64,000 bases of DNA from Glaucostegus cemiculus (Eukaryota). Every line of letters begins with the position of its first letter. The stretch's first letter is position 1. The stretch spans positions 186,001-250,000 of the forward strand of contig CDPCPM010000665.1 of NCBI GenBank assembly GCA_976551045.1, in the 5' to 3' direction. This document shows positions 1 through 64,000 of this stretch, in pieces. The translations under genes were made by a program, and so were the position numbers. A model generated the notes under the pieces. It did not search any database, was not told the origin of the DNA, and saw nothing but the letters and a program-made list of their open reading frames with translations.

Positions 1-39
1 TCCTTCAGTTCTCTCATAACTTGCACTAGTTTTAATTCA

Positions 40-1285
40 TGTTTTGGGATCTAGGCATCGCAAGAGAGGCCACATTTTATTGTCCTTCACTATAAGTTCT
101 TAAGAAGGTGGTGGTGCACTCTGAAGATACTTCCATAGTGCTGTTGGGTCAGGAGACTGAAGATTTAGACCCAGCAACAATGAAGGAAAGCCAATATAAG
201 GGAGGTCTGTGACTTGAAGGGAACCTGGAGGTGGTGGTATTCCCATGCATCAGCTGCTTTTGTCCTCGTGGTTGTGGTTGTGGAATTTGGCCTACTGTTG
301 GAATCACCTAAGCGAGCAATTGCGGTGCATTTTGCAGATGATGCACACTGCAGCTACTGTGTTCCACTGATGGAGGAAAGAAATGTTTAAGTTGGTAGAT
401 GGGCTGCCAGTCAAGCAGGTTGCTTTGTCCAGCATGGTGCTGAGCTTCTTGAGAGTTGTTGGACCTGTACTCATACAGGTAAGTGCTTGTGCTTTGTGGA
501 TGGTGGAGAGGCCTTGGCATGTCAGGAGATGAGTTGCTTGGCATAGGATAGCCATCCTTGAACCTACTCTTGTAAGCATGGTACAAGAGTTGGTCCAGCC
601 TGAGTTACTGGTCAGTGCTAAGCCCCAGGAAATTGATATCAAGGGACTCGGCGATGGTAATGCCTTTGAATGTCAAGGGTAGGTATTTGGACTCTTTCTT
701 CTTGTCGATAGTCATTGCCTGGCACTTCTGTGACTTAATAATTATCAGCCCTTGTTTGAATGTTTTCTAGATCTTGTGGCATTGACTGCTTTATTTGTTA
801 AGGAGTTGTGAATGGGGAGGAGTTGATGAAGCAGATGAAAAATGGTTGGGAATAGGACATTGCTCTGATGGACTTCCACAGGAATGTCCTGTCCTCGAGC
901 TGGAATGACTGGCCTCCAATAACCACACCCATCTTCCATTGCGTGAGAGGAACACTGGAGTGTTTTTCCTTTGATGCCAGTAGATTGGCTCTTCGATGCC
1001 ACACTTGGTTAAAAGCTGCCTTGATGTTAAGGGCAGTTACTTTTACCTCGCTTCTGAAATTCAGCTCTTTGGTTCATGTTTGGACCAAAGCTGCAATGAA
1101 GTCTGCAGTCGATGGTCCTGGTGAAACCCAAACTAAGCATCTGTGAGCTGGTTATGGTTGAGCAGGTGCTATTTGAAAGCAATGTTGATGACCAAGAGTA
1201 GGCTCCTTGGGTGGTAATTGCCCTACTTTGTGTTAACTGGGCAATTTTTCCCATTGTTGGGTAGATACCAGTGATGTAATTCTAC
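40..1285 (-). mobile_element. Decayed LINE (CR1/L2-clade, shark-type), 3' portion
   Basis: Homologous to 20165-25960, 44880-45350 and 49570-50370 (shared ggtggtattcccatgcatc..., gcagtgcattttgcagatg..., tgaagcagatgaaaatggttggg motifs). No intact ORF. Confidence 0.7.
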
Positions 1286-1287
1286 TG

Positions 1288-1590
1288 TGGTGTAGCTTTT
1301 ATTGCTGCTGCCTCACAGTTCCAGGGACCTAGGTTCAAACCTGATCTTGGATGCGATCTGTGCAGAGTTTGCACATTCTCTCCATAACTACGTGGGTGTC
1401 CTCCTGATGCTCCATTTTTTTCCCATTCCCAAAGACGTACTGATAGATTAATTGGTGTAAATTACCTTTTAACTGATGGCAAGAAGGATCAAAGGGAAAT
1501 AAGGAGAGGAGTGAGAACTAATGGGTTTGGTTCACTGAGAGTTGGCTTGGACGTGGGCTGAAAGGCTGCCTTTTGCGTTATTATAAATAT
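1288..1590 (+). mobile_element. Old V-SINE (HE1-like) with CR1-type tail
   Basis: tRNA-like head (ggttcaaacc B box), V-domain gagtttgcacattctc...cccaaagacgt, tail tgggctgaaaggctgcc. Confidence 0.75.
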
Positions 1591-1604
1591 AAGAAGCACC
1601 GTGG

Positions 1605-1728
1605 AGGTTCTCGACCCAAAACATTAACCATCCCTCTGCCTCCAGAGATGCTGCCTGACCACTCTGAGGCCCACCAGCAGTTTGCTTTTTGCTGTAGATT
1701 GTAGCATCTGCAGTCTCTCATGCCTCCA
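1605..1728 (+). mobile_element. Penelope-like element terminal (pLTR) fragment
   Basis: gatgctgcctgacc...agcatctgcagtc motif, the same as the terminus attached to the GIY-YIG remnant at 43940-44870. Confidence 0.65.
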
Positions 1729-2479
1729 TGTTATTTATAATGTTTGATTCTGTAAGTACAGCTATGTCAAGCTGTTACCTGAGGGACAGCTCTCCCCGAA
1801 TTTAGACATGAATCCCAAATGCTTCTGAGGAGGACTTTGCAATGTCACCTGGGTGGTGTGAGGTGACTTTGTCATGCCTGAATTCAGTGCCAAGGTCAAT
1901 ATCTAGGGAACTGATATACCTCATCTGCACAGGGTATGTACCTTAGCACTGGTGGAACAACCAAAATCTAAGTGCACCATTCAAGGAGCACAGGCACAGT
2001 ACCCTAGTGTTCTTCATGAACTTAACCTCTTAATTAAATTTACTGTTAGAAATATATATATACTTTGGGTACTATTCTTTAAGAATGTGCAGTTACATTG
2101 GTAATGATAACTGGAAAGGTAGATTGCAAAGAATTTTGATCAATATATTAAGGACATGAACATTTCTGCAGCTAATTCAATATTATGTGTTCCTTGGGCT
2201 TTCAGATATTTTTACTTTGCTCAAGGGCTGATCTTCCATTTACAGGCTATTTTCTTCTGTAGAGATTAATTGTATTTTTGTTTCTTCCTTAAACAACAAT
2301 TAAAACTGTTTCATTAAGAAGTCTGGTTGCTAGCTGGTCAACATATGTTTACCTTTGAGGTGCTTTCCTTATGGCCTTCCACTCTTGTGCTGTACAAATA
2401 GCACTGTGTTAATGTTATGCAGTGGTATGTTGTCTGTGGTTCATTGGTAACACTGGCTTCTTGAGCCATTGTACGCATT

Positions 2480-2575
2480 TAGGCTGGCCTGTTTCTCTAT
2501 GTTGCAGCAGCGATTACACTTCAAAAACATTTCGTTGACTGCAGGTACTTTGGGATGTCCCGAGGCCATGAATCT
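2480..2575 (+). mobile_element. DeuSINE (SacSINE1-like) 3' tail fragment
   Basis: gattacacttcaaaaacatttcgttgactgcaggtactttgggatgtcc resembles the 3' end of the copy at 29272-29620. Confidence 0.55.
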
Positions 2576-2974
2576 TGCTCTTTAGATTCAAGTTTATTCT
2601 TTTATCTTGCCAGTTCTTTGAACACTGCAGAGTCCCTGATATTCCGATTGTAAAGTAGTTTCTGTCACAGTTTATTAAAAAGCTGTTGCTCTTTGGTGTT
2701 TGAACTTTTCCCAGTTGTTGAGAAAATTCTGTATTAGCCAAAGACTTGAGAAAAAAAGACTTTTTATTTGCCAAGCGACTTGAGTGTTCAAGTTTTTACA
2801 GGATGCACAACAATCATGTTTTTTCTCTGTCAACCTTGTTGGTTACTCATTTGCATATCAGTATGGCTTATTCAAACATTTTCAAGCTATTGTACAAGGT
2901 GACGGGAGGTTTCAGAAAACTCCTCCCATTATTCCCCTTTGATGGAAATTATTTTTTTTACAGAGAATTTCAAA

Positions 2975-4153
2975 TCAGAATCAGAATCAGTTTTATTGTC
3001 ACAACCACATACATACAAAGTATGCAGAGGAGCGATATACCGTCCTCCTCAGGTGCTCATCCCATACAAAAATAACATAACAACCAACAGAGAGACACAT
3101 ACACACTTGGCAGAATGCATAGTACAGATCATTACACCTTAAAAGCTAAGGGGATTGAACTTAAATTCAGGATCAATTTATCGATTTTCACTTACACGTA
3201 TACATGTGCAAAAGACATCAAAGACAATAAAGGACACCTGGACAAAAACATCAAAACATTAACAGCCCCCCTGCCTCACCCCGCACCGACGACCACCTCC
3301 AACCCCCGCAGTCCTACAACCTCAGGGCCCACAGACCATCAACAACCCCGGCCACAGTCCGACAGTCCGACCACCTCCGGCCCCACAGGCCGACGACCCC
3401 CGGCTCCTTCGCCTCCGACTCCGCAGTCCGACGGCCTCCGGCCCCGAATTCCGACCCCGCAGTCCGACGGCCTCCGGCCCCGAATTCCGACCCCGCAGTC
3501 CGACGGCCTCCGGCCCCGAATTCCGACCCCGCAGTCCGACGGCCTCCGGCCCCGAATTCCGACCCCGCAGTCCGACGGCCTCCGGCCCCGAATTCCGACC
3601 CCGCAGTCCGACGGCCTCCGGCCCCGAATTCCGACCCCGCAGTCCGACGGCCTCCGGCCCCGAATTCCGACCCCGCAGTCCGACGGCCTCCGGCCCCGAA
3701 TTCCGACCCCGCAGTCCGACGGCCTCCGGCCCCGAATTCCGACCCCGCAGTCCGACGGCCTCCGGCCCCGAATTCCGACCCCGCAGTCCGACGGCCTCCG
3801 GCCCCGAATTCCGACCCCGCAGTCCGACGGCCTCCGGCCCCGAATTCCGACCCCGCAGTCCGACGGCCTCAAGCCCCGCAGGCCGACCACCTCCGGCCCG
3901 AGCAGCCCCCTCACCGCCCGCATCCCGACGTCACCACGAGGCTCCCGGGCCTTCAAGACGCTGCCGCCTCCGATGAGCTCCGACGAGCCGTCGGAGCCGA
4001 CAGTACTGACAACGACTCCATAAAACAGCGCACAAACATCAAGAACAAAGAACACACAAGAAAAAAACACAGAAAAACACTAGAAGACTAACAAAAAAAG
4101 ACAAGGACTACAGACCTGGGAGAGGCCGCTGCAACCAGGTGCGCCGCCATCTT
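2975..4153 (-). mobile_element. Non-autonomous LINE-mobilised element (Rex1/Babar- or L2-type ends) containing a VNTR
   Basis: Minus-strand 5' end AAGATGGCGGCGC (4153-4141). Minus-strand 3' end gtgacaataaaa + (CTGATT)n at 2975-3002, like the Rex tail at 20570. No RT or endonuclease coding inside. Confidence 0.6.
3421..3870. repeat. Perfect 36-bp minisatellite, 12.5 copies
   Basis: Unit CCGCAGTCCGACGGCCTCCGGCCCCGAATTCCGACC repeated identically 3421-3852 plus a half unit to 3870. Degenerate related units on both sides. Confidence 0.98.
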
Positions 4154-4751
4154 CATATGTCTTTAATGTCACTTTTGGGCTTTTCTGCAGAATGGGACAA
4201 GGTGATCTCACAGACGATGTGGTAGCTAAACTAGTCCATAATGATAAAATAACAGAAGATCTCTGGCAGGTGAAGAAGAAAAATAATTTTAAGTAATAGC
4301 TCTAAAGGGGCAAGATCTCCACTTGTGGAAAAAAATGCACACAAGGACAGATGAAGAAGGAAGGGACAATGTTGAAACTAAATCAAAAAACATATAAAGA
4401 AACATAGTCTAGCACATCCTTGAACGAAAATCAAAGCATAATAAGATGACTAAGCAGATATTCAGAGCTGTAAAATGAGTATGGAGAAAAACTTGCAAGG
4501 GATGTCAAAATTAACAGCATTTTTATAATTAGCGAAAAGGTGAGGCCATGAGCTCCTTGAAAAACGGAAACAGTAAAGTTGTAAGTGAAAATAAGAAATC
4601 AGTGGACATGTGGATTAATTATTTTGTACCAGTGTTTACAGTGGAGGAAGGGAATAGCTTGTCAGCCATCCCAAGGGGACTAGTGCTGAATCAAAGGGCA
4701 TTAACTCTTTAAAATGAAAGTAAGTGTAACCTGAGTAGTAATTGAGAGTAA

Positions 4752-5231
4752 CTGGAAAGAGTGCAGAGAAGATTTGCGAGGATGTTGCCGGGACCAGAAG
4801 GACTGAGTTACAGGGAGAGGTCGGCCAGGCTAGGTCTTCATTCCTTGAAACGTAGGAGAATGAGGGGCATCCTAATAGAATAGTTTAAAATTATGAGAGG
4901 CTTAGGTAACGTGGATAGTAACAGACTTTTCTCCATGTTATGGGTCCAAATGTAGGGGGCATAGATTTAGGTTGAGATGGGAAAGATTTAAAAGGGACCT
5001 GAGGGGCAACTTTTTTACACAGGGGATGCTGAGTATATGGAATGAGATGGCAGAAGAGGTGAGTGAGGCAGGTTCAATAGTATCATTTAAGAAGCACTTT
5101 GATAGGTATATGGAGGGGAGGGACATGGGCTGAATGCAGGAAACTGTGACTAGCTATGTGTGTACTGTGGTCAGCATGGACTGGTTGGGCCAAGGGACCT
5201 GTATCCGTGCTGTATTGCTCTATAACTCTAA
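4752..5231 (+). mobile_element. CR1/HER1-like 3' fragment
   Basis: gaaagagtgcagagaagatttgcgaggatgttgccggga (ERVQRRF-RMLPG) through 3' tail gggacctgtatccgtgctgtattgctctataactcta. Confidence 0.85.
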
Positions 5232-5644
5232 TAAACGTAAGGGCAAACTCCCAGACCCGAACTTTTAACCCAGAATTCTAAAAGTGTGTACGTGCCCTCA
5301 CTTGAACCTAACAACATTTTCTTGATTTGGGAACCCTTCCTTTAGATTGAAAAATTATTCATGCTATTGTGATAATAAAGAAAGTTGAGAAATGGCCACC
5401 AGGGAATTATGTTGTTGGAAAATTGCTGGAGGGAAAGTGGGGAATCATGACCGAGCATCTTGATCAGAGGTGCCAGCGTGGATTTGTGAAGGGAAGATCA
5501 TGTCTGGGTAACCAATTAAATCTTTTGGAAATACCAACTGGATTAGTGGGCAGGGGAGTGTCTAAGGGTGCTCTTTGACTGGAGCTCCAGAAAGCATTTG
5601 ATAGAAGTCCCATAATACAGTTGTTAGCTAAGTTTGAATAAATA

Positions 5645-5942
5645 ATAAGATATCTATATTAGTCATATGTACATAGAAACACTCAGTGAAATGCATCTTT
5701 TGCATAGACTGTTCAGGGGGGGAGCCCACAAGTATCACCACACTTCTGACACCAGCATATCATGCCCACAACTTCCTAACCTGTACATCTTTGGAATGTG
5801 GGAGGAAACCGGGGCACCCCAGAGGAAACCCACACAGACACGGGGAGAACGTACAAACTCCTTACAGACAGTGGCGGGAATTGAACCCAGCTCACTGGCG
5901 CTGTAATAGCGTTACACTAACCACTACACTACTGTGCCTGCC
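5645..5942 (-). mobile_element. V-SINE (HE1-like head, Rex-like tail subfamily)
   Basis: Reverse complement of the 29768-30069 copy; V-domain ggaatgtgggaggaaaccgg...ggggagaacgtacaaactcc. Confidence 0.9.
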
Positions 5943-6239
5943 TACTCATGGAGTTGAAGAAAATTATTGATCTAGTTGGATGAGCAGCAGGAGACAGAGT
6001 GGCGATATGAACCAGATACTCAAATTGGCAGGATGTCTTACAATTTGTACACAAATTTCTGTTTTGGGTCCACTGTTCACTGTAACTGAATCAGACGATG
6101 CGATAGAATGCTAAGCAGCCAAGCGTGATGCAAAGACATGAGGCATTATAAGTAGTGCAGAAGAGACCATTAAGTTTTATGAATGAATGACCAAAGCTAT
6201 TATTGTTTGAACAGCTTGTGCATCAAGAATGGCACGGTG

Positions 6240-7730
6240 AGCATCATTTTCCAATTCTCTTTGGCTACAGTGAGGTGCAGGAAGACAACTAGTGTAGCTC
6301 CATTGCTTCAGTAAAGAGAGGGAGAATGACCATGTAATTCCAGGCCAGCCAACCTGGTGCAGGAAGACAACTAGTGTAGCTCCATTGCTTCAGTAAAGAG
6401 AGGGAGAATGACCATGTAATTCCAGGCCAGCCAACCTATCATTGGTGGTGGGTAAATTTTTGGATTAAATGTCGAGGGGTAGCATTAATCAGGATTTGGA
6501 AAGGAACAGTTAAAAAGCACTTGGTAAAGGATTGTTATATCTGATGAATTTGATAGAATTCTTTTTGAGGAAGTGACGTGGGATCCGTGTAGATGAGTAA
6601 TTGTAGGTCAATGTAGACGTGGGCTGAAGGACCTGTTTCTGTGCATTCCGAGTTTAAGGAAGGTCAATGAGGCTTGTGAAGTCAAGGTAGATTTTTAACA
6701 AGGCATTGAACAAAATTCCTCATGGCAGAATGATTAGAAATGTAAAAACTGCTGTGATCCAATGAAAAGATCCAGTGTTAGCTTAGTGGTTGAAAGCAAA
6801 GGGTAATGGTGGACAGGAATTATAGTACCACTCTGTAGTAGAGTTTCCCAGACTTTAGAATTTTTTGTAGTCTGTAACAGTGATCTGGACTTGAATCTTA
6901 AATTATAGGGGCAATGATTGGTGATGATACCAAAATGGACAGTGTGGTTGATAATGAAGGTAGTTCTAGGCTGCAGGAAGATACTAATGGATTGGCCATG
7001 TTGGCAGAAGAGTAACATGTGGAATCCAGTCTATCCATGTGTGTTAGTACATTTGCAAATGGAAAACAAGGCAAATGAATGACTAATTAATAGCAAGAGA
7101 ATGCTGAAGATTGTGGAAGAACAGAGGGATCTTGGAGTGCATGTCCACAGGGCAGCACAAGTAGCTGAAGTTGTTACGAACAGATTCCTGCCTTATTGGA
7201 AGAAGCTCAGAATACAAGAGCAAGGAGGTTGTTGGAAATGTATAAGACATTAATTAAGCCACAGCACTGTGAACTGTTCTGGTAACTACACTTCATAAAG
7301 CATGAGTATACACCAGAGAGAGTTTTGAGAAGATATTGAAAGATAGAAAATTTTAGTAAGCAGGAGAATGTGGCTAGGCTTGGGATGTTTTCTGTAGACC
7401 AAGGGAGACTGAGGGGAGATTTAAGTGAGGCCGAGGCTGAGTGTACGGTTAAGATAGTACAAGAGGTCAAGAACTACATAACATGTATTTAAAGTAATTA
7501 GTTAAGGGGAGTTGGTTAAAAAAAAATATTTTCATCTGAAGAATCGTGCGTCCCTGGGTCTCTGCTTGAGTGCTGGAGGCAGAGATTTTCAACATACTTA
7601 AACTGACTGGGTGGGCAGTTAAAGTGCTGCAGCCTAAAGAGCTATGGACTGGAAACAGACGTGGGAATAGCCTCAATGCTTTGACTAGCATGGACCTGAT
7701 GGATTAAACGGTCATCTGTGCTGTAAGTTT
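6240..7730 (+). mobile_element. Old decayed CR1 ORF2 and 3' end
   Basis: gattttaacaaggcattgaacaaaattcctcatgg (DF-KA--K-PH), gatgataccaaa (DDTK), gaacagagggatcttggagtg (EQRDLGV). Confidence 0.75.
6274..6437. repeat. Exact 82-bp tandem duplication
   Basis: 6274-6355 is identical to 6356-6437. Confidence 0.95.
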
Positions 7731-7996
7731 TGATTTCGGTGTCGGCAAATGTGAGGATACGCACTTTGAACTGCCAGTCTATGGTGCTAACTATGTTGAT
7801 TCAGTGCATTGTACTCTGCCTCTGAAAATCATTCCAATAACTTGAGTAGTACATTGAGCATTTCCAACTAGGTTGAATATCTTCTTTACCAATAAATAAC
7901 AAAATGCAAGAAGTTTACATTTAGAGTTGCCATCTCTGCAATTCAGGAGCTGATGGGGTTGAGAGTAAGAAACTATTTCCATTAGTTGGAATAACC

Positions 7997-8210
7997 ACAG
8001 AAAATGCTGGAAACACTCAGCAGGTCATGGAGAATTTGTGGAAAGGGAAACAGAGTTAACATTTCAGGTCCAGGACCTCTTGTCAGAACTTGGTTAAGAT
8101 CTTGAACCTAAAATGTTAACTCTGCTTCTCTTTACACAGATGCTGCCTGACCAGTTGAATATGTCCGGCATTTTCTGTTTTTACTTCAGGTTTCCAGTAT
8201 CTGCAGTTTT
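7997..8210. mobile_element. Palindromic Penelope-derived mini-element (inverted pLTR pair)
   Basis: Left arm cagaaaatgctggaaacactcagcaggtca...gagttaacatttcaggtcc is the reverse complement of right arm aacctaaaatgttaactc...gatgctgcctgaccagttgaatatgtccggcattttctg. Confidence 0.8.
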
Positions 8211-8387
8211 ATTTTATTTCTACTAGTTTGATGTCTAGTCTAGGGATGATTGTCTAAAATAGCATTAATCTGAAGTCTAGGATGGTTGGATTTTGCTAAG
8301 GAAAGATATTAAGGGATAGAAGTAGGAATATGGAGCTGGGTCAAAGTATGATCTTATTAAATTGCTGAAAATAGTCTCAATAGTTTT

Positions 8388-9406
8388 ACTCTGAGTGGAG
8401 GTCGTTGACCAGTGGTGTACCTCAGGGATCTGTACTGGGACCCTTGCTCTTTGTGATTTTCATAAACGACCTGGATGAGGAAGTGGAGGGGTAGGTTAGT
8501 AAGTTTGCATATGACACAAAGGTTGGGGGTGTTGTCGATAGTTTGGAGGGCTGTCAGAGGTTACAGAGGGACATAGATAGGATGCAGAGTTGGGCTAAGA
8601 AGTGGCAGATGCAGTTCAACCCAGATAAGTATTCATTTTGGTAGGTCAAATATGATGGCAGATTACAGCATTAATGGTAGGACTCTTGGCAGTGTGGAGG
8701 ATCAGAGGGATCTTGGGGTCTGAGTCCATAGGACACTCAAAGCGGCTGCGCAGGTTGACTCTGTGGTCAAGAAGGCATATGATGTATTGTCCTCATAAAT
8801 CGTGGAATTGAATTTAGGAGCCAAGAGGTATTGTTGCAGCTATATAGGTCCCTGGTCAGACCCCACCTGGAGTATTGTGCTCAGTTCTGGTCGCCTCACT
8901 ACAGGAAGGATCTGGAAGCCATAGAAAGGGTGCAGAGGAGATTTACAAGGATGCTGCCTGGAATGCGGAGCATGCCTTATGAAAGCAGGTTGAGGGAACT
9001 CAGCCTTTTCTCCTTGGAGAGACGGAGGATGAGGGGTGACCTGATAAAGGTGTATAAAATGATGAGAGGTATTGATTGGGTAGATAGTCAGAGGCTTTTC
9101 CCCAGGGCTGAAATGGTGGCCACAAGAGGACATAGGGTTAAGATGCTGGGGAGTAGATATAGAGGAAATGTTGGGTAAGTTTTTTACACAGAGAGTGGTG
9201 AATGTGTGGAATGGGCTGCCGGCAACGGTGGAGGCGGATACACTAGGGTCTTTTAAGAGACTGTTGGATAGGTATATGGAGCTGAGAGAAATAGAGGGCT
9301 ATGGGTAAGCCTAGTAATTTCTAGGGTAGGGACATGTTTGGCACAGCTTTGTGGGCTGAAAGGCCTGAATTGTGCTGTAGGTGTTCTATGTTTCTGTGTT
9401 TCTATG
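8388..9406 (+). mobile_element. Young 5'-truncated CR1 (HER1-like)
   Basis: [14 protein letters not shown] start, ORF 8831-9178 [24 protein letters not shown], (TTTCTATG)-like tail. Has stops and frameshifts. Confidence 0.92.
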
Positions 9407-10479
9407 CCTCCCTTCTGCTCCAATGTTCTTATTTTTCCTGTTATGATAACTCACATCTGTGAGAGCATTTGCCAGTCGTGGTTAACATCAAGGAGATTTG
9501 TCACTTTCTATGATTATTGGACACTCAGGAGTTATGTTTAGGAAGAGAATTGCAGTATGAGTTACTCACTTTCATGTCTCATCTACCTCCTAAATTTCCA
9601 GAAAATGTCTGAGTGAATGCACTCGACATATTGCAGCGAGCCTTCTAAGTCTCTGCATATGGATGAGTGCTTTGTTGAGAGGTGATTCTAGCAAGTAATT
9701 GGTTTCTTTGCGTCTTTTATTCTCATTAGTAATGGGTAATCTCAGTTTGAACATAGCGTAAATGGCTTCAAATTTGTATCAAATTAGTTTGGTGACCTGA
9801 TGATGTAAGCATCCCACCCCTCCCACTGTCAAAGTAGCTGAAACCCAATCTAATTTCTTGTACATAAATTCTGCAGTTATTGAATGCACACTGTCAGGTT
9901 CAGTTTTATTCTCATTAAATAGGTCCCAGAGCATGTTGAGATGCTGCTGGGTAATGTTACTAAACCTCTTATAAATCCACCTATCCCTTTCATAAACTTC
10001 TCAGTTTGTTTATGGTAATGATCCCTCATTAGTTTGTAACTTTCATATATAATTCCTCATCTTGGCCTAAGATTTATAACTCATTCCAATAGCTTTTTCC
10101 TCGGTCCAATTTACTCGTGCTTAATCCAGGTTTTTCTGTTTCATTTCCTTTATGCAAAGCTTATACTCTTCTCAGCTGATAATTTCTATCTTTGTTTCTG
10201 GTTCAACAGTGTCCACTCGACCCAAACTCCATCCTCACTCTCTCAGCCAAGCCACTGCAAGTTTCTGTTTGACCATTTGTCACAATGCACATTAAAGTAT
10301 TCAGCTTTTTTTTAAACCATCCTTTTAATTTAAGTTGTTGCTAAACATCAGTTAAAAGGAAGCCAATAAATTCCCAACTTGGGTTAATCTCAGAAAGTTG
10401 ATGCTGGTTGAAGGATGGAGCAGGCCAAGTTTGGGAAGTGTGCAGAAGATAGTTTTAGGGATAGTAAAAGGACTCTTAC

Positions 10480-10800
10480 TTGTTCTGCCATTCAGTTGTG
10501 GAATGGCTGATCTTTTACCTCAGGGTCACTTCACTGAACTAACCCCCATATCCATTCCCCTAGTATCCAAAATTCTCTTAATCTCAGTCTTGACTCTACT
10601 CAGTGCCTGAGTCTCCACAGCCCTCCTGGGTAGAGACTTCGAAAGATTGACCACCCTCTGGAGGAAGAAATTTCTTCTCAACTGGGTTCTGAATGCCTGA
10701 ACACTTATTTTAAGATGTTGACCCCTGGTTGTAGACACCTCAGGCAGCAGAAATATTTTTTCTGTATCTATCCTGCTGAGCATCATTAGAATTTCATATG
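10480..10800 (-). mobile_element. CR1 3' fragment
   Basis: ORF 10526-10891 contains TRGQHLKI...RRNFFLQRVVNL, the CR1 ORF2 C-terminus. Confidence 0.8.
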
Positions 10801-11879
10801 TTTTGCAGTAACTCAGGCATTTTGCAGATGTACCGAAACAGTTAAAATCCATGGCAGTTTCATGATTTCTGGTGATGCAGCATAATACCATCTACCTGAA
10901 TCAACCAAAAACAATGGGTGAAGGATGTGCCTAGACAGAGTTACAAAGAACTGTGTCAACTCCTGAAACCAGACCTGCACCAAGTGAGCAATCCTTGAAT
11001 AATGTTCTCTGTGCAAGTGACAATCACATTAAACTTCAATGCTATTGTCTGTTTCAAGACGAAAACAGGAAAAATTATTCAGACAAGCTTCGATGGAATC
11101 TATTACAGAAGGATCTGATAACCATGCAACCGTAGCTGGAAAAGCAGAATCAACTTTTTCTGATCGAGTGGATTTCTGTAATCATTGCAGTCACAATGAC
11201 AGATTCAACCCCAACCCACCCACTTTTGGCTGGTAGATCAGGAAGCTGTTCCTGTTGAACTATATTGATAGAGCTGCCGGAGTCTGATTTAACATTCTTC
11301 ACAGTGTTACCCATGGCCTTGGGAAACCCTTCAGATCAAGGAAGGAGAGGACCACAAAGAAAGCACTTGTGGCCAGGAGAAGCAGGAGTACAGGGTCACA
11401 GTCCTTTGGTCCCAGGAGCAGATACAGCTTCTCTATCTGCAATCACGAGCATCTGTGTACTTGCTACCAACGGTGGTAAGCCATGAGAGCAGCCTATTTA
11501 GAGAGGTTTTTTGCACTAGTCTGAATGATGCTATCCTTATTATTCATCTAAGTGCAGCAGAGCCTCATGTCATGGACCAATTAATTTGTGCCCTAATGTC
11601 ATCATTAGGAGGTTCCTACACTCTGAAATGCTATATACTACGAGTTATCTTTCACATCGGGTTCAAAGCTGCGCCTCTCTCCTCCGCAGGATTGTGATGT
11701 GTCCTGTAGATTCCACAGAAGCTGCATGTTTTCTGTGTGGGGTAACTGCTGCTTTCAGGTAGTGTTCATTAAACGGTGGTCAGCAACGTAGGTTTGAAGG
11801 ATCATTTATCCCTCCTTCACCTGATATCTTTTTACCTTCATCTATGTGTAAAAAAGAATGTGTAAAACCATTCAAGCCT

Positions 11880-12530
11880 ACAATGACAGATCTCCAGAAC
11901 CAAGATCACTCCACCCTCAGATGTTGAGTTTACAGTATGCAGATGACATCTGCGTTTGCATATATTCAAAGGCCAAGCTTCAAGCTATTGACTTGTTCAC
12001 TGAAGCATATAAGAGAGTGAGCCTGACAGTCAGTATCCACAAGGTAAGTGTCCTCTGCCCTGTTGCACAATGTTGGTCTCCAACAAAATAAGATTCACAG
12101 TGAGATGCTGGAAAATGTGGGCCACTTTGATTATCTGAGGAGCCATTTTTTTTGGTGAAGACAGATATTGACGCCACTGTCTTTGTTAAACCTGCACAGC
12201 CTTTGGTCGATTGAGGAAAAGGGTATCTGAAGATCAAGGTATCGGACCTGGCACAACACTCACTGCCACTGTCGTGATTCCTGCCCTTCTGGATGCTGCT
12301 TGCACTTGGACTAGCTACAGTAAGCCTCTCAAAGCAGATAGATAAGACCAGTGATGTCTCTGTAAAATCCTCATAACTCACTGGAAGGATAATTAAACCA
12401 ATGGCAGTGGCCTCTCCCAGGCCAACATCGCCAGTATTGGGCCCTAGTTACTCTCAGTCCACTCCAATAGGCAGGCCATATTGTTCACATACCCAACACC
12501 AGACTCCCAAAACAAACACTCTATTCAAGG
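11880..12530 (+). mobile_element. Decayed RTE-clade LINE RT fragment
   Basis: LQYADDICVC...AKLQAIDLFTEAYKRVSLTV in ORF 11858-12091; downstream gcaggccatattgttcacatacccaacaccagactcccaaaacaa (AGH...RLPKQ). Confidence 0.75.
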
Positions 12531-14024
12531 GATGCAAGGAGCTCAAATAATATGTTTAATTTATTCAAGGTTTCTTCACAGACTGGCCAGAGCTTTCTAT
12601 ACACATTGTTGCAACCTCATGATGTGTTCCTTAAAGGGGGACAGCCTATGAAGTAACAATCATTGTACTCAATCACTATTACGTGTACTACACAGCTTCC
12701 CGCCTTAAAAATAAGTTGATCTAATTATTTAAACAAATTTTTTAGAGCTGCTGGTTTCTGAAATCTCTGTGATGTGAAGGGAATTGAGGGAGGTCTAGGA
12801 TTAGTGGAGGAAGGTGGTGGTGAGGTAAGTGATCTTATTAGATGATGGCGAAGGTGCGAGGGACCAAATGGCTAATCCTGCTGTTTCTTATACTCTAACG
12901 TTTACAATAGTACTTGTGTTACTTGTGTCAAAGTGGCAGATTCACCAGGAATTGTGCCTGAGTGCAGTATCATCCGTGGCTGCACTTGACTCAGTCATCA
13001 TCTATTGATTCCTCTTGAGCAAAAGGTAGACTCACTTCAGGAAAATATTCGATCGTACAGCCCATTTTTCTATTCTCCCAAGTATTGTTCATTCAGTGGT
13101 CACTGTGAACTCTACAGAGACCTCTTCTCTCCTCTGACCTGCTGGGAGATCTTAGCACACAAGCTGCCCTGCAGGCTGAATCTCGTTTCCTTGCAGTTAA
13201 TTGCCCTGTTTTAATTGCCTCACCTCCACATTCCATTCCAAATTTGGTTAGTTGAGGCTCAGCAGCTTTCACAGTCTTCTATTCATTAACATTTCAGGCA
13301 GCATCTGTCCCGTTGTGCAGTGTGGTGTTATTCTATAGCTGAGGAGAAATACTGCAAGTTGGCGTTTTGTGATGAAGTTTGATTGATCGTCTGTGACCTG
13401 TTTCTTCAGTGCCTCCTTTACCGCATGAACTGACCTTTCTATATTCCCATTTGAAGCTGGGTGACTAGAAGTAAAAGGGCCTTTTATTCCATTGTTGTTT
13501 ATGAGTCCTTCAAACTGAAAAGATTTAAGCTGTGGACTGTTATTTGATATGAATTATTCATTATACGGCAGTGATTGATCTGAATTTCTCTATCATGTGT
13601 TCTGTGGTAGTGCATGCCCAGAAGCTTCTAGAGACCTGAATGGAATTTCAGTTAATTCACAGTAGTTGTTACACCATTGTAATCCATGCAGAACTGCTGG
13701 AATTACTTTGTATACCTAGCATGATGCACTTGGATGCTGTGTTCTGCAATCTTGACATACTAGCTAGGTCTTCTATACACCTGGCCAATTGACAAATGCT
13801 CCATCCACTGTCTTTACAGTTACCATACCCAGTGGTTCTGCATGGAGTTCTTCCATAATTTTGGTTTATAATTCCTTCCGTATCACTACACTGTGTTCCA
13901 ACTTCATACATCACCAGTTGGTGGACAGTTCAAGTTCTCCATCCACTGAAAGTGTGTTGATACACCTGCCTCAAAGCAGGAGCATTCTGTGTAGTCATGA
14001 AGTTGTACCACACTCCTTTAGCCC

Positions 14025-15297
14025 ACTGTGACCATGTTGACCATTGTACTTACCTGTACTAATTTCATTTACCAGCATTAGGTCCATAGCCGTTTTTGCC
14101 CTGGCAATTCAAGTGCATGTCTAGAAGCTTCTTAAATGTTTAGAAACATTTTAGAGTACCTGCTTCCATTATCTCCTCAAGTAGTGCATTCCAGACTCTA
14201 ATCACTCTGTGTGAAAATATTTCCCCTCAGATCTCCTCTTAACTCCTACCTCTCCTCACCTGATATCTATCCCCTCTTGTTTTAGACACTCCCACCAAGG
14301 GGGAAAAAATCTTACTGCCTATCCCATCCGCCCCCCTCATAATTTTATTTACCTCCATCAGGTCACCCCCTCAGCTTGCTCTGCTCTGGGGAAAACAAAC
14401 CCAGCCCATCCACAGTTTTATTTTATTTTCATTGGATGCTGGAATTCTGAAACAAACAGAAGACGCTGGAAAAACTCAGAAGCCAGGCAGCATTTGTGGA
14501 AAGAAAAGCAGTTAATGCTTCAGGTCTGTGACCCTTCATCAGGACTTTCCCAGTTCCGATGAAGGATCATAGACCCGAAACATTGAATCTTTCTCTTTCC
14601 ACAGATTTTTCCAGCATTTTCTGTTTTTGACCTAGCCAGCCCAATATCTCTGTGCAGCTGAAATGCTCCAATCCAGGCAACATCCTGCTGAATCTCCTCT
14701 GTACCCTCTCCAGCACAATCACATTGTTCCTCTCGTCTGGTGACCAGAACTGCACACAATACTTCAAGTATGGTCTAACCAATGCTTTACACAGATGTAA
14801 CAGTAAGTCCCTATTCACTGCCATGGCTGGTGAAGGCAAGCATCTCATATGCCTTCTTCGTTACCCTAAATGTACCTGTGCTGCCACTTTCAGGGGTCAG
14901 TGGACTTGCACTCCAAGGTCTCTCAGTTCATCAACACTCTGAAGGATCCTACCATTTAATGTGTATGTCCTACCCTTACTGGACCTTCTAAATGCATCAC
15001 TGCACTTGTTAGGATTAAATTCCATCTGTTATTGCGCCACCCAACCTTCCAGCTGATCAACATCATCCTGTAACCTGAAACGATCCTCCTCACTATTTAC
15101 AACACAAATTTTTGTATTCTCTGCAGACTTTCTAATCATACCTCCTGCATTCATGACCAAGGTGTTAATGTATATCACAAACATCAGGGATCCCAGCACT
15201 GATCCTTGTGGTACGCCACTGGTCAAAGACTTCCAATCAGAAAAGCTGCCATCCACCACGCCCCTCTGTCTCTATTACCAAGTCAATTTGGATCCAA
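14025..15297 (-). mobile_element. Decayed CR1, interrupted by a palindromic Penelope-derived insert
   Basis: ORFs 15029-15259 ([11 protein letters not shown]) and 14567-14848 ([15 protein letters not shown]...ERVQRRFSRMLPGL). Confidence 0.85.
14434..14630. mobile_element. Palindromic Penelope-derived mini-element with two hammerhead-like cores
   Basis: Inverted arms meeting at about 14545-14552. Minus arm CTGATGA-agGGTCacaGACCt-GAAG; plus arm CCGATGA-aggatcatagaccc-GAAAC. Confidence 0.8.
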
Positions 15298-15719
15298 AAT
15301 TGTAGTGTAACTGTAGCTACTTCTGTTGCTGTGACAAAGGAATCATTTTCCATATTCTGCAGAGTACAGATTTTATTTTTCTATATCCATTGTGGCACCT
15401 CCATAGGTTAGACTCCTTAAGGTGTTTGTTGTTATTTTGTTTGGATGCTCCAAGTCCAGGAACTCGAATAGATTACTAACCACTTTCTCAACCTGCCTTG
15501 CCACTTCCAACATACATTACACATATACTCTTCTTAGCAAGAGGTTAGTTCATGTCTACATTCTTAATGACACCATTTTGAGAGCAAGAACTGGTCCCAA
15601 AATGTACTGGTGTGAATAATCTCGCCAATAAGAGCTGGTGAAACCTCACAACTCTAAGTGCAATTAGCAGCATCATCTTGAACCAAGTGTAATTCTGTTT
15701 GCTTTTGATTAGTGGGTGT

Positions 15720-16330
15720 GACTCATAAGCAATAGGCTTCTCCTTGGTCACTGTCTACAATATGGTTAAATCACTACCTCAACCAAGTGTGTCTACCCCA
15801 CTACTACATCCCTGACCCTAAACATTCATTTAAAGAAGTTTTTCCTTGTGCCATTTCTGATTGTTAATTCTGCATCACCTGGCTCTTGGCTCTTCCACAA
15901 TGGGAGCAATTTCTCTCACTCATACCTGTCATGATTTAAAATCCTCTCACATCCTCTTCCTTTCCTGTTTGCATAATTAATGTCCCTCATCTGTGGAATC
16001 ACTTTGGCAAATCCCTTCCACATCCTCTCTAAAGGCTTCGCATCTTTCCACATTACTCCTGACTGTGGCTGAACCAGTTTGTTGTAAATTCCTTGCTCTT
16101 GTACTCCATGCCTCTGTCCAGAAACTCAAACAGATTACTAACCACTTTCTTGACCTGCCTTGCCACTATCAACATACAATACACACATACTCTGTTCTTG
16201 TATACTTATTGCTCTCTAGTTTATATTGCTTCTTGCTGCCAAAAATGGATTGGATATCACTGTTAAATTGCATCTGTCTGCCCTTTCTGCTCATTCCACG
16301 AGCCTGCCCATACCTCCTTGAAGTCCTCCA
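15720..16330 (-). mobile_element. Highly decayed CR1 3' region
   Basis: Patchy similarity to the other minus-strand CR1 3' ends (gttaaattgcatctg, cctccttgaagtc). Confidence 0.5.
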
Positions 16331-18134
16331 TGCAGTTCACTATGTGTGTTTCTAGTTTTGAAGAGCTCCACTCCTTAGTGGGGTTTCCAGTGAAACTCAT
16401 GACAGGCCTGCTCTTTTGTACTGTATACCATTTTGACGTTTATGAGTTTTGACTTCATCCAAATCAAATGTTGTAGCTGTTACTTTTCCCCTGTGTTCCA
16501 ATGTGTCGCGGTTAATCGTGAGCTTCACGGACTTGCCCTATCACCATAGTCATGCAGTCACTTTCCTTGTTTTCTCACTGTCCTCATTACCTGTGTGAAA
16601 TGTGTGGGTTCTCTTGCTCTAATGAAGACCATTGCAGATACATGGAGTTCAAAGCATATGCAGTTTATTCAGAGGCTCTGTGCATCTTGTCTCTGGAACG
16701 TTGATACGACCTGGAGAGCGTTTGGTCACATGTCAAATGGTCACACTATGGAAGGAGACTTCTTGGCTATTGAGTTTGTGCCGAGGCTGGGAGTGATCCA
16801 GTCTTAAAGTAATAATCATTATTCACAAACAAAATGCCCTATCTATAACCAGTGCTGTCACATTAAACTAATATCACCAAAGCAATTGCCTGAGAAACTG
16901 TAATTTCACAATGAATAAAAAGTAATTGTACTAGTTTCAAGCCTTTTCGTGCTGATGGATGGAACACAAAAAATTCTCATTGTGTTTGATTTCAGTTCAG
17001 TAATTGTAGTTTTGAAGAAAATGTCAATAGCCATTTTTAATCAGCAGACTCTGATAAAGGGCAGTGAAATGAAGAGCAGTTTGTCTGGTTCTGGTGTTTT
17101 GTTTGAGTTAGGGGACTCGTGTCAGGGCACCAGCAAAACATGTTGTAAAACAGAAGCAGAATTAACGGGTTTCTGTCTCCTCAGATCCTGCCTGATTTGC
17201 TGAGCATTTCCAGTAGATTTTCGTTTTAGTTTCAGATACCAGCATTCAGAGTATTTTCTGTTAGGTAGATTCTGTTGTCTTATATATTGCGTCAGGATCT
17301 TTAACTTGCAGCTGAACACAAGGATACGATTTTAGTTTAATGTTTCTTCCAAAGGACATTGACTCTGAACAAGCAGTAACCCCACATTCTGCTTTAAGTG
17401 GAGTCAAAACCAATCATTGTCTCCTGACAATGCTGGACCTGGTGCCAAACACTCTTCTGGCACATGGGAGTGACCAGTAATCCTGCTTATCTCTTCCTGG
17501 ACTTTTGGCACCTTGATCACTGGATAACCATTTGGCACTTTTAATGTACACTGATGTCCTACCATTACTTTCCACCTTGAACAGATTTATTTTTAATTGA
17601 ATAATAACATTCAAAGCACAAAAACTGCTTTGACCTAAATGTCTGAATGAAGTTTGCCTTCAACTTCAGCGCCCAGCAGGTTGTCTGCATTGTTGCAGCC
17701 TCTGATCTCTATTATGCATATATGGGACTTGATTTATCATCAACAGCCCTGATACAGTGGCACCTGCTGCAGTGAAAAGTTGCTGACTGCACGGCTTGAG
17801 AAACCATTTTAAAGCAGGAAGTGATGCTTGTTCATCAGTGCATTTATTACCAGGTTTAATAGAATACTTGGCTCGTCAAAAAAAGAAAAGCAGAGTGTAT
17901 ACGACCATGCAGTCTGTTCCATCAGGCTGGATACTGCTACAGTGGATGTGCTGAGCCATCTTTCTCCTCAATATATCTCTGAGATTGAATAGAGTGTTCA
18001 AACAAAATGCCACTGCAGACACCTTAATGAGACCACATTGGACGTAGAGAAACAAAACTTGTACTCTGCAGGAAGTGGGAAATGATTTTGTTGTCACAGC
18101 AGCAGAAACGGCTAATGTCCTCGAACTTGCATCG

Positions 18135-19010
18135 TGAAATCGTAGAATATTTACGACACAGAAGGAGGCTGTTTGGCCCACTGTGTGTGTGCCAGCCTAA
18201 TCACACCTTCCAGCACGAGGTTTGTCATCCTGCAAGTTACAGCTGGTCAGGTCCAAGTTCAACCAATGAGAACTTCTATTATCCTCTTAGACAGTAAGTT
18301 CCAGACTCCTAGCACTCCTCGGATGGAAAAAAAACTTCCTCCATCTCCCCTCTGTCATCTTTCTACTACTACTAGACTGTCATCTGTTTCTGACCCCCTG
18401 TGCTTAAGGAAATAGGTACTGCCTATTTAAATTGAATGCAACTGAATCAAATCTCCCTTCTGCCCCATATAAGTAAATCCAACCTAACTAACCTTTCCTC
18501 CAAGCTGCAGTTTTTCAGTCCTGTTAACAAATCTCTGCACACTGCAGTGCAGTTGCATTTTCCTGCAATGTGGTTACATGAACTCAATGTAGTACTCAAG
18601 CTGCAGCCTAACTGGTGCTGTGTACAATTCTTCCATGGCCTCCTTGCTCTTAAAGTTGATGCCTTCACTCGTAAGGGAAAGCATCCTGTAGGTTCAGAGT
18701 CAGATGTCCTGCTCTCTTACTTCTATTCCAAATTCTTATCCTTATGCCTTTTTAGCCACCTTATCGTCCTGTCCTGCTACTTTTAGAGATCTGTGAACTT
18801 ACACTCCGAGGTCTCTCAGTCTCTCCATACCCCTCCTCCCATTTATTATATGTTTCCTTGACTTTCTGAACTACATACATCACCTCACATTTCTCTGGAT
18901 TAAATTCAGATTTTACATTTTTCTGCCCAACCTGTCTATATCTTGTTGTAGTCTAAAGCTTCCCTGTTTACTGTAAGTCACGTGACCAGTATTAGTTCTA
19001 ATATTGCCCC
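18135..19010 (-). mobile_element. Decayed CR1 3' region
   Basis: Tail acagaaggaggctgtttggccc; cacctcacatttctctggattaaattc resembles the reverse of the EFNP-KCEV motif. Confidence 0.65.
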
Positions 19011-20686
19011 CTTTGCCTCTTTTGTGCTAGACTTGCATCACAATGCTGGTTGATCTTGTTAACTGTACTAATATGCGAAACTCTAGACAAATAATACCAT
19101 CTTAGATATTTTCACCAGCGTAAGATAATTTGCATTGTATATGTAAACGCCAGTCATATTAACTTCACTCAGATTAAGATAACTGACAGTGATCCTCAGC
19201 ACTTTGGGGTTATTTTTCAAATAGATCATTTTTCATGTGTTCTTCCTAGCAGAATGAGCTGACCTGCTTCTTTTGAGAGGTGAATTAACTACGCTGGCAT
19301 CCAGAAAAGGAGTTGAGCCATTTCCACAGGATGATTTGTCAGGTGTTACTGGTGAATCAGGCCTCGCATTATCAGCACTCCACTCTGACTTAGCATAGTA
19401 AATTTTATTTATAGCACTTGCCTCTTAAAGAGTAAGCTTTTGAGTCAGCACCAGTATTGACAGGTTTTTTTCTGTTTAACTGCTCAGTAGATTGTAAGTC
19501 CCAACAACCTAGTGAGTAAACAAGGGTGCATTTAAAAAAAACTTGAATCAGAAAATCAGCAGAAATCAACTTTGAACCAGGCCACAATGGGTGTGAATTT
19601 TTGTTTAAAATTGTCCCGGTGCAGAACAGACATTTGAGCTGAGGAACCTGATTTCCTCTGTTTCTAAGAGTGTTCAGTGCTGAGGATGAGTTTAATTTCT
19701 GCTATTACCTTAATTTGCACTCAAAGATATTCATTATTTGTATGAAATCTGTATAACATCTTCTGTAGAAACAGATTTAGCTATTCTGAATCATTTATTG
19801 TATTCTGTGCAAAATTCTAAAGTGAGCCATGCACACAAGGGGATATCTATTTTTTGAAATCAGTAATGCTGAAAATTTCTGTTCTAAAGCATGTGGAATC
19901 AGTACTAATGGGAAAGGCTATTGAGATTGTGCCTACAATGCCTATTGTGCAAATATCACCTGAAGGTGGCACCAGAATGCAGACACCATGTAATAGTAAA
20001 GCTTTAGTCAAGCATAATTAGCCCCGCAAGCCATAACTGGGACTGTCCTCGACAACAACCTGCAAAAATACCATGCCAGTTTGCATTTGTATGCAGAACA
20101 CGCCAAACTTTATCTCATCAGTACCTCTCTTCACCTTTACTATCAACAACACATCTCTTATTTACTTTTCGGTATTGGGCATCACTGGCAAGTCTAGCAT
20201 TTTGTTGCTCACCCTGAATTGGCATCTAGAAGGCCTTTTTAAACTGCTGTAACACCTGGTGCTTCTGAGTGATGTTCTATGATTCAGACCCAGTGAAGAT
20301 GAAGAAACAACGTATTTCCAATTGGCATATATGTGGATTGAAGGGGAACCTGCAAGTGGGGGTGTTCCACTGTATCTGCTCCTACCTGGTGGCAGAAGTT
20401 TTGGGTTTGGGAAATGCTGCTGGAGTAGTCTGGGCAGGTAACTGCAGTGCGTTTGCAGATGGTTCACTGCAGGCACCATGAACTAGTGGTGGGAGGAATG
20501 AATGTTTAAGGCTGTGGATGGGTTACCACTCGTGTGGGCTTTTTTGTCCTGTGATTCAGAGATTCTGAGATTCAGAATCAGATTTATTATCACTGACGTA
20601 GGATATGAAATCTGTTTTGTGGCAACAGTAGAGTGCAAAGACATGAAGATTTATAAATTACAAAAATAAATAAATAGTGCAAAACA

Positions 20687-21219
20687 GAGAGGTGATGATG
20701 CTGCTTTACAAAACTCTAGCTCGACCGCACTTAGAATATTGTGTTCAGTTCTGGTCGCCGCATTATAGGAAGGATGTGGAGGCGTTGGAGAGGGTACAGA
20801 GGCGATTTACCAGGATGATGCCTGGATTAGAGGGTATGGAATATGAGGAGAGGCTTAAGGTGCTAGGGCTCTACTCGTTGGAGAGGAGGAGGATGAGAGG
20901 GGACTTGATAGAGGTGTATAAGATATTGAGGGGAATAGATAGAGTTGACAGCCTGAGCTGATATTGGGTGGAAAGTTTAGGGGAGATGTCAGAGGGAGGT
21001 TTTTCACCCAGAGAGTGGTTGGCGCATGGAATGCGTTTCCTGGGGTGGTAGTAGAGGCAGATACGTTGGACAGGTTCAAGAGATTGTTAGATAGGCACAT
21101 GGAAGAATGTGGAATAGTGAGATATGTGGGAGGAAAGAGTTAGATTGTGTGACATTTGAAGGACGGCACAACTTGGTGGGCCAAAGGGCCTGTTTTGTGC
21201 TGTATTGTTCTATGGTTCT
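20687..21219 (+). mobile_element. Young CR1 3' fragment nested in Rex
   Basis: [24 protein letters not shown]; candidate TSD AAAACA at 20681-20686 and 21220-21225. Confidence 0.92.
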
Positions 21220-22369
21220 AAAACAAAAATAATAACGAGGTAGTGTTCATGGATTCGTGGACCGTTTAGAAATCTGGTGGCGGAAGGGTAGAAGCTGTTC
21301 CTGAATCATTGAGTGTGGGTCTTTAGGCTCCTGTACCTCCTCCCTGATTATAATAATGAGGAGGGCATGTCCTGGATGATGAGGGTCCTTAATGATGGAT
21401 GCCACCTGCCTTCTTGAGACACCGGCTCTTGAAGATGTCCTCAGTGGTGGGGAGGGTTGTGCCCATGATGGAGCTGGCTGTGTCTACAACCCTCTGCAAC
21501 CTCTTGTGATTGTGTGCATTGGAGCCTCCATACCAGGCTGCGATGCAACCAATCAGGATACTCTCCACTGTACATCTGTAGAAATTTGCAAGAGTCTTTG
21601 GTGATAAACCGAATCTTCTCAAACTCCTAACAAAGTAAAGTTGCTGATGTGCCTTCTTTGTGATTGCATCCATGTGTTGGGACCAGGATAGATCCTCTGA
21701 GATGTTGATGCCTAGGAACTTGAAGCTGCTCACCATTTCCACTGCTGACCCCTTAATGAGGACTGGTGTGTGTTCTCCCGACTTCCCCTTCCTGAAGTTC
21801 ACAATCAGTTCCTTGGTCTTGCTGACGTTGAATGCAGGGTTGTTGTTGTAACACCACTCAACCAGCCGATCTATCTCACTCTTGTACGCCTCCTCATTGC
21901 TGTCTGAGATTCTGCCAACAACTGTGGTGTCATCAGTGAATTTATAAATGGTGTTTGATCTGTGCCTAGCCACCCAGTCATGAGGGTAGAGAGAGTAGAG
22001 CAGTGAGCTAAACACACATCCCTGAGGTGTGCCGGTGTTGATAGTCAGCGAGGAGGAGATGTTACTACCGATCTGCACTGACTGTGGTCTCCTGAATGAA
22101 GTTTTGGATTCAGTTGCAGAGGGGCCAGGTTTTCAGGCTTGGTTATTAGTACTGAGGGAATGCTGGTGTTGCATGTTGAGCTGTAACTGATAAACAGTAG
22201 CCTGATGTATGGTTTGCTGTTGTCTCGGTGCTCCAGAGCCAAGTGGAGAGCCAGTGAGATTGTGTCTGCTGTAGACCTGTTGTGGTGGGAGGCAGATTGC
22301 AGTGGGTCCAGGTCCTTGCTCAGGCAGGAGTTAATTCTGGCCATGACCAACCTCTCAAAGCACTTTATT

Positions 22370-22610
22370 GGGGTGGTACGATAGCATAGTGGTTAGCGCG
22401 CTGCTATTACAGCGCCAGTGATCGGGGTTCGATTCCCGTCACTGCCTGTAAGGAGTTTGTATGTTCTCCCGTGTCTGCGTGGGTTTCCTCCACATGCTCC
22501 GGTTTCCTCCCACATTCCAAAGATGTATGGGTAGGTTAATGTGTGTTTAAAATTGGCGACGTGGACTCGTTGGGCTGGAAGGGCCTGTTACCATGCTGTA
22601 AATTTAAAAA
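22370..22610 (+). mobile_element. V-SINE (HE1-type) with CR1/HER1 tail, nested in Rex
   Basis: A box tagtggttagc, B box ggttcgattcc, V-domain, tail ggactcgttgggctggaagggcctgttaccatgctgtaaat. Confidence 0.9.
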
Positions 22611-23235
22611 ATTACCTACGGTAGATGTGAGTACTACCGGGCAATAGTCGCTGAGGCAGCTCACCCTACTCTTCTTGGGCACTGGAACGATTGCTGCCCT
22701 TTTGAAGCAGGTGGGAGCCTCGGAATGCAGCAGTGAGAGATTGAAGATGTCTTTGAACACTCCACCCAGTTGGTTGGCACAGATTTTCAGTACCCTGCCA
22801 GGTGCACCATTGGGGCCTGACGTCTTGAGAGAGTTCACCTTCTTGAAGCATGTTTGGACGTCGGCCTCTGAGACAGAGGACACAGGTTTGCCAGATGCTC
22901 TGGGGATTTGCACAGGTGTAATATTGTTCTCCCTTTCAAAGCATGCATGAAAGGCGTTGTGTTCGCCGGGAAGTGAAGCATCACTGCCATTTATGTTGTT
23001 AGGTTTTGCCTTACAGGAAGTAATGGCATGCAAATCCTGCCACAGCTGTCGTGCATCCGACTCTGTCTCTAGTTTCACTTGGAATTGCCTTTTCATTCTC
23101 ATGATGGCCTTCTGTACATTGTACCTGGACTTCTTGTAGGATTCTGGATCGCTGCTCTTGAATGCCACAGATCTAGCCCTCAGCAGACTGCGAATCTCCT
23201 GGTTCATCAAGGGCTTCTGGTTTGGGAACACTTAG

Positions 23236-23598
23236 AACATAGAACATAGAAAAACCACAGCACAATTCAGGCCCTTCGGCCCACAAAGCTGTGCCAAACA
23301 TATCCCTACACTAGAAATTACTGGGCATTCCCATAGCCCTCTATCTTACTTAGCTCCATGTACCTATCTAACAGTCTCTTGAAAGACCCTATCGTATCCG
23401 CCTCCACCACTGCTTCCGGCAATCCATTCCACACACTCACCACTCTCTGAGTAAAAAACTTTCCCCTGACATCTCCTCTATATCTACTCCCCAGCACCTT
23501 AAACCTATGTCCTCTTGTGGCCACCATTTCAGCCCTGGGGAAAAGCCTCTGACTACCCACCCGATCTATACCTCATCATCTTATGTACCTTTATCAGA
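23236..23598 (-). mobile_element. Young CR1 3' fragment nested in Rex
   Basis: Near-identical to 9050-9400 in reverse; TSD ACTTAG at 23230-23235 and 23599-23604. Confidence 0.92.
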
Positions 23599-24394
23599 AC
23601 TTAGTATGTTCTCGAAGGCGCGCTCTCGTCCACACGGGTCTTGATGAAGTCAGTGGCAGCCGTGGCATCTTCATTCAGATCGGAAGATGAATCCCTGAAT
23701 ATGGTCCAGACCACCGATTCAAAGCAGTCCTGTAAACACTCCTCTGCCTCCCTTGGCCATACCTTCACGGTCCTCGGCACTGGTGCTGTGCTCCTCAGTC
23801 TCTGCCTAAATGCCGGGAGTAGAGGTACAGTCAGGTGATCGGATTTGCCAAAGTGATGAGTGTTATATGCTGCACTCATCCAGGCAAGAAGAACATACTT
23901 CATCACTCTTCTTGCAGATGGTAGAGAGACTTGAGGGTGTCAGGAGGGGATTTGCTTGCAACAAGATGCCCAGCATTTGACTTGTTCCTGTAGCCGTGTT
24001 ATTTACTGGGACATAAATAAAAGAGTAGGAGTAGGCCATTCACCCCAGTGAACCTGCTCTTCCATTCAAAATAATCACTAGCTGATCATCCAAATTGGGC
24101 ATTGCCAGAGAAAGGCTGGTCCGAGATTGATGGTGGGGATGGTAATGCCATTGAATGTCAAGGGTTGGTCATTGGACTCTCTTTTATTGGAATCAGCCAT
24201 TGTCTAGCACTTTGGTGGAATGACTATTACTGGGCAAATATCAGCCCATGCCTGAATATTGTCCAGGTCTTGATGCATGCCTGAAGGGGTGTCATTGATG
24301 ATATGGCTGAAGATGATCGGGCCCTGAGGAGCTCTTGCACTGATCTCTTCTAACTTTGAAGTGTTTTCCTCTTGATGCCCATTGACATCAGTTT

Positions 24395-24872
24395 TATTGG
24401 TATTGGTTTATTATTGTCACTTGTACCGAGGTACAGTGAAAAGCTTGTCTTACATACCAATCATACAGGTCAATTCATTACACAGTGCAGTTACAAAGTT
24501 AGTACAAAGTGCATTGAAATAGTACATTGAAAACAGTAACTACAGAATAAAGTGTCACAGATACAAAGAAAGTGCAGTGCGATAAGGTGCAAGGTTGCAC
24601 AAGGTAGAATGTGAGGTCACAGACCATCTCATTGTATAAGGGAACCGTTCAATAGTCTTATCATAGTGGCGAAGAAGCTGTCTTTAAGTCTGGTGGTGCG
24701 TGCCCTCACGCACCTGTATCTTCTACCCACTGGAAGAGGAGAGGAGAGAGAATGTCCCGGATGAGTGGGGTCTTTGATTATGCTGGCCGCTACACCAAGA
24801 CAACGAGAGGTAAAGACAGAGTCCTTGGAGGGGAGGCTGGTGTCCTTGATGCGCTGGGCTGTGTCCACAACC
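24395..24872 (-). mobile_element. Rex1/Babar 3' fragment
   Basis: ORF 24629-24868 (SIIKDPTHPGHSLSSPLPVGRRYR...TTRLKDSFF); (CCAATA)n tail. Confidence 0.88.
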
Positions 24873-26469
24873 AGGGCTGCTTGATGGTCCAGCTTTTATG
24901 GATAAGACGTATAGACAATTTTGTGTATTATCTGTTAGATGCCAGTGTTGTGACTGTATTGGAGCAGCTTGGCTTGAAGCAGAGCATGTTCTAGAGCACA
25001 AGTTTCAATGTTATAGTGAGGATACTATCTCATCCGATAGACTTCGCTGCATCCAATGCACTGAGGTGTTTCTTGATATCACATGAATTGAACTGAACTG
25101 GCCAAAGACCGACTTCAGAGTTGGCAAATGTCTCCTGATGAATCATCTGCTTGGCACTGCTAGCTGAACATGGTTGTGAATGCTGCAGCCTTGTCCTCAG
25201 CACTCATGTGTTAGGCTTTGCCTTTGTTGAGGGTGGGGAATGTCCTTGGAATCAACCGCTCCTCATTGCCCACCATGATTAGATGTGGGAAGGATGCAGA
25301 ACTTTGATCATAGATCTATGTTGTAGAATTGCTTAGCTCTGTCTATTATATCACGTTTAGTGTGCCTACGGTCCTGTGTTGCACCATCACAAGCCTACAT
25401 CCCATTATTGTTAGTTTTGCCTTATTCTACTCCCAGTATGTCTTTCCACACTCCTCATTGAACTTAGTGAGGGATATGCCAGGCCAAGAGGTTACAGATT
25501 GTGGTGATGTACATTTCTGCTGTGGCTGATCGTCCACAGCACCTCGTGAATGGCAAATTTTCATCAGCCAGACGTTCTCGGTTTAATTGCCGATGGTGGA
25601 TAATTCATCCACAACAGGTAGATGAGTGAGGATGAGGTGCAGTGGGTTTATTCCTCATGTTAGTTTGTTCACTGCCTGCTGCAGACCCAGCCTGACTGCC
25701 GTAATCTTCAGGACAACTGCCAGTTTGGTCACCGCTGATGCTACACAATGAATATTGATGTTCCTCAACTGGAGTACATTCTGTACCCGCGTTACTTTAA
25801 GTGCTTCTTCTAAGTGTAGTTTGACGTGGAGAAGCACTGATTCATCAGCTGAGGGAGGATGGTAGGTGGTAATCAAGAGGAGGTTTCTGTGTCCAAGAGA
25901 CTTTGAGGTCGAGAGCCGATGCTGAGAGCCCCAGGCGTCCCCTTCCTGCCTGTATACCTACCGCTCCTTTTAGATGCTCCCTAAGCGTTCCTCTTTGACC
26001 AAGCTTGTGAGGGATATCTCTGTATAAGGCACGTGATCACTTTTGCTGTATGCCTAATGAGCTTGCATTTACTTTCCCTCTGCCCTCACGCCCTCTCCCT
26101 AACCATTCTTATCCCAGTCCCCAATTCTTCTCCTTCATCTCTCCTTCTCCACCTTTCACCTTCTCATTCTTAACTATTCACCCATTCACTATTTTTTCCC
26201 CTCTTCTCAGCAGAGTCTTATTTAGGGCACGCACCATACAACAATGTAAGGGTTTGCTTTCTGTACCTAAAATGGGGGCCGCTTGCATAAATTTCTTGGA
26301 AAGAAAGACAGGCTGGATGCTGAGCTTTTGTTTCCCTGGAGTCCAGCGCCTGAGGTCATAGTCTCAAGATTTTGGCTGTTTTATGATCAAGACTATACCA
26401 CTCTGTGGCCACATTTTAGCTAAGGTTTCATACTTTCTCTGCTACCTGCTGTCTATTAGAGCTGCAGTG

Positions 26470-26803
26470 CAGGAGGTATATAAAATCATGAGGGGTGTGA
26501 ATAAAGCGGAAGCGCAGTCTTTTCCTCAGGGTAGGGGAGTCTAAAACTAGAGGGCATAAGATGAGAGGGGAAAGAATTAAAAGGGACCTGAGGGGCAAGT
26601 TTTTCATACAGAGTACGGTGAGTATATGGAACAAGCTGCCGGGGGAAGCTGTAGAGGGGGGTACGGTTACAATGGATAGAGAAGGCCTAGAGAGATATGG
26701 GCCAAATGCAGGCAAATGGGACCAGCTCCAGTGGACATCTTGGTCAGCATGGATGAGTTGGACTGAAGGGCCTGTTTCCATGCTGCATAATCCTGTGACT
26801 CTG
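26470..26803 (+). mobile_element. CR1/HER1-like 3' fragment nested in an older CR1 end (about 26340-27030)
   Basis: EVYKIMRG...KRDLRGKFFIQSTVSIWNKLP; tail gggcctgtttccatgctg...tgtgactctga. Confidence 0.85.
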
Positions 26804-27361
26804 ACGAGGAGAAATTTCTCCATTGAGAGGGTTTAGAACTGTGGGCATTCTATACCCCAGAGGGCTGCGGTGCTCTGTCAATGGAATGTTCACTATTGAG
26901 ATCAACATGCTTCTGGGCACTAATCGAGGTAAATGCAGATTGGGCAGGCGTGAGAATTTGTTGGTACTAGATCAGCCATGATCTTATTGGCACAGGCTCA
27001 ATTGGCGGTATGAGCTGATCTTGCACCTGCTTGTGTACTTGTCTCCTTTTTCCTTCCCCTTGCTGTCCTCTTCCTTATTCTCCTCTACGTACTACTCTAT
27101 CTTGCTCATTCTTTTCCCCTTTCTTACTCTTCATCTTGACCTGAACACTTCACAAAGTGTTTATTCACATTCACCCAATGGCATGGAAGATCAATTAGTG
27201 CATTATAAAAAATTTAATGGATTCATCTAATTTGCCTAAGTATAGGATATCTCAGCAGTGACTCTGTATAAAGATGAATTGATTTTTTACTTGTGAGTGC
27301 TCCAGCCAGTAGGTATAGTAATGAAAGTCCAATGGTGATCGATAACATGAAGTAGTTCTGT

Positions 27362-27958
27362 AGCTGGCCAAATGAGCCATTCTGCTTAAATGGAAGGATC
27401 CAGTACCCCCCACTACCTTTCAACGGTTTTCTCAAACTATATCATGCCTTAATTTGGAAAAAAATTAGGAGTGGTACTGTTGATTCTTCGCTTAAATTTG
27501 AAGATATTTGGAGTCCATTTATTCAATACTTTCACATGATGTAGTTTCCCCTTCTATAACTTTTTTTAATTCAGAGGAACGGAGCTGACGACATTATATT
27601 GCTCTGTTTCTATTGAAAATTTTAGCCCAGTTTTTTTTCTTATTTTGTTTTTCCTTTTTTTAAAATAATTTTCGGTTCAATTTTCTTTGTATTGTTATAA
27701 TTTTTTTATTGATTTGGGTTTTTTGTTCTTTTTTCTAATTATATAACAAATCTTTTTCTTTCCTATCTTTTACATTATACTTATGAACCAAGAGATTGCT
27801 GGAACTATTTCTTTTATATATATCATACTTTATTGCTTTTTTTAATGATTACCTATGATTGTTACCTGATATCTCTATAATACATGTGGAAACATTGTTG
27901 TTATATATATCAACCTGTATTGATTTGTTATCAATAAAAAGATTGAAAAAGAAAGAAA
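27362..27958 (+). mobile_element. 5'-truncated L1-clade LINE with TSD
   Basis: ORF2 C-terminus AILLKWKDPVPPTTFQRFSQTISCLNLEKIRSG...FEDIWSPFIQYFHMM*, T-rich 3'UTR, AATAAA 27933-27938, (GAAA)n tail. TSD GAAGTAGTTCTGT at 27349-27361 and 27959-27971. Confidence 0.88.
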
Positions 27959-28759
27959 GAAGTAGTTCTGTGGCTGCACAGTTGTCTAACTGTTGTATAA
28001 GTGCCTGATCTTAGATAAATACAGTGACATTTTACTTGCATATTCAGCCAGCTGGCCTTACTGTCATGTTATGAGAAGATTGTTCAATGTAGCTTTGACA
28101 AATTTTCCAACCAGGTGCTTTAACTTTGAAGATATTGGGGCTTTACTGTTAGTAATATTATGTAGATGTGTGGGATGTTCAATCAGACCTCAGACCAACA
28201 CATACAGTATTCTAGGGTGATATCTTGGTCCAGTACTAAGCCCTGCATTGTTGGAGATGTTAATCTGTTGTTTGAATATTAGGTTCAGGCTCCCTTTTTA
28301 TTGCACATCTAGATGTTGTACATCTCTTTAAGCCATTGGCAGAGAAGCAGGAGATTTTTCCAGAAATTAGATTAACTGGTTATTCATTCTTGCCTTCTCT
28401 GTGCGAAATAGCTGCTCCTTTGCTATCATGGAAATAAAGTCATTAATTCTGAGGGAAGCATGGAGATGTCCAGCTAAGCTACTAAATAAATTTAAAATTG
28501 TTTATTTACCCTCATTATAACTCTTCATTCATGCTAGCTAGTTAGCTTCTCCCCTTGCTAGGGAGATGTGCTTTCCTACAGTGAATCCTGTGGAACATTG
28601 CCCACTTGATATCTTTTCATCTGACTGAGGAAGACCTAGCTTTCACCTGTAGCCCCTTCATTATCAGCGAGCCACTGACATTTTGAGACGTGCCTTCAGA
28701 ATTGCGATTTCTTCTCAAGTTTCCACCTTGAAAGCTTATGGCTAATTAATGTAAGAGGC

Positions 28760-28945
28760 AAAATCCTGCAGACACTGGTAGTTTAATATCCAAACAGAAA
28801 ATGCAGCCAGTATGCAGCTGGTCAGGCAGAATCTGTGTAGCGAGAAATAGAGTTAATGTTTTAGGTTTTGTCCTTTTATCTGTTTCCCTTCCTATAGATG
28901 CTACCTGACCTGCTGAGTATTTCCAGATTTTCTATTTATGTTTGA
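28760..28945. mobile_element. Palindromic Penelope-derived mini-element
   Basis: cagctggtcaggcagaatctgtg versus tagatgctacctgacctgctgag form inverted arms; centre deleted. Confidence 0.75.
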
Positions 28946-29271
28946 GGTTAATTAGTAGTTTGTGTACATGTGGGTGTGATGTGTTAGTAATTTTACCTTA
29001 TCTTTAGATGCTACTGGATCATTGGCACCGTCTTGAGTTTTCTGTGAATGCTTGAAAGTGATATACTGTAGCATGTTTGGTAGGATATCAATGAGACAAA
29101 ACCAAAGGTGTCCCAGTGTTATGGTAGTCTCCTGAAAATTGCAGCCTTATGTTTGTCACGTTGTGTTTGTTTAGAACTTGCACGACTCGCAAAAGTTCAT
29201 CTTGTCTGGAATGGAATGTAGTCAGGCCAGTTCTTTTTGATTGGTTGTTGCTGAGTTTTATCCCTTAAGTA

Positions 29272-29620
29272 CTAGCCATGGCTCAGTCTGCAGCCTTCTC
29301 GCTTCTGTTTTGGAAGGTTGTTGGTTCAAGTTCCACCTCAGGGGCACACCTATGCAGTACAAAGTGTGTTGTACTGTCAAAAGTGCCACCGTCTGGATGA
29401 GGTGTTAAACAGAGCCACTGTCTGCTGATGAAGATTTCTTGGGGCCGTTAGAAATGAATTACCCTTGGTGTTCAGGCCAGTATTCAGTGAAATGGGTGAA
29501 CAGGTTGTTATCGCAGTGCTGTTTGTGGGCGTGTGCTTTGTGCAGAGTGCTGGCTGCATGTTCTACATTAGAATAATGACTACATTTCATAAATACAGTG
29601 GCTGTATAATGCTACATTAT
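29272..29620 (+). mobile_element. DeuSINE (SacSINE1/AmnSINE1-like)
   Basis: tRNA-like head ggctcagt...ggttcaagttccac, Deu core gatgaggtgttaaacagag, tail gctgtttgtgggc...gactacatttc. Confidence 0.7.
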
Positions 29621-29767
29621 ATAAGACTTCCCCTTTTTTCTGTATCTAAAAATCATAATCATGATTTTAACCCATTATCTACATCCTTCCATTGATAGGA
29701 AGTATTGCTCAGGGAAAAGGTTGAAGGTTGCTCTTTTTCCCTATGGAGCACTTCACAAATTCACATA

Positions 29768-30069
29768 TGGCACGGTAGTGTAGCGGTTAGCGTGACGCTA
29801 CTACGGTGCCAGAGACCCAGGTTCAATTCCAGCCGCCGTCTGTAAGGAGTTTATATGTTCTCCCTGTGTCTGTGTGGGTTTTGTCCGGGTGCTCTGGGTT
29901 TCCTCCCACATTCCAAAGACGTATGGGTTAGGAAGTCGTGGGCATGCTATGTTGGCGCCGGAAATGTGGCGACACTTGCAGGTTGCCCCCAGAACACTTG
30001 ACACAAAAGGTGTATTTAACTGTGTGTCTCGATGTACATGTGACTAATAAAGATATCTATCTATCTATC
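29768..30069 (+). mobile_element. V-SINE (HE1-like head, Rex-like tail subfamily), full length
   Basis: ggcacggtagtgtagcggttagc head, ggttcaattcc B box, V-domain, tail gatgtacatgtgactaataaaga(TATC)n. Confidence 0.92.
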
Positions 30070-31539
30070 AAAGAAGCCATGTTCATCTTCACTATATTGT
30101 TTCAATACAGCAGTATGTGTGTTGCTGAAGTGAGCGCTTGGGGAAAACTCATTACTGTTTTCTCATCTTGATAGCTGCTCAGGGTGTGGAGCAGTGCCTC
30201 AAGCTTCTCATGGAACTTGGACATGCAGCTTTTATACATGGGTGATTGATAGCTGCTTCCTCTGATCCAGGGACTACAGAAGCTCACTATCAGTTGGACC
30301 CTGAGCAGAACTTCAAGCTCAATGCCCCATCAGTCAGCAAAACCAAGGTGATGGGAGTCCATAGGAAAAGACATGGGCAACGGGACTTGAAAGAGTTGGG
30401 GATACAATTGGAAGTGAGGTGTGCTTTGGAATAACTCTCATCTCAAAGTAATTAGAACTGCTAATGTTCTCTGCACTGATGTTGAGCTCCCTATCAGTGT
30501 CAAAACTACCACGTCATCATTATCTCTTGTCTTCTCCAGTGTAACGGTTGATTACTTTCTCCTCTCTTCCATCCTGTATCATACCCTTTGGCTCTCCAAG
30601 TCATCATTCAAAATCTGGTTTACCATTTACAGTGGTCTCGCCCTAAACTGCCTATGCAACTTGGCCATCCCTACTTTCAGTCCCATTCCAGGGGGATTCT
30701 CTGGATCCCCCCACTGACTTCTCTGGGAATGCTTCTCCAGTGCTTCCATAAGTGTAGCAGTGGGAAATGGGTAGGAGGATTGCAGAAATTTTGCTCTGTT
30801 CTTGTTAGGCCCCCAGCGATTTTTCCCTGATTGATGATGCCAATACCCAGTTTTGTCTGTGGGCGTTGTAGTCTGTTGAATAATAAGCTGCTGGATAGCT
30901 TCATCATACATTAACATACACGTTTTGAAAGCTTCTAAGCACCTGACACCACTGCACTTTTAAATATTTGTGTATTTGGAACAGAAATAAAATACTGTGT
31001 CTGCTGGGCATTTAAAACATGATTTTAATGAAAAGTGAATGTGAGTGCATAACCTGATAACATGCTGAGTAAATTACGCTGGCTTGGTTCAAGGTGCAGG
31101 GCTCCAGAGCTGGAAGTAACACTGGGGTTGGAGAAGGGGAAAAGAAAGCAAATGTTGCTTTGCATTGTGCTGCTGTTGACGAGAATGTATTCGGGTTTGA
31201 GTCAAAGCCTGTTTGGGGAGCTGAGTTGACTGCTGAATGAAGGATCCCAGGATGGAAGGGGTTAACTGAAAGAATAAAACTGACATTGTTGCAAACAAAT
31301 ACAGATGAAAGTACAGGAAATGTCTAGGTGCAGGGCTACCACAGATGGTGAGAGATAGAAATCGGAGGGACACAGATAAATAGACTCCTTGGCTGTGTAA
31401 GCGCTGCATATTTTTTGCTTCAGAAAACAGCCCGTAGGCAGTAGTATTTGTTATTTTTTTCCTGTGGAATATGTAGCTACTTGTAGCCCTACTGTATGTA
31501 CTGTACAATCAGGTGGGTATGTATGTTTGTGTGGGTGGA

Positions 31540-31849
31540 TGGGTGGGCGGTTTTGGGGTTTTGTGATTGGTTGCCTTGAGCCACAAGCTGCCTTAAAAGC
31601 AGTGAAGCCGGGGTCAGGGGGGACTGTGTGGGCGTGAGATGGAACGCTTGAAAGAGGAACAAACGTCTGACAGCAGCATGCTGCCTCCCTCAGACCGGCA
31701 GATGCTTTTGTGTCTCTGTCAGGGCTGTGCTCTCCAGGCCGCATGGTTGTCTATCGTTATTCTTTTCAGCCGGAGATTTACGGGAGGCTTTTAAGTAGTA
31801 AATACGATGCTAATTGGATGAGGCTGTAGTGACTGTTGTAATGGTGAGT
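31540..31849 (+). promoter_or_regulatory. Candidate intronic promoter and alternative first exon of CABIN1 (or cassette exon) ending in ATG|GTGAGT
   Basis: GGGCGG 31545-31550, inverted CCAAT box (GTGATTGGTT 31563-31572), TTAAAA 31593-31598, several CpGs, then ATG 31841-31843 directly followed by donor GTGAGT 31844-31849. Phase 0 matches the 48887 exon. Lies in a TE-poor stretch. Confidence 0.5.
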
Positions 31850-33949
31850 ACCTCGAAGTTGCCTGTGAATACCATCATCTTTCTCTCTGTCACCTGTGGT
31901 TAGGACAGGGGAATCCCTTCACAAACATGCTGGAAGTCTCCTCATGCACAGTGTCTTGAACTGAAGTCTGTAGTGTATTTTTTCCTGGTATGCATATATA
32001 AACAGCAGGGCAGTGTTTCTGGCAAGTATTTGCATTACAGCTGCTCCAACTTGGTTTCATCTTGTGGTAAACACAGCTTAGTTTCCCTTCTGAATTTTTT
32101 ATGTAAATGGTGTGGAGGATTATCAAAAAGGTGAAGTAGATGTGAGTCAAATATTTGTGGCTTCTTGTAGTGTGTGTGAGTCAAATATATTTAATTATAA
32201 GAAGTGGCTGTCATAAAGTTCCAACCTACAAAAATAGTTGGTATAATCTGTTTAACACTTTCGGGTTTACTGAAGTAATTGAGATATATTGGAGAGGGGG
32301 AGAGAGTGTGTGACTGTTGATTTCTTTGTCATTGATGAAAAGTGATATTTGCCTCCTACTCCAGTCCTTAATTACTTGTCTGTTTTTCTCTCTCATTTTG
32401 TGCAAGGGTTGCGAAGTGTGCCTACTCCAATGAATAATATAATCCTTATTGCTTGTGAACGTATAAATCGTACGGCTCTACAAAGCACTGCTTAGAAAAG
32501 AACAACCTAAGGAGAGACATTCACATTCATTGTATTGTTTTTTTTAAGAAATTCTATCTTTGACTTTGCAGAGGCAGAATAATAATGCTAATTTGATGGC
32601 TTTGCAAGAAGTATTTATTTATTTGTAAAGTTTGGTTATCTATGGATTTAATGGTTGGAATGGAAATGAATAAGAAACGTGTGTTGATTAACCCTTGGAT
32701 CACCAGACACCCTGCTTTTATCATGAGCATCACACCCTGCACATTGCTACTGGAGAATATTCAGAAGTAAAGTTACAGTGAAATACTTTACATACATTGT
32801 TATTTCATCCTTGGAGAGGACGTGGCCCTGAAGTCTGCCTAATTCTATAAAGTATCCCTACTTTTTATACAGTTCAATTACTTATGGCTCCCTTAAAGTT
32901 GAAGCAGCTTAAGGTTTAAAAAGAACTCCTAGGCCATGAATGTTTATGCATGTGAACTTTGTATGTTGACTGTTCCTCTATACATGGTGTGTCAGGTTCA
33001 AAATGTTGAATGATAGTTTGTTTCGCAACCCCATGGTGCTGTAATATCTTGCCGTATGTGGCCCTGCCATATTGAGATCTGCAAAGCTCATGAAAAACAG
33101 ATGAAGTCAAATTTTCCAGAAATAGTGACCAATAATTCAGTAGCTCCCCTCTCCTGAAGACGGGATGTTTGCAAACTATTTTTATTTGTATACATACCCA
33201 CAGGCCAAGAATGAAGGAAATGATATAGGTAGCAGGGCTAGCCAAACAGATCTGGTGATTGGGTCCGATTGCCATGGTTTTGCCTAATAACTTGGGTAGT
33301 TTATGAAAATGAAATTCCAAATGAAGAAATGATCCACTCTGCATATAATGTGAACAACCTTTAGACATCATTTCCATCAAACTGAATGAATGCTAGTGTC
33401 GCCAGTTGCTTTAGTGTTTGCAAATTAAAACAAAATATGGTTGTCTTTAATTTAGCATTAGTGTTGGTCATGATCTTCACCCCTGAGAACACCGACTTCT
33501 GCTGGCCTCAGTTGTTTTTTAATGTTAACCGTACTTTTAAGGGGCCACGAGTCTTAGCAACTGAAGCCTGTGAAAAGCAGGGGTACTTTGCAGAATTAGG
33601 CAGACTTCAGGGTCAGTTCCTCTCCAGGCATGAGAAAATGTTCGATAGCAATGTATATCATTGTAATTTTAATTCTGAGTATTCTCTTGTAGAAATGTAC
33701 AGTGTGTGATGCTTAGTGGTGTACTTCATGGAAACACAAGGGTTGCACAGTGAGCAGCAGACACAGCCTGACCCTGACCCACCCAGCACCCCCCACAATC
33801 CAATGTGAGCATCACCATGATTGTCAGTTAATTACAGCTAATGTTAGTGGGATTGATGCAATCACAAATTAGTGTTAATTCTGTCAGTGCCTTAATCATG
33901 TGCCCTAACAGGAAAAGGTATTACACCATAGCTTCCCAAACACAAATAA

Positions 33950-34140
33950 GATGAGACAAGATTTCTTTATTAGTCACATGTACATCGAAACACACAGTGA
34001 AATACATCATTTGCGTAGAGTGTTCTGGGGGCTGACCGCGTGTCGCCACGCTTCCAGCACCAACATAGCATGCCCACAACTTCCTAACCCATCTGTCTTT
34101 GGAATGTGGGAGCAAACTGGAGCACCTGGAGGAAACCCAG
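33950..34140 (-). mobile_element. 5'-truncated V-SINE (Rex-like tail subfamily)
   Basis: tttattagtcacatgtacatcgaaacacacagtgaaa...ggaaaccc. Confidence 0.88.
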
Positions 34141-34444
34141 GTTGGACAACAGGCTGCACCAACATCCCTGCGCCAGAGGCAGCCATGTGAATATGCCTTG
34201 GGTATCGACAAGCTCCCAAAGTCACCTACTGCTGTCAGACCTCTGGAGGTGTTGCCTTGAAATGCTGCAAGAGTTGAGACTATCTGCTGTGCAGACCTCA
34301 GGCAACCAGAGCAGCCTGTGTTACCTCACCATCCCAGGTCACAAGATCACAAGATAATGGAGCAGAAGCAGGCCAGTCGGCCCATCGAGTCTGCTCCAAA
34401 GGGAGCAGTCATGCAGAGCCAGCTGATTAGCCCACTCCCAGCAA

Positions 34445-34850
34445 CGTGGTCACCTAATTGCCCCCTGTCATTGGTAGCCATTTAATTACCCCAGGCCTGC
34501 CACAGGGTCATTTAATTTCCCCAAGCCTGGCAAAATAGCCATCTAGTTACCCCCAACCCTGCAACAAAACCATAGGCCCAGAAAAGAAACACCTAATTAC
34601 CCCAGACTGTGCATCAAGGCAGCATATCTCAGCCTGACATTGACCCTGACCCACCCACCCTAATTACCCCCAAGAACTGCAACAGAACCATCTAATTGCC
34701 CCAGGCCTGTAACAGAGTCACCTAATTATCCTCAGTCCCTGAATAGAGCCATGCAATTACCCTTGACCCTGCAACAGAGCCCCCTAATTACCCCCATCCA
34801 GGCAACAGGCATCTGATTACTCCAGGATCTGCATTAGGGTCAACTAATTC
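34445..34850. repeat. Degenerate ~30-bp minisatellite (consensus about CATCTAATTACCCCAGGCCTGCAACAGAGC)
   Basis: About 12 recurrences of a taattaccc-like core, mostly about 30 bp apart. Confidence 0.8.
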
Positions 34851-35024
34851 CTGACACCGCTATCTTGAGTAAAATGCACTTGGGGAAACTCCTCTCAGCC
34901 CCAAGCATTTGGTTTAAACAAAGAGCCTTGCAATTAGAAAGTTCTTTTAGAGTAAGTAAAGTTCTAAGGAATTTATTATTAATAGTATTTTCAGTAGGCT
35001 TCATTTGTTAATTGAGTTAATCTA

Positions 35025-35341
35025 ACACAATCTGTTCCTGGATTAAGAACACCCGATTTATAGACACCCCCTACATACGAAGAAGCACCCATGATATTAT
35101 TAAATACAAAAGTCTGATGTGCATTCCTATAAATGGCAGGACTAGTTTCTTCCCTCTCTCCACTTTGAGCGATTGTTCTTGCTTATCACACTTATGCACT
35201 TTTGATGCCATTCATTACAATACTGTGGAGGCACGGTTACCATATTGAGTGATTTTGGTGTATTTTCTGACTTAATGGACAACATTTACTTCTGGATATC
35301 TGTAAAGACAAATCCTAATTGTTACCCGAGGACAGTCTGTA
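35025..35341. mobile_element. Decayed Tc1/mariner (Tigger/pogo-like) MITE
   Basis: Imperfect TIRs acaatctgttcctggattaagaa and ttgttacccgaggacagtctgta. Confidence 0.55.
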
Positions 35342-35374
35342 AACAGAAATGAAGTAGGCTACTTTGGGAAGTCA

Positions 35375-35680
35375 ATGTCAAAATCAAAGTTGAGTTTATT
35401 GTCATGTGCACAAGTACATGTATGCACAGGTTGAATGAAAAACTTACTTGCAGCAGCATCACAGTCACATAGCATCAGATAAGCAGCATTCACAAGAAAA
35501 ACATAAATTTAACTTAAATTGTACACAATTTTTACAAGAAAACGCAATTAGAACAAAAAATGTCTATTTTAGTGCAAAGTGATTGAAATGGTAAAAGTGT
35601 TGCTAAAATCTAGTGGTTAAGGTTGTGCCGGTTGGTTCAAGAATTGAATGGTTGAAGGGAAGTAGCTGTTCTTGAACCTG
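35375..35680 (-). mobile_element. Rex1/Babar 3' UTR fragment
   Basis: gagtttattgtcatgtgcacaagtaca...gaagggaagtagctgttcttgaacctg, similar to the 3' ends at 20570 and 24395. Confidence 0.75.
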
Positions 35681-35689
35681 CTTTCCCTG

Positions 35690-38600
35690 TCCTGGACAAC
35701 CATGGGCGTAAGATGTATTGTCAACTGCATGAACCGTATCTCTGGGTTGCAGAGCCTGAGCAACATTTTTCCTGCTTGTTGACAAGGCTGATTGTGTTGT
35801 GAACAGCATGTTTCAGGAGGCTGTCACCCCCCAGCTCAAGAGAACACAGTCAGAGAGGGACTGAATGACTGACATACAGGCAGAAAGGAGCAGGCAGGGA
35901 GTTCTGGAGCCCCTTGAGACCATCTTGCTCTCTAATCAGTGGTCAGTTTGGAATACTGATGGGAGAGAAGTTTCCATTAGAAAATACCAGAGACTGTAGC
36001 ACTATGGGTCACTCAGTTACACAGTGAGAGAGAGAGAAAAAGATCAAGAGAACAAATGTTAGTGGAGAAATGGGCATGTCTGTGGTCACAGGTTTGGCTC
36101 CAGAATGGTATGTTACGACCCTGGTGCTGGGGTCAAGAATATCACAGCAGAGTGTTCTGGTGAAGGAGGGTGAACACCCAAAAGTCATGGTCCATGTTGG
36201 TGCCAACGACGTGGGGAGAGAAAGGCGTGATGTCCTGTGGGGATATTTTCAGGAGAGGAAAGAGATCAAGCAACAGGACCTCAAAGGTAGGCATCTTTGT
36301 ATGGTTCCTGTGGCACATGTCAGTGAGCACAGAAATAGGGGGATAGTGCTGATAAATGCCTGGCTGGAGAGATGGTGCAAAAGGAAGTGCTTTAGATGCC
36401 TGGAGCATTGGGACCTGTACAAGCTGAGCAGATTGCAGCTCAACAGAGCTGGGACTAACCTCTTTGCAGAAAGGTTTGCCTATGCTCTGTGTGTGTGTGT
36501 GTGCGTGCGTGCGCGTGTGTGGGATGGGGAGGAAGTTGAAACTAATTTAGCTAAGAGGTGGCACAGGAAGGTAGCACTGGAAAAAAAAAGCTACAAGAGG
36601 AATTGGGAGAGGTAAATAGTATCAGAATAAAAAAGACTTCAAAAAAGAGAGAATTCAAGAAGGTCTAGGGTAGATTTATGATGCACTTGGGTAAATGCAA
36701 GAAGCATCTTAAACAAGAATGGTGAGTTGCAGGTGCAGTTAAAAAAAAAGGGTCAGGAATGGGTCTAAATATTCCTGGATACAAGATATTCATGAAGGAT
36801 AGGGAAGGAAAGAAAGGACAGTGAGCGACAGCGTTAACAGTATTAGAATCCTGGAGAGAGTCGTGGGGAATATGTTCGGAGTTAAAAAACAGTATGATTA
36901 CAATACTATGACTGTTCTCTGGGCTGCCAACTAGGTAGAGGGATATAAAGGAGAAAATTTGCAGAGAAATTATTAGCTGTGCTAAAGCCATTGGGTAATA
37001 ATAATGGGAGACTTCAGTCATCAAAATATAGACTTAGATACCAATAATGTAAGAGGGCAAAGAGGGGGAAAGTTATTCAGCTGTTTAGGAGAACCTTCTT
37101 AATCTGTACATTTCTTGCACAGTGAGATAGCTTTTCTGGGATTGGTTCTGGGGAAGGAGTCAAAACTTGTGGAGCAGGTATCAGTGGGATGGCATTTAAG
37201 AAACAATGATTATAATAGCATAAGATTAAGAATACCTAAGGAAAAGGATGTAGATCTGTTTTTACAAGGTAAAAGTAGTTAACTGGAGAAGGACCTGTTT
37301 CAATCCGGTGGGGACAGATCTGGCCAAGGTAAATTGGAATCAAAGCTTGGCAGTCAGAACTCCAATTGAACATGGGAGGATTATAAGACAGAGACGTTTC
37401 AGGTAAAGGGGCAGGGAAGTCAAAGGCAGAGCCCACTGGACAACAAAAAGAGCAGTAAAAAGGGCAGGTGACAGATGCCAGGTTATTAACACAAGTGAAG
37501 ACCAGGTTGATTATAGAAAGTTCAGAGGAGAAGTGAAAAAGAAAATGAGCCAATGCGAGAGCATGAGGAAGGACTGGCAGCAAACACGGTAATTCTAGAG
37601 GCGTGTAAATTAGGTGTAAGAGAAAAAGTGACATTGGTCAGAAATCAAGAAGTTTTCACCAAGGAAGATGATGTGTTGGAGTTTCAGCAGATGAAATTCT
37701 CTAAAAATTGAGAACTAAGAGGTACTACTAAAGCCAGCTGCACTTGCACAAGTGAATAAATCGCCTGGTCCAAATGGGATGCATCCCAGGTTACTGGGGG
37801 AAGTAAGGAAAGCTATTGCAGAGCCCCTGCTATAATCTCCCAAATGTCTGTATCTTCAGGGGTTGGTGCTTGGGTACTGCAGAATTACAAATGCTATACC
37901 CTAGATGGGGGGAAAAAAGGGTGTGGTGATAAACACAGTAACCATTGACTAGTCAGTTTAACTGTGAGAGTGGAGAGACTTCTAGGAGCAGCAATCAGAG
38001 ACAGAACTAGAAGTCACTTGGAAAGTGTAGATGGATTAGAGAAACCAGCATGAATTTGTTAAGGAGAAATTTTATCTAACTAACTTGATGAGGTTATAGG
38101 GGGTCATCAAAGGAAAGGCAGTTGATCAATGGACTTCCAAAAGGTGTATAGGGTCCCACACAGAGGGTTTATCATCAAGACTGAAGGCTGTGGAATAAAA
38201 GGTACTGTGGCGTGTGGAAAATAGGAAACAGCATAGTGGTAGAACACTTTCTGAACAAGATGGAATTGTACAATGCAATTCCATAAGGATTGGTACTAGG
38301 ATCACAACTTTTCTTAATATATATTGGAAATGGGGGTACAAGGTACAATTTCAAAAACTGTAGATCCCACAAAACTGAGAGGGATAATGAGCGAGGAGGA
38401 AGATATCAGTAGAATTCAAGGGGACATAGACAAAGCTGGTGGAATGAGTGGACAATTAGAAAATGAAATGTAATGCTGAGAATTGTGCAGTATTGCATTT
38501 TGTTAAGAAGAATGGTAGGCAATATAAACTGGAGGGCATGATCCTATAAAGGGTACAAGAACTGAGAAATCTGGGATGTGTGTGTATAGTACATTGAAAG

Positions 38601-39195
38601 TGGCAGGGCAGGTTGAGAAAGAGCTGGAAAAACAATGTTGGGTTTTATAAAAAGAGGCACAGAGCAAGGAAGTAAGGATGAACTTCTGTGAAACACTGGT
38701 TATGCTACAATTGGCACATTGTGCCCAGTTCTGGGAGCCGCATTTTAGGAAAGGTGTAAACGGGTGTGCAGAAGAGATTTACCAAAATGGTTCCAAGGTC
38801 GAGGCCCTTTTGTGGATAGAATGGAGAAGCTGGATCATTATTCTCAGAATAGAAGAGGTTGAGAAGGAATAAGATAGAGGTATTTAAAATCATAATGGGT
38901 ATAAACAGAACAGATAGAGAGAAACTGTTCCTATTGGGTGGAGAGGCCGATGACCAGGAGACATAGAATGAGGCGATTGGCAGAAGAATCAAACTTAACA
39001 AGTGTTTACATTCTGGGAGTAGCAGCAGAGATGGATTCCAACGTGGCATTCAAAGGGTAGCTCTAATAAGTGCCTGAAAGGGAAGAATTTATGTGGAATT
39101 TACACGGGAAGAGAGCAGGAGAGTGGGCCTCGCTGGATTGTTGTTTCATGGAGCTGGTGTGGACTTGCAGGCAACCATTTTCTGATTCTGTGATT
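35690..39195 (+). mobile_element. Near full-length decayed CR1 with ORF1 (SGNH esterase-like) and ORF2 remnants
   Basis: ORF 36070-36615 VMVHVGANDVGR...INAWLERWC...WDLYK...LNRAGTNL; atgggagacttc (MGDF, APE); atggacttccaaaagg (MDFQK); HCAQFWEPHFRK; (TTCTGA)n-like tail near 39180. Confidence 0.85.
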
Positions 39196-40043
39196 TAAAT
39201 ACTCCAGGCAAGGTACCAGAACCATCAAAATACATTAAGCACAACATGGAACTTAGAACATGGTGAAAATGACATGGATCATGTATCAGCTGTTCTTATC
39301 CAGTCTTCTTGGCATGTAAGATATAGAATCAGAACAAAATTTGCAGTTTTAGTCTGCATTAGCATTAAATGTTCTGCAAAATTCACCAGTACTGTTAATT
39401 GCTTTAGAATTTTTTTTGTTGTCGTAAGATCTTGTTTGACATATCATTTGACAAAGGATACTCAAATAGATCACTGATATCTCTTTGATGTCCTGATGTG
39501 AAGTAGCATCCTCATTCCCCATGCTGCAAAAGAAAGCCCTGGCCCTACCATCTACCTGTGACAATCACGCCTGGTTCTTGTTTATTCATTGTTAGTTCCA
39601 CAACCTCCCAACGGAGTTTCCTCAATAACCATCCTTGAATATTTATCTGAGGAACATGCTTCAAAGCCTTGACTAGCAGTTCAGAGTTTAAATCTTGTCT
39701 CCCATTGTGTCCATGTAGTTTAAATTAGAGAGCTGTGCTACCCTTCAATCTGTATGAATTGATCTCTAATTTATTTGGAAGCATAGGAGGCAATTCTTAA
39801 ACTGGCAGCCAAACCTGATTGTTATCTGGGTCTCTGCAGACCCCTCTTTGAAGCCTTAATGATGCTAATTCCAAGAAGTCTCATCTTTCTAATTAGGATT
39901 CCTTTTACTTGGTGGGTTTTGTCGCCAAGCAAGCTGGATCATATCATTACAACAGTGATCATTGGTACACGTGGGTCAGGTTTAGACTGGTTTCTCTTTC
40001 TGCGAAAGTGTCTTTCAGTTTCTTATTATCTATTATAAGTCAT

Positions 40044-40290
40044 TACAGGCAATCCCCACATTGCAGGGGGGAGTTGTTGCATTCTTAGGAAACGGTCCAC
40101 ATCACAATTTTCCATAACGCAAAGCTGTGTCATCTACATCGAGAAATGCCAGTTGAAAAACAATTGTGTTTATTTACCCTTTTTTCACTTAAGTTCCCTA
40201 AGAGTGAATTTTATTCCGTATCTCAAATTTTTGGGGAGTGATTCATGATTTCTTTAACCTGAACAGCCCGTAATGCAGGGGTTGCCTGTA
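40044..40290. mobile_element. Tc1/mariner-type MITE with TA target duplication
   Basis: TA-CAGGCAATCCCCACATTGC at 40044 and GTAATGCAGGGGTTGCCTG-TA at 40290 are imperfect TIRs. Confidence 0.75.
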
Positions 40291-42539
40291 TCTGGTCTGT
40301 AGCTACAGCCTGTGGAAAGCAGCACTTTTTACACTTATGGCAATGGGAATTCCTCACCAGGATTGTGAAACCCAATAGCTCCAGTTTGTTAGGAATGTTA
40401 GAGATATTAAAAGATGTCCATGGATGTCCATCATAGACCTTCTTAAAGCTGCTCACATTTTGAGGTATGGTTTTCCTTCTCTGCAATTTCAGCAATGCGT
40501 TTTTCCCCCAGTTCTCTGTGAGCGGAGGGCCCACATAGCAGAATGCAGCTTTAAAACTTCCCCATACCTCTCACCGATCTTTGCCAAGGGGTGACCGCCT
40601 CTGCTGGAATTCTTGGGAGTGCTGTGTCGTGGTCTAGATGCAGTGCCATTTCTGCTGAAGAGGATATAGGAGAACAGCTAGCATTACAGGTTGTATCAGT
40701 ATAGACCTACCCATTTTGTTTGTTGATCAGAGTACCTTTTACCTTCTATGTTTAGTCTGTAAGATCCTTCTTTCTGCTCTTGATTTGTACTGCCACATGT
40801 GGTGTGAATCTAATTCATGCCCTGCTATAGATTTGCTTGTCTGCCCGCCAGTGGGTGAAATGAATAACTGCCACTCTGTAAGGTAAATAATTGCATTTCC
40901 ACTAAAGTACTTTCACGGGTTAATTACTTCCTGGAAGTCATGAGCCACAACTGAGAAGTTGTTTGTGTTCTGTACCTGTGGCACAGCTCTGTTCAGTTTT
41001 GCACTGTCCTGTCTTTGCCGATATTTCCATATGAGTAGAACATTACCAAGAAAGCTGAGTTGGTTGAATAATATATCCTTATTTAGGTTACCAGTCTCTA
41101 AACTCAAGATTTTGGGTTCTCCCCCAAAATATCAGAGGGGATTTCCAATGTGAATTTTCTGTTAATTTCAGGAGGTTTCAGAGCTTTTCGACCAATAAAT
41201 AAGGTTTTCTTTTGAAAAGCAGTTATTCATGATTTTTGGGCAGACACGGCAACAGATGCTCACGGCAGGTGAAATGTGTATATATCCTACAAATGTTTTT
41301 GTCATTTGAAGAAGGATTTTTGGTGAGCAGGAGCACCCTTGCACCTCTTCAGGTAGTACAGTGAATGTTTTATATTGATCTGAACTAGAGACCTCCGTTT
41401 AACATCTCATGTGGAAGACAGTGCACACTCGTCCCTCAGTGAACTGTCAACTTCCTTCACGTCACAGGCTGGTCGTTGACATTCGTGTAGCGCTGCAGAG
41501 CAAATATTATCTTTCACATGAGAGGCAAGGCATCTCTTTCTGAATTAACTACCTGTAATTTTTTTAAAAAGTGGTCTCAAGTGTGCATGCTGATGTTGTA
41601 ATAGTGGCAGATCTGTGATGTTAGTTAAATGGTGAAGATGGAATAAAATTATTGGTATTGTGTACACCAACACCTGGAATAGTGCAGAAATAAAATGAAG
41701 TCCGTTGTACAGTGATTCCAGGTCAGAAACCCATCATATTGAGCTGGAACTGTGCTCCTAATTTGTTTTTCAGCTTTGTTCTAACCACTGTGTTCAGCAA
41801 GGAGCAAACACCTAATTCGCCATTCGATAACTACTCTAATTACCTTCCTTTCATGAAGGCACTTTCAATATTACTGTAAATTAAAATGGGTGACTGCAAG
41901 GAATTCAAACAAGAGAAGATAGCATGGGTTTAATCAGGTTTAAGCTTGAGTTTAACTGTGATGTTCTCCTAAGTAAAAAAAAAAGTTTGGCATGGGTAAT
42001 CTAATTAATATGAAATACATATTTGATACTATTAATATTTTTCAGCTGCTCAAAGGTAACTACATTCTTCATTGTACTGAGCATATTTTTGAGGGAAAGA
42101 GCCTGTGCGAAGCTGCTTGTATTTCTTTCCTTTAATGTTTATTGCAGCTCTTTGTCTGCTGATTTAAAGCTGGATTGGCAGTCATCCGTGGTGAGCATTA
42201 GTCCAAGCCAGCGTTGTCCCCCAGAGTGAAACACCTGGCCTCAGTTCTTGGCCACCATTCAACTCTTAGGCTCATGGAGGGCATGTGTTTGTGGCTTCAT
42301 TCCAGCAAAGCCAGTGATGATGAGATCCTGCTGCATTTATCAACAGCACCTTGATACATTTCATGTCCCACACACAGATGACCAGATGGATGTAGTGGAC
42401 AGCTTAGGGTGGGGGAGCCCACAGTGAAAACCTCAGTCAGAGACATCTGAAAGGTGCCAGGCAATCAGGTGGCAGGGAATGCTGGTGGATGAGAGCTGAA
42501 CTGCTAATTGGGAACCAAGAAACATCACACGTGTTTCGT

Positions 42540-42800
42540 GGAAAAGCGTGAGGGGCCCAGGGCCCGGGAATCCTCTTGCTCCACAGAACTGAGAGAATCC
42601 CTCTACATCAGATCCTTACTGTACAGCCAGAGTCTCAATCCCATCACACGCCTTCAAGGTGGCCACAGTGAACGTGAGGTAATTATGTACCTCCTCATGG
42701 ACTTTGTGTTTGCCAGGAAGGTCTGGAAAAGGATGCAGTGGTCCTTGCTGAGCTTCATCCTGAGCAGCTGCATAATACAGGACCCTGTGATTTGGATCTA
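42540..42800 (+). mobile_element. Decayed L1/Tx1-clade ORF2 C-terminal fragment
   Basis: GGHSEREVIMYLLMDFVFARKVWKRMQWSL resembles the Tx1 C-terminal motif E(T/S)--HLL-EC-FA--VW. Confidence 0.5.
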
Positions 42801-42999
42801 CTGCTCTTTTAGATCCATATTTGAATCTTTTAGAAGATCCAAATATGGGCCTGATCCCCTGATTGGCTGTATAACTGTGACTCACCTTAATATAGTGGTC
42901 CTGACATATGGCACTTCCTGTTTACTGATGTAACGTGTGTGTGGTGGCTGGTCACTATGTGTGGCTCCTCGAACACTTCCCAGGATACTGATGATGTGT

Positions 43000-43800
43000 T
43001 ATGCTGGTTCCTCACAGGTGATTGACCGCAAATCCCTTGGAGATGTTTCTTGGCTGTGCCCTTTTTTTAGGATAGGCAGTGGTGTCGTAACCATCCCATT
43101 CCAATAACGACACAGCCAAGGAATGCCTTCAAGTTACTCACTTTGGACAACAGGTGTCCTTTAGAACTATGTACTCTTGCAGCCTCTTTTGAAATCTGCC
43201 AACCTTCCACTTCTGAGCCCAAAGCTCGGCGTTGTATTCCTTCTCCAACACCACCTCCCCATTATGCAGCCAGACACCTACCTGGACTGGAAATAAAGAT
43301 ACGTGTCAGCAATTATCCCCAAAACCGCCGGTCTGCAGGTCAGCTTGGACGATCCAACCCATTGTTGCATTGTTACATCTGCTTTCCTTTTGTTTATTCC
43401 CTCAATTCCTTGAAGGTTTTAGAAAGTTTTGTCAATCAAATTTGGTTTCCGTTCTTTTACTTTTTTTGTTTTCTGCTTACTTTTCTCTCACATCTTTGAA
43501 TGAAGATCCCATTATCTTTTCGACTGCTAACGTTAGTGTAAGTGGTTAATTGTTCTTCGACCTTGTTTCCCTTTACAAACACAGGAAGAACATTACTTAT
43601 CTGCTGGTTTTGCGTATTCTCTTTTTTAGTTATTGTCACATATATCGCCTTTGCCTTTGCTATCTCTTTGCTTCTTTTAGCATGCATAAAAAAAGTCTAT
43701 CTGGTATTACCCTCCGTGTTTGTGTTTTACATTGTTTTAAGCTCTATTAATGTTCTTTCCTCCCTATTGGTCACCTTGGTAAACACTGAAGCAAAGTAAT
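43000..43800 (-). mobile_element. Highly decayed CR1 ORF2 fragment
   Basis: ccttgtttccctttac, aaacactgaagcaaagtaattattt (reverse of N-YFASVF). Confidence 0.55.
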
Positions 43801-43939
43801 TATTTCACTATTTCTAGCATTTCACAGTCACTGCCAGTGAGTTTACTGTTTATATCACTTTGTCGTCATCATTATGGACAACAATTGCAAATTTTCATTA
43901 AGTCAGAGCAATTTAATTGGAGCAATGGATTTTCATTTA

Positions 43940-44870
43940 ACTGCTGATGCTGGAAATCTGAAGCAAAAACAAAAAAATGCTGGAAATTAGCAGATTAGGC
44001 AGCATCAGTGAGGGAAGAAACAATCAATACATCAGGTCAAGGACTCTATCGGAACTGGATAAGTGTGTTATAAGTTGAATGAGGGGGACGGATGGAGAGT
44101 GAAGAGGGAATTCTGTGGCAGAGTGGAGAACAAAGTTGTCAAGGTGACAATTACATTAAAAACTGGCAATTAGAGACTGAAGAAACAAATTGAAACAGAA
44201 AGGTATTGCCACAGCTGTAGAGGCAGAAGGGGGGATAACCTGGGTTTCATCTAAAATTGTTAAATTCAATATTAAGTTGTGAGGGTTTGGAGCAATGTAG
44301 GAGGGTGAGGACAGAGGTCACAGTGGGAATAGGACAGAGAATTAAACTGGAGACTGGAAGGTCAGGGTTGCCCTCGTGTACTGAATCGATGTGCTGTGCA
44401 AAGCGGTCACCCAATGTACGTTTCATTTCTCCACTGTACAGGAGACCAAATGTGGAACACTAAATTGGAAGAAGTGCGAGTAACCTTTTCCCTTACCTGG
44501 AAGGAGCATTTGGTGGGAAGGGAAGAGATAACAAGGCAGGCATTGCATTTCCCAACGTTGTATGGGAAGCAGATTGATTGGTGGAAATTGAAGAAGGGAC
44601 CAGGGAGTCACAGGGGGGAATGGGCCCTTCAGAATGTTGGAGGGGAGGAGAAGATGTGCCTGGAGCAATCCCATGGGAGGTGTCCGAAATTATGGCAGAT
44701 TGTCCATTGAATATGGAGGCTGGAAGGAAAGTGAGTGAGAACACGTGGGAAATAGAGATGTCATCAAGAGTGCTGTCAACTGTGGTAGAGGAGAAGCCAC
44801 AGCTAAGGAAAGGGGAAAACATCTTAAATGTACTGGTGTGGAAAGTCATAAGTAAAGCAGCTTAAGATGA
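43940..44870 (-). mobile_element. Penelope-like element 3' part (GIY-YIG remnant plus pLTR)
   Basis: Reverse of about 44391-44440 reads YSGEMKRTLGDRFAQH (GIY-YIG YIGETKR-L--RF-EH motif); terminus gatgctggaaatctgaagc...ggcagcatc at 43940-44010. Confidence 0.8.
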
Positions 44871-44879
44871 TTGGATCTC

Positions 44880-45350
44880 AGACACTAACCTAAGGAACTC
44901 CGGACGTGATATCCTGGGACTGGGATTATTTACATCATTTACACCATCTTACCTTGTGCAGGTATAACTCCAACCACTGGAGAGTTTTCTGTTTAATACC
45001 CCATTGACCAGTTTTTGCAAAGTACCTGGACGTGACACTCGGTCAAATGCTATGGGCAGTCACTCTCACTTCGCCTCTGAAATTTGGTTTCTTGGTCCAT
45101 ATGTGAACCAAGGCTGATCGCCTTGCTCGGAAGGATTGCAGTGAAGGATATGTCGGGCTGTGATGTTACAGGTAGTGCTGGTGGGCAATCCTGCTGCTGC
45201 CACTGTTGGTCCACAGTGCCACGTGGATGCCCAACTTTGTGCTGCCAAATCTGTTCAGAATCTGTCTCATTTAGCACATTTGTAGTGCCGCACATTATGA
45301 TGCAGGGTGTCCTCTGTGTGAAGGTAGGGCTGTGTGATGTCATTTCTACC
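44880..45350 (-). mobile_element. Decayed LINE fragment (family of 40-1285)
   Basis: gggcagtcactctcacttcgcctctgaaatt matches 1031-1061. Confidence 0.65.
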
Positions 45351-45494
45351 AATGTTTCCTTATTGGCTGGTTTATTGTTCTTTTAGTGGAAGATTTCCTG
45401 AAGGATTCACCATTTGGTCTTCTGTCTGTAACTGCTCCATCCTCAGACTCCTGCCTTTGACCATCCAGTACATCAGTATCATGGCACTAGCCAT

Positions 45495-45930
45495 CTCATA
45501 GAGTCAGACAGCTTGGAAACAGGCCATTCGACCCACCATATCCATGCCAACCACTGGGCAACCATCCTCAGTAATCCCATCTTCCAGTATTTGGCTCATA
45601 AACTCTAAGCCTAGGCAATTTCAAGTGCTCATCTAGATACCTCTTCAATGGTGTCGGCAACTCGACCTCCACCACTCTCTCAGGCAGTGTATTCCAGGTA
45701 CTCGTCACTCTCTGTGGTGAGAAAGGCCCCTCTCTGATCCCCTCGAAATCTTTCTGAGTCCTCTAGTTTTATCTGCCTGTGATATGGAGAAAGGTTTCCT
45801 GCAGTCTATCTATACCTCAATCTTTTTTACCTTAGGCGTGTCTCCACTTAATCTCCTCCACTCCAGGGAAAACAGACCCAGCCTCTCTCGACTCTTCTCA
45901 CAACTAGAACTGTCCATCCCAGGCACCATC
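45495..45930 (-). mobile_element. CR1 3' fragment
   Basis: Tail gaaacaggccattcgacccacc; ctccagggaaaacagacccagcct. Confidence 0.75.
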
Positions 45931-46042
45931 TCATGTCATTTGAAAACACAAATGTCTTCATAACTAGGTGATTCTTGAATTCCAAGTCGAAGAATCTTTT
46001 CTCCTATAGTTTGTAGAACTAATAAACTGGTGTCTCAAGAAA

Positions 46043-46749
46043 CATACATAGAAAACCTACAGCACAATTCAGGCCCTTCTGCCCACAAAGCTGTGCCGAA
46101 CGTGTCTCTGCCTTAGAAGTTACTAGGCTTACCCATAGCCCTCTATTTTTCTCAGCTCCATGTACCTATTACAAAAGTCTCCTAAAAGACTATCATAACT
46201 GCCTCCACCACAGTTGCTGGCAGCCCATTCCATGCACTCACCACTCTCTGAGTAAAAATCTTGGCCCTGACATCTCCTCCAAACCTACTTCCCAGCACCT
46301 TAAACCCAGGTCCTCTTGTGGCAACCACTTCAGCCTTAGGGGAAAAGCCTCTGACTAGCCACATGATCAATGCTTCTCATCATCTTATACACCTCTATCA
46401 GGTCCCCGTCATCCTCCGTCGCTCCAAGGAGAAAAGGCCAAGTTCACTCGACCTGTTTTCATAAGGCATGCTCCGCAATCCAGGCAGCATCCTTGTAAAT
46501 CTCCTCCGCACCTTCCACATCCTTCCTGTAGTGAGGTGACCAGAACTGAGCACAGTACTCCAAGTGGGGGCTGACCAGGGTCCTATGAAGCTGCAGCATT
46601 GCCTCTCGGCTCCTAAATTAATTTCCATGATTGATGAAGGACAATACACCATATGCCTTCTTAACCACAGAGTCAACCTGTGCAGCTGCTTTGAGCGTCC
46701 TATGGACTCGGACCCCAATATCCCTCTGATCCTCCACACTGCCTAGAGT
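46043..46749 (-). mobile_element. Young CR1 3' fragment (subfamily of 8388-9406)
   Basis: Reverse-complement match to 8690-9400 (RRFTRMLPGLRSMPYENR). Confidence 0.9.
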
Positions 46750-47199
46750 AAAATAAAACATTATTTTATAATCCTTGAATGTTCATGTTCTGAATTATTG
46801 TGAAGATTTCAGGTTAATCCCATCGAGTTAGTTGCCACACACACACCTCTCCAGTCAAAAAGAAGGGGCTGTCTGTTCTCATTTGGGCCCAAGTCTTATG
46901 GGAGAAAGCAATTCTGCACCACCCTTCTGAAATATTTTGTCCATGAAATGATCAACCAAGGAACATAAGGTCTTTTAAATTAAAAATTCAGAACTGTTCA
47001 GATAATAACTTCATTAAAAAAAATCTCAGATAGTTTGATATAGACCTTAATTAATAACATTAATATCGCTCTTAACAAGCTTCAAACAAGTAGACGGCAA
47101 AGTGATGGAAGCTCCTTCGTCACTGCAATATGCTACTTATTTTCAAATTTTGGCCTCTGGAAGATCTCTCGACTAAATTTCAATGGTTAAAAACCACTG

Positions 47200-48220
47200 C
47201 TTACAACTGGCAACTTTCTGAATGTCTCCTCATATTTGTGGTCATTTGCAAACCTCTTTTTATTGATTAAGTAAGGTACCACACAGAAGATTGCTGGAAA
47301 TGATAAAGTGGTAGAGAATTAATGTGATAATAGCAAACCATGTAGTTGAGGGCACTTCTTCATGGTGACTCAAACTGGGCAGTATGCCCCACATGATTTA
47401 CTCTTGAAGCCATTCTGTGTATAACAATCAACCAGTGGCTTTTCAGTTTTAGATTATACTCTTCAGAATTGACTCTTCAGAAGACTACTGTACACTATTA
47501 ACTTATAAACAAAATAGAGGAATGGACAAGTATTTGGCAAGTGCTAGCCAATATTAGTAAGTGTGAAGTGAAGCATTTTTACAACAAAATGGAACCGTTT
47601 ACACTCCAGATACAAGAGGCTTGGTGTGGAGAAAGGACAAGAGAAACTCCGAGGTGGGCTCACAAAGCAGTCATGGCAACATCTCAGACTGCTGTGTTTA
47701 TTTGTTAGAAGAAACTACGATTTAGATTTTACTTAGTGCAGAACGTGGTCAAGAGATAACAGCTTGTATAGGCCACTAATAATATTTCTGAGCACCCCAT
47801 GTCATACAAGTCTCCTCACTATAGGAAGGAATTTGGGCCAAGCAAAAGGATGTAGCAGGGATTTATGAAGTTGCTGCTTGGCTTGATGGATGAAAGCTAT
47901 GAGAAAGTGGAGCCCTCGTTGTTAGAATAATGCAGCTTATAGGGTGTGCAGATGTTGGAGTATATGGATTATGAGGTGATCTATAAAAATGTTTAAAATT
48001 ATGACAGGATTAAGAAGGACATAGGTAGAAACAGACTCTGTCAAGTGGTTGAAGGACCATAGATACAAATGAAATGTACAAGAATTAGAAAAGAAGAAAT
48101 AACAACCCTCTAAGTAGACAGTTGGGAAGCTGTGGATTTCTCCCAGGGATAGAGCTGTAGGCAGGACTGTTGATGTTCAAGATTAGATTGGTTATGTGGA
48201 TGAAAGGAAAGGAGGTAATA
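47200..48220 (+). mobile_element. Highly decayed CR1 ORF2/3' region
   Basis: aaggtaccacacagaagattgctg (KVPHRRLL), tctcctcactataggaagga (SPHYRK), tttaaaattatgacagga. Confidence 0.65.
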
Positions 48221-48221
48221 G

Positions 48222-48520
48222 AGAAGATATTTTTATCAGTCACATGTACATCGAAACACACAGTGAAAGGCATCTTTTGCATAGAGTGTTCTGGGGGGGC
48301 AGCCCACAAGTGTTGCCACACTTCCAGTGCTGCCATAGCATGCCCACAACTTCCTAACCCGTATGTCTTTGGAATATGGGAGGAAACCGGAGCACCCAGA
48401 GGAAACCCACGCAGTCACGGGGAGAATATACAAACTCCTTACAGACAGCGGCCGGAATTGAACCTGGGTCGCTGGTGCTGTAACAGCGTTATGCTAACCA
48501 CTGCACTACCATGTCTACCC
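48222..48520 (-). mobile_element. V-SINE (Rex-like tail subfamily), about 370 bp upstream of the CABIN1 exon
   Basis: Reverse complement of 29768-30069. Confidence 0.92.
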
Positions 48521-48886
48521 AAATAGAATATGGGAAGCAGGTGAACAAATGTTCTTAGCTTTACCTGCTCAGTTGGGAGACAAACACAGACCGTGGCTGA
48601 ATGTCTTGTTCTCTGTAATAAATTATACTGATATATAAGCATAAAATATTGGGTATGATTATGACTCTTCCAATCTGCTGAAATATAACCATCATGGGAT
48701 AGCCCAGAACTTCTCTGAAATGTTACAGATTAAAGTACAAATAGCTATTGTGTGGAATCTTCCTCAACTATTTGTAACGTGGTAAGATTGTGTAATGTTT
48801 TGAAGTTATGCTTATGTGGTTGTCTTTAATTCTCAAATTTAAAACATGGATATTGAAGGAATCAAATTATTATTTTACCTCTGTAG

Positions 48887-49050
48887 GGAATCTGGCGTAT
48901 TCCTGTGGATGAAATTGACCGTCCTGGCAGCTTTGCCTCACATATGAACCGTTCAATTGTTATCTTACTGGACGTTCTGTCACAACTGAAGGACCATAAT
49001 ACACTGTTGAGAGTATCTTCCATGCTTCAAAGGACACCTGATCAAGGAAA
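48887..49050 (+). CDS. CABIN1: Internal coding exon (164 nt) of calcineurin-binding protein cabin-1
   Basis: Acceptor ttttacctctgtAG (48885-48886) and donor GTAAGT (49051). Phase-0 start, 54 codons + 2 nt, no stops: [54 protein letters not shown](K). Closely matches my recollection of the vertebrate CABIN1 segment [28 protein letters not shown]...[13 protein letters not shown]. Neighbouring exons were not recognised in the window. Confidence 0.95.
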
Positions 49051-49569
49051 GTAAGTGTGCATGTTCAGAACTTCAGAATTGTATACATAAATGTAGTTTC
49101 CTTTTCCAGATTAAATAAATATGAATATTCACATGAAATACAATATCCCTTTTTCTGAAAATTGGAGAAATTCAGACATTCCCTTCAGTTATTACCTTCC
49201 ACAGGTGCTACCATGAAAACTGATGAGTGATGAACATTCCCAATACTCATCCATCTCTTGTATCCCATCATTGTACTCGACAGTCACTAGTATTATACTC
49301 TGAAATAGCAAGTATCTCAGGACTCTCCCCCAAAGTGACAGAGGTTTCATTCTATCCATTCTTTTCCCCATTCAGTTTTGTTTCTTTCTTCTTTCACTTC
49401 AGTGCAATATCTATCCCCATTATTTTGTATATTTATCTTTTAATTATTTAAGTTGTGTAAAATGCATTAATATTGTAATATGAATTGGTACAGGGAATCA
49501 TTTTCTAGGATAGGTTTTTACTGCAAATGTGATAAAAGAGCAAGAGAGTAGAAGGTAATTGTACCCACA

Positions 49570-50370
49570 CAATATTGGGCTGTTGAGGCGACCTGGATCC
49601 GTAACACCATCCCCATTCTCAGCAACAGCAAAGCCAAGGATGCAAGTGCCAAAGACAAAGCTGAAGCATTTGCAGCCATCCTTAGTCAGAGGTGCCCATT
49701 GGACAACATGTTGAAACATCTACCGACATAAAAGCCAACCTCCAGCCAACTTAATTCCCTCCAAATGATGTGGGGAGAAAAAGCATCATCCAGCTATACT
49801 GCTAGCTGCCCTTCTGGCCAAGCTGCACCGGTCCAGTTACAACACTGGTATCTATCCTACAGTGTGGGAAATTGCCCTGGCATGTCCTGTCCACAAAAAA
49901 GCAGAACAAATACAGTCCAACTAATTACCATGGTTGACAAATTAGCACAAGGTATTATCGAGAACCTGCTCGTTTATGCATAGTTTGGGTTTTGTCAGGG
50001 GTGCCAACGTCCAGATTTGCTCATAGCCTAGGTCTAAAGAGCTGGGGTTCAGAGGTGAGGTGGCATCAAGACAGCATCTGCCTGGGTGTTGCATTGAGGA
50101 GGAGCTGTGTAAAATGGAAGTTAATGGACCTCAAGAGGGAAACGTCCCAACAGTTGGAGTTATGCCTTGCACAAAAGAAGATGGTTGTGGGTGTTGGAGG
50201 TCAGTCATCCCAGCCCCAGGACATCACTGCAGGAGTTCCTCAGGGCAGTGACTGGGCCCAGCCCATTGTCGGCTGTTTTATCACTGACATCGCTGCCGTC
50301 ATACGGTCTGCAGGAGGAAGGTTCACTGAATATATAACTTTCACTTCCATTTGCAACCCCTCAGAAAATA
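49570..50370 (+). mobile_element. Decayed LINE RT fragment (family of 40-1285)
   Basis: KMVVGVGGQSSQPQDITAGVPQGS in ORF 49992-50408. Confidence 0.7.
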
Positions 50371-50672
50371 ATTTCCTCAAAATGGATCTAAATTTGAAAG
50401 ATTTATAATTTCCTGTTTTCTCTCTCTCTTGCCTTCCTGAAATGCAGTTTTTCAATCTGAAGGGAGAATTCCTGAATTGAAATAGATTTGGAAGATTATG
50501 GCTCAGGATCTGTAGTTTTCTTTTTGACTTCCTTTGAAACGCTGGGATGGACATTGCCAGAATCTGGAAATCGGACGGTTTTCATGTTTTGGTTAACTGG
50601 AGTGACCTCTGAGCCTTGGCTCATTGTTAACTTCCCTGTAGTGAGCATAGATTCTTTTCCTGTGAAGATTAA

Positions 50673-50976
50673 CAGATCAGATCAGATCTTTATTAGTCAC
50701 ATGTACATCGAAACGCACAGTGAAATGCATCATTTGCGTAGAGTGTTCTGTGGGCAGCCCGCAAGTGTCGCCACGCTTTCGGCACCAACGTAGCATGCCC
50801 ACAACTTCCTAACCTGTACGTCTTTGGAATGTGGGAGGAAACCGGAGCACCTGGAGGAAACCCACACGGACATGGGGAGAACGTACAAACTCCTTACAGA
50901 CAGCGGCCGGAATGGAACCCGTGTCGCTGGCGCTGTAATAGCGTTACACTAACTGCTACACTACCGTGGCCTGCCC
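50673..50976 (-). mobile_element. Young V-SINE (Rex-like tail subfamily)
   Basis: (GATCA)n tail, full body, many CpGs retained. Confidence 0.93.
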
Positions 50977-51817
50977 ACAAAGTGATTACTGAACAAGTTG
51001 GCCATTTCTTTAATTTCATTTGCAATGTTACATTTAAAGGATCAACATTATCCTTGATAACACTTTTTCTTCTAACATAATTGCTAAAATCTGGACTGAT
51101 CAGATAATTGGCCACTGCAAAGTGGTGCCAGTGCAAGTTGATGGTAGGGGAATCAACAGGGAGATGATGGGCAGGTGAGAGAGAGAATAGGTTGTAGGGA
51201 GTTAAGGCATGGGACTGCTAGGAAAGATGGCACAGACTGTATAGGCTTTCTTTCTTTGTAAGGAAATATAAGAAAACATGTCTAAGACTAGGATTTGCTT
51301 TACTATTTTATAATGGCAATAACCCAAACTTCTGCCACCCTAAAACTGCATAAAATACCATAAAGATCATGCCTTTCATTTGGGAGGTCACTAGAATAAT
51401 GCTTGCCTACTGATGCTGCCTGACCAACTCTATCATTCTCTGTTTTTATTTAGATTTCCAGCATCTGCAGGTTTTTTTTGCTCCAAACCAGATTAATGTT
51501 GGGTTTCCCTGTGTGAAGCTGTGCTGTGTTACCTTCAGTGTTGTGCTGCTCTGTTAATCTAACGCACTTTGTTTCACAGCTGCAACACGGGCAACCAGCC
51601 CTGAAAGGGACATAACACAATACAAGCAGTATTCCACCAACTACAGGAGTGTGCTTTTCCTTAACAAATGGATGCTGTGATATGGGAAGGATTTGATGTG
51701 TGCTGCCATGGGGTCGGAAGGCCACGGACAGGCTAGATTGCCTGTCCGTATGAAGGGGGCCATAGAAAATCTTCAGAGCTAGAGTTAGGGAGTCATGGCA
51801 GGAGGTTACCAGAGAGG

Positions 51818-52345
51818 AACAAACAATCTGCTGGGGGAACTCAGTGGGTCGAGCAGCATCCGTGGGAGGGAAAGGGATTGTTCATCTTTCGGGTCAAAGC
51901 CCTGCATTAAGATCAGATCAGATCTTTATTAGTCACATGTACATTGAAACACACAGTGAAATGCATCTTTTTGCGTGGAGCATTCTGGGGGCAGCCCGCA
52001 AGTGTCGCCACGCTTCCGGTGCCAACATAGCACGCCCACAACTTCCTGACCCGTACGCCTTTGGAATGTGGGAGGAAACCAGAGCACCCGGAGGAAACCC
52101 ACACAGACACAGGGAGAACGTAAAAACTCCTTATGGACAGTGGCCGTACTTGAATCCAGGTGGCTAGCGCTGTAAAGCATTGTGCTAACCAATGTATGCT
52201 AACATTAGGGTCCTGATGCAGGGCTTCAACCTGAAACGTCTCCAGTTCCTTCTCCCCCATCCCCCCCCACCAAAGATGTTGCTCGACCCACTGAGTTCCT
52301 TCAGCAGATTGCTTGTTGCTCCAGATTCCAGCATCTGTAGCCTTG
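51818..52345. mobile_element. Palindromic Penelope-derived mini-element split at its apex by a V-SINE
   Basis: Arms aatctgctgggggaactcagtgggtcgagcagcatc and gatgttgctcgacccactgagttccttcagcagatt are reverse complements. Confidence 0.85.
51910..52202 (-). mobile_element. V-SINE (Rex-like tail subfamily) with candidate CATTA TSD
   Basis: (GATCA)n tail; CATTA at 51905-51909 and 52203-52207. Confidence 0.92.
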
Positions 52346-53369
52346 TTTGTTTCCAGGTTACCCAAAAAGTAAGGACAAAACTACATTCAGTGCAGACATC
52401 TCCACCTGCTCCTGTAGCCTGAAAGAAAGGTAACTAAAGTGATCTCCCTGTGGGTATCAGGCATGGGCGACCTTCCTAATGCAGCAATGAACAGCAACTT
52501 GTGAAGTGTATAGAAATCAACAGCAGCAGCCTGCAGTGTTCTGAAACTAGGAAGCTGAGAGTAACTGTGACCGTGACCTCCATGACAAAGCTGTCCAGAC
52601 AAATGTGTGAGCATTTACTTCAGTCACTGATCACTGTGAGGACAGTGAATACAGTTAGAGTGTTGGCTGTTTGTTTAAAGCAGGTAGTTCAGAGAGTAAA
52701 TATCAACTGTCCTTTTTTATTGATGTTAAAAATTACGCTGGAGGTAAATTGTGGAGACTACACTGTTGTTGACATCATTTGAGAATTTTATGCAGTAAAA
52801 ATCTGCTAACACAAATGAAAATCCTGCTGAAAAGCCAGGTCAAATTTCCCGACTGGCGCTGAGGCACCGAGAAATTGGTTTATTATTATTGTCACATGAC
52901 GGAGGTACAGTGAAGAGCTGTGATTTTGCTTTACTCTGGGTTCAGCGTATTTACAGTTGCACAGCACCTGTTTTCAACACTGCGGAAGTGATTTTGAGGT
53001 CTTGTTATTCATTGCCACTTTTTTCTCACTTTCTGTTTTTGCAGAACTTGCTTTTTTTTGTATTTTCATCGCAGTTCTCGAGATCTACACTATTCCTTAC
53101 GGTCTTGTAGATCCTTCTTTCTCACCTCTTGTTCCCTGTTTGGCAGGTGGAGCTCCTGACCTTTGGGAGCACGTACTAGTCTTGCATTAAATTAAATTCG
53201 TTCTTGAGCATTTTCCACTGCTCAAGTAGAATTTTACCTTATAATGCCTTTGACTATTTTGCTGTCTTAAGTCTTTGTCTCATCCTGTTACAGTTATCCA
53301 AACCAAAATGTGGAATTTTAGTAATGTTGTGACATTTGTCCTTTTCAAATGTTGAATCTCGGTTGGTAA

Positions 53370-53630
53370 TTCCACAGTTCTGATCCAGACTGTTGTGGTT
53401 CAAGTTCCGATCCAGAGACTGAGCACAGAAATCTAGAGTGAAGCAACAGTGCACTCTGGAAGGATTGCTGCACAGTGTCAGATGAGATGTTAGACTGAGG
53501 TCCCTATTGCACTTGCACGTAGACATAAAGGATCCCATAGTGTTATTTCAAAGAAATAAAATTACTAAGATTAATGACAATTAATAAAAGGTTATCTGGG
53601 CATTATCATATTGCTGTTCCAGAGATCGTG
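53370..53630 (+). mobile_element. DeuSINE (SacSINE1-like)
   Basis: ggttcaagttccgatccagagactgagcacagaaatctag...gatgagatgttagactgagg...aaggatcccatagtgttatttcaaagaa. Confidence 0.75.
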
Positions 53631-54910
53631 CAGACGAAGGTACTAGCAAAGAGCCAGTGGCAATGCACTGAGTTATATATTATCCTGTAAATTACTTTAG
53701 GTCTATAAATCTGTTGTGTAATTGCTGTTCTTGCTTCGCTTGGAATGGCCGAATGTGCAGTATCAGATCATTGTGCATTTGCCTCTGTAAACAATTCAGT
53801 CACACTCAGGGTACTGAAGACATACTTGTGGGACTTGGCTATTCTGAGAGTGTAATAAATGCTTCTTCAGCATACTTGGCGGATTGGTGTATAAGCTCCC
53901 TCCAGCTCAGAAGGCTGCAGAAAACTTCCTGATCCTCTGCAGGACACCTGCTCTTCATATTTTTGGAAGTACATTGACAGTTGTTATATCTGATTATACC
54001 TGATATATAAGATTAGATGAAATAATTCATTCATTAAGACAATATCCTGCCAATAGAAAAAATAATGAGGCATTTCTGTCAACCATGTCTACTTGCCAAG
54101 ATGTCAGGAATTCAACAGAATACCCACAAATCTGCCATTTCCCATATATTGTATGTAACTTTCTATATATGCAGTGCCATTAAGAGGGCATTCATCAGAA
54201 GTTGATGTCGGTTCAGCAGCATGACAAGGTCTCAGATGTGCAGCAAACATTCACTGGCATTAGCAGCCATCACTTTGGAGCATTTGAAATGAGTATCATC
54301 TCTCCAATCGTGGCAGGTATTAGTTGAGCCAATTTGTGCTTTCCATTTCTCTGGCCTATGAAGATCTTAAGCCAGGAATTACAATACATCTTCAGTAATT
54401 CTTTTATTGTTTTGTGTCTGAATTTAAAGTTCCTCTTTTTGTTTTATTTGACTCTTAGTGAGTTAGCCATTTATTTCGTCGCTTGTTTTTTAAAAAAAAA
54501 TTATACCTAATTACCCTTTAAAAGAATCTCCTCTTCTTCCCTTTCAAATAGTCGCTCCTCATTTTTTTCCTGTACAACTGTTGCTATCTCTAATTTGATC
54601 CATATTTTGGAAAGGTACAAACTTGTCCTCTTTGCTGGTCTTTGGGTTTCCTTGAAGCTTGAAGCTTTCCTTAATGCAAATTCTGACCAGCTACTTCAGC
54701 CTCTGTAAGGTTGCCTGACCCTGACTCTGCCTCAGGTCATCAGTTATTGGAAACCTAAAAGGCTGGTGCACAAGATAAGAGCTCATGGTATTTGGGGAGT
54801 GTGTTTGCAAGGATTGAAGTTAGGATATCACATAGAAGACAGAGAGTTGGAATAAATGGGAATTTTTAGGTGGAAAGATACAACTAGTACAGCAGCTAAG
54901 GGTCAGTTTA

Positions 54911-56583
54911 CCATAGAACAATACAGCACAATACAGGCCCATCAGCCCACCATGTTGTGCCGTCCATCAAACCTCACACAATCTAGCTCCTTCCTCTCAC
55001 ATATCCCTCTATCCCACATTCCCCATGTGCCTATCCAACAATCTCTTGAACCTGTCCGACGTATCTGCCTCCACCACCACCCCAGGCAGCACATTCCATG
55101 CACCAACCACTCTCTGGGTGAAAAACCTCCCTCTGACATCTTCCCTGAACTTTCCACCCAATACCTCAAAGCCATGCCCTCTTGTCTTGAGCATCTGTGC
55201 TCTGGGAAAGAGGCGCTGGCTGTCAACTGTTATCTATTCCTCTCAATATCTTATACACCTCTATCAAGTCTCCTCTCATCCTCCTCCTCTCCATTGAGTA
55301 AAGCCCTAGCACCTTAAGCCTCTCCTCATATTCCATACCCTCTAATCCAGGCATCATCCTGGTAAATCGCCTCTGTACCCTCTCCAACGCCTCCACATCC
55401 TTCCTATAATGCGGCGACTAGAACTGAATGCAGTACTCTAAATGCGGTCTAACTAGAGTTTTGTAAAGCAGCAACATTACCTTGTGGCTCTTAAACTCAA
55501 TCCCACGATTTATAAAAGTTAACATCCCATAGGCCTTCTTAACTGCCCTATCCACCTGCGAGGCAACTTTGAGTGAACTGTGGATATGAACCCCCAGATC
55601 CCTCTGCTCCTCTACACTGCCAAGTACCTTGCCATTTACCTTGTACTCTGCCCTGGAGTTTGTCCTACCAAAGTGCAGCACCTCACACTTCTCCAGATTA
55701 AACTCCATCTGCCACCTGTCCACCCAGCTCTGCATCCTATCAATATCCCTCTGTAAGCTCCGACAGCCCTCCACACTTTCCACCACACTGCCGATCTTGG
55801 TGTCATCTGCAAACTTACTAACCCATCCTTCCACCCCTTTGTTAAAGTCATCTATAAATATAACAGAGTAGAGGTTCCCAGAACCGATCCCTGTGGGACA
55901 CCACTAGTCACAGCCCTCCAATCCGAGGGCACTCCATCCACTGCAACCCTCTGCTTTCTACAGGCAAGCCAATTCCTGATCCACACAGCCAATCTCCCCT
56001 GGATCCCTTGACCTCTGACCTTCTGAAGAAGCCTACCATGAGGAACCTTACTAAAATCCATGTCAACCACATCCACCGCACTGCCCTCATTAATCTTCCT
56101 CGTCACCTCCTCAAAGAATTCTATCAGGCTCATGAGGCAAGATCTTCCCTTCACAAATCCATGCTGACTGTCCCTAATCAGTCCATGACTCTCCAGGTGT
56201 TCACAGATCCTATCCCTTAGAATCCTTTCTAACAGCTTACCCACCACAGGCGTGAGACTCACCAGTCTGTAATTCCATGGACTATCCCTACTACCTTTCT
56301 TGAACAAGGGGACAACATTTGCTACCTTCCACTCCTCCGGCACCATCCCTGTGGACAACAAGAACTCAAAGATCCTCACCAGTGGATCAACAATCTCCTC
56401 CCTCGCCTCTCGAAGCAGCCTGGGGAATATACCATCAGGCCCTGGAGACTTACCTGTCTTGATATTATTTAACAACTTCAACACATCCTCCCTCTTGATA
56501 TCTACATACTCGAGAACATTACCCTTACCAGCACTCTCTACCGTGTCATCAAGACCCCTCTCCTTGATGAATACTGGAGAGAA
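54911..56583 (-). mobile_element. Young 5'-truncated CR1 with nearly intact RT (frameshifted)
   Basis: ORFs 55852-56484 (KSPGPDGIFPRLLRE...QHGFVKGRSCL...[10 protein letters not shown]) and 55418-55834 (SKFADDTK...LVRPHLEYCIQF). Confidence 0.95.
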
Positions 56584-56924
56584 TTTATATTGATGACCTG
56601 GAGGAGGGAGCAGAGTGTAAGGTATCCAAGTTTGCCAATGACATGAAAATAGGTGAGAGAGCAGGTTGTGATATGGATATTTGGACTCTGTTACGGGATA
56701 TAGCTACATTGAGTGAGTGGGCAAAAGTTCATTGTGGGAAAGTGTGAGGTTATCCACTTCAGTAAGAGGAGTATGCAGCCAGACTACATGTAACCAGTGA
56801 AAGATTCCAGATGAGTGAAGTACAGAGGGATCTAGGTGCTGTGCAAAAATTTATCAGGCACATACAGCAAGTGGTTAGGAAGGCAAATGGCACATTGGCT
56901 TTTATAACAAGGGGACTGGCGTTT

Positions 56925-57043
56925 AGAAACAGAAAAAGTACTGCACAATTCAGGCCCTTCGGCCCACAAAGCTGTGCCGAGCATGTCCCTACCTTAGAAG
57001 TTACTAGGCTTACCCATAGCCCTCCATTTTACTCAGCTCCATG
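56925..57043 (-). mobile_element. Very short CR1 3' tail insertion
   Basis: gcacaattcaggcccttcggcccacaaagctgtgcc, as in the tails at 23260 and 46062. Confidence 0.85.
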
Positions 57044-58019
57044 ATAGAAACATAAAACAGGGAAGTATTTCTCCAATTTTACAAGGTGTTGGAGAGGTCA
57101 CACCTGGAGTACTCTGCACAGTTCTAGTCCTCTTATTTAGAGAGGATGTACTGGTATTGGAGGCAGTCTAAAAGATGCCAAGATGTTTCCACTAGTGGCA
57201 GAATCACAAACATGGGGACATAGTTACAAGATTAAGAGGTGACCATTTAAAATTGAAGTGCATAGGAAGTTCTCCACACAGTGCTGAATCACAGAGTCTG
57301 GAGGGATGTAGAAGGCAGATTATTTAAAGAGGAAATAGGTATATTTTTGAAAGATTGGGGAATTGAGGGGTATGGGGAAGAGAAGACAAGGTTTGGCCTG
57401 GATCATGTTGAATGGCAGGACGGGCTTGTGGGGGTGGGGGGGGTGCTGAATTGACCTACTCCTACACCTACTTTCCATTGTTATTGTGTTCTAACCTCAT
57501 CCATCTCAGTTAACCCCATACTTTACTATTCCACCAAACCCCTGCTCTGCTCTAATTTCCTATGTCTATGTTCTATACAGGATCACATCCTGTTAACCCA
57601 CCCTCTTGATGGGCATCAGTTATGGAAATGGTTTAAGGAGGGTGCATATCTTTATGTTAACAGTATTCCTGTCTTTAACACGTTGGACAGGAATCCCAGA
57701 CCTCAGGGAAACCCAGCAAGTGGAAGCAAGGCTGAGATGGGCCAGATCGTTACAATATCATCCTTGAGTCTGGCCCTGGAGGTTTAGTGGGCTTTACCAA
57801 TAAACACTTTCCCCTATCTTCAATGACCCATTGAATAACTGTCCCACTACTACCCCCCTGCCCCCCACTCTAATGGTGTCTCTGCTCTTCCCGTCCCAAC
57901 ACCACCACCCCCCACCCAAATCTTAACTCTTCCACACCCGTGACCACTATACAGTTTCTGGACACAGTCCAACTACTTGTTGAGTGGGAAACCCATGTTT
58001 TGTTTTGTGACCAGAATTG

Positions 58020-58830
58020 CTCCTATCTTCATTGCCTCTACTTTTTAAGTCAACCATTCCATCTGCTTTAAATTTTATTAACTTCTTCTGACACCTTTGA
58101 CGATGTGTGTATATACACTTCTGGATCTCCCCTGTCCTGCACTCCCTTTAAAATGGTAATTAATTCATACTCCCCTTCATCATTTTGGTTTCCAAAATAG
58201 ATCACTTCACACTTCTCTGCATTAAATTTAATCTGCCATATGTTTGCCCATTTTACTAGTCTGCCTACATCCTCTTGACATCTGCTACTATCCTCCTCAT
58301 TGTTTACTATATTTTCAGGTTTAGTGTCAGCCACAGACTTTTAAATTACACTCCCATTGCACAAATCTGGGGTCAGTATAAATTAAAACGTTGTATTCTG
58401 AAAGCTGACTGCTGGGAACATCACAACATACTTCCCTCCAGACTGAAAAACAGCTGTTCGCTATGATAATAAAAACAGAAACTGCTGGAAGCACTCAGCA
58501 GGTCAGGCAGCATCTGTGAACAAAGAAACAGAGAGGTTGAAGACCTGAAATGTGAATTTTGTTTCTCTTTCCCCAGATGTGCCTGACTTGCTGAGTATCT
58601 CCAGCATTTTCTGTTTTTATTTCAGATTTCCAGCATCTGCAGTTTTTTCTATAATTTTCATCCCTTTAATCCCATGGCTTTCAATATTGCTCAATCTGGC
58701 ACTTTATTAAATTCCTTTGAAAGTCCGTATACTTCAACTGCATAACTTTCATTAGCTTCTTCATTATTTCATTGAAGAAGTTAATCAAATTAATTGGACC
58801 CAATTTGCATTTAGCACCTCTTTCTGCACT
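58020..58830 (-). mobile_element. Decayed CR1 fragment interrupted by a palindromic Penelope-derived insert
   Basis: ORF 58068-58334 ADTK...WQIKFNAEKCEVIYFG. Confidence 0.7.
58470..58648. mobile_element. Palindromic Penelope-derived mini-element
   Basis: aaaacagaaactgctggaagcactcagcaggtcaggcagcatctg versus cagatgtgcctgacttgctgagtatctccagcattttctgtttt. Confidence 0.82.
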
Positions 58831-58989
58831 ATTTTTGAAAAAAAAATGTCCCCCAAAGTGACAAATTTTGTTTCTGATTATTCCTCACTGTGCAGGAAAG
58901 ACAATCTACCTGTTACCTGGTTTATTTCTCCCTTTCGAAACAAAAATGCTAAACAGGCAGCTCTCTGAAGGGTTATTGTGTGCATAAAA

Positions 58990-59790
58990 TCTTCAGTATT
59001 TACCGAGGAGAGGGGCCTTGATGATGCGGAGGACAGCGTTGGTAAAGTTAATGTTCTAGAGCGTGTTGATATCAAGTGAGAGGTTGTGTTGGAGCTGTTA
59101 GAAAATATTATGACAGATAAGTCCCCAGGCTGCTCTGCAAGGTGAGGGAGGAAATTGTTGAACCGTTGGCTAGGATCTTTGAGTCCTCGTTGTCCACAGG
59201 AATGGTACTGGAGAATTGGAGGGTGGTGAATGTTGTCCCCTCATTCAAAAAAGGTAGTAGGGATCGTCCGGGGAATTACAGACCAGTGAGCCTTACGTCT
59301 GTGGTGGGCAAGCTGTTGAAAAGGATTCTTAGAGATAAGATCTATGGGCATTTAGAGAATCATGGTCTGATCAGGGACAGCCAGCACGGCTTTGTGACAG
59401 GTAGATCATGTCTCACAAGCCTGATAGGGTTCTTTGAGGAGGTGACCAGGCAGATTGATGAGGGTAGTGCAGTAGATGCCTTGGTAAGGTATTTAACAAG
59501 GTTCCACATGGTAGGCTTCTTCAGAAGGTCAGAGGGCATGGGATCCAGGGAAGCTTGGCTGTGTGGATTCAGAATTTGGCTTGCCTGTAGAAAGCCGAGG
59601 GTTTTGGTGGAGGGAGTGCATTCAGATTGGAGGGCTGTGATTAGTGGTGTCCTACAGGGATCGGTTCTGGGACTTCTGCTTTTTGTGATATTTATTAATG
59701 ACTTGGATGAGGGGGTAGGAGGGTGGGTTGGGAAGTTTGCAGACGACACAAAGGTTGGTGGTGTTGTGGATAGTGTGGAGGATTACCATG
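58990..59790 (+). mobile_element. Internal CR1 RT fragment lacking the 3' end (subfamily of 54911-56583)
   Basis: ORF 59142-59801 GNYRPVSLTSVVGKLL...QHGF...KFADDTKVGG, then an abrupt end. Confidence 0.9.
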
Positions 59791-60069
59791 AGGTCAAATG
59801 AAACGATTCAAGAATATTCTCAAAGTGCAAATGTGATGTCCTCACTGACTTGTGGGAATTCCTGGATCATAACTACTCAAAATGGAAAAGCTCTGTTCAT
59901 GCACAAAGCCTAGTGTAAGCAGAACTAGGAGAGCTCCGTGTCTCAAACTGCCACCTCCTGCTGCACTTGTGGCAGAGCCTCGTTAACGATCTCAGAAAGC
60001 ATGGGTTGCAGTGGAAGTAGGTCATCCTCGACACCAAGTGACTGCTTAAGACAAAATTCAAGAGGTTCA

Positions 60070-61010
60070 GAGCTATTATATCAGAGCCTTTACTGTTCCC
60101 ACCCTTATCTCCCTCACAACTTAGGATGCATCCTATCTGGACCAGGTGATCTCATTGCTATGAGTACTGCTAACTGCTTCAGCACCCTCTCGTTATTTAT
60201 CCTAAACCTATCCTGTTTCTGCATTACCTTCTCTTTCACTGGATCATTGGCTGTTCTCTCTTTTGTGAAGGCAGATGTGGGGTGATGTACCTTTTAGTGC
60301 CTCAGCCATATTGTCTGCTTCAACAAGATGATTTTATTTTATTTTCCTGATTTTTAATTGGTGTCACCCTTTCTTTGATGACCCTTTTACAGTTTTTATA
60401 GTTACAAAATACTTTCATGTCTTTACTGTATTGTCTGATAATCTCTAGGCCATTCTAATTTCTGTCTTTATTCTTCCTCTGCACATGCTCTTCTCACAAT
60501 TTCTGAAAACTGTTCCTTTCCCTTGCATATGAATGTGTCTGGTCTTTTTACCTGCTGGTCCTTGTTTCTAACCCATGGTCCTGATCCCTTTTCATTTCAG
60601 TGTGATTCAATCTCTTCTAACTGAGTATTCTGCTTTTATTAATTCATTGTCCTTTTCTTAACCATTTTAAACCTAATGATATTATGATCACTATTCCCCA
60701 AAAGCTCTCTCACTGAAGCTTAATTCTGTGGAACTAGATCCAGCACTGCTTGCTTCCTCGTTGTCCTAATAACATTCAGATAAAGAAAGGTCTTGTTCAT
60801 ATTTTAGTAATTCTTTTCTTTGCTCATTACAATTTTCTCCTGTCCATATTGGTATAACTGAAGTATAATTTTTATCACAAAGATTTGCTTTTACACCCTT
60901 CCAAAATGTGCTCATTTATATCCTTCCCCCACTTAGAGGTATGCAGGAAACACTCTGTGCAGCCTCCCTGAACAAAATAGCTTCTGCGTTGGAACACTTA
61001 ACCGTGCCAT
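60070..61010 (-). mobile_element. Highly decayed CR1 ORF2 (endonuclease-linker) fragment
   Basis: ggatgcatcctatctggaccaggtgat (reverse SPGPD-MHP); attatgatcactattccc (reverse GNSDHN). Confidence 0.6.
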
Positions 61011-61039
61011 CTCTTTCCATCAATCACATATTATTTAAC

Positions 61040-61650
61040 TAATTCCAAGCAGTAAAAACTCAAGAAGCTTCACAGAAGCATTATCTAATAAAATTTGACA
61101 GTGAGCCTTATAAAGAGAGAGAGGGCAGATGATTAAAAGCTTAGTCATAGAAAAGTTTTATGTAGCTTCTTAGAGAGAGAAAGATGTAGAGAAATTTAGT
61201 GTGGAATTTCACAGAAAGAAATTGATAGCATAGCAATTAAAATCAGAACTCAGAGGCCAGAAGTAGAAGAACATGGATATCTCAGATAATTAGAGAGCTG
61301 GTGAAGATCACAGGTGATGAGGGAAAGTCCATGAAAGAATTCAAAAGTGAGGATGACTGTTTTAAAATTAATTAGTTGCTTAACCATAGGTCAGCGGGCA
61401 GGGCGAGCTGGTGCTGTGTGAGCTAGGAAATGGACAGTGGTGTTTTGGAGGACCTCAGATCTATGGAGAATGGAATGAAGGAGACCACCTGGGGGTGTAT
61501 TCCAGTAACCAAGTCTCAAGGTAACAATAGCAAAGAAATGGCTCACTGCAGTAGACAAGCTGAGGCTGCTCTGGCAATAGAAAAAAGGTTGTCTTAATGA
61601 CGTGATCAAAAGCTAATCTGGCGTCAAGTATGATAACGAGGTTGGGAACA
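61040..61650 (-). mobile_element. Decayed L2-type LINE 3' region
   Basis: ORF 61391-61609 (VTLRLGYWN...EVLQN..VHFL.HT) resembles the L2 C-terminal motif SRLDY-N-LL...LQ--QN-AAR-LT. Confidence 0.55.
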
Positions 61651-63132
61651 GTTCTGCGAAGTTTAATTCAGTTTCGAGGGAAAGAGTTGGACAATCAAAG
61701 CCAGAGTGGGTAAGTTTACCACACAAACTGCAGTCTCATAGATCTGATAAGTCTGATGTGAACACCGCTGAAATAAAGTCAGCCTGCACCTTGCTGAACA
61801 GTGTTGTGTGAGGAGATGATTTGACAGGAATATAATCCCGGGTGTTAAAATGAGATCTGTACTCAAAGCAAAAAAATGTTTTTCTCTGTAAATTAAAACA
61901 AAACATTGACCTGGATATTCAGTCTCAAAATGCTGTTGAGATCAGTGCTTTGGGCTTTTCTGAAGTGTTTTAGTGACCTGGTCATGGTATTTGATTCTCT
62001 CCTGATCAATGCCAGGGATCTGGGAGCTGGCACGACTCTTCATGTTAAGGTAGACACCTTTTAGGGTCAGACTGCTCAGGTAGATGGACATGAGGACTAC
62101 CCCTTCCTTACCTGGTTCCCAACTTCTGTACAGTTTCCAGCCCCTGCAGCTGAGCAAAGGAATAGTCAAAATTTTGGCAGGACAAGGAACTTTGAAAAGA
62201 CTATCACTGGCCTCCTTAGATTTCACTGCCTGCACCACTGCACAGCACCTTTCAGCATTCACCAGGTGGGAGGCCTTTGTTACTGTCGCCTACTGCTTCC
62301 TGTACGAGTTAGCAAACAGGCAAGGTTGTCTGAGGACTTCCAACAAGAGGAGGCAGAGCAGGAGCCAGAGGTGGAGAATGAGGCCGACATCAGCAGCAGT
62401 TGCCACCGGCAGATCAGGGAGAGGCTCTATCTGGATGTGCTGTTGGGGACCATCTAATGCAGCACAGAAAACCAGTTTCCAGTCCCCTCATAAACATTTG
62501 TCAGTATTGGTGCAATTTCTCTCAGCTACTCCAAAAGCCAGTTGAAGACCCCAGAGCTAAGGTCAAACAATTCATGCCCATTCCCCAGAGTGTACCACAA
62601 AAGCACCAAGTGTTGACAAACATGCTCAAAAGCACAGCGCTGCACATTTACTGAAAAAAAGATTCATCTTGTGTGTAGACTTGTTTTATAAATGCAAAAT
62701 CAATGAGAACGTAACAAGAGGTTTAATTGGCTCAACTGTTGTTCTTCCCATGGGCTTCCCTGTGATAGCTGTTCCAAGTAAGTCAGCCTAGATTTACATC
62801 AGCCTGGAACTCCTGCACCTTCCATAGAGCATCCTTGCATTTGTCGATCAGTTGTGATACTTGGAGGTTTAGATCAACTGGATCAATAGATCCACGGTCA
62901 GGAATAATTTCAGTGATAAACTGGTGGTCAGTAAGATGTGTAACGGTCATAATGTCAATCCTTTGCTGTAATTAATGCAATGTTGTCAGGAAATTCACAA
63001 CACACAAGGCCTGTCTTGTGTGTAGCAGTCAAAAAAGAGAGAGCTTCCAACCTCAAGCCCCACAGTACACACAAGAGTAACGTTTAAATGTCATGAGCAT
63101 TTCTGCTTCCACCACCCTTTCAGACAGTGAGG

Positions 63133-64000
63133 TCTAGACCCCTGCCTTGCAAGAGACAAGGTGGGAGGAGCCGTAATCGAGGTAGCTGTGGGTATCAGTG
63201 GGTTTGTAGATGATGTCAGTGGATAAGGAATCTCCTGAGATGGAGATGGAAAGATCAAGGAAGGAGAAGGAGGTGTCAGAGATGGTCCAAGTGAATTGGA
63301 GAGCCGGGTGGAAACTAGTGGCGAAATATTTGAAACTGTTGAATTCCGCGCAGGTACAAGAGGCGGCACCAATGCAGTCATCGATATAGCGGATAAAGAG
63401 TTGAGGAATGGGGCCAAAGGAGGCTTGACACAGAGACTGTTCAATGTAGCCAACGAAGAGGCAGGCATAGCTGGGGCCCATGCGAGTTCCCATAGCTACA
63501 CCCTTGGTCTGTAGAAAGTGAGAGGAATCTTCAGCCAGGTGGAGGAGAGTGTTAGTGGAAGGGGACTGGTTCTGTCTCTGGTCAAGAAAGAAGTGGAGGG
63601 TGGTGGGGCTGTCCTGATGGGGAATGGAGGTATGTAGGGACTGGACGTCCATGATGAAGGTGAGGTGGTGCATCCCAGAGAACTTTAGAAAGCTATGGAA
63701 GAGATGGAGAGCATGTGATGTGTCCTGGACGTAGGTGGAAGGGATTGGACCAGGGGGGCGGGGGGTTGGGAGAGGCAGTATAGTGTCCAGGAATGAGCAT
63801 AATTTTGGGGAGGAGATAGAAGTGGGCAGTCCTAGGTTGTGGGACCATCATGTTAAAAGCTGTGGGAGGGAAATCTCTCAAGGTGATGAGGTCAGTGATG
63901 GTGCGGGAGTTAATATCCTGGTGGTCCCCAGTGGGGTCATGGTTCAGGGGTGGGCAGGAGGAAGTGTCCGTGAGTTGGTGTCTGGCCTCTGCAAGGTAGA
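63133..64000 (-). mobile_element. Penelope-like element reverse transcriptase fragment (runs off the window)
   Basis: ORF 63134-63673 MDVQSLHTSIPH...GVAMGTRMGPSYACLF...RYIDD...FLDL...YKPTDTHSYLDY; ORF 63693-63881 PRTAHFYLLPKI. Confidence 0.92.

Follow-up and report, generated by a model that had tools for sequence, protein, structure and literature searches.

The literature on CABIN1 falls into two parts, one on histone H3.3 deposition and the other on repression of calcineurin and MEF2, and a 2026 preprint still termed the function of the protein enigmatic (PMC13228460). According to the available part of that preprint, the N-terminal head and shoulder of CABIN1 hold HIRA trimers in cryo-EM structures, and the full-length protein has nucleosome-contacting loops near residues 390–420 and 961. 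CABIN1 is co-depleted upon loss of HIRA (PMC6078998). The minimal calcineurin-binding stretch is human CABIN1 2146–2155, a PxIxIT motif plus PPTP (PMC9166766). In mice without the last 123 residues of CABIN1, cytokine expression is increased and MEF2D is altered; as the change in nuclear NFAT given in the available text was not significant (PMC2193671), inhibition of calcineurin in vivo may be modest.

Two CABIN1 isoforms have been reported in lymphoma lines, and the short one, B5MEB3, was cloned and used to assay lymphoma mutations of the CABIN1 tail (PMC9075502). Its overexpression lowered NFAT and MEF2 reporters, and it co-precipitated calcineurin, calmodulin and SIN3A (PMC9075502), whereas mSin3 recruitment had been assigned to the N-terminal region of CABIN1 (PMC2193671). 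The accessible text of PMC9075502 does not mention HIRA or state the origin of the isoform, and within the mostly open-access literature searched this is the only paper naming the short form. The same search, to which subscription literature including the first Cabin1/Cain reports was mostly closed, yielded no study of an internal CABIN1 promoter or of a spread of the short form from sharks to mammals.

Here we analysed a 64-kb stretch of ray genomic DNA (the window) and conclude that positions 31574–31843 are a real alternative exon, whose product would be the elasmobranch counterpart of this known but little-studied human isoform. Our preferred reading, which we hold at a probability of roughly 75%, is that this intronic exon ends in an ATG, is joined to the CABIN1 exon beginning GIWRIP and likely stands first in transcripts from an internal promoter; the resulting protein of ∼600 residues is predicted to dock on calcineurin and MEF2 and to be free of HIRA.

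An ATG-ending exon within a CABIN1 intron

CABIN1 contributes a single coding exon to the window, 48887–49050, and the features around it and the alternative exon are collected in Table 1. Six shark and ray CABIN1 proteins match all 55 residues of the coding exon (53/55 in chimaera), which makes an elasmobranch the likely source of the window. The first G of the exon is residue 1655–1656 in five shark and ray proteins of 2249–2257 residues. In all but one of the six proteins the exon start is followed by 595–602 residues, the exception being a gene model with 540. In full-length CABIN1, the canonical upstream exon ends NFFN before GIWRIP. A reading made earlier from the letters alone (hereafter the sequence-only reading) had located a GC box, an inverted CCAAT box, TTAAAA, an ATG followed directly by GTGAGT, an in-frame TAA, the acceptor and NFAT-like hexamers, and each was found where it had been placed.

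Table 1. Features of the alternative exon, its candidate promoter and the shared CABIN1 exon (window positions).
Feature	Position	Strand	Remarks
GT/GC box GGGTGGGCGG, candidate Sp/KLF site	31541..31550	+	GGGCGG core 31545-31550; 1 of only 4 GC boxes in the window
Inverted NF-Y-type CCAAT box GTGATTGGTT, candidate	31563..31572	-	1 of 8 in the window; the only one adjoining a GC box
Alternative exon, likely first	31574..31843	+	X1 contig and P0364; nearly all 5' leader; 5' boundary is as far as seen
TTAAAA	31593..31598	+	Inside the longest transcript-like contig; one of 49 + strand copies in the window
Six upstream ATGs, three short frames	31639..31829	+	51, 38, 30, 28, 4 and 3 codons; each ends ahead of the main ATG
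Acceptor-like CAG after pyrimidine run (16/20)	31767..31769	+	From sequence; would define a 74-nt cassette holding in-frame stops
In-frame TAA, ten codons upstream of the ATG	31811-31813	+	From sequence
Start codon, sole coding triplet of the alternative exon	31841-31843	+	G at -3; G at +4 once spliced; then GTGAGT
17,043-nt phase-0 intron of the short transcript	31844..48886	+	Donor GTGAGT 31844-31849; many LINE/SINE copies
Shared CABIN1 coding exon GIWRIP...PDQGK	48887..49050	+	Acceptor AG 48885-48886, phase 0; donor at 49051

A repeat origin of the alternative exon was rejected, as there is no second copy in the window and no pile-up of reads. Elsewhere in the window, fragments resembling reverse transcriptase frames (LINE-type and related, judged by eye) lie at 21389–23231, 55418–56703, 59121–59801 and 63134–63847; LINE-type fragments and the many SINE copies are ordinary intron content. 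A GC-rich tandem array with a unit of ∼27 nt and several open frames occupies ∼3300–3930, and Rfam gave no match anywhere in the window.

The exon is joined to the GIWRIP exon in elasmobranch records

Reads or contigs of 4 of 18 runs (X1, X2, X14 and X15) were placed on positions 30200–49200, a placement crowded by reads from repeats; none of the runs is known to come from the window's own species, and X1 (organism A) and X2 (organism B) were taken as RNA by guess. The strongest evidence for the junction lies in protein records of a skate cluster. The skate-type P0364 (610 aa, six contigs) opens with MDEAVVTVVM-GIWRIP and continues to the C-terminus of CABIN1. The window frame ahead of the donor reads stop-LDEAVVTVVM and matches P0364 in 9/9 residues after the first; the initial M of P0364 is likely due to the gene caller taking the TTG seen in the window as start. 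P0367 (two contigs) lacks only what precedes the ATG: it has 601 aa and begins M-GIWRIP. From the G onward, both are identical to the named little-skate CABIN1 at 600/600 residues. As a long intron follows the shared exon in the window, the contiguous frames of P0364 and P0367 point to a spliced origin.

At the nucleotide level, a 300-nt contig of X1 aligns over 269 nt to 31574–31842, unbroken and with five differences, leaving 31 letters over, and the next X1 contig has its first letter at 48887. The junction can be placed in three equivalent ways; the leftmost (31842/48886) predicts 31 leftover letters and a 30-letter overlap; such an overlap fits a 31-mer assembly graph, if this word length is assumed. 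Judged from this geometry, rather than from a row among the joints listed, the X1 contigs appear to carry the 31843→48887 junction. Together, P0364, P0367 and the X1 contigs show, in relatives, that the start comes from a non-canonical upstream exon spliced to the GIWRIP exon, bearing out the splice proposed in the sequence-only reading.

Depths of 11.7 and 16.4 in X1, a rough measure, hint at a large contribution of the short form in this run. Raw reads of X14 amount to about one sense-strand fragment on the alternative exon versus an approximately eightfold depth, with sense-strand reads, on the shared exon, and those of X15 cover neither exon; from these differences, use of the short form seems to vary by sample. 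In X2, a low-depth contig lies on 31454–31683 and the shared exon has no cover, which speaks against the preferred reading. Protein isoform X1 of Hemitrygon akajei (P0325) has 19 extra residues, the last an M, between the sequence of the canonical upstream exon and GIWRIP; this insert had no counterpart in the window among the 30 matches listed.

Transcription start and candidate promoter

Chance expectations for the motifs were estimated from 200 Markov simulations. The window has a single GC box with an NF-Y-type CCAAT box within 50 nt, and such a pair appeared in 6% of simulations. The trio of GC box, CCAAT box and TTAAAA in this order also occurs once versus 0/200 simulations, for a pattern that was defined after being seen. 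The 49 plus-strand copies of TTAAAA are background level, and ATG-GTRAG on the plus strand of 1–48886 is ordinary (3 seen versus 1.99 expected).

The X1 contig begins 2 nt past the CCAAT box and 19 nt before TTAAAA, and no AG precedes 31574. Contigs cannot show transcription starts, and no pile-up of starts was found over 30200–49200 in the runs with raw reads placed. The proposal that TTAAAA serves as a TATA box for a start at 31620–31630 finds no support, as the relative's contig already begins at 31574 and thus carries some sequence upstream of such a start, although the main start may still lie there. Given the reach of this contig and the lack of an AG in front of it, a dispersed TATA-less start fits better than a focused one, and the promoter is probably of the TATA-less GC/CCAAT type. 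Transcription would then begin around or upstream of the CCAAT box, probably at dispersed positions.

The real start might lie further upstream, in a longer or additional non-coding first exon, with the GC and CCAAT boxes inside the transcript or not acting as a promoter. This would account for an X2 contig (31454–31683) that crosses both boxes and for the beginning of the X1 contig immediately after the CCAAT box. It would also suit the sense-strand depth of 0.43 (about one read pair) of X14 over 30200–30833, where the other three runs have none and where the signal may be intronic RNA or an upstream exon. However, X2 was classed as RNA by guess, and its contig, at a depth of 3.7, could be DNA or divergent transcription. 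The bin 30834–31467 is empty in X1, X14 and X15, and both the lack of an AG before 31574 and the uniqueness of the GC/CCAAT pair in the window also weigh against a more distant start, which we regard as somewhat unlikely.

Short CABIN1 forms across jawed vertebrates

We fetched 540 proteins, of which 433 carry the exon start; these are search matches with many near-duplicates and not a census. The canonical upstream exon precedes the exon start in 289 of them and a Q, mostly intron read-in, in 57. A further 27 start M-G, 10 have other residues and then M-G, 25 start MPR..-G, 7 start at the G itself and 18 are of other kinds. Plain M-G was found in named teleosts (Lates, Gasterosteus, five killifish records, Eleginops, Ilyodon and Oncorhynchus), in a snake and in records nearest skate, teleosts, lungfish and placental mammals. 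In a bird gene model the first exon ends V-M, and V-M-G is common to skate-type, teleost and bird records. A purine-first codon, as favoured at a used start, stands immediately ahead of M in 8/10 of the extended M-G records, the two exceptions being proteins of >1800 aa. Start exons may be artefacts of gene modelling, so full-length frames found on contigs of 2–6 kb carry the most weight.

Short C-terminal forms of CABIN1, of the kind predicted by the sequence-only reading, occur across jawed vertebrates. The comparison with annotated short transcripts that it had proposed confirmed that such forms exist, but also showed them to be less new than implied, with human B5MEB3/Q9NPU0 already annotated and used experimentally. 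No short form was found among 59 listed named shark, ray and chimaera CABIN1 records (a list that leaves out 23 members of one cluster and 10 of another), none of which is below 1739 aa, so the alternative exon seems to have been missed in chondrichthyan annotation. Likewise, no short M-start form was seen among 122 mostly distant matches, a set unfit to test absence.

In principle, a phase-0 acceptor before a self-contained tail could accept any upstream ATG exon, so that fishes, birds and mammals would have recruited different first exons on separate occasions. The N-termini of short forms do differ (M, MPRRSRR and the single cases P0070, P0079 and P0048). Nonetheless, plain M-G recurs in skate-type, teleost, lungfish-like, snake, bird and eutherian records, and this recurrence, with the shared V-M-G, makes separate origins unlikely. 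An origin in the jawed-vertebrate ancestor would make CABIN1 two genes in one ever since: the main promoter would yield a HIRA scaffold, and a single ancestral intronic promoter, with a first exon coding the start codon alone, would yield a stand-alone brake on calcineurin and MEF2 of ∼600 residues. We put forward this broader proposal tentatively, at a little short of even odds.

Placental mammals have two short starts, M-G (P0096, P0122, P0534, P0537 and P0053, some with SG before M) versus MPRRSRR-G (P0146 and P0154), suggestive of two first exons or two donors. Salmonids have a second cabin1 copy, marked by GIWHIP (P0083, P0168, P0172, P0173, P0177, P0182 and P0185), in which the C-terminal module is kept with 85–87% identity to the full-length copy and 98.5% between coho and rainbow trout. 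In its longest model, only two remnants of ∼37 residues and tandem-repeat filler lie upstream. Judged from these protein models, the second copy may survive as a short-form-only gene. A more distant relative, P0404 (71% in the exon), ends with a stretch resembling the MEF2 helix, from which the MEF2-helix module may predate jawed vertebrates.

NFAT-like and AP-1-type sites around the exon

RCAN1-4 is a calcineurin inhibitor made from an internal promoter that carries a dense cluster of NFAT sites. WGGAAA-type (NFAT-like) hexamers at 31315 and 31458 (minus) had suggested similar feedback in CABIN1, with calcineurin itself switching on an NFAT-driven promoter. Such a loop would suit a product that is a calcineurin-docking inhibitor, and AP-1-type sites (TGASTCA, here TGAGTCA) at 31198, 32143 and 32177, three of the eight in the window, flank the exon. 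However, the hexamers number 3 in the 1300 nt of 31000–32300 versus 3.62 expected, WGGAAA is at background level in the window (178 on both strands), and no NFAT:AP-1 composite site was found around the exon with the pattern used. Two of the three AP-1-type sites are moreover copies of one 23-nt repeat, spaced by 34 nt. We therefore consider NFAT feedback quite unlikely. A weak MEF2-like A/T site lies at 32191.

Upstream ATGs and an acceptor-like site in the leader

Six upstream ATGs, absent from the sequence-only reading, span 31639–31818. The first, at 31639, has a strong context, the final upstream frames end 11 nt before the main ATG, and no upstream ATG is removed by any of the four differences listed (five in total) in the organism A contig. 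A ribosome would reach the ATG at 31841 past these six by leaky scanning or reinitiation, and output of the short form is therefore likely low or regulated.

Taken further, the same leader could mean that the short transcript is made but barely translated in elasmobranchs, with the upstream frames absorbing ribosomes and the RNA being regulatory or leaky. The 51-codon frame of the strong-context ATG, the closeness of the last stop to the main ATG and the lack of a named short form among the 59 listed chondrichthyan records would all be expected in this case. Against it, an M immediately ahead of G, with a purine at −3, is found again in distant lineages, a low-molecular-weight isoform has been reported in human cell lines (PMC9075502), and dispersed starts downstream of 31639 would bypass the strong ATG. 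Poor translation to this degree thus appears very unlikely.

The sequence-only reading also lacked the acceptor-like site at 31769. Together with its pyrimidine run (16/20) and the in-frame stops of the 74-nt piece, this site could define an internal poison cassette that sends the full-length CABIN1 transcript into decay by frameshift and stops, with the ATG incidental, but the X1 contig runs from 31574 through 31769 without a break (although contigs drop rare forms) and an ATG at the donor, which a poison exon does not need, recurs across lineages, making this highly improbable.

The predicted short protein

As the downstream exons fall outside the window, the motifs of the short protein were read from relatives. 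PEITVTPPTP, the MEF2 helix and RKRK are kept in 53/54 short forms of 540–640 aa; in P0367, PEITVTPPTP lies at 526 and the MEF2-binding helix at 536. The expectation that the isoform retains its calcineurin and MEF2 sites is thus confirmed for the motifs, and the proposed inhibitory role agrees with the reduced NFAT and MEF2 reporter activity seen with the human counterpart (PMC9075502). Pfam found MEF2_binding alone in P0367, with the N-terminal TPR solenoid absent, and the counterpart of MEF2_binding in human CABIN1 is the peptide of PDB 1n6j.

Most of P0367 is disordered in its structure model (mean pLDDT 45), which has helices in an N-terminal piece (17–86), three more at 256–325 and the MEF2 helix. 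Searching with this model, Foldseek returned nothing at E 0.001, VIA-align gave a best Z of 7.8 to generic helices, and ESM Atlas gave no usable match for residues 245–335; none of the three showed a new fold in P0367. Residues 253–325, the basic RKRK followed by the three predicted helices, are strongly conserved in all aligned short forms and have no Pfam or Atlas match, and could be a partner-binding domain.

From the domain layout seen by cryo-EM, the short protein is predicted not to enter the HIRA complex, as the head and shoulder, where HIRA trimers are held, would be missing from it. A possible mode of action is that of a largely disordered adaptor, in competition with NFAT for the PxIxIT groove of calcineurin and with co-activators for MEF2. 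The likely point of such a protein would be that tissues set the dose of the inhibitor apart from HIRA, on which the stability of full-length CABIN1 depends. We infer this HIRA-free and separately dosed adaptor from the position of the calcineurin and MEF2 motifs in the tail, of HIRA binding in the N-terminal head and shoulder, and from the co-depletion of CABIN1 with HIRA.

A short form present from skate to human offers a simple split of labour between the two CABIN1 literatures. If the broader proposal of one ancestral intronic promoter is true, much of the calcium-signalling work ascribed to CABIN1 would belong to the short protein, and the salmonid duplicate may be retained for the short form alone. 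Knockdowns through the 3'UTR and C-terminal deletions affect both forms (PMC9075502 and, by inference, PMC2193671, both as far as their text is available).

Comparison with known systems

The likeness to RCAN1-4 is one of arrangement, an internal promoter (here a candidate) leading to an inhibitor that docks on calcineurin (here predicted). The two proteins are unrelated, and the NFAT sites of the CABIN1 intron are at background, in contrast to the dense cluster of the RCAN1-4 promoter.

Closer by sequence is full-length CABIN1/Cain itself, the subunit of the HIRA complex corresponding to yeast Hir3, whose last 600 residues are common to the short form. Compared with it, the short form lacks ∼1650 residues, including the head and shoulder and the nucleosome-contacting loops. 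In the structure model its first ∼90 residues form three to four predicted helices, and the top Foldseek match, weak at E 0.57, was to the arm/tail of Hir3.

The short cabin1 models of Lates (GAA6220827.1), Nothobranchius (A0A1A8P304), Oncorhynchus (XP_031685986.1) and Junco (A0A8C5J1V9) have M directly before GIW and 579–610 aa. The bony fish, snake, bird and mammal models are database entries only, and the salmonid ones belong to the second gene copy.

The closest described system is human B5MEB3 (UniProt, 590 aa; also Q9NPU0/DKFZp762G2015, 589 aa), which enters at the same GIWRIP exon, is likewise without the N-terminal solenoid and keeps PEITVTPPTP and the MEF2 helix as the elasmobranch form does. 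It differs in starting MPRRSRR-GIWRIP, whereas the elasmobranch form has M alone, and in lacking an internal stretch near the C-terminus that is present in most other short forms. Overall, the human short isoform was known already; new are its exon in sharks and rays, the ATG-only design of this exon and the spread of the short form across jawed vertebrates.
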